Assembly (NCBI GenBank): GCA_964441025.1
Contig: CAYTXG010000006.1
Location: 32,829 to 96,828, forward strand
Direction of reading: 5' to 3'
DNA: 64,000 nt
DNA from: an uncultured Syntrophomonadaceae bacterium
Lineage (GTDB): Bacteria > Bacillota > Dethiobacteria > DTU022
In this document: positions 1-64,000 of the stretch, piece by piece
How positions within the stretch are numbered: position 1 is the first letter of the stretch
Layout: every line of letters starts with the position of its first letter
Program-made: the position numbers and the translations under genes
Notes under the pieces: model-generated
What the model was told of the DNA's origin: nothing
Databases searched by the model: none
The model's input: only the letters and a program-made list of their open reading frames with translations

Positions 1-1092
1 CATCATCCTGATCAAGGCCACCTCCAGGACGAACTGGGGATAATGAGCATACCGCATCTCGCCAACCAGCCCGTGCAGCAGCTCCACAAGCTCCAGCAGT
101 GAGTCACGGCTAAAGTAACCCCGATATTTTTTTAGAAGGCCCTCAAAACCGTAATAGCTTTCCTCGAGCTGCAGCCTGCCCGGGGCGCCGGCAATTAGCA
201 GCCTGCTGAAGTAAAATGTTAAATCCCTGAGCAGCAGCGTCAGATCCCTGCCGCTGTAAATGATCTCCTGAAGCGTTTGCAGCCCCGCTTCCAGTTCGCC
301 TGATGCAAGCGCTTCGACAAGGGAACCAATGGTCTCCACGCGGGTTACCCCCGTTACTGAACGGACATGTTCCGCTGATATGAGCTCTTCCCCGTAAGCG
401 CTGCATTGTTCCAAAAGCCCCAGGCCGTCCCTCATGGAGCCCTCGGCCAGTCGGGCCATGAGGCGCAGCGCCTCCTCTTCAACGCGCCATCCTTCGTCTG
501 CAGCCGCCTGCCGGAGCCTCGCCCCGATCTGCTCCACCGTAAGCAGGTGAAAATCAAAGCGCTGGCAGCGTGAAACAACCGTTGAGGGGAGCCGCGAAGG
601 GTCCGTTGTCGCCATAATAAAAATTACCCCTGGCGGTGGTTCCTCCAGGGTTTTCAGAAAGGCATTGCAGGCCTCGTTGGTCAGCATGTGCGCCTCATCA
701 ATTATGTAAACCTTGTAGCGACTCTCCCCGCTGGCATAGCGGGTCCTCTCGCGCAGCTCCCGGATCTCATCGATGCCTCGGTTCGAGGCGGCATCCATCT
801 CGATGACATCCAGCGAAACGCCGCCAGCGATATTGCGGCAGGGCGGGCATTCGCCGCAGGGCTCGGGGATGGGATAACGGTGACAGTTGACCGCACGGGC
901 CAGAATTTTAGCCGTGGTGGTCTTTCCCGTCCCCCGCGGCCCACAGAAGAGATAAGCATGAGCCAGCTGCCCCCGGGAGAGGGCATGGCTCAAAGTGCGG
1001 GTCACATGATCCTGTCCCGTGATCTGGGCAAAAGTCAAGGGGCGCAGCCGCCGGTAAAGACTGAGGTAAGTCGTCAAGAAAGACACTTCCAT
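1..1092 (-). CDS. dnaX: DNA polymerase III subunit gamma/tau, N-terminal 364 codons. The C-terminus runs off the left edge of the window
   Basis: The minus-strand frame from the ATG (complement of 1090-1092) reads MEVSFLTTYLSLYRRLRPLTFAQITGQDHV...YLFCGPRGTGKTTTAKILARAVNC(H)RYPIPEPCGECPPCRNIAGG...IDEAHMLT...EEPP. These are the Walker A, zinc-finger module and sensor motifs of DnaX. There is no stop codon within the window, so the ORF is absent from the ORF track. An SRP RNA lies immediately upstream, as in Bacillus scr-dnaX. Confidence 0.9.
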   Translation of the reverse strand, partial: MEVSFLTTYLSLYRRLRPLTFAQITGQDHVTRTLSHALSRGQLAHAYLFCGPRGTGKTTTAKILARAVNCHRYPIPEPCGECPPCRNIAGGVSLDVIEMDAASNRGIDEIRELRERTRYASGESRYKVYIIDEAHMLTNEACNAFLKTLEEPPPGVIFIMATTDPSRLPSTVVSRCQRFDFHLLTVEQIGARLRQAAADEGWRVEEEALRLMARLAEGSMRDGLGLLEQCSAYGEELISAEHVRSVTGVTRVETIGSLVEALASGELEAGLQTLQEIIYSGRDLTLLLRDLTFYFSRLLIAGAPGRLQLEESYYGFEGLLKKYRGYFSRDSLLELVELLHGLVGEMRYAHYPQFVLEVALIRMM

Positions 1093-1192
1093 TTCGGAAT
1101 GAGCCGTTTTCCATTCACATTTCCACCCGCCCGCTGTGCGGATAGAGAAGTGAGCTCCATAGTTGTCCTAATAGATAAGCTGATAATGTAAG

Positions 1193-1460
1193 GCCGTGCA
1201 CCTGCCTTTGATCTCCGCCCCCAGGCGCCGGCCGGGCAGTTGGCTCCAACCCGGCAGCCCCGTGGCACCCGCAAAATCTCATTTACCGCTGCTTCCTCCC
1301 GGACCTGACGGGGTTCATGAGTTTGCGCCGCACGGGACCGGGCCTTCAACACCACTTACCTGGTGCTGACCCTGAAAGCTGCGAAACCGGGGACAGGATT
1401 TCAACCCCGCTGCAGCGGATTGCGGGTACAGGGCACCGCTACCTCCCCGTCTAGCACGGC
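1193..1460 (-). ncRNA. ffs: Signal recognition particle RNA, long Bacillus-type (about 268 nt) with an Alu domain
   Basis: The reverse complement starts GCCGTGCTAGACGGGGAGGTAGCGGTGCCCTGTACCCGCAATCCGCTG, a near-identical match to the 5' end of B. subtilis scRNA. It contains the universally conserved domain IV motif GTCAGGTCCGGGAGGAAGCAGC and ends with GCACGGC pairing to the 5' end. It sits between tRNA-Ser and dnaX, as the scr gene does in Bacillus. Confidence 0.88.
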
Positions 1461-1473
1461 CAAACCATAAATA

Positions 1474-1569
1474 TGGCGGAGAGAGTGGGATTCGAACCCA
1501 CGAGACGAGGTTTTGCCCCGTCTACTCGCTTTCCAGGCGAGCGCCTTCGACCAACTCAGCCATCTCTCC
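1474..1569 (-). tRNA. tRNA-Ser (anticodon GGA)
   Basis: The reverse complement GGAGAGATGGCTGAGTTGGTCGAAGGCGCTCGCCTGGAAAGCGAG...long variable arm...GGGTTCGAATCCCACTCTCTCCGCCA has a cloverleaf with anticodon loop cT-GGA-aa, the GTTCGAATC T-loop and an encoded CCA. Confidence 0.9.
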
Positions 1570-1623
1570 ACGCCAGAACGATCCACCGATAAACCGGACA
1601 TCTTAAGTTGTGTTGCCACCCAT

Positions 1624-1651
1624 ATTATACACAGATCTTCGCAGTAATTCA
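1624..1651 (-). promoter_or_regulatory. Sigma-A type promoter for the tRNA-Ser / SRP RNA / dnaX transcription unit
   Basis: On the minus strand: TTGAAT, a 17-nt spacer, then TGTG-TATAAT (extended -10), about 45 nt upstream of the tRNA 5' end. Confidence 0.55.
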
Positions 1652-1817
1652 AGGAAGCGCGCCGGCCGATCCGCCCAGCTTTCCTGGCCTTTACAGCCGG
1701 GAAGCTGCTTCTCCTTCACCGGGCGCCACCGTACGTCGAGCCCGGCCAACGGGTGAAAAGGAGCGTTGAATAATCGCCCTTGAACCGTAACGACAGGGGC
1801 AAAAAGAATAAGCTAAG

Positions 1818-1850
1818 GGGCATTCCCAGTTGCCGGAAATGCCCCTGCGT
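1818..1850. terminator. Bidirectional rho-independent terminator downstream of the csp gene
   Basis: The inverted repeat GGGGCATT-cccagttgccgg-AATGCCCC is flanked by T/A runs on both strands. Confidence 0.5.
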
Positions 1851-1868
1851 TATCTTCTTTTTTAAAGA

Positions 1869-2066
1869 CTAAAGAGGGACAACGTTTTCCGCTTGTTTCC
1901 CCCGGTCCCCTTCGACAACATCAAAGGTAACCTCCTGGCCTTCCTCCAGTGTCTTGAAACCCTCGCTCTGGATCGCGGAATAGTGAACGAACACATCTCC
2001 GCCTTCCTCGGTTTCAATGAAGCCATAGCCTTTCTCCGGGTTAAACCATTTTACCTTGCCTTGCAT
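1869..2066 (-). CDS. Cold-shock protein (CspA family, 65 aa)
   Basis: [33 protein letters not shown]...[15 protein letters not shown] carries the canonical RNP1/RNP2 cold-shock domain motifs. About 350 nt of non-coding sequence upstream is consistent with the long csp 5' UTR. Confidence 0.95.
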
Positions 2067-2420
2067 GTTTCACAGATCTCCTTAAAGTTAATTTGAATCA
2101 AAAAGCGGAACAACGTAAACCCCTTTTACGCTTTGAAGCACAAAATCGTTTAAGTTGACCCGTCTTTTCAACACCAACATGTACCCTACCACAACGGAAA
2201 CCAAAAATCAAATATATTCAAAGAGTTTATTAACATTCTTTTTTAAAAGCCGCATTTTTATACAGGCCGCCTCTCTTTTTTTGAACAGGCGATCACGCCG
2301 GTTGGCAACAACGGGGAAGAATACTGGAATTAAAGACCGGGACGGGGGAAAAAAGGACCGCAGCAGGGCGCCAGGAAACGTCCTGTCCCTGCACCCTTGC
2401 CGGGCAAAGAATACTGATTA

Positions 2421-2515
2421 TGGCGGAGAGAGTGGGATTCGAACCCACGAGGAGGCTCAACACCCCCTACTCGATTTCGAGTCGAGCGCCTTCAACCGGA
2501 CTCGGCCATCTCTCC
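2421..2515 (-). tRNA. tRNA-Ser (anticodon CGA)
   Basis: The reverse complement GGAGAGATGGCCGAGTCCGGTTGAAGGCGCTCGACTCGAAATCGAG...long variable arm...GGGTTCGAATCCCACTCTCTCCGCCA has anticodon loop cT-CGA-aa. Confidence 0.9.
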
Positions 2516-2558
2516 GTCTCTATTATACCAGCAGCACAGTCTTTGTAAAGTGCGCGCT

Positions 2559-3026
2559 TCAGGATCTGCGAACCCGGAAAAAATCCTGCAGCAGCGCGGC
2601 GCAGGCACTGTCCAGGACGCCGCCTGTTACGGACAGGCGGTGGTTCAACCTTTCATCCTGCACAATATTATAAAGGGTTCCGCAGCCCCCCCCTTTTGGA
2701 TCGGCGGCCCCGTAAACCAGCCGCTCCACCCGCGCCTGCACCAGGGCGCCGGCGCACATGGGACAGGGCTCCAGGGTCACGTAGAGGGTGCTTCCGGACA
2801 GTCGCCAGCCGCCCAGGGTCCGCCCCGCTTCGCGCAGGGCCAGAATCTCTGCATGGGCGGTGGGATCCCGCATCTCTTCACAGCGGTTCCGGGAGGCGCC
2901 GATGACGCTGTTCCCCCTGACCAGGATTGCCCCCACGGGCACCTCGCCGCAGTGAAAAGCCTGCCGGGCTTGCTCCAGGGCCATCTCCATAAAGTAGATA
3001 TCGGCATATTGGCGATTCATTTCCAT
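2559..3026 (-). CDS. tadA: tRNA-specific adenosine deaminase (A34-to-inosine on tRNA-Arg-ACG)
   Basis: MEMNRQYADIYFMEMALEQARQA...GEVPVGAILV...HAEILALREAG...LYVTLEPCPMCAGAL carries the CDA-fold zinc motifs HAE and PCxxC. The track ORF starts further upstream at 3116. I chose the MEMNRQ start for a typical length of about 155 aa; the start is uncertain. Confidence 0.85.
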   Translation of the reverse strand: MEMNRQYADIYFMEMALEQARQAFHCGEVPVGAILVRGNSVIGASRNRCEEMRDPTAHAEILALREAGRTLGGWRLSGSTLYVTLEPCPMCAGALVQARVERLVYGAADPKGGGCGTLYNIVQDERLNHRLSVTGGVLDSACAALLQDFFRVRRS

Positions 3027-3064
3027 GACGCTATTATATACCATTACCGGTAAAACCCCGCCCC

Positions 3065-3289
3065 TTATCCCTCCTGGACCTCCCAGTCCGAGTAATCCAC
3101 CATCATCTTTCTGCATTTTTTAAAGATGCGGGACGGAATAAAGAAATCCTTAAATGCATTGTTTCCCAGCAGCACCTCGCCCGGTTTTGGGAGCAGGGAA
3201 AAATTATGCCTGCTTTTCACCCAGGCCACCCTGCGCATGCCTTGCAAATAACCCTGCTCCATCCCGACGTGACAATAAGGACATTTCAT
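3065..3289 (-). CDS. Small zinc-ribbon protein (hypothetical, about 75 aa)
   Basis: MKCPYCHVGMEQGYLQG...KCRKMM has paired Cys motifs. AGAGGA lies 7 nt upstream of the ATG. The track ORF extends to 3496 and overlaps the next gene, so I chose the shorter start. Confidence 0.5.
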   Translation of the reverse strand: MKCPYCHVGMEQGYLQGMRRVAWVKSRHNFSLLPKPGEVLLGNNAFKDFFIPSRIFKKCRKMMVDYSDWEVQEG

Positions 3290-3392
3290 GGCAAATTCCT
3301 CTTTCCGCCCCGGGCGGGGCCGCCTTCCCAGGGGTGCGCCGGCTGTGAACCGCTGTAACTGATATCCATTCATCCTGATCCTGATGAAACAA

Positions 3393-4272
3393 CTAGATGT
3401 CAATACCCAGGAATTTCTTGACGGCAAGCCCGATAAAAAAGGCAATGAGCGCCACGCCCAGGCTGATGCCGGCCATCTCTCCGAAACGCCTGGCAAAGGG
3501 CAGATCCTTGGCCACGCTGATGTAGTAGTTGAAGAAGAGAATGATCAAAATGACCGTGGCCAGCATGGTGACCAGGGCAAGACCATAAGCGTGCTCCGGA
3601 TAAAGCAGGTAGGGCAGCACCAGCAGCACCACTGTTACCAGGTAAGCCGCCCCCGTGTACAGGCTGGATTTGAAAGCATTGGGATTGCCGTCGGCCCTCT
3701 CTGCCAGGTAATTGGAGGCGGCCATGGATAAGGTGGCCGACACCCCGGTGATAATACCCGTCAGGGCAACCAGCCGGGTGCTGGCCACGGCAAAAGTGAG
3801 GCCGGCCAGAGCGCCCGTCAGCTCCACCAGTGCATCATTGAGCCCCAGAACCATGGCGCCCACATACTGCAGGCGTTCCTCATCCAGCATGTTCGCCAGC
3901 TTCTCTTCATGCCTCTGCTCATCTTCAATGATCCCCGCTGCTTCCGGAATTTCCTGAAGCAGCTGCCTGTATTTTCTGCCCGTGGTGTACTCTCCCTTCT
4001 CCATGAGCTTGATCACAAAGGTATAGCCCATGAGCCGGCCGAGCAGGCCATACCATAAAATGTGCAGGCGCCTGGGCTTAACCTCGCGGTTAGTGTATTT
4101 TTCCCAGATGGCGGCATGCGCCAATTCCTCGGCGGCGATCTGTTCCAGCACAGCCTTATTCTTCGGATCCTTCTCCCGGCCGGCCATGCGGCTGTAGATG
4201 ACGTGATCGGTTATTTCAAACCGCTGATAGCTCATGAGCAGCTTTATGGTCTGTTCTGTCAATTTTGCGCTC
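3393..4272 (-). CDS. Ferritin-like (rubrerythrin/Er-type) domain fused to a VIT1/CCC1 family iron/manganese transporter
   Basis: The N-terminus AAEELAHAAIWEKY...EDEQRHEEKL shows diiron-type EX2H motifs. The C-terminus has five hydrophobic helices typical of VIT1/CCC1 (GLNDALVELTGALAG, SATLSMAASNYLAE). The probable start is GTG at about 4272, with GGAGG 7 nt upstream. The track ORF continues to 4331. Confidence 0.8.
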
Positions 4273-4477
4273 ACCTGTAAGCCTCCTTTTCTCTGTGACT
4301 TTGCCTGCGCCCCATCACCGCAGTCCCTCACCTTGAGCTCGTCCGGACTGCCGCTCCTGCTGCCCTGCCGGGCTTGCGCCTGCAGCGGCCCGATACAGCT
4401 CCCGGTCGCATATCGGGAGCAGCGGTTCGGGAAATTCCGGTTGCAGCGTTTTGGCTGCAGATGAAAAGCCGGCAGCC

Positions 4478-4954
4478 CTATTTGATGTATTCAACAGCTT
4501 CTTTGCCCGTAATATGCTCCACATCAACCGCTATGATCGAAGAGCGTGCACACCCGGCTATGGTATCCTCTCTTCCTTTTTCGGGTTGATCCCGGCAATA
4601 CTTTTCAACCAGGGCTCTGAAGGCCTTAATCCGCTCCTCACCCTGGACGATTCTGGCCTTGCCAAAGGCGATCACACTGCGGAAGTAAGTAGTGTATTCT
4701 TCACTGATGATCCTATCTTCATCCACTACCGAAAATGAAACCTGCGGATGCCTGGTAATTGCGTCCATTTTATGCCCCTTCTTTGCCGAATGGAAATATA
4801 TTTTTCCATCAAGGTAGACAAAGCTGAGCGGAACAGCGTAAGGATAATCGCCATCCCCCAAACAGGCCAGCACCCCGTTGGTACATCTGGCCATGACCTC
4901 TGCTGTTTTACCGGCCGCCAATTGCTGTTTGCTTCTTCTCATTTTCCTGAACAT
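4478..4954 (-). CDS. Pyridoxamine 5'-phosphate oxidase-like FMN-binding protein (PNPOx/NimA-like split-barrel family)
   Basis: GVLACLGDGDYPYAVPLSFVYLDGKIYFHSAKKGHK...SVIAFGKARIV is the typical PNPOx-like fold signature. Confidence 0.8.
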   Translation of the reverse strand: MFRKMRRSKQQLAAGKTAEVMARCTNGVLACLGDGDYPYAVPLSFVYLDGKIYFHSAKKGHKMDAITRHPQVSFSVVDEDRIISEEYTTYFRSVIAFGKARIVQGEERIKAFRALVEKYCRDQPEKGREDTIAGCARSSIIAVDVEHITGKEAVEYIK

Positions 4955-4984
4955 GCATTATTCCTCCGCTTTAATCATACATAT

Positions 4985-5464
4985 TTAAGCACTTACTTTT
5001 CCCCGGTGCTGCAGATGAATGCCGATATGGCCGATCCCTAGAATCACTATCGAAATGATCATCCAGATCACCTTCCCGTAAATGCCCAGGAGAAAAAAGG
5101 CGGCAACGGGCTGCGTGGCGCCGGCCACCGGCACACCGCAAAAACTGCTGTAGAAGTGCGCCATAGTCTTGCTGCTTCCAAAATACCTGATCCACCATCC
5201 CTCGTACATGAGCAATAGTACAACTGCGGCAACAAGCCACAGCGACCATGTCGACCACGGGCGCAGGTTGAAGTCCCTGAAACTAAGGGCCGTACAGGAA
5301 ACAAGGATCTGCCCGGCGCGTTCAAAGATCAAAAGCACCCTGTTCTCGCCGGCAGGGCTGTAACCCCCGGGCCGGTGTTTCAGCCAGATCAGGTTGGGGG
5401 TGAACAGCATCATTAAGAATATCAGTCCTGTATACGAAAACCCAGGTGCCCCATTGCCGGCCAC
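4985..5464 (-). CDS. Hypothetical integral membrane protein (4 predicted TM helices)
   Basis: It has hydrophobic segments (LIFLMMLFTPNLIWL, LWLVAAVVLLLMY, AAFFLLGIYGKVIWMIISIVILGI) and no recognisable catalytic motif. It is translationally coupled (ATGA overlap) to the upstream 68-aa ORF. Confidence 0.55.
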   Translation of the reverse strand: MAGNGAPGFSYTGLIFLMMLFTPNLIWLKHRPGGYSPAGENRVLLIFERAGQILVSCTALSFRDFNLRPWSTWSLWLVAAVVLLLMYEGWWIRYFGSSKTMAHFYSSFCGVPVAGATQPVAAFFLLGIYGKVIWMIISIVILGIGHIGIHLQHRGKVSA

Positions 5465-5466
5465 TC

Positions 5467-5673
5467 CTAGTAAATCTTTTTGAAAACCACCGTTTCTTCC
5501 TTGAGCGAAATTTTCTCGACTTGATACCCGTACCGGGTCAGCTCTTTTTTATATTTCAAAAAGGAATGATCCAGCCCGACCCCGGCGATCTTGCCAATCT
5601 CACCAGAGGAAAGCTTGATCCTGGAGCAATCTCTTTTTTTCACATACTCCCACAAGGGGTCATATTTACTCAT
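5467..5673 (-). CDS. Small hypothetical protein (68 aa)
   Basis: It is an ORF with compatible codon usage and an ATGA-type junction with the downstream membrane protein gene. I recognise no family. Confidence 0.45.
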   Translation of the reverse strand: MSKYDPLWEYVKKRDCSRIKLSSGEIGKIAGVGLDHSFLKYKKELTRYGYQVEKISLKEETVVFKKIY

Positions 5674-5718
5674 GGATCATCCCTCCCAGATTTGCTGGGG
5701 CCGCTGCCGCTGCACAGG

Positions 5719-6249
5719 TTACAGTTTGTTGATCATCTCCAGCGCCTTTTGAATATCTTTGGCTATGAGCGGCTGCATGCTTTCTTTGTATCGCATCGGA
5801 TCTGCATTGTAAAGCGCATTGACCACATATGCCCTGAGATCGGGCTTATATTCAACAATGGAGGGCAGCGCCTTGATGCACTGCCTTGCCGTAATGGGGC
5901 TGTTGTCCTGGACATGTTTCACATATAGATCAATGATCTCGTCGATTCGATTGCAGTCATCCCACCTGGCATTGGCGGCAATAAGGATAATCGCCCTGGC
6001 CCTGATATAGGAATTATGACGATCAAGCAACTCTACAAAAACATCAAAATAGGAATAGACAGCAGCAGAACGCTTGCTCTCATCTTCAAGCCGCTTCAGG
6101 CACTGATAAGCATGCTCATTATCGCTGCTTTCAAGTCCCTCCACCAGACTCTGCAGATCACCCAGATGATCACCTCCAGTAACGCGCATTCTCTCCAGCG
6201 CAGCTCCGCTGTGCTCCCCCTTGCCCGCGCTGGAGCGCTTATCCCGCAA
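5719..6249 (-). CDS. HEAT-repeat protein, DNA alkylation repair (AlkC/AlkD)-like. The start codon is uncertain
   Basis: It has repeated helical HEAT-like segments (AVYSYFDVFVELLDRHNSYIRARAIILIAANARWD...) resembling the DNA_alkylation family. It lies immediately downstream of an AlkD-like gene. Confidence 0.5.
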   Translation of the reverse strand: MRDKRSSAGKGEHSGAALERMRVTGGDHLGDLQSLVEGLESSDNEHAYQCLKRLEDESKRSAAVYSYFDVFVELLDRHNSYIRARAIILIAANARWDDCNRIDEIIDLYVKHVQDNSPITARQCIKALPSIVEYKPDLRAYVVNALYNADPMRYKESMQPLIAKDIQKALEMINKL

Positions 6250-6261
6250 CGCCCGCGGAAG

Positions 6262-6906
6262 CTAAAGATATTTGCTGGCCTCCCTGATGCTGAGAGGCGC
6301 CATCATGCCCCGGTGCCTCTCGATAAAACCGCGCACCCAGGCGGGGTCTGTTTTGCTGTATTGGCGCAGGCTCCAGCCGATGGCTTTGTTGATAAAAAAT
6401 TCCTCCTGCCCCAGGTTATTGACAATAATCTGCTCCAGCAGAACAGGGTCGGTCTTCTCCTTCCACATCAACTGGTGGTCGATGGAGATTCTGCGCAGCC
6501 AGATATTATCGTCTGTGCTCCACTCCAGAAGGATCGCTTTCGCCCCGGGGCAGCGCAGGGCGATATCCCCGATGACAACATTAAGGCCGTCAATGGTATC
6601 CCACCACGATTTTTGCACCGCCAGTTCGCGCAGCCTCGGTATATCCGCCGCTGTCAGCAGGGCCTTCATTTTGGATAGATAGTCAACGGCAAGATACTGG
6701 AATTCGCGCTCGGGCTGCCGCCAGCATTCTAATATAAAGTCCCATTCCACAATCCCTTGATCCATGCCCCTGAAGAAATTGCGGGAAAGCCTCCTCCGTT
6801 CCGGAGTGGCGATACCCAGAAAGGGGAACCGGTTGCGCATGTAAGCGCTCATGGGAGCGGCTTTTTCGGGGTTTGCCGCCAACCTGAATCGTTCAAATAT
6901 ATCCAT
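6262..6906 (-). CDS. DNA alkylation repair enzyme (AlkD-like HEAT-repeat DNA glycosylase family)
   Basis: 214 aa. ...PFLGIATPERRRLSRNFF...QPEREFQYLAVDYLSK...WWDTIDGL...INKAIGWSLRQYSKTDPAWVRGFIE matches the conserved C-terminal signature of the DNA_alkylation family. Confidence 0.7.
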   Translation of the reverse strand: MDIFERFRLAANPEKAAPMSAYMRNRFPFLGIATPERRRLSRNFFRGMDQGIVEWDFILECWRQPEREFQYLAVDYLSKMKALLTAADIPRLRELAVQKSWWDTIDGLNVVIGDIALRCPGAKAILLEWSTDDNIWLRRISIDHQLMWKEKTDPVLLEQIIVNNLGQEEFFINKAIGWSLRQYSKTDPAWVRGFIERHRGMMAPLSIREASKYL

Positions 6907-6916
6907 GGTCGCCCCC

Positions 6917-7267
6917 TCAGGCAGGAGTAGTCTTCCCGGCTGATTTGCCGCTTTTTTTCTTTTTCGGCTGCGGCACCTTCACCACAGGCAGGAGAGCGGC
7001 AATGACCTCCGCTGCCAGCTCCCGGTTTTCGACATCCAGGATGTAGTGCTCTTTTGCCCCCTCATAGGGGCAGCCTTTGTCGGCATTTCCCATCAGGCCG
7101 TCAAGAACAGGCAGAATTTTTACATAAACAGTGTTGTCGCAAACAAGGAGAATGGGTTTGTCATCGATGTAGACCAGATATTCGCCGAACATCTTTTTGC
7201 ATCGGAGAGCACCGGCGCCTTCAACCTGCTCGCAGACATACTCCACAAAATCGGCCGTTGTAGCCAT
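6917..7267 (-). CDS. TfoX N-terminal domain protein (stand-alone TfoX/Sxy-N)
   Basis: FVEYVCEQVEGAGALRCKKMFGEYLVYIDDKPILLVCDNTVYVK carries the TfoX_N signature (KMFGxxxxYxxGKxF). It has a Lys-rich tail. Confidence 0.7.
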   Translation of the reverse strand: MATTADFVEYVCEQVEGAGALRCKKMFGEYLVYIDDKPILLVCDNTVYVKILPVLDGLMGNADKGCPYEGAKEHYILDVENRELAAEVIAALLPVVKVPQPKKKKSGKSAGKTTPA

Positions 7268-7286
7268 CCCAACCCTCCCCGGCGGA

Positions 7287-7514
7287 TCAAAATATTTTTA
7301 TGATCCCGCCGTATTCTTCTGCCTTCTTCAGCAGCGACCCCCGGGCGACCATGGTAAAAGCAATATCGCTGCTCCGGATGCATAAAAGCGCCGCCCCTTC
7401 TTCAAGATTTACTCGCTCCCCAACTATGGACTGCATCAGACTGGTACTATTATTTGCCAAGCGAAAGAGATATTCCTGCTCGAGAAGGAAAGGGACAAAG
7501 GGGATGCCCGGCAC
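7287..7514 (-). CDS. Hypothetical small protein (75 aa)
   Basis: It is an ORF with coding-like composition and no confident family match. Confidence 0.35.
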   Translation of the reverse strand: MPGIPFVPFLLEQEYLFRLANNSTSLMQSIVGERVNLEEGAALLCIRSSDIAFTMVARGSLLKKAEEYGGIIKIF

Positions 7515-7713
7515 ATGCAGCAGCGGGATTACGTTAGTGTTACAATCAGAGAAGTTAAGGATAATTTACTCCATGGAAAAAGGGTTTTTGCAAAGCGGCG
7601 ATCCCATAAGCTACAACAAACCGCGGCGTCTATCGGATACAGGGCAAATTATGAAATTGTACCGGGCATTTCGGCCTTCCCGATTGTATTAGTAGTGAAA
7701 GGAGGGCAAGCCG

Positions 7714-8211
7714 ATGGCGAACTCTTTGTTACGTACGGACAAAGAGATTGCAGAAATTTACGAGCGCCATAAAAAGACGGTGTACCGCGTCTGCTTTGCT
7801 TACATGAAAAATCAGCCTGATACCGAAGACGTCGTCCAGGATACATTTTATCAGTTGATCAGGAAGGGGCCTGTTTTCGGGAGCGAAGAGCACGAAAAGG
7901 CCTGGCTGATCAGAACGGCTACGAATTTGTGCAAAAACGGTCTGCGGTACTGGTGGCGCAGGCGCAGAAATCTGGATGATTGCTGGGCTCTGCAGGAGAA
8001 CGGCGATGTGGAGATCAGCGACACCCTCAGCGCAGTGATGGAGCTGCCCGAAAAATACAAGACGGTAGTCTATCTCTACTACTACGAGGGATACAACAGC
8101 GTGGAGATCTCCAGGATTCTCGGCAAACCCGGATCCACAATCCGCAACCATCTCCATGGAGCGCGCCGGGCCCTCCGGGACAAATTAGGTGGTGATTTCG
8201 ATGAAACATAG
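7714..8211 (+). CDS. ECF-family RNA polymerase sigma factor (sigma-70 regions 2 and 4)
   Basis: Region 2 is DTEDVVQDTFYQLIRKGPVF and region 4 is [47 protein letters not shown] lies 7 nt upstream of the ATG. Confidence 0.9.
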   Translation: MANSLLRTDKEIAEIYERHKKTVYRVCFAYMKNQPDTEDVVQDTFYQLIRKGPVFGSEEHEKAWLIRTATNLCKNGLRYWWRRRRNLDDCWALQENGDVEISDTLSAVMELPEKYKTVVYLYYYEGYNSVEISRILGKPGSTIRNHLHGARRALRDKLGGDFDET

Positions 8212-9013
8212 GCGAATCGCAGATGCATGGAACAAGATCGAGCCGGACAGCGACGCCGACAGGCGGATGCTGGCGGCAATCTTGAGCGACAACCGCTCTG
8301 AAAAAAGCAGAAGGGGGAGAGCAGGTGCGATGAACAGAAAAATTAACTGGAAAGTGCTGGCCCCTGTTGCCGCCTGCCTGGTGCTGGCCCTGGCCATCGC
8401 CGTACCGCTTTTTTCAGGCGGCGGGAACAGCTTTGACCTCAAGCGGTCAAGGGGCGTGAAAGTTGCCCATGTGCATAAGCTCCGGACACCGGCAGTTCCC
8501 AAAGCTGATCTCACGGTATTGACGGAAGAGGAGCTTTTCGGGGAAACATTTCGGGATTACGAGGTGGTCGCTTTCGAGGGAACCATCGTAGAGGTCCGCA
8601 ACATTGTCTGCGACTACAGCGGGGCCAAGGATTACCGCGCTATCGCCACCATCGAGGTGCAGGAGGTGCTGCGCGGAAACCTAACGACAGGAGCAACAGT
8701 CACGGTTCTCCTGCCCGGCCCCGTTGATGTAAAGGGGCTGTGGATTGAAGACACCGGCGTCTCCTCACATATGAGGGCGGGGACCAGGGGTATCTTTATG
8801 CCCATCAGATATGATGAAACATCAATCCGCGAAGAGAATGGCGTGAAACTCGCCCTGCTCGATCTGGCCGCATACGGACTTCTCGACGGCGAGCGCTGGG
8901 CCTTTCTCGAAACCGCAGAGGGGCTGACCTACTACACCTGGGCCTACCCGTCACTGGCGGGCGCAAAAAATCTGGAGGAGGTAAAAGAGATCATCCTTCC
9001 GAAACTCAAATAG
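8201..9013 (+). CDS. Anti-sigma factor (single-pass membrane protein) cognate to the ECF sigma
   Basis: Its start overlaps the sigma-gene stop. It has a short N-terminal cytoplasmic helix (MKHRRIADAWNKIEPD), a TM segment (WKVLAPVAACLVLALAIAV) and an extracytoplasmic domain of about 200 aa. Confidence 0.8.
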   Translation: MKHRRIADAWNKIEPDSDADRRMLAAILSDNRSEKSRRGRAGAMNRKINWKVLAPVAACLVLALAIAVPLFSGGGNSFDLKRSRGVKVAHVHKLRTPAVPKADLTVLTEEELFGETFRDYEVVAFEGTIVEVRNIVCDYSGAKDYRAIATIEVQEVLRGNLTTGATVTVLLPGPVDVKGLWIEDTGVSSHMRAGTRGIFMPIRYDETSIREENGVKLALLDLAAYGLLDGERWAFLETAEGLTYYTWAYPSLAGAKNLEEVKEIILPKLK

Positions 9014-9021
9014 CTTTAAGC

Positions 9022-9062
9022 TGGAGAAGCTCTGAAAGCGGCAGTTACGCCGCTTTCAGAGC
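9022..9062. terminator. Strong bidirectional intrinsic terminator after the sigma/anti-sigma operon
   Basis: A perfect 17-bp inverted repeat, GAAGCTCTGAAAGCGGC-agtta-GCCGCTTTCAGAGCTTC, followed by TTTACC. Confidence 0.7.
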
Positions 9063-9206
9063 TTCTTTACCGGAACGCCTGTACAGGTGGCCGCTCCCGT
9101 TTTTTCCATTGCAGCATTATGCATACGCATGCCTCCGGAAACATCAACGCTCCCTGCTCCGGATCCCAATCAATCTATTTGATCGGATATACCTTGAATC
9201 TATAAT

Positions 9207-9256
9207 ACCATGAAAAAAGGACATAAGATCTCCTTGCCGGAAATCCTATGTCCTTT
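9207..9256 (-). terminator. Rho-independent terminator downstream of the minus-strand tRNA cluster
   Basis: On the minus strand, AAAAGGACATAGG...CTTATGTCCTTTTTTT is a hairpin plus a U-run directly after the tRNA-Arg 3' end. Confidence 0.6.
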
Positions 9257-9334
9257 TGGTGCGCCCGGCAGGATTTGAACCTGCGACCTCCTGATTCGTA
9301 GTCAGTTACTCTATCCGGACTGAGCTACGGGCGC
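9257..9334 (-). tRNA. tRNA-Arg (anticodon ACG, the TadA substrate)
   Basis: The reverse complement GCGCCCGTAGCTCAGTCCGGATAGAGTAACTGACTACGAATCAG...GGTTCAAATCCTGCCGGGCGCACCA has anticodon loop CT-ACG-AA, homologous to Bacillus tRNA-Arg(ACG). Confidence 0.88.
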
Positions 9335-9337
9335 ATG

Positions 9338-9431
9338 TGGCGGAGAGAGAGGGATTCGAACCCTCGAAGCAGGCTTTTACCCACTTAATCGCTTAGCAGG
9401 CGACCGCCTTCAACCTCTCGGCCATCTCTCC
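9338..9431 (-). tRNA. tRNA-Ser (anticodon GCT)
   Basis: The reverse complement GGAGAGATGGCCGAGAGGTTGAAGGCGGTCGCCTGCTAAGCGAT...long variable arm...GGGTTCGAATCCCTCTCTCTCCGCCA has anticodon loop cT-GCT-aa. Confidence 0.9.
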
Positions 9432-9446
9432 GTGCTGCCTCTATTT

Positions 9447-9533
9447 TGGCGGAGGGGGTGGGATTCGAACCCACGGCCCTTTCGGGTCACCGGTTTTCAA
9501 GACCGGCTCCTTCAACCGCTCGGACACCCCTCC
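9447..9533 (-). tRNA. tRNA-Ser (anticodon TGA)
   Basis: The reverse complement GGAGGGGTGTCCGAGCGGTTGAAGGAGCCGGTCTTGAAAACCGGT...GGGTTCGAATCCCACCCCCTCCGCCA has anticodon loop cT-TGA-aa. Confidence 0.9.
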
Positions 9534-9564
9534 AGCAGGCGGTTATTCATGCAAAAATAGTATA

Positions 9565-9594
9565 GCAAAGGTGCAAATCCTTGTCAACTTGCCG
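9565..9594 (-). promoter_or_regulatory. Sigma-A promoter for the tRNA-Ser/Ser/Arg operon
   Basis: On the minus strand: TTGACA, a 17-nt spacer, then TATACT, about 30 nt upstream of the tRNA-Ser(TGA) 5' end. Confidence 0.6.
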
Positions 9595-9801
9595 CAAATA
9601 AACGTCCGACCCCTGCCGACAGGCAGACGGTGTCATTGTATAAATCATCTTGATCTCTGCCGGGAGAGGAGCCGGTAAGCACCCTAATTGACCCTCTGTC
9701 TCAAGGCCCGCCATCCCGCCGCCCGCAGGGCGGAACGCGGCCCGCTTCTGTGCTCCGGCAGCTCAAAGTGGGACAAACACGACCGTCCCCAGTGTCCCAG
9801 G

Positions 9802-11079
9802 TTAGGGCGCGGCAATCCTATCGCGGCCGCCGAAATAGGGGCGCAGCACTTCGGGCAAGATCACGCTGCCATCTTCCTGCTGGTTATTTTCCAGGATCGC
9901 CGCAACAGTCCGTCCGATAGCCACTCCCGAGCCGTTCAGGGTATGCACGAACTGCGCTTTCTGGCCCGGCGCGGGACGGTAGCGGATCCCGGCGCGGCGA
10001 GCCTGAAAATCAGTGAAATTGCTGCAGGAAGAGATTTCCCGGTAGGTCCCGGCCGAGGGTAACCATACCTCCAGATCATATTTTTTCGCCGCGGCAAAGC
10101 CGAGATCGCCGCTGCACATGAGCATGACCCGGTAGGGCAGCCCCAGGAGCTGCAGCACTTTTTCTGCGTTGCTGGTCAGGCTCTCCAGCTCTCCGGGCGA
10201 GCTTTCGGGCAGCACGAACTTGACGAGCTCGACCTTGTTGAACTGGTGCTGGCGGATGAGGCCGCGGGTGTCGCGGCCGTGGGCTCCCGCTTCGGAGCGA
10301 AAGCAGGCGCTGTAGGCCACGTAGCGCAGGGGCAGCAGCGCGGCGTCAATAATCTCATCCCGGTGCAGGTTGGTAACCGGCACCTCGGCGGTTGGAATAA
10401 GGTAATAATCGGCGCCTTCAACCTTGAAAGCATCTTCGGCGAACTTGGGCAGCTGTCCCGTACCGGTCATACTTCCTGAATTGACCAGAAAAGGGGGAAA
10501 GATCTCGCAGTAACCGTGCTCACCTGTATGCAGATCGAGCATGAAGTTGATCAGGGCCCGCTCCAGCCTGGCTCCATCGCCACGGTAAAGGGCAAAACGG
10601 CTGCCTGCAATTTTCCCTGCCCTGGGAAAGTCGAGGATGCCCAACGCTTCGCCGATATCCCAGTGCGGGCGCGGTGAAAAGGTAAATTCAGGCGGCCGGC
10701 TCCAGGCGCGCACCTCCTGGTTATCGGCTTCATCCCGGCCGGGAGGCACTTCGGGATCAGGGATGTTGGGCAGGCGCAGCAAGATTTGCTCCATCCCGGC
10801 GTCAATCCCGCGCAGTTCCTCGTCAAGCTCCTTGATTTTCCCCGACACCTGCCGCATCTCTTCTTTTTTCTGCTGCACTGCAGTACGGTCCCCTCCGGCC
10901 AGGCCGATCTCCTTTGAAACCCGGTTGCGCAGCCGCTTCATCCCATCGGCCTGCTGCAGCAGCCGGCGGCGCTCCTGATCCAGCTCCAGGAGCCTAACCA
11001 GGTCTGCCGGCTCATTTTTTTGAGCCATCGCCTCTTTAACTTTTTCGGGGTATTCCCGGACAAATTTTATATCGAGCAT
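9802..11079 (-). CDS. serS: Seryl-tRNA synthetase
   Basis: 425 aa. It has an N-terminal coiled-coil arm ([22 protein letters not shown]...) and the class II core motifs (...[25 protein letters not shown]..., [15 protein letters not shown]). Only 36 nt separate it from the upstream argS stop. Confidence 0.95.
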
Positions 11080-11115
11080 CAGACCAAAACCTCCGACAAT
11101 TAATCGCGCCGCCTT

Positions 11116-12825
11116 TTACATCTCTTCCGGGGCGGCGATGCCGAGCAGCCCCAGGCCGCTTTCGAGAACCCGGCGCACGGCGGCAATGAGAATCAGGCGC
11201 GCCTGCCGCAGATGGGGATCGTCAACAAGAACGGGACACTCGTGGTAAAAACGGTTGAAATCACGGGCTACATCGATGAGATAGCGTGCCAGAATGGAGG
11301 GGCGGTAGCCCTCGGCGGAGGCCGTAATTTTCCCCGGATATGCAGCCAGGGTTTTCACCAGGGCCTTCTCCTCCGCCTGCCCCAGAAAGCCGGCGGCCTC
11401 CCCGGACCAGTCGGGAGAGGCGGTGCCGGCGCGGCGGAGGATGCTGCAGATGCGGGCATGGGCGTACTGGATATAGGCCGCTGTCTCGCCGGAGAAATCG
11501 AGCACCTTCTCCCAGTCAAATTCTACATCCTTGATCCGGTCATTGCTCAGGTCGCCAAAGCGGACCGCCCCAAGCCCGACGGCTTTCGCTGCGCTTTCCT
11601 TATCGGCCAGATCGGGGTTCTTCTCCTCAATAATCTTACGGGCCAGGCTAATGGAGCGCTGAAGCACTTCATCCAAAAGGATCATTTTCCCTTCGCGGGT
11701 GGACATCCGCCCCTCCTTGAAGCGGATCAGGCCAAAGGGGATATGAATACAGTCGCGGGCCCAGGGGAAACCAAGGAGCTCCAGAATCTTGACAAGCTGC
11801 TGGAAATGCAGTTTCTGCTCCGCCCCCACCACATAGAGCGCCTTTACAAAATGAAAGGTGCGCTGCCGGTACTGCGCCGCCGCCAGATCCCTGGTCAGAT
11901 AGAGAGTAGCCCCATCTTTCTTGCGCAGCATGGCCGGCGGAAGGCCGTATTTTTCCAGATCCACGATGAGGGCGCCTTCGCTTTCAGTGGCCACCCCTTT
12001 TTCTTGAACCAGCCGGATGGCGTCGTCGAGCATATCGTTGTAATGGCTCTCGCCGTGATAGTAATCGAATTTTATGCCCAGAAGGTTGTAAATCTGATCG
12101 TAATTTTCCAGGCTGAGACGGCGGAAAAGTTCCCAGAAGTCAACAGCCTCCTTCTCGCCGTCTTCAAGTCGCTTGAACCAATGCCGGGCCTCCTCTTCAA
12201 GCGAGACATCTGAATCGGCCTCCTGGTGAAAGCGTACATAGAGGTGATAGAGATAGTTGACGGGATCTTTCTGCAGTTTTTCACCGTCGCCCCAGCGTTT
12301 GAAGGCTACAATCATCTTCCCAAACTGTGTGCCCCAGTCTCCCAGATGGTTGACGCCCAGGCAGCGATATCCCTGGGCCTCAAGAATCAAGGACAGGGCA
12401 TGGCCAATGACGGTTGAGCGTATATGCCCGATTCCAAAGGGCTTGCATATATTGGGCGAGGAATAGTCTATAACGATGACTCCTTCTCCGCCGCGATCGC
12501 TTTTGCCGTACCCCGGCCCTTCATCATAGATCCGTTTTAGAAGATCACGGCTGAAAACAGGATAGTCAAAGTGGAAATTCAGGTAAGGCCCCCTGGAGGA
12601 AGCCCTTTCCCAGAATACTCCCCGTTTGCCGGAAAGGGACTCGCCCAGTTCTGCGGCAATTGCCGCCGGCGATTTCTTTTGACGGGCAGCCAGGCTGAAA
12701 CAGGGAAAAGCCAGATCGCCGAGTTCAGGGTCAGGCGGCTCTTCCAGGAGCTCCGCCACCCGGGTTTCTTCAAGCATGACCAGCGGCGCCAGAATCTGGC
12801 CAATCTCTTTTTTATAGTGATCCAT
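11116..12825 (-). CDS. argS: Arginyl-tRNA synthetase
   Basis: 569 aa. It has the class I HIGH motif (PFGIGHIRSTVIGHALS), a KMSK-like region (GRMSTREGK) and the C-terminal DALR anticodon-binding domain. Confidence 0.95.
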   Translation of the reverse strand: MDHYKKEIGQILAPLVMLEETRVAELLEEPPDPELGDLAFPCFSLAARQKKSPAAIAAELGESLSGKRGVFWERASSRGPYLNFHFDYPVFSRDLLKRIYDEGPGYGKSDRGGEGVIVIDYSSPNICKPFGIGHIRSTVIGHALSLILEAQGYRCLGVNHLGDWGTQFGKMIVAFKRWGDGEKLQKDPVNYLYHLYVRFHQEADSDVSLEEEARHWFKRLEDGEKEAVDFWELFRRLSLENYDQIYNLLGIKFDYYHGESHYNDMLDDAIRLVQEKGVATESEGALIVDLEKYGLPPAMLRKKDGATLYLTRDLAAAQYRQRTFHFVKALYVVGAEQKLHFQQLVKILELLGFPWARDCIHIPFGLIRFKEGRMSTREGKMILLDEVLQRSISLARKIIEEKNPDLADKESAAKAVGLGAVRFGDLSNDRIKDVEFDWEKVLDFSGETAAYIQYAHARICSILRRAGTASPDWSGEAAGFLGQAEEKALVKTLAAYPGKITASAEGYRPSILARYLIDVARDFNRFYHECPVLVDDPHLRQARLILIAAVRRVLESGLGLLGIAAPEEM

Positions 12826-12856
12826 TTCCGACCGCCTCGTTTCTGCCTTTTATCAT

Positions 12857-12885
12857 ATTTTAGCCCAAATACAGTTAAATGACAA
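12857..12885 (-). promoter_or_regulatory. Sigma-A promoter for argS-serS (no T-box leader)
   Basis: On the minus strand: TTGTCA, a 17-nt spacer, then TAAAAT, about 30 nt upstream of the argS ATG. The leader is under 140 nt, which is too short for a T-box riboswitch. Confidence 0.5.
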
Positions 12886-12959
12886 CGCATATGGCAGGAT
12901 CGGGGGAAAAGCGTCTCCCTGGAAGAGGTTCCGCAATAACAATTGATGACAATTATTCC

Positions 12960-15011
12960 CTAAAACTCGGGGTTGATGTGGTAGGGCCTGTAAATACTGC
13001 GGTCCAGGGAGGGATAGTCCTGCGGCGGCGACCATTTCTCACCTTCCACATATATTTCCATGTGAAGGCTGTCGCTGTTTCCAGCAGCCGTCAGGAAAAG
13101 GGCATCCAGAACCATCGCCGCATGCAGCTGCTCTTCAACTCCCCCGTCTTCGGGGAATAGCATGCGGAAGGAGGAATTTAAGTCGACCCTGAGTACATTG
13201 TCCGCCTCGCTAACTTCAATAAGATTGAGATCGCCCGGCACAAAATAGAATGACCGGCACTGTTTCACAACAGCCATGAGCAGGCCGTCGAGATCGCGCT
13301 GCTCGATTTCAAGTTCGGAAGCCTCTCTGGGAATAATGTAATAGCGCTCACTGATCCGCACAGGGATGAAAAGAGGATCTTTCCAGTGATGCGGCTGTAT
13401 GGGTTGCTCTAAAACCACGCCGTTGCCGAATGTTTCAAGGGGCTCTTTGCCCGCTGTAATGTATATTTCTTTGACTTCAGCAAAGGATCCGATTGTATAG
13501 CTAAGCGAATTTATTACACTTAAAGGCTGGTAAGCACCGGTCATCCCGGCCATTTCAGGCGAAAGCGCCAGAAATAGCTGCCCGCTTTCTTTTTTAAAGG
13601 TAACCTCCACTGCGGCATCCTTGGGAATGGTCCGGTTCAGACCGCTTTCGCGGGAGGGGCCGCGGATCAACTCCTCAATTGCAGTCCTGAGCGGGTTATC
13701 GGTCTGGCTGATCAACCTGGAAACGGGAATATAATAATCATCGCTGTTGAAGAAAAGGGTAACCGCCAAACGGCCTTTCTCCAAATCGGTAACGGCAGGG
13801 CTGTATAACGGAGCCGGCGCCTGGCTCTGCGCATTGTCCCGGAACAGCTCCGCATCCAGATCAATGACGTCAATAAAGCCGTCCTCTCCGCCGATGACAA
13901 TGTAACGGCGGCTGCTGGAGACGAGCAGCCGCTCTACACGCATTCCCAGCTCCAGATTTACCGGGAGCGCTTCACCTGTTTCATCAAGGAAAACCATCTG
14001 GCTGAAATCTTCTTTATAGTGGCGCCAGGAACTGGTGATAATCCTGTTGCCGTCTGCCGCGAAAGACAGCAGCGCCCCTTCGGCTATTTTTTTCCTCCAG
14101 AGATCTTTCCCCTCGGCGCTGAAATAGTAAAGGTTTTCATTCTGCCTGTCTTCGCTTCCGTAAAGAAGAAGGTTGCTGTTCTGGGGATTGAACATCACCG
14201 TCGTTGTGTTAAAGCCGGCGGGCAACGTCCGCTCCCAGAGCACCTCCCCCTGGGATCTGCAGACGATAAGCGAAGTGCTGTCTAGCAGGGCCAGCCTGCT
14301 TTCAGTGCGAGAGATGGCCTCCAGGGTAACCCCCTCCCTCACCCACAAGTTCTCTCCCGTTAACGCAGCAGCAGCGGTGGCCGCTGTACCCTCCTGCTCG
14401 TAGCTGTAAAATACAAGACCCCGGTTCAGCTGCTCTCCGGCCAGGTATATCTTCTGCAACGGGCCGGTGGCTATGCTCCATTGAAGGGATCCATTATGAC
14501 CATCATAAAGCTCCAGGTGATGTATGTCCTGTTCCGGGGCGCCCCTGGCAACAAGAACCCATTTACCGTTGGCGGACAGCGTCACAAGGTAAACGGATTC
14601 TTCCAGCTCCTGCTGCCACCAGACCTGCTGATCGGCAGACATGAAAAACAGATCCCCGCCTTCAGTGCCCACCGCCAGGTAGTTCCCGCAGGCGGAAATC
14701 TTTGTCTGCAGCGGGCTGGTCGGAAAACTCTTTTCCCAACGCAGTTTCCGTTCGCGGTCCAGCAGACTGACTTTTTTTGACTCGCTGCCAAATATGATTC
14801 CTGTAACATTGCGATCAACGCTCAGATCAAGAAGGTTGGCGCCGGTAAACCAGAGTTCAAAGAGATCCTCCTTATCTGTACCGCCCAGCGGTTCGATGGG
14901 GTCTCCATGCTTCATCAATGTCAGGCCGCGAGCGCTGTACAGAATCATCCCGGCGATCACAAAGATAGCAGCCAGGCCGATGAGGAAATAGTATGGTTCA
15001 ATCCGTTTCAT
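12960..15011 (-). CDS. LpqB-like membrane-anchored protein with a PQQ/BamB-like beta-propeller plus two GerMN domains
   Basis: 683 aa. The N-terminal TM segment is FLIGLAAIFVIAGMILY. The central part has about 6 to 7 repeats with the pattern L(W/Y)xxxL...G (LQWSIATG, ENLWVREG, GEVLWERTL, GKDLWRKKI), typical of PQQ-like propeller blades. The C-terminal half has two GerMN-like modules (LFFNSDDYYIPVSRL...AIEELIRGP...LSPEMAG and a second copy). It lies immediately downstream of the HK/RR pair, as LpqB does after MtrAB. Confidence 0.7.
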   Translation of the reverse strand: MKRIEPYYFLIGLAAIFVIAGMILYSARGLTLMKHGDPIEPLGGTDKEDLFELWFTGANLLDLSVDRNVTGIIFGSESKKVSLLDRERKLRWEKSFPTSPLQTKISACGNYLAVGTEGGDLFFMSADQQVWWQQELEESVYLVTLSANGKWVLVARGAPEQDIHHLELYDGHNGSLQWSIATGPLQKIYLAGEQLNRGLVFYSYEQEGTAATAAAALTGENLWVREGVTLEAISRTESRLALLDSTSLIVCRSQGEVLWERTLPAGFNTTTVMFNPQNSNLLLYGSEDRQNENLYYFSAEGKDLWRKKIAEGALLSFAADGNRIITSSWRHYKEDFSQMVFLDETGEALPVNLELGMRVERLLVSSSRRYIVIGGEDGFIDVIDLDAELFRDNAQSQAPAPLYSPAVTDLEKGRLAVTLFFNSDDYYIPVSRLISQTDNPLRTAIEELIRGPSRESGLNRTIPKDAAVEVTFKKESGQLFLALSPEMAGMTGAYQPLSVINSLSYTIGSFAEVKEIYITAGKEPLETFGNGVVLEQPIQPHHWKDPLFIPVRISERYYIIPREASELEIEQRDLDGLLMAVVKQCRSFYFVPGDLNLIEVSEADNVLRVDLNSSFRMLFPEDGGVEEQLHAAMVLDALFLTAAGNSDSLHMEIYVEGEKWSPPQDYPSLDRSIYRPYHINPEF

Positions 15012-15098
15012 AAGATAACACCTTTACAGGGATCCAACGAATTAATTAATTCTATCATTAATTCAGAACCATGACTATAAAGGCTGCTAAAATATACA

Positions 15099-16529
15099 TT
15101 AATTATCGTTAACATCCTCCTTCAGCAGCAGCGGCAGGGTGAAATAAAAAGCACTCCCTTCGCCCTCCTTGCTACCGGCCCACACCCTGCCTCCATGCGC
15201 CTCCACTGTTTCCCGGACAATGGCCAGGCCCAGCCCCGTGCCTCCCATTTCCCGGGAACGGGCCCGGTCAACCCGGAAAAATCGCTCAAAAATGAAGGGG
15301 AGATCCTTTTCCGGTATGCCGCATCCGGTATCCTCAACTTTTATTTCCACCGCTTCCCCCTCTCTCCAGAGCGACAATTTAACCCATCCCCCCGGTGGAG
15401 TGTACTTCAGGGCATTATCCAGGAGGTTGTGCAGCACCTGGCATAACTGGAGTTTGGAACCGGCGATGGGGTAGCTCCCCGTCGGCACATCGCTAAGCAG
15501 CCTCACATTTTGCCGGTCAAAACGGGGTGCAGCCTGCCTTATCAGATCACGAACAAGCTCATCAAAAGCAAGCCCTTCATGGTGGGCTTCCCCGCCTTCA
15601 AGGGTGGTCAGCTCCAACAGATCCCGGACCAGGGCAACTAGCCGCTCCATTTCGCGGTCAAGATCATCCAGGAACTCCCGCTGCTGCTCCGGCTCCATCT
15701 CATAATCCTTGAGCGATCTGGTCAGCAGGCTGAGCGAAGCCAGGGGGGTGCGCAGTTCATGCGCCACATTGGCAACAAATTTACGCAAATTTTGAGTATA
15801 ATAATCAAGCTTCTCCGCCATCAGGTTAAACCTGTCGGCAAGCCGACCGATCTCATCCTCCGACTTCACCGGAATACGCTGCTCCAGTTTTCCCTCGGCC
15901 ATCTTTCCTGCCGCTTCTGTAAGTATCTCCAGGGGGCCGGTAAAGCGTTGAGCCATGAAGACCGCGCCGATTCCAGTCATTACAGCTGCAAGCAGGGTGG
16001 CCAGTATGAGAAAGCCCCGGATATCAGCCATGATCTTATCGATCTCCTGCAGGGAGGCGGAAAGAAAAACAGCCCCCACCGGCTTCTCTTCTTCATCCAG
16101 CACGGGCAAAGCCACCTGCATAACCTTCTGTTTCGACAGCTCGCTGTATTGAATGCTAATACCGGTTTCACCGGCAAAGGCGGCAGCTACCTCCTCACGG
16201 TCAAGGAGCTGCCCCAGCAGCCCGCCCACCCGGACAGAGTCTCCGATAACAATCCCCTTTTTATTGACAAAAATAACTCGAGCCTTCATCTGGCGGCTGA
16301 AATTTTCCGCCAGCCAGCTCAGGCGAACGGGATCAGCCTCCTCCTGGAGCTGCCCGGCTACGAACTGCCCTGCCAGGGCTCCCGAGCGGATCAGGTTGTC
16401 CTGCAGGGCATTAATATAATAGCGTCCCATCACCTGATCCAGAAAAAAAGCGACGATGAGCATAACTGCCAAAATCGCCACCAAAAAAGTAACCGTGAGG
16501 CGGGAGCGGATGCTTTTGAATTTAAACAT
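15099..16529 (-). CDS. Sensor histidine kinase (WalK/MtrB-like: 2 TM, periplasmic loop, HAMP, HisKA, HATPase)
   Basis: It has TM1 LTVTFLVAILAVMLIVAFFL, a loop of about 150 aa, TM2 FLILATLLAAVMTGIGAVFMA, a HAMP domain, the H-box VANVAHELRTPLASL, an N-box LLDNALKYT and G-boxes DTGCGIP and GGTGLGLAIV. I placed the start at MFKFK, which overlaps the RR stop (ATGA). The track ORF starts at 16565. Confidence 0.9.
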   Translation of the reverse strand: MFKFKSIRSRLTVTFLVAILAVMLIVAFFLDQVMGRYYINALQDNLIRSGALAGQFVAGQLQEEADPVRLSWLAENFSRQMKARVIFVNKKGIVIGDSVRVGGLLGQLLDREEVAAAFAGETGISIQYSELSKQKVMQVALPVLDEEEKPVGAVFLSASLQEIDKIMADIRGFLILATLLAAVMTGIGAVFMAQRFTGPLEILTEAAGKMAEGKLEQRIPVKSEDEIGRLADRFNLMAEKLDYYTQNLRKFVANVAHELRTPLASLSLLTRSLKDYEMEPEQQREFLDDLDREMERLVALVRDLLELTTLEGGEAHHEGLAFDELVRDLIRQAAPRFDRQNVRLLSDVPTGSYPIAGSKLQLCQVLHNLLDNALKYTPPGGWVKLSLWREGEAVEIKVEDTGCGIPEKDLPFIFERFFRVDRARSREMGGTGLGLAIVRETVEAHGGRVWAGSKEGEGSAFYFTLPLLLKEDVNDN

Positions 16530-17224
16530 CAAAGTTCCTCTCTGAATTTGTAACCTGTTCCCCACACCGTCAGGATCAACCGGGGGTTGCTTGGATCCTC
16601 CTCGATTTTTTCGCGCAGATGCCGTATATGAACATCTACAGTTCGGGCATCTCCATAATAATTGTAACCCCAGATCTGCTCCAGGAGCTGTTCCCTTGAG
16701 TAAACCCGGCCTGCATTGGAGGCCAGAAAACTCAAGAGGGCAAATTCTTTTGCCGTCAGGTCTACATCCCTCTCGCCTTTGATTACCCGGTGCTGCAGGA
16801 GGTCAATCTGCAGTTCTCCGATTTGAATCCTTTTGCGCAGCCCCTCATCCCTGGCGGCGCTGCGCCTTAAAATGGCCTTCATCCGGGCGACAAGTTCCCG
16901 GGGGTTAAAGGGCTTGGTCATGTAATCGTCAGCGCCCAGCTCCAGGCCGAGGACCTTGTCAATGTCCTCACCCTTTGCGGTCAGCATGATGATGGGGATC
17001 TCTTCTTTTTTGCGAATTTCCCGGCAAACCTCGAAACCGTCCAGGCCCGGCAGCATCAGATCGAGAATAATAATATCCGGGGCCGCTTCAAAGGCCTTCT
17101 CCAGCGCTTCTTCACCGTTGTAGGCCTCTTCAACAAGGAAGCCTTCCTTTTCAAGGTTGAATTTCAATGCCTTAACCAGGGTTTTTTCGTCATCCACTAA
17201 AAGAACTTTCTTTTGGGCGGACAT
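16529..17224 (-). CDS. OmpR-family response regulator (WalR/MtrA-like)
   Basis: The receiver domain is KKVLLVDDE...IIILDLMLPGLDGFEV...[41 protein letters not shown]. It has a winged-helix C-terminus. It is about 65% identical to the second RR at 58308-59000. Confidence 0.92.
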   Translation of the reverse strand: MSAQKKVLLVDDEKTLVKALKFNLEKEGFLVEEAYNGEEALEKAFEAAPDIIILDLMLPGLDGFEVCREIRKKEEIPIIMLTAKGEDIDKVLGLELGADDYMTKPFNPRELVARMKAILRRSAARDEGLRKRIQIGELQIDLLQHRVIKGERDVDLTAKEFALLSFLASNAGRVYSREQLLEQIWGYNYYGDARTVDVHIRHLREKIEEDPSNPRLILTVWGTGYKFREEL

Positions 17225-17230
17225 ACACTT

Positions 17231-17869
17231 CTAACCTCCGCTACTGATCTGCCGATAACAACGCGCTATTTCTTTAAAATCTTCCCAAACCGGCCTCTTT
17301 TTGCTGCTGTCGCGGAGCAGCGCCGCGGGATGGAAGGTGGGCATGCAGCGGCGCCCCTCAATAGTGTACCAGCGCCCCCGCAGGCGGGTCAGTGATTCGC
17401 TGCCGCCGATCAGGTTCCGCGTGGCCAGGGCGCCCAGGCAAACTATGAGCGTGGGATTAATCAGGCGGATCTGCTCTTTAAGGTGAAGCAAACACTGCGC
17501 CGCTTCGCCGGTTTCGGGGAGGCGGTTGCCGGGAGGACGGCACTTGACCACATTGGTGATATAAAGCTCTTCCCGTTTCAGCCCCGCCGCCTCCAGGATG
17601 CGGTCAAGGAGCCTGCCCGCCGTTCCCACAAAGGGCTTGCCGAGGCGATCTTCCTCCGCGCCGGGGCCTTCACCCACCAGCATGAGCCCGGCTCTTGGGC
17701 TGCCCTCACCGAATACAACCTGGCGGCAGCCGGATCTCAGGACGCAAAGGTTGCAAGAGCGGCACCTTTTTTCCAGCCCGGCCAGTTCAAGCTCTATATC
17801 CTTCTCCCCTGAGCCGCCTTCAACCCTGTCCAGATAATCGAAGAGCGTTTGCTGGTTGTTCTCCTTCAA
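17231..17869 (-). CDS. Uracil-DNA glycosylase, family 4 (4Fe-4S type)
   Basis: It has a Cys cluster (CRSCNLC), GEGPGAEEDRLGKPFVG (the family 4 active-site motif GEAPG), and HPAALLR near the C-terminus. It sits 6 nt upstream of the RR gene. Confidence 0.85.
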   Translation of the reverse strand: MKENNQQTLFDYLDRVEGGSGEKDIELELAGLEKRCRSCNLCVLRSGCRQVVFGEGSPRAGLMLVGEGPGAEEDRLGKPFVGTAGRLLDRILEAAGLKREELYITNVVKCRPPGNRLPETGEAAQCLLHLKEQIRLINPTLIVCLGALATRNLIGGSESLTRLRGRWYTIEGRRCMPTFHPAALLRDSSKKRPVWEDFKEIARCYRQISSGG

Positions 17870-17924
17870 CAGCCCTCACCTCGTAAAGTAATTCCCCACG
17901 GCCCTTACAGCTTCCTGCCTTTCT

Positions 17925-19073
17925 CTAATTTGGGATCATCTCTTCGGCGGCGCCAACAGCTGATCCTCTTTTCAGCGGGTAACCGAGCGATTGCAAAACC
18001 ATCTCCAGGGCGGCGATACCGGCCAGCACATCAAAATAGCCCACCGCTCCCAGGTGGCCTACACGAAACATCTTCCCCTCCAGCGCACCCTGGCCGCCGG
18101 CAATCTCCACCTCGAAACGATCACGCATCTCCGCCTGAAGCCTATCCTCCTTTACCCCGGGAGGGTTCATGACTGCCGTCACCGTGGGTGAGGCAAAGCG
18201 CTCCTCCTTAACCAGCAACTCCAATCCCAGCGCCCGCACTGCAGCCCGCACTGCCGAAGCCATGCACCGGTGCCTGATATAACAGTTTTCCCGCCCTTCG
18301 GAAAAATAAATCTGCAGCGCCTCCCGTAGGGCGACAAACTGGGGCAAAGCGGGCGTGAAGGGAGTTTGCCCTTTTTGCAGCAGTTTTTCAGCCGTCTGAA
18401 GATTGAAATAGTATTTCGGCATCGCGGAGCTTGCCGCCGCCCGCCAGGCCCTCTCCCCGGCGCTGATGAAAGAAATCCCCGGAGGGAGCTGAAGGGCTTT
18501 CTGGGAGGCGGTAAAACAGACATCAATGCCCAGCCGGTCTACAGGGATGTCAACGGCGCCCATGGAACTGACAGTGTCAACCATGAGCAGGGCAGGATGA
18601 TCGCCTCGCATACGGCTGATCGCTTCCAGATCATTGATCATTCCGGTGGAGGATTCGTTGTGGACAACTGTAATCGCGCGAACAGTTCTGTTTTTGTCTT
18701 TCCGCAGCTTCGCTTCAAAACTGTCGTAGTCCAGGGGCTGCCCCCAGGGGGTTTCCATACGTTCAACGCTCCCCCCGTACACGGCGGCAATCTTTGCAAA
18801 GCGGTCCCCAAAAGATCCGTTGACAAGCGATACAATCCTGTCGCCCGGAGACAAAAAATTTACAACAGCCGCTTCCATGGCCCCTGTTCCCGAAGCGGTC
18901 AGCATAAAAAGGCGGGCTTCGGTCTGGAAAATTTCCTTCAAAGAGGCGGTCAGTTCTGCGATAAGTTCTGCAAAGCGGGGTCCGCGGTGGTTGAACATCT
19001 CCGCGGACATGACCTGCGCCACCCTGTGGGGAACGGGTGTCGGGCCGGGAATCAGCAGATAGTTACTGGGCAT
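17925..19073 (-). CDS. Class V aminotransferase (alanine-glyoxylate / serine-pyruvate / archaeal-type phosphoserine aminotransferase-like)
   Basis: LLIPGPTPVPHRVAQ...TGMINDL...TASQKALQLPPG carries the PLP-Lys motif of the AGXT family. I chose the start at MPSNYLLIPGP (GAGGAG upstream). The track ORF extends to 19271. Confidence 0.8.
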   Translation of the reverse strand: MPSNYLLIPGPTPVPHRVAQVMSAEMFNHRGPRFAELIAELTASLKEIFQTEARLFMLTASGTGAMEAAVVNFLSPGDRIVSLVNGSFGDRFAKIAAVYGGSVERMETPWGQPLDYDSFEAKLRKDKNRTVRAITVVHNESSTGMINDLEAISRMRGDHPALLMVDTVSSMGAVDIPVDRLGIDVCFTASQKALQLPPGISFISAGERAWRAAASSAMPKYYFNLQTAEKLLQKGQTPFTPALPQFVALREALQIYFSEGRENCYIRHRCMASAVRAAVRALGLELLVKEERFASPTVTAVMNPPGVKEDRLQAEMRDRFEVEIAGGQGALEGKMFRVGHLGAVGYFDVLAGIAALEMVLQSLGYPLKRGSAVGAAEEMIPN

Positions 19074-19110
19074 TCTCGATTGCAACTCCTCTTCTTTTAA
19101 TCTTTCTTTT

Positions 19111-20256
19111 CTACTCCGGCGGGGCGGTACGCAGCCCCCGGCGGCGGGCAAATCTGTCCTCCGCCAGTTCCAGCAGCCGGCTGACCAGATCGCGGAAGCC
19201 AATCCCGCTAACCTCCCACAGCTTGGGATACATGCTGATGATGGTGAATCCGGGCATAGTGTTGATCTCATTGATCATAATCGACTCCGCCTCCGGATTG
19301 ACGAAAAAATCGACGCGGGCCAGCCCGCTGGCCTCAACGGAGGTAAAGGCGCGGCAGGCCAGCTCCTGGATCTTTGCTTCAAGCCCCGGAGGCAGATCCG
19401 CTGGATAGATCAGCTCTGAGCGATCATCGAGGTACTTGGCTTTATAATCGTAAAATTCGTTGCAGGGGATAATTTCTCCCGCCCGTGAAGCCCGGGGCTC
19501 CAGATCACCCAGAACGCTGCATTCTATCTCCCTGCCCTTGAGTTCCCCCTCAACAATAACCTTGTCGTCATAACGCAGGGCTTCCTCAATGGCAACGGCC
19601 AGACGGGCCGCATCTGAAACCCTGGTTATACCCACACTGGAGCCGAGATTGGCTGGCTTGACAAAACAGGGCAGTTTCAGCTCCCGGCAGATCCGCCCCA
19701 CCAGAAGGGAGGCTTTGCAGCGCCATTCCCAACGGGTGAAATAGAGATAAGGGCCCACCGGTAAACCGTGCTTCAGAAAGAGCATTTTCATCACCGTTTT
19801 ATCCATGGCCACCGCTGACGAGAGCACCCCGCACCCCACGTAGGGAATTCCGGAAAGTTCAAGCAAACCCTGTATGGTTCCATCCTCGCCATAGGGACCG
19901 TGCAAAACGGGAAAGACCAGATCAAGGTGCTGAAATCCCCACGAATCAGGCCAACCCTTATTTTCAACCAGCAGGCCCGGCCGGCGGGGATCAGTCAACA
20001 TCACCGCCCTCTGAAGGCCCTGCAGATCTCCCCGTTCCCGGAGCAGGCTCCAGGCCTCGCTGCCCGTGAACCAGGTTCCCTCCCTGCTAATGCCGATGGG
20101 AATTATTCTGTAACGCTCCCCGTCAATCGCCTCCATAATCGAGCGCGCTGATTTTAACGAGACAACATGCTCCCCGGAACTGCCCCCGAAGATCACGGCA
20201 ACTGTTTTTCGATTCAAGGCTTCCTGTCCTCCCAGGTTAGATTTGCGGCTGAACAT
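19111..20256 (-). CDS. ddl: D-alanine--D-alanine ligase
   Basis: KTVAVIFGGSSGEHVVSLKSARSI... is the N-terminal signature. ...VFPVLHGPYGEDGTIQGLLELSGIPYVG... and the ATP-grasp C-terminus (...INEINTMPGFT) match Ddl. The start may lie slightly downstream of the track start. Confidence 0.88.
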   Translation of the reverse strand: MFSRKSNLGGQEALNRKTVAVIFGGSSGEHVVSLKSARSIMEAIDGERYRIIPIGISREGTWFTGSEAWSLLRERGDLQGLQRAVMLTDPRRPGLLVENKGWPDSWGFQHLDLVFPVLHGPYGEDGTIQGLLELSGIPYVGCGVLSSAVAMDKTVMKMLFLKHGLPVGPYLYFTRWEWRCKASLLVGRICRELKLPCFVKPANLGSSVGITRVSDAARLAVAIEEALRYDDKVIVEGELKGREIECSVLGDLEPRASRAGEIIPCNEFYDYKAKYLDDRSELIYPADLPPGLEAKIQELACRAFTSVEASGLARVDFFVNPEAESIMINEINTMPGFTIISMYPKLWEVSGIGFRDLVSRLLELAEDRFARRRGLRTAPPE

Positions 20257-20388
20257 TCGCTCTGCAAAAACCGGTCCAGGTAAAATTTATTTTTCATTAT
20301 ATCATAATATGATCATCCCATTTATTTGAATACCCGGGGGCACCGGCCCTTGCATGCCCGCCCCGGCGGTTTTGGATAAACCTTGAAT

Positions 20389-20417
20389 TTGTCTCCGCGT
20401 TCAAGAAGGTTTATAAT
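20389..20417 (+). promoter_or_regulatory. Sigma-A promoter for the ATP-grasp gene
   Basis: TTGTCT, a 17-nt spacer, then TATAAT. It is followed by GGAGGG and a GTG start at 20450. Confidence 0.5.
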
Positions 20418-20449
20418 CAAAAGCGAACATTTCGCTGAGGAGGGATCCA

Positions 20450-21712
20450 GTGCTGCCTGCATCAGTTATTCTCGGAGCAAACTTTTATACTCCTCTCGGA
20501 GCCATCCGTACCCTGGGACGCCGCGGCGTCAGGGTCTATGCTTTTGACTATCATTTTCCCTCTGCTTACGCCCTTTCCTCAAAATATGTCTTTAAAAAAG
20601 TGCTCTGCCCCGATGTAAACAAAGATGAAAAGGGGCTGGCCGGCTTCCTGCTTGACTTTGGAAAGCAGTTCGCAGATCGGCCGGTGCTGATGGCGGGCCA
20701 TGACAATTACGCCCTCCTGATCTCACGCTATGCAGAGGAGCTGTCCAGATATTACCGGATTCCCCAAAACCCTCCGGGACTGCTCGAGGAGATCATCAAC
20801 AAGAAAGGGCTGTACCGTATAGCCCAAAAACTCGGTCTGCGAATGCCCCTTTCTTTTTTCGTGGAGAGCAATACTGACCTCTCAGGGGTGGCGGAGCAGA
20901 TGCACTTCCCCTGCATGATCAAGCCGGCGCTGTCCCACGAGTTTGTGCGCCTTTTCCGGAGCAAGTGCCTTATCGCCGGCGACAGGGACTCTTTGAGCAG
21001 CGCCCTGGCCCGGGCGCGGGCCGCCGGCCTTGAGATAATGGTTCAGGAGATCATCCCCGGTTTTGACGACTGCATGTATGTTTTTGACACCTATATCAAT
21101 ACTGAGGGCCGGGCCACGCACACCCTTACCGCGCAGAAACTGCGCCAGTTCCCCATTAATTTTGGCTCCTCCACCCTGACCCATCACTGCTGCGATGCCG
21201 AGATTACCGCCCTGGGTCTCGAGTACATGCGGCTTATCGGCTACCGCGGCTACGGTGAAATCGAATTCAAGCGGCATCCCGTCACCGGGGATCTCTACAT
21301 GATCGAAATAAATGCCCGCTTAAGCAGCCTGAATGCTCTTTTTGACAAATGCGGCGTAGAGTTCGCCTATATCCATTACCGGGATCTTATCGGTAGACCG
21401 CTGCCCGATCACCACCCCGAAGAAGAGAAACCCTGGGCCTTCTGGCATGCCTATGAAGATATTTTCAGCACCAGGGCTTACCTGAAAAGCCGCCAGCTCC
21501 GCTGCAAAGAGATCCTCCGCCCCTGGCTGAGCCACCACAAAGCCCATGCCCTCTGGGCCGCCGATGATCCAAAGCCTTTATTTTCCTTCGGCAGGGTGCT
21601 CTTGATGAAGCTGCTCAAAAAGGCAGGCGGGCTGTTCAGGCGGATTTTCCCCTCTCTGGGGGCAGCCGCCGGGGAAAAAAAGGAGCCCTCCCTATCAAAA
21701 AGGGAGGCTTAA
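20450..21712 (+). CDS. ATP-grasp family carboxylate-amine ligase (D-aspartate ligase / PylC-like)
   Basis: 420 aa. The pre-ATP-grasp and ATP-grasp motifs are IGYRGYGEIEFKRHPVTGDLYMIEINAR and EIMVQEIIPG. Confidence 0.75.
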   Translation: MLPASVILGANFYTPLGAIRTLGRRGVRVYAFDYHFPSAYALSSKYVFKKVLCPDVNKDEKGLAGFLLDFGKQFADRPVLMAGHDNYALLISRYAEELSRYYRIPQNPPGLLEEIINKKGLYRIAQKLGLRMPLSFFVESNTDLSGVAEQMHFPCMIKPALSHEFVRLFRSKCLIAGDRDSLSSALARARAAGLEIMVQEIIPGFDDCMYVFDTYINTEGRATHTLTAQKLRQFPINFGSSTLTHHCCDAEITALGLEYMRLIGYRGYGEIEFKRHPVTGDLYMIEINARLSSLNALFDKCGVEFAYIHYRDLIGRPLPDHHPEEEKPWAFWHAYEDIFSTRAYLKSRQLRCKEILRPWLSHHKAHALWAADDPKPLFSFGRVLLMKLLKKAGGLFRRIFPSLGAAAGEKKEPSLSKREA

Positions 21713-22780
21713 GGCGGCGCCCCTACCGGCTTTAATCATCCGCATTGCCGAATCATAGAATAAGGGAAAGAGGCGCCGCCAGATCCAGTAGTATGCCCGG
21801 GAGAGCGCCAGATCCTGCTCGCCAATAAAGGCATGGAATTCACCGCCAAAGCTCTTTTTAAAGTGGTAAATACCGTACAGAGGGTGTGCTTCGCCTACCT
21901 CCCCGGGAACACCGTAAAAATCAAACCAGCGTGCTCCCCTGCTTTTGGCCCACCTGATCCGTTCCCAGATGAGGGCATGATAGGCATAGAGGTTCCGATA
22001 GCGATCGCTCTGGCTGCCGTAAACAGCCCAGGCCTTTCCGCCAAAGGCAAATGTAATCCCGGCGACTATAACCTCGCCCCCGAAGCGGCCCAGCGTAAGC
22101 CGGATTACCCCTTCAGGTCCCAGGATCGCGAATAGTCTGCGGTAGTAATCAGGCTTCCGGCCGACAAAGCCCCCCCGCTTCGCTGTTTTTTCCATCAGGC
22201 GTATGAACTCAGGCAGCCCTTCTTCGCCGGGGGAGAAAAACTCCAGCCCCCTGGCGGGACCGTACCTGATTTTATAGCGGATTTTTTTGGGAAAACGGTC
22301 CATGATCTCCTCAGGATCGCCGCTCAGATCGAGACGGAAGGTATAGCGCGGCTGTAACCCCCCGAAGTCATGCTCCCCCGGGGCGGGGCGGAACCCGATC
22401 CGGGAAAGCGCTGCAGCAGGCGCCGTCTGCTTCTCAGTAAGGCAGGGGTCAATTTTGATCAGAACTGCCCGGTGCTCTTCGGCCAAGTTGCGTATGCCGC
22501 TGAAGAGCTCCCTCAATACAGTTGCGTTGTTCCAATCCAGGGGCACCGGTCCGCGCGGCAGGTAGAAAATTGTTCGTTGCCCCAGGGGTATTTTACGCTT
22601 CAGGATCGAAGCCGCCGCCGCAATGCGTCCTTCCTCCTCCAGCACTGCGCGCAAAGGCTGCCAGGCTGTTTTCTTCAGTTCCCCCCACATATATGACTGA
22701 AATAAATGTCCCCCGGCAGCGGAGCGGATAAAATCATCAAAGCGCCCCGCCTCTGCCGCCGTGATCAATCTAAATTGCAC
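21695..22780 (-). CDS. FemABX-family (aminoacyl-tRNA dependent) peptidyltransferase-like protein
   Basis: 361 aa. It has a duplicated GNAT-like Fem fold (...HLFQSYMWGELK...YLPRGPV... N-terminal; ...RNLYAYHALIWERIRWAKSRGARWFDFYGV...YHFKKSFGGEF C-terminal), characteristic of FemX/FemA/MurM. Confidence 0.7.
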   Translation of the reverse strand: MQFRLITAAEAGRFDDFIRSAAGGHLFQSYMWGELKKTAWQPLRAVLEEEGRIAAAASILKRKIPLGQRTIFYLPRGPVPLDWNNATVLRELFSGIRNLAEEHRAVLIKIDPCLTEKQTAPAAALSRIGFRPAPGEHDFGGLQPRYTFRLDLSGDPEEIMDRFPKKIRYKIRYGPARGLEFFSPGEEGLPEFIRLMEKTAKRGGFVGRKPDYYRRLFAILGPEGVIRLTLGRFGGEVIVAGITFAFGGKAWAVYGSQSDRYRNLYAYHALIWERIRWAKSRGARWFDFYGVPGEVGEAHPLYGIYHFKKSFGGEFHAFIGEQDLALSRAYYWIWRRLFPLFYDSAMRMIKAGRGAALSLPF

Positions 22781-22894
22781 CAGGCTCCCCTTCTCCCTGT
22801 TCCAGTGGTTTCAGATCACTTGTTCATGGTAATGATTCCTAAAAAGATCCTGATACATCCCCGTATATTTTATACACGGAAGAGACATTTTCTC

Positions 22895-22935
22895 TCAAAA
22901 AACAGATCTCTCCCTTTTGCGGGAAAGATCTGTCT
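22895..22935 (-). terminator. Rho-independent terminator after the EF-G paralog gene
   Basis: On the minus strand, hairpin ACAGATCTTTCCC-gcaaaa-GGGAGAGATCTGT followed by TTTTTTG. Confidence 0.55.
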
Positions 22936-22962
22936 GATGCCCGGTTTTAATCCGCCCGGCTT

Positions 22963-25047
22963 TTATTCTTTCTCCTTTTCCTCTTTGGCCGCAGCAATAA
23001 CCTGTTCGGCAAACTGGTGCGGCACCTCCTCATAGTGAGAAAAGACCATGGAAAAAAATCCGCGGCCCTGTGTCATGGAGCGCAGATCTATAGAGTATCT
23101 GAACATCTCGGACATGGGAACCTGGGCCCGGACTTTCTGCAGTTCATCAGCGGATTCAACGCCCTGGATCCGCCCCCTGCGCCCGTTCAGATCGCCCATG
23201 ATATCGCCCATAAAGGTATCAGGAACAATGATATCCACATTCATCACCGGCTCCAGCAGGACCGGTTGCGCCAGCTCCATCCCCTTGCGGAACGCCATCC
23301 CCGAGGCAATTTTAAAAGCCATCTCGGAGGAATCCACGGTATGGTAAGAGCCGTCAACCAGCCTCACCCCGATATCGACTACCGGGTAACCTGCGAGTAC
23401 ACCTTCTTCCATGGCCTCGCGGATTCCTTTCTCCACAGCGGGAACATACTGCTTCGGGACCACGCCCCCGAAGATTTTATCTTCAAAGATAAGCCCCTCT
23501 CCCGGTGACAGCGGCTCCAGTTCGAGATAGACATGGCCGTACTGCCCGCGTCCGCCGGTCTGTTTTTTATGCTTGCCTTCAATCTTGACCTGGCCGCGGA
23601 TGGTCTCTTTGTACGGCACTTTCGGCGTGGACAGATCAACCTCCACCCCGAATTTCTGAGCCAGCCGGCTGACAATGATCTCCAGATGCAGTTCCCCCAG
23701 GCCTGAAATAACCGTTTGCCGTGTTTCCGCCCTCCGCTCCAGGCGAAAGGTAGGATCCTCCTCGAGGAAACGCGAAAGGCCGCTGCTGACCTTCTCCTCA
23801 TCTCCTTTTGTCTTCGGCTCCACGGCAAAAGAGATTACAGGGTCAGGGAACTCTATGGGCACAAATTGAAAGGGGCTGCTGCGGTCGCATAGTGTGTCGC
23901 CGGTGGCGGTTTGCTGCAGCTTGGCCACGGCGGCGATGTCGCCGGCCACCACCTCTTCCATCGAGATCTGGTTCTTGCCCCGCATGGAGAATATCTGTCC
24001 GACACGCTCGCTCTTCTCCTTGTTCACATTGTAGATCTGTGAATCTGGACTCATGGTCCCGGAATAGACCCTGAAATAATTGATCCGCCCCACATAGGGA
24101 TCTGCCAGGGTTTTATAAACCAGCGCGGCAAAGGGTTCATCGGGGGAAATATTTCGGCTAACCTTCTCTTCGCTACCCGGTAGGATCCCGTCGATCTCCC
24201 CTCGATCAAGGGGTGAGGGCATGTACGTCTTTATGAAATCCAAAAGCGGTCCGCTGCCGTAGTTTTTTGTCGCCGCACCGCAGAGCACTGGGATGATCTT
24301 GCGCTCAGAGATGCCGCGGCGCAGCGCCAGCAGGATCTCTTCTCGATCCAGGGTTTCGCCTTCAAGGTATTTAAGCAGGAGCTCATCTTCTGTTTCCGCC
24401 GCCGCCTCGATCAGTTTTTCCCGGAGGGTTTTCGCCTCTCCGCGCAGCTCCTCTGGGATTTCGGCCTCTTCGATCTTTTTCCCCTCATCTGAAAAATAAA
24501 ATGCCTTCTCTTCAACAAGATCAACCAGGCCTTTGAAGTTTTCTTCCTTTCCAATGGGCAGCTGCACCGGAACCACTTTGATGCCGAAATGTTTCTGCAG
24601 CTGAGCCAGGGTCCCTTCAAAATCAGCGTTCTCCCGATCCAGTTTGTTGATCAGAACAAGGCGGGGCAGCTCAAAATCATCGGCATATTGCCAGACCTTC
24701 TCTGTGCCCACTTCAACACCGGAAACGGCGCAGACAACCACTGCGACGCAGTCGACTACGCGCAGCGCTCCAAGCAGATCCCCGATAAAGTCAAAATAAC
24801 CGGGCGTATCCAGAAGATTCACCTTAACCCCATTCCATTCCAGGGGAGCAAGGCCCACATTGATTGTTACCTGCCTTTTGATCTCATCAGGATCATAATC
24901 TGTGGTTGTGGTACCCGCCTCGATATTCCCCAGGCGGTTAACGGCCCCGCCGCTAAAAAGAAGAGCCTCGGCAAGGGAAGTTTTCCCGGCGCCTCCGTGA
25001 GAAATTAAAGCAATGTTGCGGATTGCTTCGCTGGGGTACTTTTTCAA
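22963..25047 (-). CDS. Elongation factor G paralog (EF-G2-like translational GTPase)
   Basis: 694 aa. The G-domain motifs are ISHGGAGKTS (G1), DTPGYFDF (G3) and NKLDR (G4). EF-G domains II to V are conserved, but the N-terminus and G1 differ from canonical FusA (AHIDAGKTT). Confidence 0.8.
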   Translation of the reverse strand: MKKYPSEAIRNIALISHGGAGKTSLAEALLFSGGAVNRLGNIEAGTTTTDYDPDEIKRQVTINVGLAPLEWNGVKVNLLDTPGYFDFIGDLLGALRVVDCVAVVVCAVSGVEVGTEKVWQYADDFELPRLVLINKLDRENADFEGTLAQLQKHFGIKVVPVQLPIGKEENFKGLVDLVEEKAFYFSDEGKKIEEAEIPEELRGEAKTLREKLIEAAAETEDELLLKYLEGETLDREEILLALRRGISERKIIPVLCGAATKNYGSGPLLDFIKTYMPSPLDRGEIDGILPGSEEKVSRNISPDEPFAALVYKTLADPYVGRINYFRVYSGTMSPDSQIYNVNKEKSERVGQIFSMRGKNQISMEEVVAGDIAAVAKLQQTATGDTLCDRSSPFQFVPIEFPDPVISFAVEPKTKGDEEKVSSGLSRFLEEDPTFRLERRAETRQTVISGLGELHLEIIVSRLAQKFGVEVDLSTPKVPYKETIRGQVKIEGKHKKQTGGRGQYGHVYLELEPLSPGEGLIFEDKIFGGVVPKQYVPAVEKGIREAMEEGVLAGYPVVDIGVRLVDGSYHTVDSSEMAFKIASGMAFRKGMELAQPVLLEPVMNVDIIVPDTFMGDIMGDLNGRRGRIQGVESADELQKVRAQVPMSEMFRYSIDLRSMTQGRGFFSMVFSHYEEVPHQFAEQVIAAAKEEKEKE

Positions 25048-25225
25048 ATCATCGCCTCCTCCGTGCTGCCCGCGCAGCCGGTATCTTCATCCATCAAAGC
25101 CGCCCGGCCCGGAGGACCGGGGCGCTCCAAAAATGTTATGCATACATATTATTATAGCTGATCGGGGGAAAATTGAAAACTGTGCTGCGCGGCGGCGGTG
25201 CCCGGATCCTCCGGCCCGCTTTCGC

Positions 25226-26707
25226 TTAAACGGGATAGATTATCTCATCATCGTCCCGCCAAACCAGGTCATGGTCAATGCCGGCTGTTTTTATGATCCT
25301 GCGATCCGCTTCTTCGGTAAAAAGTCCTATTGCCGCTCCCTCCTCCGGACCCGCCAGCGGTGGGAGCAGCCCCCTGCGCCTCTTGAAAAAGTCAAGTGCA
25401 ACATTGGGAAACAAGATATAGGACAACAGATCCTCCTCCTGTGTCATATACTCCTCAATTTCCCGCCGTGCTTCGGGAAGCTGCGGCGGAATAAGATCGG
25501 CAGGCCTGACGGTAACCGGTTTTTCCTCCCCCAGCACCTGACTCAAGATTTCCGGGTTGATTTCACCCGGCGCCCGCCCGTAAAGGCCGCGCAGGTAGTT
25601 CTTCAACTCCGTGGAGACCATTTTGTAACGCTTCCCCAGCACCACGTTGACCACTGCCTGTGTGCCCACGATCTGGCTGCTCGGCGTCACCAGAGGAGGA
25701 TAGCCCAGATCAGCCCGTACGCGGGGCACCTCTTCAAGCACTTCAGGCAGGAGTGAAAGGGCATCCTGTTCCGCCAGCTGTGAAGTGAGGTTGGAGATCA
25801 TCCCCCCCGGGATTTGGTACCGGAGGACATCCGTATCCACCCCCATGATTACCTCGCGTGGTATATCATGCTTGCGGCCGGCCTCCTTAAAATGATCGCT
25901 GATCCGGGCCAGGAGCTGCAGATCCAACCCTGTATCATAAGGCGTGCCGCGCAGGGCAGCCACAATGCTGTCCGTAGGGGGCTGGCTTGTTCCCAGCGAG
26001 AGGGCCGCACTGGCAGTATCAACAACGCCGGCGCCGGCTTCAATTCCCTTGAGATAGGCCATTGAAGCCATCCCGCTGGTGTAGTGGCAGTGCAGCTGGA
26101 CCGGCAGCCCTACCTCTTCCTTCAGCCGCCTGACCAGCTCATAAGCGTCTGCCGGCGAGAGTAAACCGGCCATATCCTTGATGCATATTGAGTCCGCATC
26201 CATCTCCCTGAATTTCGCCGCCAGGTTGACAAAATAGGTTATATCATGCAGCGGGCTGATGGTATAGCTCAGCGCCGCCTGTACATGGACCCCTTCCTCT
26301 TTTGCTGCGCCCATGGCCTGTTCCATGTTGCGGGGATCATTCAGCGCATCAAAAATTCGGATGATATCGATGCCGTTGCCCACCGCCCTCTTGATAAATT
26401 CCTGTACAACATCGTCGGCATAGTGACGGTAACCGACAATATTCTGACCCCGCAGAAGCATCTGCAGCCTGGTGCGGCGGAACACGCGGCGCAAGCGGCG
26501 CAGCCTCTCCCAGGGGTCTTCATCCAGAAACCGCATGCAGGCATCAAAAGTTGCCCCGCCCCAGACCTCCAGTGAGTGATAGCCAGCCCCGTCCATCAGC
26601 CCGGCCACGGGTAGCATTTCCTCCAGGCGCATCCGTGTAGCCAGGAGAGACTGATGGGCGTCGCGCAGGGTAGTATCGGTTATGCCAATTCCTTTTTGCT
26701 CTTTCAT
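25226..26707 (-). CDS. Carboxyltransferase, transcarboxylase-5S / OadA / PycB-like, lacking a biotinyl domain
   Basis: It has an HMGL-like TIM barrel (ITDTTLRDAHQSLLATRM...HCHYTSGMASMAYLKGIEAGAGVVDT). The C-terminus has no E(A/V)MKM biotin-attachment motif. Confidence 0.75.
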   Translation of the reverse strand: MKEQKGIGITDTTLRDAHQSLLATRMRLEEMLPVAGLMDGAGYHSLEVWGGATFDACMRFLDEDPWERLRRLRRVFRRTRLQMLLRGQNIVGYRHYADDVVQEFIKRAVGNGIDIIRIFDALNDPRNMEQAMGAAKEEGVHVQAALSYTISPLHDITYFVNLAAKFREMDADSICIKDMAGLLSPADAYELVRRLKEEVGLPVQLHCHYTSGMASMAYLKGIEAGAGVVDTASAALSLGTSQPPTDSIVAALRGTPYDTGLDLQLLARISDHFKEAGRKHDIPREVIMGVDTDVLRYQIPGGMISNLTSQLAEQDALSLLPEVLEEVPRVRADLGYPPLVTPSSQIVGTQAVVNVVLGKRYKMVSTELKNYLRGLYGRAPGEINPEILSQVLGEEKPVTVRPADLIPPQLPEARREIEEYMTQEEDLLSYILFPNVALDFFKRRRGLLPPLAGPEEGAAIGLFTEEADRRIIKTAGIDHDLVWRDDDEIIYPV

Positions 26708-26752
26708 GGTGTAGCCCTCCTGCTTTTCATCAATACGACAACGAAATGTTTT

Positions 26753-28045
26753 CTATTCCTGGGCCCGCCGGGCTGCCGCCTCGCCAACACGGCGCCCCCA
26801 TACCAGCGCTTCCGTTAAAGCTGCTCCAGGCATAAGGGCGGCGCCGTTGAGACCGCCCGCCGTTTCCCCCACAGCATACAGGCCTTCCACCGGCTTGCCT
26901 CTGCGCAGCGCCCTTCCCGATTCATCAACAGCAATTCCACCCAGGCAGTAAACTGCGGCCGCTTTAACCCGGCATCCATAGAAAGTGCCGTAAGGTTGGC
27001 TGAACCAGCGGTGCAGCGACGGTACCTGAATCTGGTTTGACTCCATGAATGCGTCCAGGCCTGCATAGCGGGGCCAGTTCAATTCATATCCCGGGGACAG
27101 GGCCGTTTCAGAAACAAGGAGGCAACCCATGCCGCCGGTGCTGCCCAAAATTAGCTGAATGATCTCTTCTCCAGGCCGCCCTGCAAGCGGGAACAGCTGC
27201 TCATCAACAATGAGCACCGTCCCGGGAGGCGGCTCTACTTCCACCCAGTTCCTCCCCTCCTCCACAGCAAGGGTATAGGTAAACTGCCTTTCATCCACCA
27301 GATCTATTCCGGCGGCCCGGGCCGCCTTTATGCCCTTACTTTCCTGTCCGCTGCTCCGGAAAACTGCGCTTATCCCCGGATCAAGCTCCTCCATCCATTC
27401 CCGGTCATTTAGATAGCCGCCGTCAGCCAGGATGACTGCCGGAGCATAAGCGGTATGTTGAACACCCGTGAAGTCTAGAAATGTTAACCCGGCAGCACCA
27501 TCATCGCCGATGAGCAGCTCTTGGATGCAAGCGCCCTCAACAAGACGACCCCCCTCAGCCAGCACTGTTTTCATCAGAGCCCTCTGGGCTTGACTGAAAG
27601 AGATGTTTTCAGGTAAAACATTGAACGCTCCCTCCGGAACATAGCTCAAACCTGTTTCTCCAGCAAGCCAGGCCAGATCTTGGCCGGCACGGGCGGCTAA
27701 AAGTTGATAATGCCATGTTTGGCCCTGGTCCTTCCCGGAGGCGGCAAGAGCCTCTTCCAGCGAAGCTGCGCCCTCCTCCCCACCTGTCAGGGCTCCAGCG
27801 TTCCACATCCAGCGTTCATCCTGCGGCTCATCGTAGCAGAGAATCACTGCAGCACCATGGCGGGCCGCCTCAAGGGCAGCAGTCAGTCCTGCAATGCCGC
27901 CGCCTAAAACAATGACATCACCTGTAAATGGAAGAGATTCGATTTCGCGCCTGCCCAATTCAGGTCTGCAGCCGGAGGCGATCAGAATGAGCAAAGCTGC
28001 AAGAAGCAGCAAGCAATTACGCCTTATTGACAACTTTTTATCCAT
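26753..28045 (-). CDS. FAD-dependent oxidoreductase (fumarate reductase/succinate dehydrogenase flavoprotein-like), predicted lipoprotein
   Basis: It has a signal peptide plus lipobox ([15 protein letters not shown]), a dinucleotide-binding motif ([21 protein letters not shown]) and a C-terminal FAD_binding_2-like motif ([10 protein letters not shown]). Its start overlaps the gyrA stop by 8 nt. Confidence 0.7.
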
Positions 28046-30470
28046 CCCTCTCCTCGGGAAGGCCGATTAAGTCGACAACCAGGTCGCCTTCTTCAAGGCG
28101 AATCAGGGTTACACCCCGCGCATAGCGGCTCAGCAGGGAAACCTGCGCTGTTTTCTGCCGGATCACCTGCCCCGCGGCAGTTATAATAATAAAGTCCTCT
28201 TCATCCTCGCTCATGACCATGAAACCCGTCAGGGGCCCGCTTTCTTTCGATATCCTCATACCGATTAGACCTTTGCCGCCGCGGCGCTGGAGGCGAAAAT
28301 CATCGGCGGCAACTCTTTTGCCAAAACCGGCTGCCGAGACCATGAGGGTAAACTGGCCTGCATTGATCAGATCTGCACCCACCACCCGATGCGGGTGCTG
28401 CAGCGCAATCGCTTTTACACCCCGGGCAACACGTCCCATGGAGCGAACATCGGTTTCTGAGAAACGAATAAAATATCCGCCGTCGGTCCCGACGATAATC
28501 TCCTCATCGCCGCCGGTGAGACAGACGGAGATCAACTCATCCTCATCTTCAAGGGTAAGGGCAATCAGGCCTGTTTTCCGGGCATGCCTGAAATCCTGCA
28601 GGGGCGTCTTTTTTACAAACCCGCGCGCCGTTACCGTAAGCAGGTTCCTCTCTTCGCTGAAACTGCTGATAGGCAATGTGGCGGTAATATATTCCTTTTT
28701 CTCCAGCGGCAGAAGATTTACCAGGGCTGTGCCCCTGGACTGGCGGCTGGATTCCGGAATCTCGTAAATATTTAGCCGGTAGACCTTTCCCCGGTTGCTG
28801 AAGAGGAGGATCTGATCGTGAGTCGAAGCAAAATAGCACTGCTCAACGAGGTCGTCCTTGCGGGTTTGCATTCCCACGATCCCCTTGCCGCCCCTTCTCT
28901 GGCTCCGGTAAGTTGCGGCCGGCAGTCTTTTAATATAACCGCGATCGGTTATAGTGATGACAACATCTTCTTCCAAAATCAGGTCGGTAAGTTCGAATTC
29001 ATCAACTCCAGCCACAATCTGGGTTCGCCGCTCATCGGCATGCTTATCCCTGATTACCTGCAGTTCGTCGCGAATTATGCCCAAGACCAGGCTTTCGTCA
29101 GCCAGCACACTCTGCAGGTATGCTATTCTTTTTAGCAGCTCACCGCGCTCCTCTTCCAGTTTGGACTGTTCAAGTTGGGTTAACCTTTGCAGCCGCAGAT
29201 CGAGAATGGCCTGGGCTTGCTTTTCGGTGATTCCCAGCAGATCCATCAATCCGCTGCGCGCCGCCGCTCCATCAGGCGACCGCCGGATCAGGGCAATGAC
29301 CTCATCAAGCCTGGAAAGGGCGGTGCGCAGGCCCTCAATAATATGGAGTCTCTCTTCTGCGCGCCCCAGGTCAAAGTGGGACCGGCGCACGATGACCTCT
29401 TTTTGGTGATCAAGGTAGAATGAAAGCATCTCTTTTAAATCCAGGATTTTAGGCTCTCCATTGACCAGGGCCAGCATGATTATACCGTACGTTTGCTGAA
29501 GAGGCGTGTATTGATAGAGCTGGTTTATGATCAACTGCGGCTCGTATTCGGGGCGTATTTCCAGGACAATCCGCACCCCCGAATGATCGGATTCATCCCT
29601 GAGCTCGGCAATCCCCTCAATCTTTTTTTCCTTGACCAGTTCGGCTATCCTCTCCACAAGCCTGGCCTTATTCTGCTGGTACGGCAGATCGCCGATTACC
29701 AGATGATCGCGTCCTTTATCCATTATTTCATGGTACACCCGCCCCCTCATGCGGATGATCCCCCTGCCGGTCCGGTAAGCCTTGTTGATTCCCTCATGCC
29801 CCACAATAATGCCCCCTGTGGGAAAATCGGGGCCTTTTATATAACGCTGCAGCCCTTGTACAGTTATTCCGGGCTCTTTGATGAGGCAAAACAGGGCGTC
29901 AATGAGTTCGCCAAGATTGTGAGGCGGTATATTTGTAGCCATACCCACGGCAATACCCGCGGATCCGTTGGCCAGAAGGTTTGGAAAGCGCGAGGGGAGG
30001 ACAACGGGTTCTTGAAGGCTTTCGTCAAAATTAGGTCTGAAATCAACGGTATCTTTATTCAGATCAGTCAAGAGTTCCATGGAGAGAGACGAAAGGCGGG
30101 CTTCTGTATAACGCATTGCCGCCGCCGCATCGCCATCGAGGGAGCCGAAGTTGCCGTGCCCGTCTACCAGGGGATAGCGAGTTGAAAAGTCCTGTGCCAG
30201 GCGGACGGCGGCATCGTAGAGAGCAACATCCCCGTGGGGATGAAATTTACCCAGCACCTCACCGACAATCCTTGCAGATTTGCGATGGGGTTTTTCCGGA
30301 GTAGAGCCCATCTCCGACATGGCATAAAGGATTCGCCGGTGTACAGGCTTGAGCCCATCCCGAACATCGGGAAGAGCGCGGCTGACGATCACGCTCATGG
30401 CATAATCCAGGAATGACTTTTTAACTTCTTCGTGAACGCTGACGGGGATGATGCGTTTTTTTTCGGCCAA
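28038..30470 (-). CDS. gyrA: DNA gyrase subunit A
   Basis: 810 aa. It has [31 protein letters not shown] with the active-site Tyr region, and the C-terminal beta-pinwheel repeats. Confidence 0.97.
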
Positions 30471-30489
30471 TTAGCTCCCTCTTTTCCAT

Positions 30490-31035
30490 CTATCGCCTTG
30501 CGGATTTGCTTCTCTTTTTCTTTTTCTCAGCCTTGTTAATTTTTTGCCTTAACAGGCGATCCAGTTCCTGTTTCTGCTCTGCTGCCACCGCCCAGGTTTC
30601 ACTAACTTTTCTTTTAGAGTTCCCTATCTGAAACTCCAACAAAGAGCCGTTCCAGCGGTATGTTTTGATCCGGTCCCAGGTCCAGAACCATCGTGAAGAA
30701 GAGATCCCTTTTTCACGAAGCGCCGGACGTTCAAACTGCCTTGCCAAAAAAACAGCTATCAGAAGAATGTAAAAAACTATCCTGCTGCCGTAGACCAGAC
30801 GTCCCGTTGGATCTGAAAAATCGTTGAATTTTTTCAGGTCGAACCACACAAAAAGAGCACATAGCGCGCATACAAGTAAAACTGAGAGAAAAAGGTCCAG
30901 GTTAGCCCTGTTGCATAAAATATATTTTACCCTGAACGTAACCGGTCCTGTCTTGTGACTGCGGTAGATCAGGTATCCGGCAGTCAAAAGAGCCAGCAGT
31001 ACATACGGAAGGACCATGTAGGGCATATTATACAC
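30490..31035 (-). CDS. Membrane protein (3 TM helices) with a C-terminal bacterial PH-like domain, inserted between gyrB and gyrA
   Basis: 181 aa. The TM helices are VLPYVLLALLTAGYLIY, LFLSVLLVCALCALFVWF and IVFYILLIAVFLA, followed by WFWTWDRIKTYRWNGSLLEFQIG and a Lys-rich tail. Confidence 0.6.
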   Translation of the reverse strand: MYNMPYMVLPYVLLALLTAGYLIYRSHKTGPVTFRVKYILCNRANLDLFLSVLLVCALCALFVWFDLKKFNDFSDPTGRLVYGSRIVFYILLIAVFLARQFERPALREKGISSSRWFWTWDRIKTYRWNGSLLEFQIGNSKRKVSETWAVAAEQKQELDRLLRQKINKAEKKKKRSKSARR

Positions 31036-31121
31036 CTCGCAGGAATTTTTAGAATCCGAAGCTGCCGGGTTGTAAGCAAAATGCTTTCCTTGCCGCCGGC
31101 AGGCCTTAACAACAGGATTAT

Positions 31122-33068
<1,947 letters not shown>

Positions 33069-33101
33069 TTAATTATATCATCAATCTCCCGGCGATTAAA
33101 C

Positions 33102-33353
33102 TTAACTTTCCCGCTTACCCGGTGCTTCATTTCTTCGGGCCAGCGTTGCCGGAACAACAGATGAGAAAAAAAGACCATCCTCTGTAACAATGAAAGATTT
33201 GCATTCCTCCAGCTTGCTGCTGAGGTAAAAGTTTCCTTTACTGGATGACTCCAAAAACTGCTTATTAATCGGGTTGTCCTTCAAATTCATATGGAAAATA
33301 CCGATAAGATCTTTTTTATATACAATGCGTGAATATCCGATGTGTAAAAACAT
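33102..33353 (-). CDS. DUF370 protein (RemA/RemB extracellular-matrix regulator family, YaaB-like)
   Basis: 83 aa. MFLHIGYSRIVYKKDLIGIF...SKGNFYLSSKLEECKSFIVTEDGLFFSSVVPATLARR matches the DUF370 pattern. It sits between recF and gyrB, like B. subtilis yaaB. Confidence 0.65.
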   Translation of the reverse strand: MFLHIGYSRIVYKKDLIGIFHMNLKDNPINKQFLESSSKGNFYLSSKLEECKSFIVTEDGLFFSSVVPATLARRNEAPGKRES

Positions 33354-33424
33354 CTCATACCCCCTGCAATTTGCGATTGACTGCGTATTTTAATAATCAA
33401 GGCAGACTCACTGCAAGTATACCT

Positions 33425-33721
33425 CTATTTTTTTGAATCAAGCCCAATCTGGAAATATATATCTTTAATCATCTTTTCTCCGGCATGTTTGTTTAATTTT
33501 TCAATTAATTGCGGTTTCAGCAGTGTGAGGTGGTAGACCCAGGTAGAGTTGCTCACCATAACCCTGAGCACCTGCCTTTGCAGGCTGCAGGCGCTTGTTA
33601 CGGCGGCTATCTCCTTGCCGACAAGTTGATCCCACTCATCTATTATAAGGCACTGTTTGTATTGCCGCCACATCTTTCTTTTGCGCAGCACCTGCTCAAT
33701 AATCTGTCCCAGCTCTTTCAA
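33425..33721 (-). CDS. DUF721 protein (DciA-like)
   Basis: 98 aa. LGQIIEQVL...W.QLVGKEIAAVTSACSLQRQVLRVMVSNSTWVYHLTLLKPQLIEKLNKHAGEKMIKDIYFQIG matches the DUF721 signature (W-EIVG-IA-HT-P--L--G-L-V-V-SS-W--EL--LK--I--KLN...I-DIRF). It overlaps the recF stop. Confidence 0.7.
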   Translation of the reverse strand: MKELGQIIEQVLRKRKMWRQYKQCLIIDEWDQLVGKEIAAVTSACSLQRQVLRVMVSNSTWVYHLTLLKPQLIEKLNKHAGEKMIKDIYFQIGLDSKK

Positions 33722-34829
33722 TCCTAACCTCCCCCCCGGAAAGTGTAAAAAAATGCGACCCTGACTTATATTCCTTTTCCAAATCAGGCAGTGGAACGGC
33801 AGTGGTAATAAAAGATTGATCCTCTCTGGCTTTGATAAATGTTAATAGCCGGCTGCGCCTCTCTTCATCAAGCTCGGAAAAGACGTCATCAAGCAGCAGA
33901 ATAGATTTTTCATCGCAGGTGCTGTTGAATAGATCCACTTCTCCCATTTTCAAAGCAAGCACAGCTGTTCGCTGCTGCCCCTGGGAGCCGAATTTGCGTA
34001 TATCTGAACCGTTGATCATAACAGTAAAATCATCGATGTGCGGTCCAATGGCAGTAGATCCCCTGCGCAGCTCTGAGAAACGGGCACTCTGCAGCTGTTC
34101 CCGGTATAAGCTGACCATCAACACCGGATCTTCGACTAAATTAACCGTTGATCTGTAAAGGAGAGAAATATTTTCACCTTCTGAAGTTAAAGAGGTAAAG
34201 TGTACGCGGGACGCTGATTCCAGCTCTTCTACAAATTTCATTCTCTCCCTGATAATCCAGGCGCCTGTTTCCGCAAGCGCCTGTTCCCATGGCTTCATAA
34301 TAGCATAATCTATTAAACGACTTCCCCTTTTCTCTTTCAAAATACGGTTACGCTGGCGTAATGCGCGATAGTAATGACGCAGTTTGCTGTAATAGAGCGG
34401 CTTCAGACGGGAACACTCCATATCAAGGAAACGGCGGCGCACAGAGGGACCCTCTTTAACCAGAAACAGATCATCCGGGGCAAATATGACCATGGGGTGA
34501 CGGTAAATATAATCGCTTCTGGTAAAGGGTTTCCCATTTATTTTAATCTGGAGACGATGCGGCTGCTGGTAAGCTGTCTCGGCTGTACAGCGTCCTTCAC
34601 CTGTAACAAAAGCTCCCTTGAGGTAAAAATAATCGCTGCCGAAGCGTGAAATTTCCATATCCTGGCTGGTGCGAAAAGAGCGAGAAACAGAGATATAGTA
34701 GAGCGCCTCCAGGAGATTGGTCTTACCCTGCCCATTGTTTCCAAAAAATATATTTACCCCAGGATGAAACAGCAGATCCTGGCGGCGGTAATTCCGGAAG
34801 TTGATCAGGTTAAGCGACTCTAGATACAC
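33696..34829 (-). CDS. recF: DNA replication and repair protein RecF
   Basis: It has Walker A (NIFFGNNGQGKTNLLEAL), an ABC signature and Walker B (ILLLDDVFSELD). Confidence 0.95.
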   Translation of the reverse strand: MYLESLNLINFRNYRRQDLLFHPGVNIFFGNNGQGKTNLLEALYYISVSRSFRTSQDMEISRFGSDYFYLKGAFVTGEGRCTAETAYQQPHRLQIKINGKPFTRSDYIYRHPMVIFAPDDLFLVKEGPSVRRRFLDMECSRLKPLYYSKLRHYYRALRQRNRILKEKRGSRLIDYAIMKPWEQALAETGAWIIRERMKFVEELESASRVHFTSLTSEGENISLLYRSTVNLVEDPVLMVSLYREQLQSARFSELRRGSTAIGPHIDDFTVMINGSDIRKFGSQGQQRTAVLALKMGEVDLFNSTCDEKSILLLDDVFSELDEERRSRLLTFIKAREDQSFITTAVPLPDLEKEYKSGSHFFTLSGGEVRIERAGTDY

Positions 34830-34847
34830 GTTCCTAACACCCGATCA

Positions 34848-35951
34848 TCAGTAGTCCATTTTAATTGGCAGCACAAGATAAAGATAACTTTCATCCCCGG
34901 GCAGGCGAAATATTACCGGTCCCGTTTTCCCGTGAAAATCAATAGTTATCTCTTCTGTGGAAACAGCCCTTAAAAAATCCATAATAAAACGAGAATTAAT
35001 ATGAAGTTCAACCTCTTCACCCTGGCAATCAACAGAAAGCTCTTCCTCCATCCGGCCGATCTGGGATGAAACTCGTACCACCATAGAGCCGCTGCCCACA
35101 GATAGCTGAATCGCGCTGTTAGGTCCTTCCGCCAGTAGTGCAGCACGGGCAACAGTCTCCGCCATGGAACTGCGATTCGTTTTTACCCTTGTTAAATAGC
35201 GCTCGGGGATAACTGAACTTATATCGGGATATTTTTCATTGAGCAGCCTGGCGGCAAAATACACAGTTCCAAAATTGAAAATGAGCTGCTCACCGCCGGA
35301 AAAAAATTCTATCTCCTTTTCGCTTTGCTCAATAATTTTCAGCAGTTCACGCAGAGCTTTAGCCGGGACAAGACATCTCCTGTTTGGAAAGTTCCATTTG
35401 CCGTCTGATATATCTTTCACCGCGAGGCGATAGGTATCGGAACTCATCAAAGTGAGACGAGTGCAGTCAAACTCGAAAAGAACACCATTAAAGGCCGGCC
35501 TGGTTTCCTCAGCGGATGCCGCAAAGATAACCATTTTCAAAGTTTTCTTTAATTCCTGCGGATCTATGGAGATTGAAGTATTGTTTTCCGGGACGATTTT
35601 TTCCAAAGGAGGAAAATCCGCAGGATCAGCGCCGGCCAGGGTAAATTTTGACGGTCCGCAGCTGAGGTTGACCTGTAAATTTTCAATGTCAATTTCAAAA
35701 TCTACCTCGGATTCAGGCAGGTAACGAACAATTTCAGCAATTTTAGACGGCAACAGTATTTTTCCCGAGGCCTCCCCCTTGTATGGCAGAGCCACCTTGA
35801 TAAAAAGTTCAAGGTTTGTTGCAGCCAGGGTAATTTTCTCAGGATCTGTTTCACAAAAGATGTTATCCAGATACTGAATGGGTGATTGCCTTGAAAGGGC
35901 TTTTTCAACAATATCCAGGTATTGGCCAAAAGCTTCTTTTGAAAGGATCAT
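34848..35951 (-). CDS. dnaN: DNA polymerase III beta sliding clamp
   Basis: Three-domain beta-clamp sequence starting at MILSKEAFGQYLDIVEKALSRQSPIQYLDNIF. The track ORF extends 5' to 36155 through the dnaA-dnaN origin region. I chose the ATG at 35951. Confidence 0.92.
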   Translation of the reverse strand: MILSKEAFGQYLDIVEKALSRQSPIQYLDNIFCETDPEKITLAATNLELFIKVALPYKGEASGKILLPSKIAEIVRYLPESEVDFEIDIENLQVNLSCGPSKFTLAGADPADFPPLEKIVPENNTSISIDPQELKKTLKMVIFAASAEETRPAFNGVLFEFDCTRLTLMSSDTYRLAVKDISDGKWNFPNRRCLVPAKALRELLKIIEQSEKEIEFFSGGEQLIFNFGTVYFAARLLNEKYPDISSVIPERYLTRVKTNRSSMAETVARAALLAEGPNSAIQLSVGSGSMVVRVSSQIGRMEEELSVDCQGEEVELHINSRFIMDFLRAVSTEEITIDFHGKTGPVIFRLPGDESYLYLVLPIKMDY

Positions 35952-36173
35952 GGACAATATAATCACCTGCTCCCCATATTTTTTTCTTGTTTTAATAAGA
36001 AGAATATATATATATATAATAATAGTCTTCACAGAGCCTGTGAATTTTGTTGAAAAGCTAAAAATCATCAGGTGACGCTGCGATACTTTATCCAAAACTG
36101 CTGTGGAGAATGCAAGTGAAAGGTGTTGATAAAGATCGGCGTTTATGATCGGCACAACTTGTCCACAGCTTAA
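35952..36173. promoter_or_regulatory. oriC downstream module in the dnaA-dnaN intergenic region (AT-rich DNA unwinding element plus DnaA boxes)
   Basis: There is a pure AT run, ATATATATATATATAATAATA, at about 36004-36024. DnaA-box-like 9-mers within 1 mismatch of TTATCCACA/TGTGGATAA are TTATCCAAA (about 36090), TGTGGAGAA (about 36103) and TTGTCCACA (about 36159). Confidence 0.75.
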
Positions 36174-37583
36174 TCAGATGTTATTGACAAGCTCATTTTT
36201 AAGCAGGTCCAACTTGATTTTTTCTTCGTCGTCATCAGCGGTGAGCTTATTGATCTTCCTGATGGCATGTAAAACTGTGGTATGATCCCGCCCTCCAAAT
36301 TCCTCGCCAATCTTTGGCAGTGAAAGATCCGTCAGTTCGCGGGTCAGGTACATGGCTATTTGACGGGCAAATGCTATATTGCGAGTTCTTCTTTTGCTGC
36401 GCAGTTCCCCCGGGGTCAGATAAAATTGTTCAGCCACAAAGGTGATTATTTTATCCACAGGGATCTCTTTTTTTGCAGTAAAAAGTATATTTTTCAGGGC
36501 TTCATCAGTCAGGTCAAGGGTGATTTTTGAATTTGACAGCGAAGCATAGGCTACAATCCTGATCAAGGCTCCCTCAAGCTCGCGGATATTATTTTCAACT
36601 TTCGAGGCGATATGGTGCAGCACATCATCAGAAATATCAAATTCTTCCAGCAGAGATTTTTTCTTTAGAATTGCTATTCTCGTTTCCAGATCAGGGGGCT
36701 GAATATCGGTAATCAGACCCCATTCAAAACGGGAACGAAGGCGATCCTCCAGGGTGGGAATTTCTTTTGGAGGCCTGTCGCTGGAAACAACGATCTGGCG
36801 GTTTAGGTTGTGGAGAGTGTTAAAGGTATGGAAAAACTCTTCCTGCGTTTGTTCCTTTCTGGCTAAAAATTGGATATCGTCAATTAAAAGTACATCTATA
36901 TTGCGGTAATGATTTCTAAATTCGACGGTTTTATTATCCCGAATGGCATTAATAAAGTCATTGGTGAATTTTTCTGAGGAACAGTAAAGGATGTTTTTTA
37001 AATTGTGATGATTGGCTATGTACTGGCCGATGGCATGCAACAGATGGGTTTTACCCAGGCCTACACCGCCATATATAAAAAAAGGGTTGTAAGCCTTAGC
37101 GGGGCTCTCAGCAACGGCAAGGGATGCGGCATGGGAAAGGCGGTTGCAGGGGCCGACCACAAAACTGGCGAATGTGTAGCGCGGGTTGAATAAAGATTCC
37201 TTGCCGGCGTAAGTATTTATATTTCCGCCCATGGCTGCAGGCACTTCAAAAGGGTAATCGCCATCTCCGTCGAAATCCATGAAATCGGCAACAACAACAA
37301 AATCAACTTCATAATTACCGGAGGTAATGCTGTTCAATTTTTTGATAATAGCTTTTTTATAGCGGTCCTGAATCCATTCCCTGGCAAAATCGTTGGGTAC
37401 TGCTATTACCAGGCGCTGTTCTTTCAAAGAAAGAGGACGGGTAGAAGCAAACCATGTTTCAAAGCTGGGTTTGCTAAGCTCCCGGCTGATATCGGTTAGA
37501 ATCAAAGACCAGAGAGTTGAAAGGTCGCCCGACAAAAAATAACCTCCCTGCTGATCATGAGAAAAAGCGCCGAGGTTATACAC
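36174..37583 (-). CDS. dnaA: Chromosomal replication initiator protein DnaA
   Basis: 469 aa. Domain I is ...[25 protein letters not shown]+ Walker A is [15 protein letters not shown], Walker B is VLLIDDIQF, and sensor and domain IV are ...HTTVLHA. The exact start is uncertain. Confidence 0.95.
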
Positions 37584-37808
37584 AAAGAGAGTATATTATC
37601 AACATTGTTCTGTGGATAATCGGCTCGACCGCATGCTTGCACAGGCAACGGCAAATAATATTTTATCAGATCAAATTATCCGCTGCAACGGCTTAAAAAA
37701 GCCGCGAAGGTTATTTAACATCAAATAATGCCGTTTATCTTGACATTATTAAATTTTTTAAGGTATACTTTTCCTACATTATGAACAGAAAATCGTGAAA
37801 GGAAAGGT
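37584..37808. promoter_or_regulatory. oriC upstream module in the rpmH-dnaA intergenic region (DnaA-box cluster and dnaA promoter)
   Basis: There is a perfect DnaA box, TGTGGATAA, at 37611-37619. Additional near-consensus boxes are TTATCAACA, TTATCCGCT, TTATCAGAT and TTTATCTTG, and the flanks are AT-rich. Confidence 0.75.
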
Positions 37809-37809
37809 T

Positions 37810-37944
37810 ATGAAAAGGACATACCAGCCAAAGCGCAGAAAAAGGAAAAGGATGCATGGCTTTTTAAAAAGGATGAGCACAACTGCAGGAAGGGCTGTAA
37901 TCAGAAGAAGAAGGCAGCGCCGGCGTAAAAATATCAGCGCCTGA
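37810..37944 (+). CDS. rpmH: 50S ribosomal protein L34
   Basis: [44 protein letters not shown] is 44 aa, below the ORF-track cutoff. It has the canonical L34 sequence and position. Confidence 0.93.
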
Positions 37945-37957
37945 TTTTTAGACGAGA

Positions 37958-38287
37958 ATGGAACGTTTAAAAAAAAATTGGGAATATAAAAGAGTTTACA
38001 GACGCGGCCGGGCCCTTTTCTCTAGAAAAATTGTTCTATATGCATATCCAAACAAAACCTGTGACAGCCGAATTGGATTTTCCATAAGTAAAAAAGTAGG
38101 GAAAAGTGTTCAACGGAACCGGATCAAAAGGGTTTTTAGTGAAGCATTCCGGAAGAATTATAACCGGATAAAAGAAGGATACGACTTTATTATTGTGGCC
38201 AGGAAAGAAGCAGTTGACCTGTCCTATCACCAGGCCTGCGAGGAGCTGCTTTATTTATGTCAAAAGGGAAAACTGCTGCGATTGTAA
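37958..38287 (+). CDS. rnpA: RNase P protein component
   Basis: 109 aa. [14 protein letters not shown]...[28 protein letters not shown] matches the RnpA signature. Confidence 0.92.
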
Positions 38288-38310
38288 GCCGGCAGGGAGC
38301 GTGGGTCACC

Positions 38311-38511
38311 ATGTGCCTGGCGATGATCAAGTTTTACCAAAATTTCATTTCACCTTTACAGCCTGCCGCATGCAGATTTTACCCAACATGTTCACAATAC
38401 TATTATGAAGCAGTGTTGAAATATGGTGTCGTCAGGGGCAGTTTTCTTGGAATAAGAAGGCTTTTTAGATGTCACCCCTTTCATCCGGGGGGCTATGATC
38501 CGGTAAACTGA
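38311..38511 (+). CDS. yidD: Membrane protein insertion efficiency factor YidD
   Basis: [64 protein letters not shown] matches the YidD signature (FYQ-ISP-CRF-PTCS-Y). The track start 38257 would overlap rnpA by 31 nt. Confidence 0.8.
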
Positions 38512-38544
38512 GGTAGGGTAAAGAGATGTGGGAGGAAATAGTAA

Positions 38545-39294
38545 ATGACAGAAGCGATTGCCCAATTTTTTAGCAAGATTTTGACATTTATCTATACAGT
38601 GGTACCAAATTTTGGTGTATCAATAATTTTACTGACATTGCTGATAAAGCTGGTTACCTTTCCTTTGAATCAGAAGCAGCTTCAGTCAAGTAAAAAAATG
38701 CAGGAACTGAACCCCGAGATTAAAAAAATCCAGCAGAAATACAAAGATGACAAAGTAAAACAGAATCAGGCGATGACGGAGTTTATGCAAAAAAACAAGA
38801 TCAATCCCATGGCCGGATGCCTGCCCATGCTGGTACAGCTGCCTATTCTCTATGGAATATTTCGCTTGCTCAGGGAAACAGGAACTTTCCTGGGGGGATC
38901 GATTAACACTTTTTTAATACCGTCTTTCAACTTTATCGATCTGGCGGTATCACCAAGCGCTTTTAAGGGGGATCTGACTCAGCAAATAATTTATTATATC
39001 TTCCCCGTGCTTTCCGGGGTGAGCACCTATATCTATCAAAAGTTAACCATGACCGATACCAGTCAAAAAATGCTGCTCTACATGATGCCGGCAATGTTTA
39101 TTTTTTTCAGTTTTTCTTTTCCTGCGGGATTGATTATCTACTGGATTACAAACAATGTTTTGACCATGGGGCAGCATTTTCTAATTATAAATATGGATAA
39201 GAAGAAGGATGAAAAAACTGATCCGGTACAGGTTCAGGATAAAGGGAAAGGAAAATCAAAAAAAGGTAAAAAAGGAGAGAAGGGGGAGAGATGA
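38545..39294 (+). CDS. yidC: Membrane protein insertase YidC/OxaA (short Gram-positive type)
   Basis: 249 aa. ...GVSIILLTLLIKLVTFPL...NPMAGCLPMLVQLPILYG..., with a Lys-rich C-terminal tail. Confidence 0.92.
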   Translation: MTEAIAQFFSKILTFIYTVVPNFGVSIILLTLLIKLVTFPLNQKQLQSSKKMQELNPEIKKIQQKYKDDKVKQNQAMTEFMQKNKINPMAGCLPMLVQLPILYGIFRLLRETGTFLGGSINTFLIPSFNFIDLAVSPSAFKGDLTQQIIYYIFPVLSGVSTYIYQKLTMTDTSQKMLLYMMPAMFIFFSFSFPAGLIIYWITNNVLTMGQHFLIINMDKKKDEKTDPVQVQDKGKGKSKKGKKGEKGER

Positions 39295-39911
39295 ACTCAG
39301 TAGAAGAGACAGGCAGGACCGTAGAAGAAGCAGTAGAGAAGGCGCTCTCCACTCTTGGGATAAAAAAGGATAATGCCTCTGTTGAGATTTTATGCGAACC
39401 GGCCCAGGGATTATTCAGCTTTATCAGTACACGGACAGCACGCGTTAAGGTAAAGCCCCGCTTGTCACCGGATATTTATCTGGAAAACTTCTTGAAGGGT
39501 ATTGTTGCGGGGATGGGTTTGGAGGCGGCGATCCGGATCCAGGAGGAGGAGCAGAAAATACGTGCCTCCATCAGCGGAAAAAAAGTTGGGGTTTTAATCG
39601 GGCGGCGGGGGAAAACCTTGAATGAACTGCAGTATCTGGCGAATACGGCGCTGCGGCGTCAATTTGCCAACTTCAGGAAAATGGTAATTGTTGATATCGG
39701 AAACTACCGTGCTAAACGCGAAAGAACCCTGACTCAGCTTGCCAGGAGCATTGGCCGACGCGTTGATGCGGAGCGCTGTGAACAGGTTCTGGAGCCCATG
39801 TCCGCCCAGGAGAGGCGGATCATTCACATGGCGCTGCAGGATTTTGAAGGCATTGTGACCTATAGCAAGGGGGAAGAACCTTATCGCCAGGTGGTCATAG
39901 CGCCGCGTTAG
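39291..39911 (+). CDS. khpB: Jag/KhpB RNA-binding protein (Jag-N, KH, R3H)
   Basis: 206 aa. The R3H motif is SAQERRIIHMALQDFEGIVTYSKGEEPYRQVVI. It has a 4-nt overlap with yidC. Confidence 0.9.
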   Translation: MNSVEETGRTVEEAVEKALSTLGIKKDNASVEILCEPAQGLFSFISTRTARVKVKPRLSPDIYLENFLKGIVAGMGLEAAIRIQEEEQKIRASISGKKVGVLIGRRGKTLNELQYLANTALRRQFANFRKMVIVDIGNYRAKRERTLTQLARSIGRRVDAERCEQVLEPMSAQERRIIHMALQDFEGIVTYSKGEEPYRQVVIAPR

Positions 39912-39973
39912 GGCAGCAGAAGGAACCGCTCCTCCCGGGGGGGGCGGTTTTTACTTTAATAAGGGGGCTTGTC

Positions 39974-41362
39974 TTGAACGACAGCGATACAATTGCCGCC
40001 ATCAGCACACCTCTGGGAGAGGGCGGCATAGGCATCGTCAGAATTAGCGGTAAGGAAGCCTTTTGTGTCGGAGAGAGGGTATTCAGGCCTTACAGAACAC
40101 GCGGACCGGATTATCCAAAATCACATCACCTTTACTACGGACATATTCTTTCCCGGCACAGTGAACCTCTTGACGAGGTGCTGATGACATTTATGAGAGG
40201 GCCGCACACGTACACATGCGAGGATACAGTAGAGATAAACTGCCATAGCGGAATCTTGATGTTGCGCTCGCTGTTAAAGCGGATTTTGGAGGCAGGAGCA
40301 AGGGCGGCCGGGCCTGGAGAGTTTACCAGGCGTGCCCTCTTAAACGGCCGGATTGATCTAAGCCAGGCTGAAAGTGTGATCAGGGTAATCAGGGCCCGCT
40401 CTGATGAAGCTGTAAAAGCAGCTGTTTCCAATTTGGGGGGAGCACTTTCCAAAGAAATAGGGGAAATCAGGGCGCGGATAATGAGCATTCTTGCACAGGT
40501 GGAAGCACAGATGGATTTTCCCGAAGAATTTGACGAAGAATTTGTGTACGATGGGCCAACAAATGAAGAGCTCGCAGGAATAAAGGACCTTCTGGAGGAT
40601 ATGGCTGATGGAGCGGAAAGGGGCCGCGCGCTGCAAGAAGGTCTTAATACGGCAATTATCGGGAAGCCCAACGCCGGGAAATCATCCCTGCTTAATGCGC
40701 TGTTAAGGGAGCAGCGGGCTATTGTTCATGAAATTCCGGGGACAACGCGCGACCTGCTGGAGGGTTATCTGACGGTGTGCGGATATCCCCTCCGCTTAAT
40801 TGATACCGCCGGTATTCACGGCGCCGCTGATCCCGTGGAGAAAGAGGGGATATTAAGGGCTAAAGGCGCTGTTGACGAAGCAAGGCTCCTGATAGTTGTT
40901 CTGGACGGATCCACCTCGTGGGATAAGGATGATGATGCCGTGTTCTCCCTGATCCGGCCAGATCAACTGGTGCTGATTGTCATTAATAAAATGGATTTGG
41001 AACAGCGAATGGGCGCAACGGAAACATCCGACCGCTTGCGGGGTTATCCGGTAGTACAAACATCGGCAACGCTGAATATGGGCATTGAGCAGCTTGAGGA
41101 GAAAATTGGCGGCATGCTTGATCAAAAGATCGGCACCATTGCTGCAGAAAGCCCGGCTTTAACAAGCATCCGGCATGCTATGATTATCCGGGAGAGCCTG
41201 GATCTTGTTGGGGCGGTGATGAAGGCATCAAGGAAAGAGCCTTTAGAACTGTTAAGCATGTATCTGAAGGAGGCATGGCTGAAGCTGGGGGAAATTACCG
41301 GGGAGACCGCCTCCGAAGAGATCCTGGACCGGATCTTCAGCGATTTTTGTATTGGGAAATAA
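39974..41362 (+). CDS. mnmE: tRNA modification GTPase MnmE
   Basis: 462 aa. The N-terminus is TIAAISTPLGEGGIGIVRISG, the G domain is GKPNAGKSSLLNAL...DTAGI..., and the C-terminus is FCIGK. Confidence 0.95.
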   Translation: MNDSDTIAAISTPLGEGGIGIVRISGKEAFCVGERVFRPYRTRGPDYPKSHHLYYGHILSRHSEPLDEVLMTFMRGPHTYTCEDTVEINCHSGILMLRSLLKRILEAGARAAGPGEFTRRALLNGRIDLSQAESVIRVIRARSDEAVKAAVSNLGGALSKEIGEIRARIMSILAQVEAQMDFPEEFDEEFVYDGPTNEELAGIKDLLEDMADGAERGRALQEGLNTAIIGKPNAGKSSLLNALLREQRAIVHEIPGTTRDLLEGYLTVCGYPLRLIDTAGIHGAADPVEKEGILRAKGAVDEARLLIVVLDGSTSWDKDDDAVFSLIRPDQLVLIVINKMDLEQRMGATETSDRLRGYPVVQTSATLNMGIEQLEEKIGGMLDQKIGTIAAESPALTSIRHAMIIRESLDLVGAVMKASRKEPLELLSMYLKEAWLKLGEITGETASEEILDRIFSDFCIGK

Positions 41363-41378
41363 AGATGGAGAGCTGCGG

Positions 41379-42107
41379 ATGTCATCCAGACCGGAATACA
41401 GGGAACTTCTGGACAGGGTGGGGGAAGATCTGGGGTTGAGAATAAATGAGCTCCAGAAAATACAGCTGCTGCATTACATAGATCTTCTTCTGGAAGGCCT
41501 GGATAGGCAGAGGCTGGTAGGCGAAAGGAGCGGCGCTTCCCTCATTGAAAAACACCTTTACGATTCTTTGTACCCGCTGAAGCTTGGCCAGATCAGCCCC
41601 GGGAGCCTGCTGGATCTGGGTACAGGGGCCGGCCTGCCCGGGATACCGTTGAAGATATCCCTTCCCGGGCTTAAGCTCTACCTGCTGGATGCTAAAATGC
41701 GAAGAATTAATTACCTGAGGCGGATATCTGCCGAGCTGGGGCTGAAGGAGGTTTATTATTTGCCCGGGCGGGCGGAGGATTGGGGACGTGATCCCCGCTG
41801 CCGCGAGCGCTTCGACGGCGTGGTCAGCCGGGCGGTGGCCCGGGCTGCGGTGCTGGCAGAGCTGGCGCTGCCCCTGGCAAGGGTCGGGGGTTGTTTGCTC
41901 CTTTACAAAGGAAAACAGGGGGCGGATGAAATTGAGGAAGCAGAAGCTTCAATAAATCTCTGCGGGGGCAGGCAGGAGAGGAGCTGGCGCTACCGCCTTC
42001 CCACCGGGGAAGAGAGGACCCTGTTTTTCATCAGAAAAGTAAGAGCCACTCCCTCGCTTTATCCCAGGAGAAGCGGCATACCATCAAGAAAACCTCTGGG
42101 TACTTGA
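41379..42107 (+). CDS. rsmG: 16S rRNA (guanine527-N7)-methyltransferase RsmG (GidB)
   Basis: The SAM motif is LLDLGTGAGLPGIPLKI and the C-terminus has typical GidB blocks. I chose the ATG at 41379 (GGAGAG upstream). The track ORF begins at 41352, inside mnmE. It directly follows mnmE, with no mnmG between them. Confidence 0.85.
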   Translation: MSSRPEYRELLDRVGEDLGLRINELQKIQLLHYIDLLLEGLDRQRLVGERSGASLIEKHLYDSLYPLKLGQISPGSLLDLGTGAGLPGIPLKISLPGLKLYLLDAKMRRINYLRRISAELGLKEVYYLPGRAEDWGRDPRCRERFDGVVSRAVARAAVLAELALPLARVGGCLLLYKGKQGADEIEEAEASINLCGGRQERSWRYRLPTGEERTLFFIRKVRATPSLYPRRSGIPSRKPLGT

Positions 42108-42190
42108 TGAATTTTATTTGCCCTGATGAAGGAATGCCTGGAGGCTTGTCTAATAGTTTCCATAAGCAAGCATGAGGTGGTGATCATCAG

Positions 42191-43021
42191 ATGAAAGATG
42201 ACAGGATAAGAAAAATACCGCTGTTTGAAGGGGAACTGAATAAGGGAAAGGTCATCCAGGCTCGAATAGATCATCTGCAGCCGAACCCCTACCAGCCAAG
42301 GAAAAGTTTCCCGGAAGAAAAAATAGCTGAATTGACCCAATCCATTAAGACCTATGGTTTGATGCATCCCATTATTGTGCGACCTGCGGGGCGTGCTTAT
42401 CAGATCGTTGCCGGTGAACGCAGGGTCATTGCCTGCAGGAACCTGGGATGGAAAACCATACCTTCAATTGTCAAAGAGCTTTCAGACAGTGCTGTAGCGG
42501 CGATGGCGCTTATCGAGAATCTGCAGAGGGAAAACCTGGGCTACCTTGATGAAGCGGCCGGCTATGCCAGGCTGATCCGCACATTTAACCTGACCCAGGA
42601 AGTGTTGGCACAGCGTCTCGGCAAGAGCCAGTCAACAATTGCAAACAAGATGAGGCTGCTCAAGTTGCCGGAGGAGGTCAAATCTCTTCTGGTTAAGGAG
42701 CAGCTTTCGGAAAGGCATGCACGCGCCCTTTTAAGGCTTGATTCGGAAGAGAAGCAGAAGAAGATGGTTGCGGAGATAATCCGGGGGGATCTGACTGTAA
42801 GCGATACGGAAAAAAGGATTGACGGGCTTTTGGAGAGAAAAGAGAGCCCAAAATCGAGCCTGCAGCGAAAAGGGGCAGTGCGGGACATGCGCATATTCCT
42901 GAACACCCTGCGCCAGGCTGTTAAAATCATTGAAAACTCCGGCCTGAGACCGGAGGTGGAGGAGAAAGTGGAGCGGGATTACATTGAAATGACGATACGT
43001 CTTTTCAAAAGCGGCTCCTAG
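42191..43021 (+). CDS. noc: ParB-family nucleoid occlusion protein
   Basis: 276 aa. The ParB/Srx N-domain is LQPNPYQPRK...IIVRPAGRAYQIVAGERR. The HTH is QEVLAQRLGKSQSTIANKMRLLKLP. Its position before parA-parB is that of Firmicute noc. Confidence 0.85.
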   Translation: MKDDRIRKIPLFEGELNKGKVIQARIDHLQPNPYQPRKSFPEEKIAELTQSIKTYGLMHPIIVRPAGRAYQIVAGERRVIACRNLGWKTIPSIVKELSDSAVAAMALIENLQRENLGYLDEAAGYARLIRTFNLTQEVLAQRLGKSQSTIANKMRLLKLPEEVKSLLVKEQLSERHARALLRLDSEEKQKKMVAEIIRGDLTVSDTEKRIDGLLERKESPKSSLQRKGAVRDMRIFLNTLRQAVKIIENSGLRPEVEEKVERDYIEMTIRLFKSGS

Positions 43022-43055
43022 AGGAAATTTACCGGTGGGAAAGGGAGAGGAGCTA

Positions 43056-43814
43056 ATGGCGCGAGTTATTGCCATCGCCAATCAAAAAGGCGGCGTGGGT
43101 AAAACCACAACAGCGGTAAACCTGAGCGCTGCACTGGCCCGGCTCGGCGAGAAGGTGCTGCTGATCGATATTGATCCCCAGGGCAATGCCACCAGCGGGA
43201 TCGGCCTTTCAAAGAAAGAGATCAAAACCTGTATCTATGATGCACTGATCAATGAGCTTCCCCTGGAGAGAATTATTGTGTCCTCCCGCTGGGAGAATCT
43301 CTTTGTGGCGCCGGCAACAATCCAACTGGCCGGGGCGGAAATAGAATTGGTGCCTACCGTTTCAAGGGAGGTTAAGCTGAGGGATGCGCTGGAGCGGGTT
43401 AAAAAAGACTATTCCATTATCATGATCGACTGTCCCCCCTCCCTGGGCTTGCTCACGTTAAATGCTCTTACATCTGCCGGAGGGGTTTTGATCCCCATCC
43501 AGTGCGAGTACTATGCACTGGAGGGGCTTGGGCAGCTGATGAATACGATTACGCTTGTCCGAAGGCACCTGAACGATAATTTGAAAATTGAGGGTGTTGT
43601 ATTAACCATGTATGACCCGCGAACCAACCTCTCCGAACAGGTCGCAGAGGAGGTGCGGGCATATTTTAAGGAGAAAGTCTACCGGACAGTCATCCCCCGC
43701 AATGTTCGTCTCAGCGAAGCTCCGAGCCACGGCCTGCATATTCTGGAATATGATCCCCGCAGCAGGGGGGCGGAAGTTTATTTGGCTCTGGCCGGGGAGG
43801 TGGGAGGAAAGTGA
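43056..43814 (+). CDS. parA: Chromosome partitioning ATPase ParA/Soj
   Basis: The deviant Walker A is IAIANQKGGVGKTTTAVNL. I chose the ATG at 43056 (GGGAGAGGAG upstream). The track start is 43035. Confidence 0.93.
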   Translation: MARVIAIANQKGGVGKTTTAVNLSAALARLGEKVLLIDIDPQGNATSGIGLSKKEIKTCIYDALINELPLERIIVSSRWENLFVAPATIQLAGAEIELVPTVSREVKLRDALERVKKDYSIIMIDCPPSLGLLTLNALTSAGGVLIPIQCEYYALEGLGQLMNTITLVRRHLNDNLKIEGVVLTMYDPRTNLSEQVAEEVRAYFKEKVYRTVIPRNVRLSEAPSHGLHILEYDPRSRGAEVYLALAGEVGGK

Positions 43815-44674
43815 GCGAAAAGAGAAGGCTGGGGCGGGGGCTGGGAGCGCTGATCAATGAGGCGTTAACGGATACAGGGGATATAAAGGAGATTCCCCTG
43901 AGTCTAATTGAACCAAACCCCTTTCAACCACGGGAAAAATTTGATGCAGAGAAGCTGCAGGAGCTGGCCGACTCCATTCGGGAGCACGGAGTGGTCCAGG
44001 CGGTAGTGGTTTCCCCGGCCGGCGGAGACAGATACTACCTTGTAGCCGGCGAGAGGCGCTGCCGGGCAGCTAGAATGGCCGGGCTAACCCGGATCCCGGC
44101 GCTGGTGCGGGACCTGGATCAAAAGAGGATGGTTGAAATAGCACTGATTGAAAACCTGCAGCGCGAAGATCTTAACCCCATAGAAGAGGCGGTTGCCTAC
44201 CGCAGGCTTATGGATGAGTTTAAAATGACCCAGGAACAGCTGGGACGGCGCCTTGGAAAGAGCCGCCCGGCCATCGCCAATACTGTAAGGCTGCTGTCGC
44301 TGCCCCGGAAAGTGCAAGATGCAATTATCCGGGGCGAGCTGAGCGCGGGACAGGCCCGGCCATTGCTGGCACTGACTGAGGCTGCACGCCAGGAAGAGCT
44401 GGCCAGGCAGATAGCTGCTCGCAAGATGAGCGCCCGAGAGGCGGAGCGCCTGGCTGCAAAGGAGGCGGGGGGCACAGGCAGGGAGAGGCTTCAAAAGGAC
44501 CGGGCAGCGGAGGACCCTCTCATAAAAGAGCTACAGGGCAGCCTGCAGCGCCGGTTCGGAACCAGGGTGAGGATGTACCGCAGGGGCGGCGGCGGTGCCA
44601 TCGAGATATCTTTTTATGGAGACGATGATCTCGACAGACTCCTGGGGCTGCTGCTGCCTGAAGGCATAAAATAG
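43811..44674 (+). CDS. parB: Chromosome partitioning protein ParB/Spo0J
   Basis: 287 aa. LIEPNPFQPRE...VVVSPAGGDRYYLVAGERRCRAA, and the HTH QEQLGRRLGKSRPAIANTVRLLSLP. Confidence 0.93.
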   Translation: MSEKRRLGRGLGALINEALTDTGDIKEIPLSLIEPNPFQPREKFDAEKLQELADSIREHGVVQAVVVSPAGGDRYYLVAGERRCRAARMAGLTRIPALVRDLDQKRMVEIALIENLQREDLNPIEEAVAYRRLMDEFKMTQEQLGRRLGKSRPAIANTVRLLSLPRKVQDAIIRGELSAGQARPLLALTEAARQEELARQIAARKMSAREAERLAAKEAGGTGRERLQKDRAAEDPLIKELQGSLQRRFGTRVRMYRRGGGGAIEISFYGDDDLDRLLGLLLPEGIK

Positions 44675-44677
44675 TAA

Positions 44678-44693
44678 GGTTTCACGTGAAACA
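44678..44693. promoter_or_regulatory. parS centromere site
   Basis: gGTTTCACGTGAAACA matches 15 of 16 positions of the Firmicute parS consensus TGTTNCACGTGAAACA. It is 4 nt after the parB stop. Confidence 0.8.
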
Positions 44694-44722
44694 ACAGGTC
44701 TTCGGAAGTGAAATAGAAAGCG

Positions 44723-44738
44723 CGGTTTCACATGAAAC
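44723..44738. promoter_or_regulatory. Degenerate second parS-like site
   Basis: GGTTTCACATGAAACT has a palindromic core with 2 to 3 mismatches to the consensus, 45 bp from the first site. Confidence 0.5.
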
Positions 44739-44804
44739 TTTTTTATAAAAAAGGAGAATTGCATTTTAAGGCGAAATTAACATTGTTAACGTTTCTTAAT
44801 AGAT

Positions 44805-45350
44805 TTGATCAAGACGGTGTTAACGGAGGTGCAGGTTTTGGAGTTCATCGATGCGTGGATTTCCGCCAACGCCCAATATGTTCTACTTGCAATTGCGGCG
44901 GCGGCGTTAGTTTCGCTTATTCTTTCAACAGCGGCTTTGCTGCGGGGCGAAGCCCTGAGAAAACGCTACTGCAGGATGATGATGGGGCAGGAGGAATTAT
45001 GCCTGGAGGATTTACTCAACCATCACGGCTCCTTGATCGAGAATGCGATTCACCAGCAGGAGCTGGCCGGCGCCCGGCTGGCGGGGATTGAAGAAAAGCT
45101 TCAGCTGGCGGTGGCCGGTGTCGGGCTCGTTCGCTATAATGCCTTCAGGGAAACAGGAAGCGATCTCAGCTTCTCCCTGGCCTTACTGGATCGCAACCTG
45201 GACGGTGTGGTTTTGACCAGTCTTTTTGGAAGAGAAGAGAGCAGGTGCTACGGCAAGCCAGTCAAAGCAGGCCAGTCGGCGCATCTTCTCAGCGAGGAAG
45301 AAACCCAGGCTCTGAACGAAGCCAGACAGCAGCTGGGAGCGGGGCTTTGA
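44805..45350 (+). CDS. DUF4446-like membrane-anchored protein (conserved downstream of parB in Firmicutes)
   Basis: It has an N-terminal TM segment (YVLLAIAAAALVSLILSTAALL) and a coiled-coil/soluble domain (IEEKLQLAVAGVGLVRYNAFRETGSDLSFSLALLDRNLDGVVLTSLFGREESRCYGKPV). The start is probably TTG. Its downstream position from spo0J is conserved. Confidence 0.6.
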   Translation: MIKTVLTEVQVLEFIDAWISANAQYVLLAIAAAALVSLILSTAALLRGEALRKRYCRMMMGQEELCLEDLLNHHGSLIENAIHQQELAGARLAGIEEKLQLAVAGVGLVRYNAFRETGSDLSFSLALLDRNLDGVVLTSLFGREESRCYGKPVKAGQSAHLLSEEETQALNEARQQLGAGL

Positions 45351-45376
45351 TCAGATTTTTGAAGGGTGAAAACAAG

Positions 45377-46285
45377 GTGCAGAAAAAAAACCGCTGCTTT
45401 ACTATAATGATCGTGCCTCACTCGGAAGAGGCCACCTACAGCTTTCGTCTGCCCCTTTTTATCGGCCAGCTGATCGTAGTCCTCTTTGTGATGGGGTTGG
45501 CTGCGTTTTTCTTCCTGGCCAATGCATACCATAATGCCCGCCTGGATGCCGAGGAGATGCGTATCCTGCGCCAGGCAAACCAGGTTCAGCAGGATGAAAT
45601 CAATGCCTTTGCCAGTATAACGCAGCAGTTGCTGGAACGGATGCAGCAGATCGAGGAGCTGGCTGAGGATGTGGCCGGCAAAATGGGCATAAGTACAGGG
45701 CGTGATGAAGAGGATGATGGGCAGGAAGGAGAGGCTGCACCTGCGGAGACGCGCTTGCTGGCTACGCGTTCAGACCAGGACCGGGTGCTCGACAGGGCGG
45801 CAGAAAACCTATCCCTGCTGCAAAGCCTGATTCCGGAAAACACAGATACCCTGGAAAGCCTGAAGGGAGAGGTGGATGAATATATTCGTCGCCTGGCGGC
45901 AACACCTTCGATCTGGCCGGCCCGGGGAAGATTCACATCGGGATTTGGTATGCGCCGCTCCCCTTTTGGAGGAAGCAGCCAGTTTCACTATGGCGTTGAT
46001 ATTGCCGCTTCACACGGCACTCCTATCTATGCCACCGCAAACGGGCAGGTCTCCCAGGCCGGCTACCGTGGGGGGTACGGGAACCTGATCATCCTTGCGC
46101 ACGGCTACGGCTTTCACACATATTATGCTCATCTTTCCAGTTCCGCCGTCTCATCGGGGCAGTGGGTCAAGCGGGGCCAGGTGATCGGATATATGGGCCG
46201 GACGGGACATGCCACAGGGACCCACCTTCATTACGAGGTTCACGTCGGCGGTGTTGCTGTAAACCCCTTACGATATATGAATTAA
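45377..46285 (+). CDS. M23 family metallopeptidase (LytM-like), membrane-anchored
   Basis: It has a TM segment (LFIGQLIVVLFVMGLAAFFFL), a coiled coil and the M23 catalytic motifs (HYGVDIAASHGTPIYATANGQV...GYGNLIILAHGYGFHTYYAHL...GRTGHATGTHLHYEVH). The track ORF begins at 45245. The true start is about 45377 to 45410. Confidence 0.82.
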   Translation: MQKKNRCFTIMIVPHSEEATYSFRLPLFIGQLIVVLFVMGLAAFFFLANAYHNARLDAEEMRILRQANQVQQDEINAFASITQQLLERMQQIEELAEDVAGKMGISTGRDEEDDGQEGEAAPAETRLLATRSDQDRVLDRAAENLSLLQSLIPENTDTLESLKGEVDEYIRRLAATPSIWPARGRFTSGFGMRRSPFGGSSQFHYGVDIAASHGTPIYATANGQVSQAGYRGGYGNLIILAHGYGFHTYYAHLSSSAVSSGQWVKRGQVIGYMGRTGHATGTHLHYEVHVGGVAVNPLRYMN

Positions 46286-46310
46286 TATTATGCATGGAGG
46301 TGGACGAAAG

Positions 46311-46724
46311 ATGTTTAAGAAACCCCCCCTGGAAACTCCGCCGGATAAGGTGAACACAGTTATCGGCAAAGAAACATGTTTCAAGGGGACCATCAAGGCA
46401 AAAGGGCTGATCAGGATAGACGGCGAAATGGAGGGCGTTATCGAAACGCAGGGAGATGTGGTGATCGGTGAGAGCGGAAAGGTTAACCTGGAGCTGAAAG
46501 CGCGCCATGTAGCCATTGCCGGCCGATTTGAAGGCAATCTGGAAGCGGAGGGAAAGCTGGAGATTAAAAGCAGCGGTGTGATAATCGGCAGTGTCAAGAC
46601 GAATGGACTGCTTGTTGATGATGGAGCGGTCTTCTCCGGCAGCATGGAGATGAGGCAGAAGGATCAGCAGGTCAAGCCCCTGTTAAGAAAAGCTGCGCCG
46701 GAAAGCCCCACCGCGAAAGTTTAG
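46311..46724 (+). CDS. Bactofilin (DUF583 polymer-forming cytoskeletal protein)
   Basis: MFKKPP...NTVIGKETCFKGTIKAKGLIRIDGEMEGVIETQGDVVIGESGKVNLELKARHVAIAGRFEGNLEAEGKLEIKSSGVIIGSVKTNGLLVDDGAVFSGS shows the beta-helical bactofilin repeat pattern. Confidence 0.85.
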   Translation: MFKKPPLETPPDKVNTVIGKETCFKGTIKAKGLIRIDGEMEGVIETQGDVVIGESGKVNLELKARHVAIAGRFEGNLEAEGKLEIKSSGVIIGSVKTNGLLVDDGAVFSGSMEMRQKDQQVKPLLRKAAPESPTAKV

Positions 46725-46768
46725 ACTAAAATTCTGAAATACCCCCAACATGGAGGGGCTATTATTTT

Positions 46769-47362
46769 TCAGGTTTGTTCAAGGGCGTGCTGCAGGCTTC
46801 GGGCCATGACCACGGCAATCTCCAGCACATGGAAAAGCCGGGTGCTCTGAAGAACCATCTGCTCCATAAAGCCGCCCAGATTGACAATGCCGCTCAGATA
46901 GATGTGGCCGACGGGCGGCAGTTTTTTGTTTACACCGGCCCCAGGAATAAGAGGGCCCTTGCCCACTTCGATCAATCCCACGCTGCCGGGTTTGCCCAGT
47001 GAAGCATCTACGGCGATGACCAGGGGCCGCGATGCATCGCCATCTATTTTTTGCGCGTACTGCTCCAGGTTGAGCGCGTGGACGGGGTCGGCCAGTGTTC
47101 CCCAGATTTCGGTCCGGGGCAGCAGCAGCTGCTTCAGATATGCGCCGACTAAAGGTCCCAGCGAATCCCCGGTGGAGCGGTCCGAGCCGATGCACACAAT
47201 CAGGCGCTCCCTTTTTCGGAAAGGTTCCCTCAGGCCCGCCATCATGATAATGAGTGCGCCGGCGATTTTCTCTACTGCCCTTAAATCTTTGCAGTTCACC
47301 CTTAACATGGTGTTTATTTTACTATTCCCCAAAGGGGGAAGTGTTGCCAAACGATCGGCCAT
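46769..47362 (-). CDS. yyaC: Spore protease YyaC (GPR/HybD-like endopeptidase fold)
   Basis: 197 aa. LIVCIGSDRSTGDSLGPLVGAYL...VIAVDASLG...GKGPLIPGAGVNKKLPPVGHIYLSGIV. Its origin-proximal position is as in Bacillus yyaC. Confidence 0.8.
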   Translation of the reverse strand: MADRLATLPPLGNSKINTMLRVNCKDLRAVEKIAGALIIMMAGLREPFRKRERLIVCIGSDRSTGDSLGPLVGAYLKQLLLPRTEIWGTLADPVHALNLEQYAQKIDGDASRPLVIAVDASLGKPGSVGLIEVGKGPLIPGAGVNKKLPPVGHIYLSGIVNLGGFMEQMVLQSTRLFHVLEIAVVMARSLQHALEQT

Positions 47363-47464
47363 GCAGCCCTTCCCTCCAGCTTCATGATACCTTAGTTATA
47401 TTAAAATACCTTTTTAAATATGTATGAGAGAGACCGGGATGCTGGAAGAAAGATGTGTTAAGCC

Positions 47465-48103
47465 ATGATTTGGTTGGATCTGGCGCTGGGCTCCCTGCTG
47501 ATCTGGGGAGCCATCAGCGGGTACCATAGCGGCTGGAAAGCAGCGGCCTGCAGATGGGGGGGGCTCCTCTGCGCTGTGCTGGCGGCGCTCCCGGCAGCGG
47601 TGGGGTTAAAACTGTTGTGGACACGGTATTTGCCGGTGGAAGATGCGATCAGGGCGGCTGTTGATCTCCGCCTGGCGCTGCCGGTGAGCGCCGGAGTGGG
47701 CGGAGGTGTTCCCTGGGGTTTGCCCTGTTTTTTGTGGGAGGCGCTGCATGGCGGCTTTTCCCATGCCGCTGCGGCCGGCGGGGGGCTCCCGGCCGATTTG
47801 CTGGCTCAGGCGCTCGGCTGCACCGCCGCCTTTCTCTCCGGATTTATTCTCTGGTGGGGGTTTTTTACTCTTCTTGGCGACACACCTGTAGGGGAAGGAG
47901 AGAGAAAACCAAAACAATCCTCCTGCTGGGGAGGAGCCCTGATCGGCCTGGCCAGACAATGCTGCTCCGCCGCCCTGTTTACGGGGCTGGCCGCCCCGCT
48001 GGCCTGGCTCTGCGGGGTCCCCCCCCATCTGCTGCAGCTAGAAAAAACTCTGCTGGCCCGTTGGGCCTGGCAGCTCTTTGGCTGCCTGGGAATCTGGCAT
48101 TAG
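47465..48103 (+). CDS. CvpA-like integral membrane protein (hypothetical)
   Basis: It has 4 hydrophobic helices and the N-terminus MIWLDLALGSLLIWGAISGYHSGW resembles the CvpA N-terminus. The composition is Gly/Ala/Trp-rich, so the coding status is moderately supported. Confidence 0.5.
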   Translation: MIWLDLALGSLLIWGAISGYHSGWKAAACRWGGLLCAVLAALPAAVGLKLLWTRYLPVEDAIRAAVDLRLALPVSAGVGGGVPWGLPCFLWEALHGGFSHAAAAGGGLPADLLAQALGCTAAFLSGFILWWGFFTLLGDTPVGEGERKPKQSSCWGGALIGLARQCCSAALFTGLAAPLAWLCGVPPHLLQLEKTLLARWAWQLFGCLGIWH

Positions 48104-48201
48104 CGCTCTTTTCTATTCCCGGGCAGGAATTAAAGGAAAAAAGAAGAACACTATAACCCTATAATCATATCTTTGGTGTGTTCTAAAAGCGAGGGAGAGA
48201 A

Positions 48202-48855
48202 ATGCTTATAGTTTTATTGGGTCCTCCAGGCGCGGGCAAGGGTACGCAGGCGGAGCGACTTGTCAAGCAGTTTCACCTGGCTTATATTGCCACGGGAGAT
48301 ATTCTTAGAGCGGCTGTTAAGAGCGGCACTTTGCTGGGAGAGCAAGCGCGGGGTTATATGGAGCAGGGCCAGCTCGTTCCCGACGAAGTTGTCGTCGGTA
48401 TTGTTCGGGAAAGGTTGGCTGATCCTGATTGTTCCGGCGGCGCCATTCTGGACGGCTTTCCCAGGACAGTAGTCCAGGCCCATGTCCTTGACCAGGTGCT
48501 GGATGAAATCGGGAAGAAAATCGACAGGGTAATCCATATAGAAGTTGACGATGAGGAGCTGATTAGCCGGCTGACCGGCCGGAGGGTATGCCGGGAATGT
48601 GCGGCTACATATCATATCAAGTACAATCCGCCCAAGGTGCGCAATGTCTGCGACCGCTGCGGCGGAGAGCTTTATCAAAGAGAAGACGATTCACTGACTA
48701 CGGTTCAGGAGCGCCTCCAGGTTTACAAAAATCAGACTGCTCCACTTATTGATTACTACAGCGCTGAAGATCTGATTACACCAATTAATGGCAATCAGGA
48801 TATAGAGCGGATCTTCGAAAAGATCATCGCCGCGTTGGAAGCGGGGCCGGCTTAG
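48202..48855 (+). CDS. adk: Adenylate kinase (long form with a zinc-binding LID)
   Basis: It has the P-loop LGPPGAGKGTQA, GFPRTVVQA, and the LID domain CRECAATYHIKYNPPKVRNVCDRCGGEL. Confidence 0.93.
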   Translation: MLIVLLGPPGAGKGTQAERLVKQFHLAYIATGDILRAAVKSGTLLGEQARGYMEQGQLVPDEVVVGIVRERLADPDCSGGAILDGFPRTVVQAHVLDQVLDEIGKKIDRVIHIEVDDEELISRLTGRRVCRECAATYHIKYNPPKVRNVCDRCGGELYQREDDSLTTVQERLQVYKNQTAPLIDYYSAEDLITPINGNQDIERIFEKIIAALEAGPA

Positions 48856-49064
48856 TGGGCCTTTTCCACATCGGCCAGGTTGTGCAGATGAAAAAAGGAC
48901 ACCCCTGCGGCGCCAATTGCTGGCAGATTATCAGGACCGGGATGGATTACCGGATCAAGTGCCTCCACTGTGGGCGCAGCGTTCTGTTGCCGCGGGCCAG
49001 GTTCGAACGCAGGGTAAAGAATGTTCTGGCCGACAGTGCGTCGGAGATGGAGAGTGAACCGTAG
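48855..49064 (+). CDS. DUF951 protein (YyzM-like)
   Basis: GQVVQMKKGHPCGANCWQIIRTGMDYRIKCLHCGRSVLLPRARFERRVKNVL matches DUF951. It lies immediately upstream of ychF, as B. subtilis yyzM-yyaF does. Confidence 0.75.
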   Translation: MGLFHIGQVVQMKKGHPCGANCWQIIRTGMDYRIKCLHCGRSVLLPRARFERRVKNVLADSASEMESEP

Positions 49065-49076
49065 GGGGGAGTCCCG

Positions 49077-50153
49077 GTGTCCTGGAGTTGCGGGATTGTC
49101 GGCCTGCCCAATGCCGGCAAATCTACACTTTTCAAAGCCCTTACAACGGTCGATGCGGCCATTGACAGCTATCCTTTTACCACAATAGATCCGAATATCG
49201 CGGTAGTCCCCCTGCATGATCCACGTCTTGACAGCCTTGCAGCGCTCTGTTCCTCAAAAAAAGCGACACCCCCGGTGATACGCATAGTTGATGTTGCCGG
49301 ACTGGTCAAGGGCGCCAGCCGGGGGGAGGGGCTGGGGAACCGTTTTCTGGGAGAACTGCGCAGCGTCGACATCCTGATCCATGTTGTGGCCGGTTTCGAA
49401 CCCTCCAATGACGGGGGGAAGAGCCCGGCCTCCCGGGCTGCCGTGGTGAATGTGGAGCTAATCCTTGCAGATCTGGAGACGCTGGCCAGGCGGAAGGAAA
49501 AAATCCGTCCTCAGCTGAAAAGCGGTGTGCCGGCGGCTGCCGCAGAGCTGGCCTTTCTTGACCGCCTTGAAGAGCATCTGCAGGAGGGACTGCCCGCCCG
49601 CCTGCTGGGCTCCGGTGACGGTGATAAAGCATTTTTAGATGAGCTGTTTTTATTAACCTCCAAAAAGATGCTCTATGTATTTAATGAACGGGAGAATGGC
49701 GGGAGCGGGCTGCCTCCGCTGGACTTCATTGAAATGGCCCGGGCGGAAAAAAGCCCGCTTATTTCAGTCTGCGCCCGCCTGGAAGCGGAAATTGGTGAAC
49801 TGTCGGATGATGAAAAAAGGCTGTTTTTGGAGGAATACGGCCTTAAGGGGTCGCAGGTGCAGAAGCTGCTGGATGAATGCCGCTCCCTCCTGGACCTCAT
49901 CTCTTTTTACACAGTGAAGGGTGAAGAGTCCCGGGCCTGGCTGCTTCCCCGCGGCTCAACGGCTCTTGAAGCGGCTTATAAAGTGCATACGGATATGGGA
50001 CGGGGATTCATAAAAGCCGGGGTGATCCCCTGGGATCGCTTTGTCGCATCGGGCGGCATTGCCGCAGCCCGGGAACAGGGAGCCCTGCGCACAGAGGGGC
50101 GGGATTATCCCCTGTCCGACGGCGATGTGCTCTATTTTTATTTCCGTGCTTGA
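49077..50153 (+). CDS. ychF: Ribosome-binding ATPase YchF (Obg family)
   Basis: It has the G1 motif GIVGLPNAGKSTLFKALT, a coiled-coil insert and a C-terminal TGS domain (...FIKAGVIPWDRFVASGG...). Confidence 0.92.
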   Translation: MSWSCGIVGLPNAGKSTLFKALTTVDAAIDSYPFTTIDPNIAVVPLHDPRLDSLAALCSSKKATPPVIRIVDVAGLVKGASRGEGLGNRFLGELRSVDILIHVVAGFEPSNDGGKSPASRAAVVNVELILADLETLARRKEKIRPQLKSGVPAAAAELAFLDRLEEHLQEGLPARLLGSGDGDKAFLDELFLLTSKKMLYVFNERENGGSGLPPLDFIEMARAEKSPLISVCARLEAEIGELSDDEKRLFLEEYGLKGSQVQKLLDECRSLLDLISFYTVKGEESRAWLLPRGSTALEAAYKVHTDMGRGFIKAGVIPWDRFVASGGIAAAREQGALRTEGRDYPLSDGDVLYFYFRA

Positions 50154-50168
50154 GCGAATTCATTGCGC

Positions 50169-50197
50169 TTGCCCTTGATGGTGAAATATGCTATGAT
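50169..50197 (+). promoter_or_regulatory. Sigma-A promoter for rpsF-ssb-rpsR
   Basis: TTGCCC, a 17-nt spacer, then TATGAT. It is followed by the RBS GGGAGGTG and a TTG start for rpsF. Confidence 0.5.
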
Positions 50198-50257
50198 TGT
50201 CGCGCATTACCCTGCTCCGTACAACGGGGCCGTCAGTCCAGAGGGAGGTGAACCGTA

Positions 50258-50545
50258 TTGGCCGTCTATGAAACCATGTTTATTCTTCAGCCCGAACTCG
50301 AAAACGAATCCGAAACAGAGCGCGTTGACAATCTCCAGGCCCTTGTACAGAAGCTCGGAGGGGAAACAGGCAATATCGATGACTGGGGAAAACGGAAACT
50401 TGCTTATGAGATAGACAAGTTTAACGAGGGGCATTATTATCTGATGCATTTTACAGGATCCCATGAGATCATCCCCGAGCTGGAACACTTCTTCCGGGTT
50501 AACGACGCGGTGATTCGATTTATCATCGTGCGGGAAGACGAGTAG
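50258..50545 (+). CDS. rpsF: 30S ribosomal protein S6
   Basis: (M)[22 protein letters not shown]...[10 protein letters not shown]...GHYYLMHF. Confidence 0.95.
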
Positions 50546-50568
50546 GATGCTCAAAAAACAAAAAGGCG

Positions 50569-50967
50569 GTGCATGGGATGCTTAACCTGGTCGTGCTGAT
50601 CGGTCGCTTGACTCGCGATCCGGAGCTCCGTCATACCCCCGGCAACGGTACGGCGGTGGCTACATTTACCCTGGCGGTGGACCGGCCCTTTGCCAACAGG
50701 CAGGGTGAGAGAGAAGCTGATTTTATCAGGATTGTCACCTGGGACAAGCTGGCCGAGAGCTGCGCAAACTATCTTCAGAAAGGGCGGCTGGCGGCGGTTA
50801 CAGGGCGCCTGCAGATTCGTTCTTATGATGATAAAGAGGGGATCCGGCGGTGGATAACCGAAGTGGTGGCCCGTGATGTCAGGTTCCTGGAGCGGCCGCG
50901 CAGTGATGAAAGCGAGCAGTTCCCCGGGGATGAGATGACGGTCAGCGAAGATGATATTCCTTTTTAA
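50569..50967 (+). CDS. ssb: Single-stranded DNA-binding protein
   Basis: The OB fold is [32 protein letters not shown]. The acidic C-terminal tip ends DDIPF. Confidence 0.95.
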
Positions 50968-50980
50968 GGAGGCTGGTTAG

Positions 50981-51211
50981 TTGAGGCGTGAGAAGGGCCG
51001 TAGACCCAAGAGGAAAATTTGCAGTTTTTGTGTGGATAAGATCGAGCAGGTTGACTATAAACAATATGAAAAGCTGAAGCGCTTTCTTACTGAGCGAGGC
51101 AAGATCCTGCCGCGGCGGATCTCGGGGAATTGTGCCAAACATCAGCGTCAGCTGACCCGGGCGATTAAAAGAGCGCGGATCATGGCCTTGCTTCCTTTTA
51201 CCTCCGAGTAA
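50981..51211 (+). CDS. rpsR: 30S ribosomal protein S18
   Basis: [53 protein letters not shown]. Confidence 0.95.
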
Positions 51212-51231
51212 TTGTATTTACAAGGCCCGCT

Positions 51232-51275
51232 GGGAAAACGGTGCTGGAGGCTTATGCTGCCGGCACCGTTTTTTA
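51232..51275 (+). terminator. Rho-independent terminator after rpsR
   Basis: Hairpin AAAACGGTGCTGG-aggcttatgctg-CCGGCACCGTTTT followed by TTAGC. Confidence 0.65.
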
Positions 51276-51420
51276 GCTTTACCCGGAGAGCAGGAGCCGG
51301 CTGCTTGCGGAGCGAAATATTAATATTGATGTCGTCTGCCGCCGCATGAAAGGGACGGGCTATTCTGCTGATATTGACATGTTAACGCAGGTTGTGACAA
51401 TGTTTGAAGGAGTTGATCCC

Positions 51421-51867
51421 ATGAAAATAATTCTTTTAGAAGACGTTTCCGGCCTGGGGAAAAAGGGTGAAGTGAAAGAGGTGGCTCCCGGTTACGGCAG
51501 GAATCTCCTTATTCCCAAGGGGTTGGCCGAGGAGGCCACGGCGGGCCGCCTGCGCGAAATGCAGCACCGGGAGCTTGTTTTGCAGAATAAAAGCAGCCGT
51601 CTGGAAAAAGAGAGCAGGGAGCGGGCGGAAGTCCTGGAAAAACAGGTTGTCAGCTTCAGGCTGGCTGCCGGTGAAGGCGGTCGCCTGTTCGGTTCGGTAA
51701 CCGCAGCGGATATCGCCGGTGAACTGCAGCGGCTGGGTTTTGCCGTTGACAGGAAAAAAATTGTTCTCGAGGAGCCGATCAAGGCTGCCGGTCGTTATGA
51801 AGTCACCGTAAAACTCTACACCGGTGTCAGGGCTGTGGTGACTGTAGAGGTGGAAGAGGACAATTAG
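51421..51867 (+). CDS. rplI: 50S ribosomal protein L9
   Basis: MKIILLEDVSGLGKKGEVKEVAPGYGRNLLIPKGLAEEAT... with the C-terminal domain. The track ORF begins at 51346; I chose the internal ATG. Confidence 0.93.
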   Translation: MKIILLEDVSGLGKKGEVKEVAPGYGRNLLIPKGLAEEATAGRLREMQHRELVLQNKSSRLEKESRERAEVLEKQVVSFRLAAGEGGRLFGSVTAADIAGELQRLGFAVDRKKIVLEEPIKAAGRYEVTVKLYTGVRAVVTVEVEEDN

Positions 51868-51877
51868 GAGGGACAAG

Positions 51878-53788
51878 ATGGTCTCGGAGCAGCAAATGAC
51901 CCAACACCAAAGACGCCTTAGCGCTCTGCTCGACCTGGTCAAGGGAATTTACGGGACGGAGAAGTTGGTTTTAAAGGCGGGAAAGCTGGAGGCTCTTTCG
52001 CTGATCCATTCACAAAAACCGGCCCGGCAGCTGCTCGGTTTGCAGCGCCTGGTTTTCGAGAACCCCACGCTGAGTGAAATTCCCACAGTGAAGCAGTTTC
52101 CACAGGTCTTTACCGAATTGGAGGAGGCGCTGGCGGAGCTGCTGGCGCGGCGTTCACTGGAGGAGTCGCTGGAGCATAAAACCAGGGATTATCTCGAGAA
52201 AAAGCATGAAGAGTATCTCCTGGAAATCAAAAGGGAGGTTCTCCAGGAGTGGGGCGGCGTGGAAAACCCGCAAACCCTAAAAAAATATGCACGGGCGGAA
52301 AAAATGTTTGCGCAGCAGTTGGCCCGCTCCGCCCAGGAGGTGCTCCGTCCTGCCGAATTGGACCAGATTATTGGACAGAGCGAGGCCACCACGGCTCTTG
52401 TTTCCAAGCTGGCTTCACCTTATCCGCCTCATATTCTTCTCTATGGACCTCCGGGCGTAGGAAAAACCACCGCTGCACGCCTGGCTTTGCAGAGCATTCA
52501 GAACATTGCGGGCGCCCTCTTCGGAGCGGATGCGCCTTTTGTGGAGGTTGATGGATCAACCCTGCGCTGGGATCCCCGCGAAATAGCCGATCCTCTCATC
52601 GGTTCGGTGCATGACCCAATATACCAGGGCGCACGCCGGAACCTCATTGAAGGCGGGGTTCCCGAACCGAAATTGGGGCTGGTCTCCGATGCGCACGGGG
52701 GGATTCTTTTTATTGACGAAATCGGCGAGATGGATTTTGCTTTACAGAGCAAACTCCTCAAGGTTATGGAAGATAAACGTGTTTTTTTTGAATCCGCCTA
52801 TTATGATCCCACCGATACACAGGTGCCGAAATATATCCGGCTTCTCTTTGAGCGGGGGGCCCCTGCCGACTTTATCTTGATCGGAGCAACAACGCGATCG
52901 CCCCAGGCGATTTCTCCGGCTTTTCGTTCGCGGTGTTCCGAAATATACTTTGAACCGCTCACGCCGGTGGAAATTGAGGAAATTGTGTTGAGCTCAGCGG
53001 CCAGGCTTCAGCTGTCTGTCGATCCCGATGCGGCACGCCTGATCAGCCGTTATACCTGCGAGGGGCGGCGTGCCGTCAACCTGCTTGTAGATGCCTATGG
53101 ACGGGCTCTTTATGAGCGGCAGCTCAAGGGCGGCAGCTGCAAAAAATGTCATATTGGCGCAGCTTTGATGCAGAGGGTTTTAGCTAGCAACCGCCTTATT
53201 CCTTTAAATCCGGTTCCAGTGGGGGGGAAAGCGGAAATCGGGCGGGTGCTTGCACTTGGGGTGAGCGGCTTTACGGGGGTGGTTTTGGAAATTGAGGCGC
53301 TGGCCTTTCCTGCTGCTGAAAAAGGACGGGGCAGCCTTCGTTTCAATGAAACGGCGGGCTCGATGGCCCGGGATTCCGTATTTGTTGCGGCGTCGCTGCT
53401 GCGTAATCTGCTGGGGGTGGACCTGAGGAGCTATGATCTGCACCTTAATGTCATCGGCGGGGGTAATATTGACGGCCCCTCCGCCGGAGCGGCTGTTTTT
53501 CTGGCCATCCTCAGCGCCGTAAATGAGCTGCCGCTGCGGCAGGATTGCGCTGTAACGGGGGAAATATCCCTACGGGGCCGGCTTAAGCCCGTTGGCGGGA
53601 TCATAGAAAAAATTAATGGCGCCCGCCTTGCGGGATTAAAAAAAGTGGTAGTACCGTTAGAGAATAGAAGCGAACTCAGCAGTCGTTTTCCGGGGGTGGA
53701 AATTGCGGCTGCCGGGAATACCGGGAGCTTGCTTCCCCATTTCATCTCACCGGGCAGGGTTAAAATGCTGCGGATAAAGGAGGGGTGA
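51878..53788 (+). CDS. lonC: Lon-family ATP-dependent protease, LonC type (sporulation-associated)
   Basis: 636 aa. AAA+ Walker A is LYGPPGVGKTTAARLAL, Walker B is ILFIDEIGE, and the S16 protease domain has the catalytic Ser in NIDGPSAGAAVFLAILSAV and a conserved Lys downstream. The rplI-lonC-dnaB synteny is typical of endospore formers. Confidence 0.85.
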   Translation: MVSEQQMTQHQRRLSALLDLVKGIYGTEKLVLKAGKLEALSLIHSQKPARQLLGLQRLVFENPTLSEIPTVKQFPQVFTELEEALAELLARRSLEESLEHKTRDYLEKKHEEYLLEIKREVLQEWGGVENPQTLKKYARAEKMFAQQLARSAQEVLRPAELDQIIGQSEATTALVSKLASPYPPHILLYGPPGVGKTTAARLALQSIQNIAGALFGADAPFVEVDGSTLRWDPREIADPLIGSVHDPIYQGARRNLIEGGVPEPKLGLVSDAHGGILFIDEIGEMDFALQSKLLKVMEDKRVFFESAYYDPTDTQVPKYIRLLFERGAPADFILIGATTRSPQAISPAFRSRCSEIYFEPLTPVEIEEIVLSSAARLQLSVDPDAARLISRYTCEGRRAVNLLVDAYGRALYERQLKGGSCKKCHIGAALMQRVLASNRLIPLNPVPVGGKAEIGRVLALGVSGFTGVVLEIEALAFPAAEKGRGSLRFNETAGSMARDSVFVAASLLRNLLGVDLRSYDLHLNVIGGGNIDGPSAGAAVFLAILSAVNELPLRQDCAVTGEISLRGRLKPVGGIIEKINGARLAGLKKVVVPLENRSELSSRFPGVEIAAAGNTGSLLPHFISPGRVKMLRIKEG

Positions 53789-55147
53789 GTGATGGTTCTC
53801 CCCGCTGATAAGGTTCCTCCGCAGAGCATAGAGGCGGAGCAGTCCGTTCTTGGCTCCATGATTATTGAGAGGGAAGCTATTTTTGCTGCTGCAGAGTTGC
53901 TCCGTGATACTGATTTTTACCGGACCGCCCATCAGAAAATATTTGATGCAATCATTTCTTTAAGCGAAAAAGGGGAACCTGTGGATTTGGTTACACTTGC
54001 AGATGAATTACAGAGGCGCCGCTCCCTGGAAGAGGCGGGGGGGACAGCTTATTTAAGCGCCCTTGCCGGCGCTGTGCCTACGGCGGCGAATGTGCAGTAT
54101 TATGCTCTCATTGTCAGGGAAAAATCGATCCTGCGTTATCTGATCCGTACAGCCACGCAGATTGTCGCAGGCTGCTATGAAGGGCCGCCCGATGTGGAGG
54201 AGTTTCTGGATGCCGCGGAGCAGCAGATCTTTGAAATCGGCAAGCAGGGTAAGCAGCAGGGCTTTACTCCTTTGAAAGAGGTTCTCAAGGAAACATTCGA
54301 TCGCATCGAGCGGCTATTTGACGACAAAAAGGGGGTTACCGGGCTTTCCACCGGTTTTGAAGATTTGAATATTATATGCTCGGGCTTGCAGCCCTCGGAT
54401 CTGATAATTGTAGCCGCCCGGCCGAGCATGGGAAAGACAACACTTGCTTTGAATATGGCCCATCATGTTGCCGTTAGGGAGAAAAAACCTGTTGCCTTTT
54501 TCAGCCTGGAGATGTCGAGGGAGCAGCTGGCCCAGCGAATGCTCTGCGCTGAAGCCAGGATCGATGCGCATAAGCTGCGCCGCGGTTTTCTTTCTCAGGA
54601 GGAATGGCAGAAGCTGACCAGGGCGGTAGGGCCTCTGAGCGAGTCCCCGCTCTACATAGACGACTCGGCATCACTATCGGTTATGGAGGTGCGGGCCAAA
54701 GCCCGCCGTCTGAAAGCGGAACGGGGGCTTGAAGCAGTTTTTGTTGATTACCTGCAGTTAATGCGCGGTTTTAGCCGGGCGGAGAACCGGCAGCAGGAAC
54801 TTTCGGAGATATCCCGCTCTCTTAAAGCGCTGGCCAAGGAGCTTTCCATCCCGGTAGTAGCCCTGTCCCAGCTGAGCCGTGCTGTTGAGAAGAGGGAAAA
54901 CCGCCGCCCCATATTAAGCGACCTCATGGAATCCGGGGGTATCGAAGCAAATGCCGATATGGTTCTTTTTATTTACCGGGAATCTTATTATAACAAGGAC
55001 ACGGAGAAGGGGAATACGTCGGAGATAATTGTGGCCAAGCAGAGGAACGGTCCCATCGGCACAGTAGAACTCTATTTCCTGGATCGCTTTAACCGGTTTG
55101 CCAATATTGCCCGTGCTTCGGAAATTCAGTCTGCCCCGGGATCGTAA
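53789..55147 (+). CDS. dnaB: Replicative DNA helicase (DnaB family; DnaC in B. subtilis nomenclature)
   Basis: 452 aa. The N-terminal domain is PPQSIEAEQSVLGSMI. RecA-like Walker A is AARPSMGKTTLALNMA, Walker B is VFVDYLQLM, and it has an arginine finger. Confidence 0.95.
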   Translation: MMVLPADKVPPQSIEAEQSVLGSMIIEREAIFAAAELLRDTDFYRTAHQKIFDAIISLSEKGEPVDLVTLADELQRRRSLEEAGGTAYLSALAGAVPTAANVQYYALIVREKSILRYLIRTATQIVAGCYEGPPDVEEFLDAAEQQIFEIGKQGKQQGFTPLKEVLKETFDRIERLFDDKKGVTGLSTGFEDLNIICSGLQPSDLIIVAARPSMGKTTLALNMAHHVAVREKKPVAFFSLEMSREQLAQRMLCAEARIDAHKLRRGFLSQEEWQKLTRAVGPLSESPLYIDDSASLSVMEVRAKARRLKAERGLEAVFVDYLQLMRGFSRAENRQQELSEISRSLKALAKELSIPVVALSQLSRAVEKRENRRPILSDLMESGGIEANADMVLFIYRESYYNKDTEKGNTSEIIVAKQRNGPIGTVELYFLDRFNRFANIARASEIQSAPGS

Positions 55148-55159
55148 AGAGGTGATCCT

Positions 55160-56548
55160 ATGATTAAGTCAAGGTATGATGTAATTATTGTCGGCGCCGG
55201 TCCGGCCGGTATTTTTGCGGCGCTGGAACTCTGCCGCCGGAGTAAGCCCCGTATCCTGCTGCTGGACAAGGGGGCGGCCCTGGAGAAGAGGAAATGCGCT
55301 ACTTTGGGGGAATACGGCCGCTGCCTGCGCTGTGATCCCTGTGCCATCACCTGCGGGTGGGGAGGCGCCGGTGCCTTCAGCGATGGGAAGCTGACCCTCT
55401 CCACAGAATTCGGGGGGCTGTTAAATGAATACCTTGATCCACCTTCTCTGGAACAGCTGATCAACTATGTCGATCAGATCTACCTTTCTGCCGGAGCTAA
55501 AGACATTCTTTTTGGAACAGACAGAGCGGTGATCAATGAGCTGCAGCGCAATGCCGCAGCAGCGGGCTTAAGCCTTATACCGGCTAAGATCAGGCATCTG
55601 GGCACGGAAAACTGCTACCTTGTCCTGGAGGAGATGTATCGCCGGCTGGAGAAGCAGATCGACATTGCCACCGGGACCGGGGTGGCTGCTATTGCCACCG
55701 GCGGTGGGAAGGTCGCCGGCGTGGAGCTGGCTTCGGGGGAACTGGTAGAGGCGGATTATGTCATTGCCGGTCCGGGGAGGGCCGGGGCGGAATGGATGCA
55801 CAGTGAGGCCTTGCGGCTCGGGCTGCAGGGGGTCAACAATCCTGTGGATATCGGGCTGCGCATAGAGGTGCCGGCGGTGCTGATGGAGCACATCACCGGC
55901 AAAGTCTACGAGTCAAAGCTCATATATTTTTCACGCTCTTTTGATGACAGGGTGCGCACTTTCTGCATGAACCCGTACGGCGTAGTGGTTACAGAAAACA
56001 ACGGCGGACTGGTGACGGTTAACGGGCATAGTTACGAGGAGAAAAGAAGCACAAATACCAATTTTGCCCTGCTGGTGAGCAAAACCTTTACCGAGCCCTT
56101 TAATGAGCCCATCCGTTACGGTAAATATATTGCAAGCCTGGCCAATATGCTTGGTGACGGGGTTATCGTCCAGCGCCTGGGTGATCTCCAGATGGGCCGC
56201 CGCTCCACGGCGGAGCGGATCCGGCGCGGCCTGGTCCGGTCCACCCTGGTGGAGGCAACGCCCGGGGACCTGAGCCTGGTTCTCCCCTACCGCCATCTTC
56301 TTTCCATCATGGAGATGCTGGAAGCTCTTGATAAACTGGCTCCCGGAGTGAATTCACCGCACACTCTGCTTTACGGAGTGGAGGTGAAATTTTACTCTTT
56401 TCAGCTCCGCCTGTCCGCCAATCTGGAGACAGGCCTGGCGAATTTTTTTGCTGTTGGCGACGGGGCGGGTGTAACCAGGGGCTTGATCCAGGCTTCGGCT
56501 TCGGGCGTCCTTGCCGCGAGGGAAATTGAGCGCCGTCTGGAGGGATGA
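55160..56548 (+). CDS. FAD-dependent protein (COG2509-like uncharacterised FAD/NAD-binding dehydrogenase)
   Basis: It has the Rossmann motif DVIIVGAGPAGIFAALEL, a Cys cluster (KCATLGEYGRCLRCDPCAITCGWGG) and a C-terminal GDGAG motif. Confidence 0.7.
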   Translation: MIKSRYDVIIVGAGPAGIFAALELCRRSKPRILLLDKGAALEKRKCATLGEYGRCLRCDPCAITCGWGGAGAFSDGKLTLSTEFGGLLNEYLDPPSLEQLINYVDQIYLSAGAKDILFGTDRAVINELQRNAAAAGLSLIPAKIRHLGTENCYLVLEEMYRRLEKQIDIATGTGVAAIATGGGKVAGVELASGELVEADYVIAGPGRAGAEWMHSEALRLGLQGVNNPVDIGLRIEVPAVLMEHITGKVYESKLIYFSRSFDDRVRTFCMNPYGVVVTENNGGLVTVNGHSYEEKRSTNTNFALLVSKTFTEPFNEPIRYGKYIASLANMLGDGVIVQRLGDLQMGRRSTAERIRRGLVRSTLVEATPGDLSLVLPYRHLLSIMEMLEALDKLAPGVNSPHTLLYGVEVKFYSFQLRLSANLETGLANFFAVGDGAGVTRGLIQASASGVLAAREIERRLEG

Positions 56549-56779
56549 AGCACTGCATAAAACATGGATAAGGTGGGGAATATAGGTCGCCTGGGCGTTG
56601 CGCGTCTTTTTGTACATACTAATTCCGGAATAAGGCGGGATTTTTTGACTTTGGGGCAGGAACTTTTAAGTTTATGGCGAAATAATTAACTCATCTTAAT
56701 AATTGTTAAGGATACAGGCAGTCGACTTAACAAGTTTTCCGCTAAACAGTATCCCGATTTGCCCCAAAGGAGGTTTTTT

Positions 56780-58174
56780 ATGGAACTCAGGAAAATCCGG
56801 CAAAGGCCGGGGACGTTGAGGGACAGACTGCGGCGCGCCTATCGCCACAGCGAAGTAAGGAAGCTGCAGTTGTGGCTGAAGGGGAAAACCCTGCACTGGG
56901 CGCTTTACCTGGCATCGGCGATCCTCCTGGCAGGCTCGCTTTTGGGGCTGCACCACTACCTCTCACAGTATTTCTACGTGATCAGCCTGGGAGGGCACGA
57001 GCTGGGCATGGTGAAGGATGCCGGGGAAATTGAGATCTTTTTAGATGAGCTGAACCAGTGCTGCAGCTCTTTCTACGGGATGGCCGTAGAGCCGGAACAG
57101 GAAATTCTGTACAGCCGGGAGTACCGTTCCGGCGGTGAAGAAGACGCCCATGCCGTAAAAGAAGCGCTGAAGCAGCAGATAACTCTGATCACTGAAGCGG
57201 TGATGCTCACTGTGGATCAGATGCCGGCGGTCCCGCTGACATCGGAAGAGGATCTTACCACAGTTATAGACCTGTTAAGCAGCGCTTATACCAGCCAGGC
57301 GGATAATGTCAGGCTTCTCGAGACAACCCTTGTCGAAGAGGTTGGCTGCATACCCTGCACCATCTCTCCCGAGGAGGTTTGCGCCCCGGAAGAGGCGGCA
57401 GATCTCCTGCTGAGCTGCAGCGGTACCGACGCAGCCGGGAGGCTCCTGGAAAGCCGGTACGGCGAACCGCTGCGCGGCGATGAGCTTTCAGGGCCGCCTT
57501 TACCCGTTGTCCACGTGCAAACTGTCGAAGAGGTTAAAACGGTGGAAAGAATACCCTTTTCAACCAGTTATACTTACAATGACAAGATGTGGCATGCGCA
57601 GAGCAATGTGCTGATCCCAGGGGTAGATGGAGAAAAGGCGGTTACCTACCATGTCACACGCAAAAATGGCGAGGAAACCGACAGGCAAATTATTGAGCAG
57701 ATAGTACTGCAGGAGCCGGTTACCCGGGTTGTGGAAAAGGGAACTGCCAAGGCGCCCTCCATCGGAACAGGTACCTTTGTCTGGCCGGTGGCGGGAGGCG
57801 GGGTTATCAGCCAGTACTACAGCGGATATCACACGGGTATTGACATAACCACTTTGGGCAGCCGTTCTTCCATTCTGGCTGCCGACAGCGGTGTGGTGGT
57901 GGAAACAGGGTCAAGGTATCCCCTGGGTAATTATATTGTAATCTATCACGGCAACTACTACACAGTCTACCTGCATAACCATGCGCACTATGTTTCCACG
58001 GGGGACAGTGTCTCCCGGGGCCAGACCATTGCCCTGATGGGGAATACAGGCCGTACGTATGGACGGACCGGCATTCACCTTCATTTTGAAGTCCGCCGCA
58101 GCGACGGCTCGGGTGTCTGGGGCAGCTGGTATAAAAATCCATCAGTGAATCCCTTGAATTTCTTTAACCCGTAA
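56780..58174 (+). CDS. Membrane-anchored M23 family metallopeptidase
   Basis: It has a TM segment (WALYLASAILLAGSLLGL), a large extracellular region and the C-terminal M23 motifs (YHTGIDITTLGSRSSILAADSGVV...GNYIVIYHGNYYTVYLHN...GNTGRTYGRTGIHLHFEV). The start is the ATG with AAGGAGG 7 nt upstream. The track ORF begins at 56759. Confidence 0.82.
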   Translation: MELRKIRQRPGTLRDRLRRAYRHSEVRKLQLWLKGKTLHWALYLASAILLAGSLLGLHHYLSQYFYVISLGGHELGMVKDAGEIEIFLDELNQCCSSFYGMAVEPEQEILYSREYRSGGEEDAHAVKEALKQQITLITEAVMLTVDQMPAVPLTSEEDLTTVIDLLSSAYTSQADNVRLLETTLVEEVGCIPCTISPEEVCAPEEAADLLLSCSGTDAAGRLLESRYGEPLRGDELSGPPLPVVHVQTVEEVKTVERIPFSTSYTYNDKMWHAQSNVLIPGVDGEKAVTYHVTRKNGEETDRQIIEQIVLQEPVTRVVEKGTAKAPSIGTGTFVWPVAGGGVISQYYSGYHTGIDITTLGSRSSILAADSGVVVETGSRYPLGNYIVIYHGNYYTVYLHNHAHYVSTGDSVSRGQTIALMGNTGRTYGRTGIHLHFEVRRSDGSGVWGSWYKNPSVNPLNFFNP

Positions 58175-58191
58175 ATTTCCTGAATCCGACC

Positions 58192-58228
58192 TGGGAAGGG
58201 GCTGCTCCAGAGCGGCCCCTTTTTTTGA
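58192..58228 (+). terminator. Rho-independent terminator after the M23 peptidase gene
   Basis: AAGGGGC-tgctccagagc-GGCCCCTT followed by TTTTTTT. Confidence 0.65.
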
Positions 58229-58307
58229 ACGGAGTAAACTTGTTCCAGCAGGGATTTGGTGATGGGGAAACGAAATTGTGATCTAAGCCTGAATGGGGAG
58301 AGAGAAC

Positions 58308-59000
58308 TTGTCTGCCAAGATACTGGTGGTCGACGATGAGCGGCCCATTGCCGAGATTCTGAAGTATAACCTGGAAAAAGAGGGCTACGGGGTGATCCTG
58401 GCTTACGACGGTGAGGAGGCGCTGGAGCGGCTGGAGCAGGATCTTCCCGATTTGATCCTGCTTGACATCATGCTTCCGAAGAAGGACGGCTTCGCTGTTT
58501 TGCGTGAAATCCGGGCTCATAAGAAGGATATCCCCATCATCATGCTGACGGCTCGGGAAACAGAAGTTGACAAAGTGCTGGGATTGGAACTGGGCGCCGA
58601 TGATTATGTGACAAAGCCGTTCAGCGCACGCGAGGTTGCAGCCCGGATCAAGGCCATTCTCAGGCGTACCAGGCTGGGCGAAAAGGAATATCAGCTGTGC
58701 TTTGGCGAACTGGTTGTGGACCTGGATGCGGTGCAGGCATTCAATCGGGGCAGGCCGGTGGAGCTGACGCCGAAAGAATTTTCCCTCCTGGAGGTATTAA
58801 GCCGGAGGCCGGGCCATGTTTTCAGCCGGCAGCAGCTCCTCAACCAGGTCTGGGGTTATGATTATTTCGGAGACGAACGAACTGTTGATGTTACTATCCG
58901 CCGCCTCAGGGAGAAACTGGAGACAAATCCCGCCGAGCCTGAATTTATTCATACCAAAAGGGGGGTGGGCTATTATCTCAGGCAAAAAGGGCGGTTTTAA
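58308..59000 (+). CDS. walR: OmpR-family response regulator, WalR(YycF)-like
   Basis: [25 protein letters not shown]...[22 protein letters not shown]...[44 protein letters not shown] with a winged helix. I chose the TTG start with GGGGAGAG upstream. The track ORF starts at 58293. Confidence 0.9.
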
Positions 59001-60798
59001 AAGCCTGCAATGGAAAATTGTCCTGATCTACTCCCTTCTCCTGCTCTTTACCCTCCAGCTGATCAGCGTGTACCTGGTGCAGTCTCTTGAGCAGTACTAT
59101 CTGCATAATTTCAAAAACGGGCTGGAATCGCAGGCCCGCTTGCTGGCGGCTTTGCTGACGCCTTCGCCGGCAGGGGGCCACGAGGCTGAGGAAGATATTG
59201 CCCATCTGGTGCGCGAATACAGCGGGCTGCGTGAAATAGAAATTGCTGTGCTGGACTCTTATGCGCATGTTATCGGCGCTTCGATAAATTCGACCATGGT
59301 TGGCGGGCGGCTGATCAGTGATGAAATAACCAGGGCCCTGGCAGGGGAGCTGGGCGAGGCGATTCGCTATGATCCCATGACGGGGGAAAGGCGCTATTAT
59401 CTGGCTCTCCCCTTCAGGGATCAAAGAGCTGTCAGCGGAGTGGTCTATATCAGCAGTTCTCTCAACCCGGTGGACACGGTGTTAAACCAGATCAAGCTCA
59501 TATTGCTCAGCGGCTCTGCTTTTGCCCTGGGTATCAGCGTACTGCTGGGGATCGTTCTGGCCAGAACGATAACTGTACCCATCCAGGGCGTTACCCGGCA
59601 GGCGGGGTTAATGGCACAGGGGGATTTTTCGCAAAAAATTGAGGTAACTTCAGCGGATGAGATCGGGCGTCTGGGGGCCACCTTTAACTATCTGGCTGAA
59701 CGGCTGCACCGCAATATCCGGGAAATTTCTACAGAAAAGAGCAAGGTTGAGGCAATGATCAACCATATGAGCGACGGGGTGATCGCCCTTGACGGAAAAG
59801 GACGTCTTATTCATATCAACCCCGCCGCGCGCGATCTACTGAAAAAATTTTCCCTCAGGCTACCTCCCGGAGGGCGTTCCGGTTTTCATTTTCTAAAAAG
59901 ATTGGCCGGGCCGGAGCTGCTGCGCCGGTTCATCCGGGAGCGAACCCCGCTGGCGCTGGAAATTAGCCGGGAGGAGCCGGAGGTTACTTTAAAAATGGCT
60001 CTTGCCCCCTTTAAAGAGGAGGGCGAGAGGCTGGACGGCACCCTGGTGGTCTTTCATGATATTACTGCAGAAAGGGAATTTATCCGGCGGCAGCAGGAAT
60101 TTGTGGCTGATGTCTCCCATGAGCTGCGAACACCCCTGACCGCGATAAAAAGCTATGTTGAGACTCTGCTCGACGGTGCCGCCGCCGACCCTGCCGTGAG
60201 CAGCCGTTTTTTAAATGTGCTGAAACGCGAAACAGACCGTATGGTTGATCTGGTCAGGGATCTGCTGGAGCTGTCCCAGTTCGACTACAGCCAGGTTGAG
60301 CTGCATAAAACTAAAGTGGATTTAATTGATCTGGCAGTGGAAGCGGTGGAGCAGCTGCAGCAAAAATCTGGATTCAGGACCAATGAAATAGGGATAGACA
60401 TATCACCGGAGCTCCCGCAGGTTTGGGTGGATCGGGAAAAAATCATGCGGGTTTTCTTTAACCTGCTGAGCAATGCCATCAAGTACACCCCAGCTGATGG
60501 TGAAATATCGATCAGCGCCTCGATGGATGATGATGACGGCCGGCTGAAGGTGCTGCTTAAGGACAACGGGCTCGGGATCCCCGCGGAGGATCTGGAGAGG
60601 ATATTTGAACGTTTCTACAGGGTGGAGAAGACTCGCAGCCGGGATTATGGCGGAACCGGGCTGGGCCTGCCCATTGCCCGCCGCCTAGTGGAGGCGCACG
60701 GGGGCCGGATCTGGCTTGAGAGCTCTCCGGGTAAAGGGACCAGGGTTCGCTTTACCCTTCCCGTGGCGGCGGAAAGGAGGGGGCGGGCCCTTGACTGA
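58972..60798 (+). CDS. walK: Sensor histidine kinase, WalK(YycG)-like (2 TM, extracytoplasmic loop, HAMP, PAS, HisKA, HATPase)
   Basis: The N-terminus (K)[20 protein letters not shown] parallels B. subtilis WalK MNKVGFFRSIQFKITLIY. The PAS domain is [24 protein letters not shown], the H-box is [22 protein letters not shown], and the G-boxes are DNGLGIP and [19 protein letters not shown]. The start codon is unresolved: the frame overlaps the walR end and no ATG/GTG/TTG is near. The track ORF 58816 is an artefactual extension. Confidence 0.88.
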
Positions 60799-62113
60799 AA
60801 GGATTAAGAGCACGGCTCTTCTTATCCTGGTGGTTCTTAGCCTTTTTCTGACATACTTGCTCTGGTTTGGGCGCAAAGATACGGAAGAGGTGGCTGAAAA
60901 TGATTATGAGGCCGTCTATTTTGAAGAGCCGCGACTCTACTCCCAACTGCTGGTCCCTGAAGCGATTTTTGTCAGCAGTGGGGATTTGCGCTACCGGCTT
61001 CGTTCCGGTGATCCTGACTTTATACTATTTTGGGAGGAGCTTTCTGAAACGCTGCAGGAGATTACCGAGCCTGCGGATTTCGAATATGGCGAAAAGCTGC
61101 CGGAGGATGCCGCGCTATGCCTGACAGTGCAGTTTAACCCCTTCCTGCCGCTGGGCCGGGAAAGCGTCTGGCTTAAGAACTTGCCGCCCGGGGAACTTGC
61201 AGGGATGGAACTTGTGCGTTCCGGTGACCGCTGCTGGGGAGTTTTGCAGGGGTTGGAGGGCTCCGGAGGGCTGCTACTGCCGGCTCGGCGCGGCTCCCAA
61301 CTGGCTGCCCTGTGCGATCAATTTGACCCATCCGGGAGACCTCACTGCAAAAGGCTGGAGGCGGGGGAAATATATGTCTCCCCCGGGGCGGCTGTAACTG
61401 TGGCTGCTCCAATTGACATACCCATGTGCAATGGGATGATCAGGGTGCCGGCCCTGAAGGCGGAGGTGCTGGACAGCGAACTTCTTTTAAAAACCTTTTT
61501 TATAAAGCATAATCTTACCCGGGAAATAAGGGAGCGGGACGGCGGGCGGATCTATACAGACGGCGAACAGGGGTTGCGCCTGGGGGAGGGTCTTGATTAT
61601 TCGCACCCCCTCAAAGAGCCGAAACCGGCAGCGCTTTCTTATTCAGCGGCGCTGCAGACGGCGGGCAAGCTGCTCGGTTACTACGGCGGCTGGCCGGAAA
61701 ATTTGCGGTTGGAGCACCTGGCCCGTGAAACAGGCGACAGCACAAAAGGGATCTATGAGGCACAGTGGCGAAGCTATTTCGAGGGATACCCACTTTGGGG
61801 AGAGACGGGCGTTTACATGAGTTACCATCACGGCGGCCTGATAAAATACCGGCGCAATCTATATCACCTGCTTTACACCGCCGGCGAAGTGGCGGCGGTG
61901 CGCGGTTACCGGGAAGCTTTATCAGCGGCGCTAGAACTGCTTGGCTCCGCCGGCGGGGAGCACTGCACGCTGGAGGGGATGGATCTGGTATACTATCTGT
62001 ATAAAAGCCCCCAGCATCCCCGGGCTGTACCTGTTTGGCTAATCCGCCTCAGCGGGCGGGAATTCGTTTTAAGGGCGGATGATCTTCTTCCTCCGGAGGA
62101 GTGGGCGCAATGA
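60791..62113 (+). CDS. yycH: YycH-like two-component-system regulatory protein (membrane-anchored, extracytoplasmic)
   Basis: The TTG start overlaps the walK stop. It has an N-terminal TM segment ([19 protein letters not shown]) followed by a large extracellular domain. Its position and size (about 440 aa) match yycH. The sequence is weakly conserved, as expected for this family. Confidence 0.7.
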
Positions 62114-62979
62114 ACCTGGGCCGGGCAAAGACAATTTTCATCTATGTTTTTTTAGGGTTAAATCTTTTTCTTTGCTATCATCTTTTTATCGGGGATGTCC
62201 GAAAATTAGCGTGGGTGGCGGTCTCCCCGGGTGAGCTGCGCCGTGTTGAGGAGCAGCTGGATGAATACGGTTATGTGCTGGAAACAAAAGTTGATTGCGC
62301 CGTCCGGAAAGGCTCTTTCCTGACGGTAGCCCCCTCGAGGGAAATGGAGCAGCTGCTGCGGAGGCATTTTGCGGCCGGCGCGGCACCGGCGGCAGGATCG
62401 GAAGAAACCCGCCTTTACGCGGGAGAAGGAGCCGTAGTAGCAATATATCCGGGAGGGGCGATCCGCGTCGAGCTAACCCCCGGGGCGGAGCTGCTGGAAG
62501 AAGGCAGCCTCCCGGAAGAACAGGAGCTGGTCCCGGCTTTTGAGCGCTATTTAGAGGGTAGCGGACTGCAGTTTCCAGCGGCGCGCTTTGATCATGTATC
62601 ACGGTTGAATGACAGGATCATATTGCATTACCTGCAAATTCATGAGGGCAGGCCCCTTTACAGCGGTTACCTGAGAGCCGTCGTGGGGAATAATAGCCTT
62701 TTAGCCATGGACATCTACTGGCTTGATCCCGAGAGCTCGCATCAGGAACGGGAGATGGAGGTTATCCCGGTCACGGAGGCCATGCTCAGGTTGATCGAGG
62801 TTCTGGGGCCCAGCCGGCATATTCGGCGGATAGTAAAAGCAGGCCTGGGATATTACAGCCTTGAATATGATGCGGAGGAATGGGAGGTGCCTCCGGTGTG
62901 GCGCTTTTTGTTTGATGATGGCGAGAGTTACTATATCAATGCTTTTACAGGAAATCCGGAGTGGGGAACATCTAACTGA
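62110..62979 (+). CDS. yycI: YycI-like two-component-system regulatory protein
   Basis: The ATGA overlap with yycH indicates translational coupling. It has an N-terminal TM segment (IFIYVFLGLNLFLCYHLFI) and an extracellular domain of about 250 aa. Its size and position match yycI. Confidence 0.7.
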   Translation: MNLGRAKTIFIYVFLGLNLFLCYHLFIGDVRKLAWVAVSPGELRRVEEQLDEYGYVLETKVDCAVRKGSFLTVAPSREMEQLLRRHFAAGAAPAAGSEETRLYAGEGAVVAIYPGGAIRVELTPGAELLEEGSLPEEQELVPAFERYLEGSGLQFPAARFDHVSRLNDRIILHYLQIHEGRPLYSGYLRAVVGNNSLLAMDIYWLDPESSHQEREMEVIPVTEAMLRLIEVLGPSRHIRRIVKAGLGYYSLEYDAEEWEVPPVWRFLFDDGESYYINAFTGNPEWGTSN

Positions 62980-62993
62980 CAGGAGAAGATGAA

Positions 62994-64000
62994 GTGGAGA
63001 AAACCCTGATACACGGTGGAAATGAGTTAAAGGGACGGGTAAAAATTAGCGGTTCCAAAAATGCAGCCCTGGCCATCCTGCCGGCAATTTTGCTGGCTTC
63101 GGAAAAGGTTTCCCTAAGCAACATTCCCGATATTACCGATGTCCGGATAATGCTAAACATCCTCGAAGACCTTGGCTTGACCATCCGCAGGCGGGGGCGG
63201 AATGATCTTGATATTTACCCTTCCGGGCTGCGCGGCTTTGCCCCTCCTTTTAACCTGGTGCAAAAATTAAGGGCTTCATCTTATCTTATGGGAAGCCTGC
63301 TGACCCGTTCCGGGAAAGCGACGGTACCTGTTCCTGGCGGATGTGATCTGGGGCCGCGCCCCATTGATCAGCACCTGAAAGGTTTTACCGCCCTGGGGGC
63401 GGAATGCGAAATTGAGCATGGCCAGGTCAGGCTGGCGGGTGGCAGGCTGAAGGGGGCTCATATCTACCTCGATGTGGTCAGCGTCGGGGCCACGGTCAAC
63501 CTGATGCTGGCGGCGGCAGGGGCGGAAGGGCGAACTGTCCTTGAGAATGTGGCCAAAGAGCCGGAGATCGTTGATCTGGCAAATTTTCTTAATGCCATGG
63601 GCGCGGTGGTCAAGGGGGCGGGAACAGATATAATCAAGATCGACGGCGTTGATCGCTTTGGCGGCGCGGAACACGCTGTTATTCCCGACCGGATCGAAGC
63701 CGGCACTTTCATGTTGGCTGTTGCCGCAACAGGCGGCGACCTGGTTGTCGAGGGAGTTATACCCAAGCACCTGGAAGCGGTAACTGCCAAACTGAGAGAA
63801 ATAGGCGCTGTTGTGGAGGCGGAAGCAGAGCAAATCAGGGTCACCAGGAGCGGGCCGCTGATCCCTTCGGACTTGAAAACCTTTCCCTATCCCGGCTTTC
63901 CAACGGATCTGCAGCCGCTGGGGATGGTCCTCCTTACTGCTGCGGAAGGAACGAGCATTGTCACGGAAAATGTCTTTGACGGCCGTTTTCGCCATGTGGA
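62994..64000 (+). CDS. murA: UDP-N-acetylglucosamine 1-carboxyvinyltransferase (N-terminal about 335 codons; continues beyond the window)
   Basis: The GTG start is preceded by AGGAGA. The translation (M)EKTLIHGGNELKGRVKISGSKNAALAILPAILLASEKVSLSNIPDITDV...GCDLGPRPIDQHLKGF... matches MurA, including the active-site Cys (GGCDLG) region. There is no stop in the window, so it is not in the ORF track. Confidence 0.9.
   Translation, partial: MEKTLIHGGNELKGRVKISGSKNAALAILPAILLASEKVSLSNIPDITDVRIMLNILEDLGLTIRRRGRNDLDIYPSGLRGFAPPFNLVQKLRASSYLMGSLLTRSGKATVPVPGGCDLGPRPIDQHLKGFTALGAECEIEHGQVRLAGGRLKGAHIYLDVVSVGATVNLMLAAAGAEGRTVLENVAKEPEIVDLANFLNAMGAVVKGAGTDIIKIDGVDRFGGAEHAVIPDRIEAGTFMLAVAATGGDLVVEGVIPKHLEAVTAKLREIGAVVEAEAEQIRVTRSGPLIPSDLKTFPYPGFPTDLQPLGMVLLTAAEGTSIVTENVFDGRFRHV

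Follow-up and report, generated by a model that had tools for sequence, protein, structure and literature searches.

A WalRK-like two-component system with a β-propeller/GerMN partner protein beside canonical WalRK-YycHI near oriC of an uncultured Syntrophomonadaceae bacterium

WalRK of the Firmicutes and MtrAB of the Actinobacteria are essential regulators of cell-wall homeostasis and drug targets, and the similarity between the two systems has long been noted in the literature. The control of their kinases by accessory proteins (YycH/YycI, LpqB and WalA) is poorly understood; YycH and YycI are the accessories that control WalK. To our knowledge, the binding of a ligand by a GerMN domain has never been demonstrated. 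In genetic terms, LpqB behaves as a negative regulator of MtrB (PMC9159947). Its architecture is a GERMN domain followed by GMAD1, for which 5-6 blades are predicted, and the binding of peptidoglycan by GerMN is likewise a prediction (PMC2732212). In C. difficile, one operon encodes WalA (a β-propeller lipoprotein), WalR and a WalK devoid of PAS (PMC9210968).

The locus described here lies in a stretch of 64,000 nucleotides (the window), in which all open reading frames described for positions 12960-17224 are present. Three genes on the minus strand form its core: RR1 (16529..17224), a response regulator of 231 aa that belongs to the OmpR family and its WalR/MtrA group and has the Pfam domains Response_reg and Trans_reg_C; the sensor kinase HK1 (15099..16529), ~476 aa if its start is placed at the ATG overlapping the RR1 stop, with the longest ORF starting at 16565; and X (12960..15011), a 683-aa extracytoplasmic accessory protein. 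By direct reading of the sequence, the RR1 stop and the HK1 ATG overlap as TGATG, and a spacer of 87 nt separates HK1 from X. Upstream, co-directional and outside the conserved unit, Pfam identifies a UDG (17231-17869), a class V aminotransferase (17925-19073) and ddl (19111-20256). An earlier note on this DNA had put the gaps from the triad to ddl at 6 to 40 nt; this is correct for UDG-RR1 (6 nt) and for ddl-aminotransferase (37 nt, with the aminotransferase start set at M67, 19073), but the aminotransferase-UDG gap is 55 nt. Cell-wall genes are frequent around the triad, namely ddl, a FemAB-family gene and an ATP-grasp gene.

On the plus strand of the same window, the canonical system is complete: WalR (RR2, 58293-59000), a WalK with PAS (HK2, ORF 58816-60798, the real start probably lying later), YycH (60716-62113) and YycI (62101-62979). 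All of their domains (58293-62979) score above the Pfam thresholds, and NCBIfam assigns 320 bits to WalR as YycF and 554 bits to WalK. HK2 carries PAS at residues 310-421 in addition to Cache_WalK, and RR2 pairs with B. subtilis WalR (62% identity, 67-73% bootstrap). YycH and YycI follow HK2 only; the gene that follows HK1 is X. The origin is marked by dnaA at 36174-37583, succeeded by dnaN, recF, gyrB and gyrA, and by a change in the sign of the GC skew at ~36-38 kb, which places oriC within ~25 kb of both RR1-HK1-X and WalRK-YycHI.

HK1 is laid out as a TM segment, a Cache_WalK sensor, a second TM segment, HAMP, HisKA and HATPase. The Cache_WalK domain (PF23846, residues 87-170) passes the gathering score of 27 with 32.3 bits and is also recorded in HK1 orthologues. 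Pfam finds no cytoplasmic PAS in HK1, as HAMP (203-253) leads directly into HisKA (260-325). The domain order in X is TM anchor, propeller, GerMN, GerMN. The anchor (residues 6-29, 14925..14996, minus strand like all parts of X) is a helix in the AF2 model and, on comparison of N-termini, has no lipobox Cys. It is followed by a disordered linker (low pLDDT at 28-57) with a conserved G-x-P-V/I-E-P motif, of which P41 is invariant among the family N-termini compared. Fold comparison identifies residues 60-384 (13860..14834) as an eight-bladed β-propeller of the PQQ_2/BamB/DUF5711 type. GerMN domain 1 (residues 414-540, 13392..13772) is assigned by Pfam Germane and by a phmmer match to GerM (6gzb), and the divergent GerMN domain 2 (residues 546-672, 12996..13376) by profile-profile comparison. 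The Pfam matches themselves cover residues 420-525 for Germane (5e-17) and 80-224 for PQQ_2/BamB (4e-11). The second GerMN stays below the Pfam threshold (20.8 bits, gathering score 23) and is confirmed by its hhalign match to GerMN-1 (89%, E 2e-6). Across the family, GerMN domain 1 is the best conserved part of X, with a mean pairwise identity of 40% vs 29% for the propeller. Pfam, hhalign and AF2 together bear out the proposal that a 683-aa membrane-anchored protein with a propeller and two GerMN domains takes the place of YycH/YycI.

In the window X and its close relatives, the N-terminal TM helix is uncleaved and lacks a lipobox, while many distant members (25-31% identity) carry a lipobox L-x-G-C. 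According to the topology drawn from Pfam, AF2 and the N-termini, the Cache sensor of HK1 and every folded part of X are extracytoplasmic and membrane-tethered. X neither reaches the BamB equivalog TIGR03300 (cut-off 285) nor stands in an outer-membrane BAM context.

The arrangement RR-HK-X is a conserved unit whatever its flanks. X lies directly downstream of the kinase in 20/20 loci with the HK side on the contig, and in these 20 the regulator precedes the kinase wherever the contig extends far enough, across X identities from 88% down to ~25%. Two propeller-only variants without GerMN hold the same slot after RR-HK, which leaves the propeller as the part that constantly accompanies the two-component genes. 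In L025 and L026 the flanks are entirely different: DUF2225 comes before the unit, and a hydrolase and a LuxR-type RR come after it; UDG, argS and serS are missing, the RR-HK-propeller genes are still together, and the RR falls inside the RR1 clade of the neighbour-joining tree. In most loci argS-serS also follows X without exception, so that synteny discriminates only through L025/L026, a single lineage. The idea that UDG, the aminotransferase and ddl are conserved co-transcribed partners of the triad does not hold: some relatives have them and others lack them or carry pdxST or other aminotransferases in their place, with RR-HK-X constant throughout, and X has a -10-like element of its own.

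This element (15049..15077, minus strand) was found in the HK1-X spacer by a promoter scan and contains the extended -10 TGATAGAAT, which is kept as TGaTAnAAT in an alignment of the spacers of eight loci, where it precedes the X start codon by ~35-40 nt. As a match to the consensus it is promoter-like, a putative promoter. The terminator and promoter scans were at chance level overall, and just this spacer element, conserved in relatives, was retained. Together with an HK-X spacer of 64-536 nt in relatives, the element implies that X could be separately expressed. A pattern scan for the box TGTWAH-N5-TGTWAH, through which WalR controls autolysin genes and which may not be that of RR1, gave none near or upstream of the triad.

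An exhaustive search of representative proteins, clustered at 50% identity, gives ~18 clusters of full-length X along with relatives that consist of the propeller or of GerMNx2 alone, and no obvious LpqB among the best 150 matches. Further profile searches return essentially the same Dethiobacteria-like set, in which neither LpqB nor WalA nor any cultured or named organism occurs. In a mirror-tree comparison from which argS/serS distances were removed, the distances of X correlate with those of the cytoplasmic part of HK (partial r 0.37, p 5e-4) and of the HK sensor (partial r 0.24, p 0.03); RR correlates to a similar degree (0.37) with the cytoplasmic part of HK. The X-HK co-evolution signal is weak, and part of it may come from non-linear saturation of fast-evolving proteins.

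A less probable alternative is that X is a GerM-type sporulation or germination morphogenetic protein with an added propeller, that its two-component neighbour is unrelated, and that the block from ddl to argS-serS is syntenic within one lineage and origin-proximal. Some relatives are indeed annotated 'spore germination protein GerM', argS-serS is as constant downstream as RR-HK is upstream in most loci, and the conserved promoter-like element belongs to X itself; a stand-alone GerMNx2 relative, which has no two-component linkage, adjoins a GerA germinant-receptor gene. Against these points stand the propeller-only variants, which lack GerMN and still follow RR-HK, the intact triad under full flank replacement in L025/L026, the residual X-HK co-variation, and B. 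subtilis GerM itself, which has no propeller and is not known to be linked to a two-component system.

We prefer, at a probability of about 0.6, the reading that RR1, HK1 and X constitute a three-component envelope-sensing system alongside canonical WalRK-YycHI, specific to a lineage of uncultured Bacillota labelled Dethiobacteria or 'Syntrophomonadaceae'. The sequences show the domain content and topology of its members, the likeness of RR1 and HK1 to WalR and WalK, and the conservation of the triad whatever its flanks. HK1 is a WalK-type kinase that retains the extracytoplasmic Cache_WalK and HAMP without the cytoplasmic PAS. X sits on the outside of the cell membrane, where the window genome anchors it with a TM helix and distant relatives with a lipid. 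How the system might work we infer, from contact between HK1 and X and the ligand to the direction of control and the genes under RR1. The GerM-like tandem GerMN of X may report on or bind a cell-wall feature, and the eight-bladed propeller may serve as a platform for protein interactions, touching the sensor region of HK1 and thereby setting its balance of kinase and phosphatase activity. As with YycH/YycI and LpqB, this influence of X on HK1 is probably restraining. RR1~P would then control an envelope gene set distinct from the WalR regulon.

Understood as such a system, the X family represents a third solution to the control of these kinases, a BamB-like propeller and a GerM-like module attached to a PAS-less WalK paralogue, and it is found in a genome that retains the classical WalRK-YycHI. 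Propellers and GerMN domains also appear to have been recruited more than once as partners of WalK-type kinases. The natural variants (TM or lipid anchor, with or without GerMN) are useful to dissect which part contacts the kinase. The immediate impact is moderate, because the finding is a genomic one and is confined to uncultured lineages of Dethiobacteria-like type. A broader scenario, which we regard as doubtful, is that the triad survives from an ancient Gram-positive wall sensor composed of a WalRK/MtrAB-type pair and a GerMN/propeller protein with a lipid anchor; through domain loss and rearrangement it would have given rise to LpqB of the Actinobacteria and WalA of the Clostridia, and the ancestral accessory would have been kept here beside Bacillus-type YycHI.

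The affinity of RR1 and HK1 is with WalRK. NCBIfam ranks YycF first for RR1 (297 bits) and MtrA second (266 bits), and for HK1 it ranks WalK best (326 bits), with the next match at 235 and MtrB at 205. None of the equivalog cut-offs (YycF 340, WalK 725, MtrA 300, MtrB 450) is reached by either protein; those for YycF and WalK are strict for this phylum, since the canonical pair of the window also falls below them (320, 554). RR1 is 56% identical to B. subtilis WalR and 46% to MtrA. The earlier note described close paralogy with the WalR/WalK of the window; the two regulators are 55% identical, not ~65%, and the identity of HK1 to the window WalK is 38% over the kinase core and 27% over the sensor. 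A neighbour-joining tree of regulators with few references, full-length B. subtilis PhoP and ResD not among them, recovers the RR1 clade as monophyletic (97-98% bootstrap). In the same tree RR1 does not group with MtrA, and its sister relation to WalR is weakly supported (35-41%). HK1 was placed relative to MtrB and WalK by NCBIfam and PDB scores. Sequence comparison thus supports RR1 and HK1 as a second two-component system that is WalRK-like. It had also been suggested that the triad is a sign of an evolutionary link between WalRK and MtrAB; with the best scores to WalR/WalK and RR1 outside the MtrA group, the triad gives no specific evidence of their common descent.

There is a slim chance that the pair belongs to another OmpR/EnvZ-type subfamily (PhoPR-, ResDE- or YclJK-like) and resembles WalRK generically, given that the RR1 receiver domain scores B. 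subtilis PhoP (154.4 bits) as highly as WalR (154.7 bits), that both proteins lie under the YycF/WalK cut-offs and that the tree has the reference set described above. The YycF and WalK models nevertheless come out on top, the kinase with a clear margin (326 vs 235 bits); the HK1 sensor passes the Cache_WalK gathering score, the solved kinase cores nearest to HK1 are all VicK/WalK (4i5s, 4u7n, 5c93, 3sl2), the gene content of the window shows no pst or res genes near RR1-HK1, and HK1 lacks the PAS domain that PhoR and ResE carry. A PhoPR/ResDE-type assignment is unlikely.

Compared with the known systems, X shares with GerM of B. subtilis (6gzb) the tandem GerMN domains at a sequence identity of only ~16%. 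GerM, a propeller-less lipoprotein, measures ~366 aa, whereas X is a fusion with a ~330-residue propeller and is TM-anchored; GerM functions in sporulation (assembly of the SpoIIIA-SpoIIQ complex) with no known two-component linkage, whereas X is two-component-linked. With WalRK-YycHI of Bacilli, the locus has in common the best family matches of RR1/HK1, the Cache_WalK sensor of HK1 and membrane-anchored extracytoplasmic accessory genes directly 3' of the kinase. It differs in the missing cytoplasmic PAS, in an accessory that is unrelated to YycH and YycI, in the recognition-helix region (RTVDVHIRHLREK in RR1 vs RTVDVT(I/V)RRLREK in WalR) and in that the true orthologues sit elsewhere in the same window. 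The walA-walR-walK operon of C. difficile is likewise from a Firmicute host, its WalK-type kinase has Cache and no PAS, and a membrane-tethered β-propeller protein of the operon replaces YycH/YycI, a likeness that is architectural only (PMC9210968). However, walA is located upstream and X downstream, no GerMN is reported for WalA, and the Wal system there is the sole and essential one, whereas here it is the second (PMC9210968).

The resemblance to MtrAB-LpqB, from which the earlier note took its name for the triad, extends to the gene order RR-HK-accessory on one strand, to a presumed role in envelope homeostasis, to a kinase that, like MtrB, joins an extracytoplasmic sensor to HAMP without cytoplasmic PAS (PMC9210968), and to a membrane-tethered, extracytoplasmic accessory combining GerMN with a β-propeller (PMC2732212), whose distant members are lipoproteins as LpqB is. 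Of the domain inventory of LpqB that was ascribed to X, the GerMN (Germane, PF10646) and a propeller fold (PQQ_2/BamB) are found. Up to an E of 10, neither the window X nor its propeller taken alone matches the LpqB propeller family PF10647 (GMAD1), which is also absent among the 25 families listed for 17 X members, 27 lower-ranked families (at most one member each) lying outside these; sequence and fold searches with X found no LpqB structure in the PDB. The order is reversed, propeller-GerMN-GerMN vs GerMN-GMAD1, with two GerMN domains instead of one; the propeller is eight-bladed and PQQ/BamB/DUF5711-like as opposed to the 5-6 blades predicted for GMAD1 (PMC2732212); the window X is TM-anchored and not lipidated; and the present organism also owns WalRK-YycHI. 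In favour of true homology between the triad and MtrAB-LpqB, whether by lateral transfer or by descent from one Gram-positive three-component system, MtrA also ranks higher for RR1 (second, 266 bits) than for RR2 (fourth, 243 bits). Such homology is most improbable in view of these differences and of the closer affinity of RR1 and HK1 to WalRK. In conclusion, a WalRK-YycHI system and the RR1-HK1-X triad do both lie near oriC, with RR1 and HK1 scoring best against WalR and WalK, and the label 'MtrAB-LpqB-like' holds as an analogy in design, not as a copy.

The response regulator RR1 (16529-17224), the sensor kinase HK1 (ORF 15099-16565) and the 683-residue protein X (12960-15011) are encoded in this order on the minus strand and constitute a genuine, conserved, WalRK-paralogous three-component module. 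As read from the sequence, the HK1 ATG overlaps the RR1 stop codon (TGATG), and an 87-nt spacer separates HK1 from X. Upstream on the same strand lie ddl (19111-20256), a class V aminotransferase gene (ORF 17925-19271, starting probably at the ATG at 19073, because homologues align only from residue 67) and a gene of the uracil-DNA glycosylase (UDG) superfamily (17231-17869), with successive junctions of 37, 55 and, before RR1, 6 nt. X is followed by argS (11116-12825), serS (9802-11079) and three tRNA genes. The canonical WalR and WalK (Cache_WalK, HAMP, PAS, HisKA, HATPase by Pfam), with YycH and YycI, occupy 58293-62979. Between this set and the triad come dnaA, dnaN, recF, gyrB and gyrA, with a switch in the sign of the GC skew at about 36-38 kb, so that oriC is about 21-25 kb away from either system and the two belong to opposite replichores. 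Both the ORF layout and the proximity to oriC described in the earlier note are thus confirmed.

An ATP-grasp gene (20450-21712, plus) and a FemAB-family gene (21695-22780, minus) flank ddl and recur beside it in several related loci (L003-L005, L024); together they look like a small peptidoglycan stem-peptide/bridge cluster adjoining the triad. Further away, an ORF of 274 residues (8189-9013) overlaps the end of an ECF-type sigma factor gene (7714-8211, plus); no Pfam family matches its product, for which a membrane segment is predicted and which is possibly an anti-sigma factor. A borderline Rfam match to the cspA thermoregulator (1813-2151, minus; 79.8 bits, gathering score 78), unexpected for a Firmicute, lies near an SRP RNA (1194-1459) and tRNAs.

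Judging from family scores, domains and phylogeny, RR1 and HK1 constitute a paralogous, WalRK-like lineage and are not MtrAB orthologues. The best NCBIfam match of RR1 is YycF (297; MtrA 266, RpaB 256, PhoB 255) and that of HK1 is WalK (326; PnpS 235, MtrB 205), all under the equivalog cut-offs, as are the scores of the canonical pair (YycF 320, WalK 554). The sensor domain of HK1 scores above the Pfam gathering cut-off for Cache_WalK, and among solved structures the HK1 kinase core comes closest to those of S. mutans VicK, L. plantarum WalK and B. subtilis YycG. In a neighbour-joining tree with references from PDB alignments and E. coli K-12, RR1 orthologues form one clade (97-98% bootstrap), and the canonical regulator RR2 groups with WalR of B. 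subtilis (62% identity, 67-73% bootstrap). The RR1 clade branches beside this WalR pair with a support of just 35-41%; identity of RR1 is 52-58% with WalR and 44-49% with MtrA or RegX3. The WalRK paralogy proposed earlier therefore stands, while the identity of the two regulators, put at about 65% by eye, measures 55%. Between the two kinases, identity is 38% for the catalytic core and 27% for the sensor/HAMP region.

Protein X consists of a transmembrane anchor, an eight-bladed PQQ/BamB-like propeller and a GerM-like tandem of GerMN domains. Pfam matches PQQ_2/BamB (4e-11), other propeller families and DUF5711 more weakly, and Germane at residues 420-525 (5e-17). In an AF2 model built from 24 homologues (pLDDT 81), an N-terminal helix (residues 6-29) and a disordered linker precede about 32 β-strands (60-384) and two α/β domains (414-540 and 546-672). 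The second GerMN domain scores 20.8 bits, below the Pfam gathering score of 23, but is supported by its match to the first in profile-profile alignment (hhalign 89%, E 2e-6). The propeller and paired C-terminal GerMN domains of the earlier note are borne out. Close relatives share the transmembrane anchor; many distant members carry a lipobox instead. A G-x-P-V/I-E-P motif just past the anchor (residues 36-41) is common to all members, full-length and propeller-only. Alignments A2 and A3 of the family also show SSWR-x-Y-x-ED in a late propeller blade (326-335) in both forms. Both motifs are candidate kinase contact sites.

Gene context was compared across 23 loci encoding X-family members of 88% to about 25% identity, propeller-only forms included. 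X lies directly downstream of a PAS-less Cache_WalK/HAMP kinase in all 20 loci with the kinase side on the contig, and an OmpR-type regulator precedes the kinase wherever the contig reaches far enough. The genes upstream vary: UDG is missing in L006, L020 and L021, the aminotransferase in L008-L010, and L012, L013 and L020 have a pdxST insertion; these genes therefore fall outside the RR-HK-X unit. Because argS-serS follows X in most loci, synteny alone might reflect mere inheritance. The decisive case is provided by L025/L026, where a propeller-only lipoprotein (P0102) and its own regulator-kinase pair stand among unrelated genes (DUF2225 upstream; a hydrolase, a LuxR-type regulator and a transglutaminase downstream), with the regulator inside the RR1 clade (98% bootstrap). 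The propeller-only forms L017 and L025 fall at separate places in the RR1 tree, amid forms that carry GerMN, which suggests two losses of GerMN, with the propeller as the constant partner of the two-component system. A stand-alone GerMNx2 relative (P0108) lacks such linkage and lies near a GerA gene. The X propeller evolves much faster (mean distance 1.39) than RR1 (0.34), HK1 (0.7-0.8) or argS (0.49). After argS/serS distances are regressed out, X and HK still co-vary (partial r 0.37 and 0.24), at a level close to that of the kinase cytoplasmic part with the regulator (0.37), which lends weak support to their partnership.

The HK1-X spacer contains an extended -10-like element, TGaTAnAAT (15049-15077, minus), and some 35-40 nt separate it from the start codon of X. 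It recurs in the equivalent spacers of L002-L007 and L024 and is conserved over eight loci; the -35 region is not conserved. The element suggests an internal promoter, which may give X a transcript of its own as well. The case for the co-transcription proposed earlier is tempered accordingly, and the alternative that X is a GerM-like sporulation protein stays alive. In two distant relatives the spacer reaches 536 nt (L016, 3490-4027) and 194 nt (L017, 3458-3653), against the usual 64-106 nt, which hints at separate transcription of X in those lineages.

The conserved RR1-HK1-X module is restricted to uncultured Dethiobacteria-like Bacillota. A word-indexed search yields 78 full-length relatives of about 680 residues, all from metagenomes or MAGs and labelled Dethiobacteria, Bacillota or 'GerMN domain-containing protein'. 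A scan of species-representative genomes yields 11 loci in Bacillota and 'uncultured Syntrophomonadaceae' MAGs. An exhaustive representative search yields about 18 full-length clusters at 50% identity, with propeller-only (about 390 residues) and GerMNx2-only (about 360 residues) proteins.

Its topology and the analogues YycH/YycI and LpqB make an action of X on HK1 from the extracytoplasmic side the most likely mechanism. The propeller would serve as the kinase-contacting platform, and the GerM-like module as a wall-facing element, possibly binding peptidoglycan, a GerMN activity that is itself a prediction (PMC2732212). The recognition-helix region of RR1, RTVDVHIRHLREK, differs from that of WalR, so a separate regulon is expected.

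At the canonical locus, a G5/Peptidase_M23 protein (471 residues, 56759-58174, plus) directly upstream of walR is a plausible WalR-controlled peptidoglycan hydrolase. Scanning the window for WalR-box-like sites (TGTWAH-N5-TGTWAH, up to one mismatch) returns 10 matches where 2.4 are expected, a count that no shuffle out of 100 attained; none is near the triad. They lie at 57262-62949 and at 7528, 32237, 36818, 38903 and 51369, each with one mismatch; five fall inside the M23 peptidase gene or walK, yycH and yycI, and most of those compared with the ORF list are in coding sequence. The longest walK (58816-60798) and yycH (60716-62113) ORFs extend 185 and 83 nt into the genes before them; since family matches begin at about residue 61 of WalK and residue 28 of YycH, translation probably starts further downstream in both.

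The defining architecture of LpqB is a GERMN-GMAD1 fusion; the protein is usually lipidated and has its gene beside mtrAB, and its propeller has 5-6 predicted blades (PMC2732212). Genetically it is a negative regulator of MtrB (PMC9159947). X shares with LpqB GerMN, a propeller in general, membrane tethering and gene order. In its specifics X does not match the LpqB family: PF10647, the LpqB propeller, is absent from X even at E up to 10, the propeller is eight-bladed and of PQQ/BamB/DUF5711 type, the domain order is reversed, GerMN is doubled and X of this genome has a transmembrane anchor. The resemblance is thus one of design, by analogy or at most through shuffled shared GerMN modules. Of the MtrAB-LpqB-like triad in the earlier note, the three-component module stands, as an analogue of that system and not a member of it, and the triad, taken alone, does not tie the evolution of WalRK to that of MtrAB. 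No description of a propeller-GerMN protein or an RR-HK-X triad was found within the library searched. The likeness of WalRK to MtrAB(-LpqB) has been pointed out in earlier papers (PMC2732212, PMC3262814, PMC9210968). Like HK1, both MtrB and C. difficile WalK lack a cytoplasmic PAS domain, and the C. difficile walA-walR-walK locus provides a Firmicute precedent for a PAS-less WalK with a propeller lipoprotein (PMC9210968).

Follow-up and report, generated by a model that had tools for sequence, protein, structure and literature searches.

The 64,000-nucleotide stretch of DNA from an uncultured Syntrophomonadaceae bacterium that was analysed here (the window) probably carries, around a housekeeping ddl, a module for peptidoglycan precursors in which the space between ddl and fusA holds an exchangeable cassette for modifying the side chain, i.e., for building the cross-bridge. 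Both enzyme families of the cassette, an ATP-grasp ligase and a FemX-like transferase, are already known, and they are not a fixed pair as most relatives hold one of them in the slot. That these accessory genes serve peptidoglycan synthesis, as a preliminary description of this DNA had proposed, is supported, if circumstantially, by conserved and independently recurring contexts, namely ddl, a class A PBP gene, and genes for MurE-like ligases accompanied by one for an Asp racemase. Why should such a locus attract attention? Bridge chemistry sets susceptibility to endolysins, to lysostaphin-like bacteriocins and to some antibiotics, and is a classical taxonomic marker. Genes have been found for a few bridge types only: Fem/MurM/Bpp add glycine and L-residues, and Asl attaches D-Asp to lysine. 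We know of no identified enzymes for mixed bridges, where an L-residue is combined with a D-acidic residue, or for acidic bridges on DAP, and the locus offers compact, expressible candidates for both.

The open reading frames of the three genes are intact and lie as first described. ddl (19111..20256, minus strand, 381 aa) diverges from the gene for the ATP-grasp carboxylate-amine ligase, here termed A (20450..21712, plus strand, 420 aa), and the latter converges, with an 18-nt overlap, on the gene for the short FemX-like protein (21695..22780, minus strand, 361 aa). Metagenome contigs from another study independently bridge both junctions with zero differences, and other species of the same genus have the same arrangement, so that the divergent and convergent layout originally reported stands. 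The 193 bp between ddl and the ATP-grasp gene (20257..20449) have promoter-like sites on both strands, TTGTCT-17-TATAAT at 20389-20417 on the plus strand and another at 20330-20301 on the minus strand, both recognised by consensus match alone. A terminator-like hairpin (21687..21707, minus strand; a pattern match) lies at the Fem 3′ end, inside the last part of the ATP-grasp gene. The far boundary of the slot is fusA, encoding EF-G (22963..25047, minus strand; NF009381, 1003 bits), which flanks it in every relative examined. On the near side, by Pfam and NCBIfam assignment, are a WalK-like histidine kinase with its response regulator, and a uracil-DNA glycosylase of family 4 (15099..17869, minus strand); their order is the same in relatives. 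Directly downstream of ddl, and probably co-transcribed with it, is a class V aminotransferase gene (17925..19090, minus strand; PF00266), the listed open reading frame of which extends to 19271 though homology begins near residue 67; its closest NCBIfam model is BhcA-like (334 bits, under that model's cut-off of 650). In lineage g5 and in those that contain Fem, the aminotransferase gene follows ddl; the clade with ATP-grasp only does not have it there. No tRNA gene dedicated to Fem is present near the locus, the nearest tRNA genes being about 10 kb away.

The ddl product, which has both PF07478 and PF01820, scores 439 bits with the Ddl subfamily model NF002528 (cut-off 262) and, in a search of NCBIfam, is far under the cut-offs of the VanA/B/C/G-type models. 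It is also the sole match above cut-off for TIGR01205 in the assembled genome to which the window belongs, G000, and would supply D-Ala-D-Ala.

The ATP-grasp ligase is less readily placed. Its only profile matches in Pfam and NCBIfam are weak ones to CPSase_L_D2 and PRK12767, and a sequence search of the PDB gave remote matches to carbamoyl-phosphate synthetase alone. The fold is predicted with assurance (AlphaFold pLDDT 93.7; Foldseek probability 1.00 to ATP-grasp enzymes) and, among 44 homologues, K118, K158, K172, N288 and R290 are invariant and E286 nearly so. The structural matches are generic ATP-grasp enzymes, the best being 2pn1, an uncharacterised structural-genomics entry, and the ESM Atlas gave clusters named just ‘carboxylate--amine ligase’; with matches that are generic or uncharacterised no substrate can be read from structure. 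Close homologues bear the source names ‘carboxylate--amine ligase’ or ‘D-aspartate ligase’, the latter (JGI) being an automatic annotation on proteins about 65% identical to A. The comparison with PylC that was initially offered has to be dropped: no PylC model of NCBIfam or Pfam matches the protein, and its neighbours are ddl, Fem and EF-G.

For the Fem protein the family is clear. PF02388 (FemAB) is matched at 159 bits against a cut-off of 24, in two stretches, and PF13480 is matched also; the best PDB sequence match is S. aureus FemX (6snr, 1e-36), and the protein aligns with FemX of Weissella viridescens (FemX_Wv) over residues 12-327. In that alignment K36, D111, R208, F307 and K308 correspond to K36, D108, R211, F304 and K305 of FemX_Wv, of which Lys36 and Arg211 bind UDP-MurNAc-pentapeptide (PMC2655667) and Lys305 is catalytic (PMC12945691). 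Since the lipid II-dependent FemX of S. aureus keeps these binding and catalytic residues too, they do not reveal which type of precursor is used. At 361 aa, versus 420-426 aa for the long Fem forms, the protein lacks the helical, coiled-coil arm: where 6snr has residues 233-305, an insertion of some 70, the query has residues 233-240. It scores 115 bits with the NCBIfam equivalog NF047883, whose cut-off is 500. Sequence comparison thus supports FemX type for the predicted aminoacyl-tRNA-dependent transferase, and not the lipid-unrelated GNAT clade raised at the outset as the alternative.

Members of the uncultured family f1, assigned to Dethiobacteria from how the proteins of relatives are named, share the backbone GerM-like/HK/RR/UDG/(aminotransferase)/ddl ... 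EF-G but differ in what lies between ddl and EF-G. This slot holds ATP-grasp A alone in 15 genomes (13 complete there and 2 contig-limited), Fem alone in 6, and both in 6, the last all of one genus. In two others, G012 and G032, it holds a distant ATP-grasp, B (hhalign probability to A of 99.8%), with an asp_race-type racemase (TIGR00035, 211 bits), a cassette which in G006 is accompanied by ATP-grasp A as well. Position next to ddl is kept across more than 20 genera, and ATP-grasp A is beside ddl in about 22 genomes of the family; in G020 and G023 it is not at ddl and is instead divergent from a class A PBP gene. Fem occurs as two paralogues in each of G009 and G024, and in G037 and G021 a homologue adjoins a MurE whose motif reads DNPA or DNPV instead of DNPR. 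Having both genes next to ddl, from which the preliminary description drew its suggestion, is accordingly true of the window and not of most relatives, which carry one. Within the genus that has both, they are convergent in G000, G002, G003 and G007, and in same-strand tandem in G001 and G008. Between the two forms Fem differs in paralogue clade, and the tandem-form ATP-grasp is on a separate long branch, so that co-location has been reached or kept more than once.

What, then, would the cassette do? The ATP-grasp enzyme, by analogy with Aslfm and AslA, would take a free acidic amino acid, activate its side-chain carboxylate by phosphorylation and attach the residue to a free amine on the side chain of the stem peptide. 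Fem would use aminoacyl-tRNA to add glycine or an L-amino acid to the side-chain amine of stem residue 3. Where both genes are present, as in the window, Fem would act first and the ATP-grasp second to yield a two-residue branch, and the alpha-amino group of the acidic residue so added could accept the cross-link, in the manner of A4-type bridges (Lys-L-Ala-D-Glu is one); relatives that have a single gene would have one-residue branches. We infer from the genes the donors, the acceptor and the order of steps, as well as the choice between a nucleotide-linked and a lipid-linked substrate.

For donor and acceptor the rest of the genome is informative. The MurE of the dcw cluster is DAP-type (DNPR motif; NF001126, 509 bits against a cut-off of 373), in keeping with the direct meso-DAP cross-links that the preliminary description presumed for such organisms, but a second paralogue, MurE2, lies next to a LiaF-like gene on a different contig, is 59% identical over its full length to a Halobacillus MurE-like ligase, and occurs family-wide, which makes it uncertain that the wall is plain meso-DAP. 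Either enzyme could supply the acceptor, the DNPR-type MurE as meso-DAP and MurE2 as a Lys/Orn-like residue. A strict partnership of MurE2 with ATP-grasp A was considered and rejected, as MurE2 is found in 33 of 36 genomes of the family regardless of slot content. D-Glu or an L-acidic residue is a likelier donor than D-Asp, which was judged less likely as aspartate-type racemase is missing beside ATP-grasp A in most genomes; such a racemase is present in 6 of the 15 ATP-grasp-only relatives. G000, which is 94% complete, has no match for Asp/Glu racemase (PF01177, TIGR00067) and none for class IV aminotransferase. To our knowledge acidic-residue branches on meso-DAP (A4-gamma) have been described in Actinobacteria only, no such mixed L-residue/acidic bridge on meso-DAP has been described in Bacillota, and none has had a gene assigned in any organism. 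A literature search found nothing on the peptidoglycan of Dethiobacteria.

More distant relatives in named Bacillota are instructive. Among the 80 loci listed as closest to the Marinilactibacillus ATP-grasp in named genomes, 76 have a gene for a MurE-like ligase downstream of it, 60 one for an Asp/Glu racemase and 13 one for an asparagine synthase. The ATP-grasps of Marinilactibacillus and Natranaerobius are 38-39% identical to A, those of the operon type in general 38-40%, and in the tree the family's ATP-grasp A forms a clade well apart from them (99* support). Orn-D-Asp or Orn-D-Glu wall types are found in Halobacillus, Alkalibacterium and Marinilactibacillus. Like the genomes with this operon (Halobacillus, Alkalibacterium, Marinilactibacillus, Tissierellia and others), the window's has a homologous ATP-grasp and a matching MurE-like ligase; in contrast to the Halobacillus type its parts are dispersed, with the ATP-grasp at ddl and MurE2 on the other contig, and a racemase is absent. 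Our literature search found no paper on an operon of ATP-grasp, Mur ligase and racemase. The make-up of these loci echoes L. lactis, where aslA and racD form an operon and there is, in addition, the amidotransferase AsnH (PMC4155827).

Set against the characterised enzymes, the ATP-grasp resembles the D-aspartate ligases Aslfm of Enterococcus faecium and AslA of Lactococcus lactis in being a protein of about 400-420 aa tied to peptidoglycan genes, a likeness of fold, context and source names rather than of direct sequence comparison; the ATP-grasp fold with its nucleotide- and Mg-binding residues, as expected of Asl (EC 6.3.1.12), is also present. The differences are of consequence. Asl is coupled to the aspartate racemase RacD in an operon, whereas the window's ligase adjoins ddl and a racemase is neither adjacent nor found in G000, coupling of the racD kind being confined to the distant relatives and to the ATP-grasp B cassette of G012, G032 and G006. 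Further, Asl places D-Asp on the L-Lys epsilon-amine in UDP-MurNAc-pentapeptide, while here the dcw MurE is DAP-type and the donor is probably not D-Asp. FemX of Weissella viridescens is the UDP-MurNAc-pentapeptide:L-Ala transferase known from PDB 1NE9 and 4II9. The window's Fem shares its short form (~335-360 aa) without a helical arm and aligns with it over nearly the full length, but falls short of the model NF047883 and is nearer in sequence to S. aureus FemX, from which the lack of the arm insertion separates it. The lipid II-dependent S. aureus FemX/FemA/FemB, MurM/MurN and BppA1/BppA2 are of the same Pfam family, and the paired paralogues of G009 and G024 recall the sequential bridge synthesis by those sets.

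Consecutive action is not the only way to read two such genes. They could both modify peptidoglycan precursors but independently, as interchangeable one-step alternatives or on different precursor pools, which may be, for instance, a vegetative wall made from the MurE2 product and a DAP-based spore cortex. The predominance of slots with a single gene, the two MurE-type ligases in the genome, and the fact that the window's genes are convergent and not co-transcribed all fit this, yet six genomes of one genus keep both genes together in two non-orthologous arrangements, one of which, the same-strand tandem, resembles an operon, and we think independent action rather unlikely. Less probable still, and quite doubtful in our view, is that Fem alone builds the bridge while the ATP-grasp attaches an amino acid or amine to a carboxylate (the alpha-carboxyl of stem D-Glu or a DAP carboxyl) or to some other polymer of the envelope. 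ATP-grasp enzymes can activate the carboxylate of either partner, ATP-grasp A has no racemase beside it, and 2pn1 is too distant for the substrate pocket to be read, all of which leave room for decoration; however, its nearest relatives in named genomes are in Asl/RacD-like operons, and where Fem is absent it is the sole candidate side-chain enzyme at ddl or the PBP gene. That the pair makes some small tRNA-dependent metabolite or peptide of natural-product type, with no link to the wall, and is beside ddl by chance, a possibility also raised initially, has hardly anything to commend it, for while Fem-like GNAT transferases are known from such pathways (PMC12945691), PacB, VlmA, DhpH/K and Orf11 are in biosynthetic clusters whereas the window's Fem and its relatives are amid housekeeping and cell-wall genes (ddl, EF-G, the aminotransferase and the WalRK-like system), no biosynthetic, tailoring, resistance or export genes were found near the locus, the position is maintained across the genera with PBP and MurE genes as the alternative contexts, and the residues by which FemX_Wv binds UDP-MurNAc-pentapeptide are retained.

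Returning to the cross-bridge cassette, a bolder form of the proposal can be put forward tentatively, and we would not rate it as better than a possibility: that recombination at the slot from ddl to fusA repeatedly exchanges whole cross-bridge cassettes within the family, and that in the window's species cooperating tRNA-dependent and ATP-grasp steps make a mixed bridge of an L-residue and an acidic residue, possibly on meso-DAP. The cassettes exchanged may be the Asl-like ligase, one of the two Fem paralogues, both, or the second ligase with its racemase. If so, cell walls would differ chemically between close genera and even among the species within a genus. The findings suggest, in any case, that the wall chemistry of uncultured Bacillota is not to be assumed from class membership, and the one-gene and two-gene variants, in a neighbourhood that is otherwise constant, constitute a natural series in which assignment is testable in vitro. 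As to chromosomal location, the ddl-fusA slot is about 15 kb from the replication origin.

The genes between ddl and fusA, which encode D-Ala-D-Ala ligase and EF-G respectively, differ among related genomes, and in the window this slot holds an ATP-grasp gene, here termed A, together with a FemX-like transferase gene, Fem. An ORF listing of the window bore out exactly the three positions of the preliminary description: ddl at 19111-20256 on the minus strand, A at 20450-21712 on the plus strand and Fem at 21695-22780 on the minus strand. By profile search the 381-aa ddl product reaches 439 bits with NF002528 (cut-off 262) and stays far under the cut-offs of all Van-type models; its sequence is that of a bona fide D-Ala-D-Ala ligase, and it is the sole Ddl found in the assembly (1.96 Mb, 94% complete). 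The 420-aa A product has only weak profile matches, to CPSase_L_D2 and PRK12767, and is a canonical ATP-grasp as judged by its AlphaFold model (pLDDT 93.7, built on 44 homologues), for which a fold search gave as nearest solved structures 2pn1 (‘CPS-like’, uncharacterised), 3vot (an L-amino-acid ligase), PurK and biotin carboxylases. The genes ddl and A diverge from a 193-bp interval that has promoter-like sites on each strand, and A converges on Fem with an 18-nt overlap. As bioreactor-metagenome contigs from a different study span both junctions with 0 differences, this arrangement is not an assembly artefact.

How constant is the slot? Among 36 species-level relatives of the window's own family, f1, the backbone of a GerM-like gene, a WalK-like kinase, a response regulator, UDG, in some lineages an aminotransferase, then ddl, slot and EF-G, is constant. 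The slot holds A alone in 13 genomes plus 2 limited by contig ends, with A divergent from ddl in every one, Fem alone in six (G009, G022, G024, G026, G029 and G030) and both in a further six, convergent in the window's genome (G000), G002, G003 and G007, and as a same-strand tandem, ATP-grasp then Fem, in G001 and G008. In G012 and G032 it is filled, instead of by A, by a distant 438-aa ATP-grasp, B (hhalign probability 99.8% with A at 21% identity), followed 3′ by an aspartate-type racemase (TIGR00035, 211 bits; L155:7331-9393 and L156), and G006 combines the two, with A next to ddl and B with its racemase next to EF-G (L054), on two separate contig ends. This B and racemase filling is the arrangement nearest to aslA-racD, the genes of a known D-aspartate ligase and its racemase. 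No slot enzyme was found in the sister family f3. In the ddl tree the A-only genomes form a single clade, the Fem-only ones a grade, and the window's genus with the related lineage g5 a mixed clade. The A proteins of f1 form one strongly supported clade in which those of the tandem form have a long branch of their own, and the Fem genes split between two paralogue clades: within one genus, convergent cassettes draw on one paralogue and tandem cassettes on the other, and G009 and G024 carry both. The two Fem paralogues and the separate tandem A branch mean that the slot has been refilled several times, and the co-location of A and Fem arose or persisted in two non-orthologous forms.

The preliminary description had placed the 361-aa Fem product in the FemABX family and raised the question of its class within it. 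Profile searching confirms the family (PF02388, 159 bits), and alignment with Weissella FemX over residues 12-327 matches FemX Lys36, Asp108, Arg211, Phe304 and Lys305 to Fem K36, D111, R208, F307 and K308. In the Weissella enzyme, Lys36 and Arg211 bind the phosphates and D-Ala residues of UDP-MurNAc-pentapeptide (PMC2655667), and Lys305 is catalytic (PMC12945691). By sequence the window protein matches S. aureus FemX (6snr) best, but it lacks the helical arm of ~70 residues seen there. With FemX residues kept and the arm absent, the protein classes by sequence as a short FemX-type enzyme, though as those residues are kept in lipid II-dependent FemX too, the precursor used by Fem is not deducible from them.

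Ties to peptidoglycan genes are seen well beyond the slot. In G020 and G023, A lies away from ddl and is divergent from the gene for a 1012-aa class A penicillin-binding protein (L037:5782-10292 and L034). In G037 and G021 (L052:4903-7492 and L050:5086-7724), Fem homologues adjoin MurE genes that have DNPA or DNPV instead of the DNPR of DAP-specific enzymes, in which respect their sequences resemble the lysine type. Outside f1, the nearest A relatives from named organisms are those of Natranaerobius thermophilus (39% identity) and Marinilactibacillus (38%), and a scan of species genomes with this group gave at least 80 loci (L056-L135), from Marinilactibacillus, Alkalibacterium, Halobacillus, many Tissierellia and some Neobacillus, Paenibacillus and Virgibacillus. 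Among the matches listed, the ATP-grasp gene is followed by one for a 515-aa MurE-like ligase at 76 of 80 loci and an aspartate-type Asp/Glu racemase comes next at 60, with asparagine synthase nearby at 13; FtsX/PcsB-like genes occur at some. The three-gene operon is widespread in named Bacillota, and it is intact in two order-level relatives of the window's genome (G044 and G048). Halobacillus, Alkalibacterium and Marinilactibacillus walls are of the Orn-D-Asp or Orn-D-Glu type; the operon is present also in Neobacillus, Paenibacillus and Virgibacillus, which are usually described as meso-DAP types. Such loci parallel the D-aspartate branch system of Lactococcus lactis, where the ATP-grasp AslA acts with RacD, encoded in the same operon, and AsnH amidates the bridge (PMC4155827). 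Some members of the ATP-grasp clade (P0123, P0124, P0131 and P0132) span 800-1600 aa as tandem doubles or longer fusions; an 846-aa Omnitrophota protein, for instance, is matched in two stretches.

What chemistry would such genes perform? With Ddl providing D-Ala-D-Ala, aminoacyl-tRNA would supply Gly or an L-residue, which Fem would attach to the side-chain amine of residue 3. A would activate an acidic amino acid at its side-chain carboxylate, as an acyl phosphate, and join it to the branch at its free amine, giving a branch whose alpha-amine would then be the cross-link acceptor; genomes with one of the two genes would make one-residue branches. All these substrate assignments are inferred. 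The main rival to consecutive steps is that A and Fem are independent alternatives. A natural-product role, which the preliminary description had offered as an alternative, is backed by no neighbour or context and is not supported.

Is the acidic amino acid D-aspartate? For B, given the adjacent racemase, that is the natural guess. In the 94%-complete assembly of the window's genome, neither a PF01177 racemase, nor a match to the glutamate racemase model TIGR00067, nor an aminotransferase of class IV (PF01063) was found, which reflects either a gap in the assembly or some other source of D-Glu; the closest relative, G002 (87% complete), has no PF01177 member either. Most relatives have one MurI-like gene. 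Since no racemase was found in the window's genome and an aspartate-type one occurs in just 6 of the 15 A-only genomes, D-Asp is unlikely as the general donor for A; D-Glu or an L-acidic amino acid is the better fit.

For the acceptor there are two candidates, meso-DAP and a residue added by a second MurE-like ligase, MurE2. The MurE of the dcw cluster has DNPR and scores 509 bits with the DAP-ligase equivalog NF001126 (cut-off 373). MurE2, outside the window on another contig (G000:C5:29710-31251; L148:8710-10251), has 513 aa, is without DNPR, and shares 59% full-length identity with the ligase that the three-gene operon of Halobacillus encodes; its gene is convergent with a LiaF-like one, with a SpoIID-like gene and asparagine synthase nearby. 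It occurs in 33 of the 36 f1 genomes, independent of slot content, and was not found in f3. As Halobacillus and Marinilactibacillus have further MurE genes besides it, H. karajensis having four MurE-like genes with DNPR in the dcw copy only, any role assigned to MurE2 is putative.

The ATP-grasp and FemABX families are both already known. What appears undescribed is an Asl-like clade specific to this family, which has no racemase and is sited at ddl or a penicillin-binding protein gene; its combination with a short FemX; and an exchangeable slot giving different predicted wall chemistries among related genera.

A class V aminotransferase gene (17925-19090, minus strand) lies ~20-40 bp downstream of ddl. 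Its best model is BhcA, aspartate-glyoxylate aminotransferase, under the cut-off, and a gene at this place is present in Fem-containing and g5 lineages and not in the ATP-grasp-only clade; supply of glycine or another donor is possible. Four tRNA-Ser genes (GGA, CGA, GCT and TGA) and one for tRNA-Arg are within 8 kb at 1474-9533 on the minus strand, with no evident tie to the Fem gene. The window DNA, from an uncultured member of the Bacillota, occurs in bioreactor and wastewater metagenomes, and the presence of GerM-domain and SpoIID-type genes is consistent with a spore former. For two of the relatives compared here, identical proteins are named ‘Dethiobacter sp.’ and ‘Dethiobacteria bacterium’ at NCBI. 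As dnaA (36705-37187, minus strand) coincides with a GC-skew sign change and with G+C falling to 0.42-0.46 at 32000-40000, the window probably spans the replication origin, with the ddl slot ~15 kb from it.
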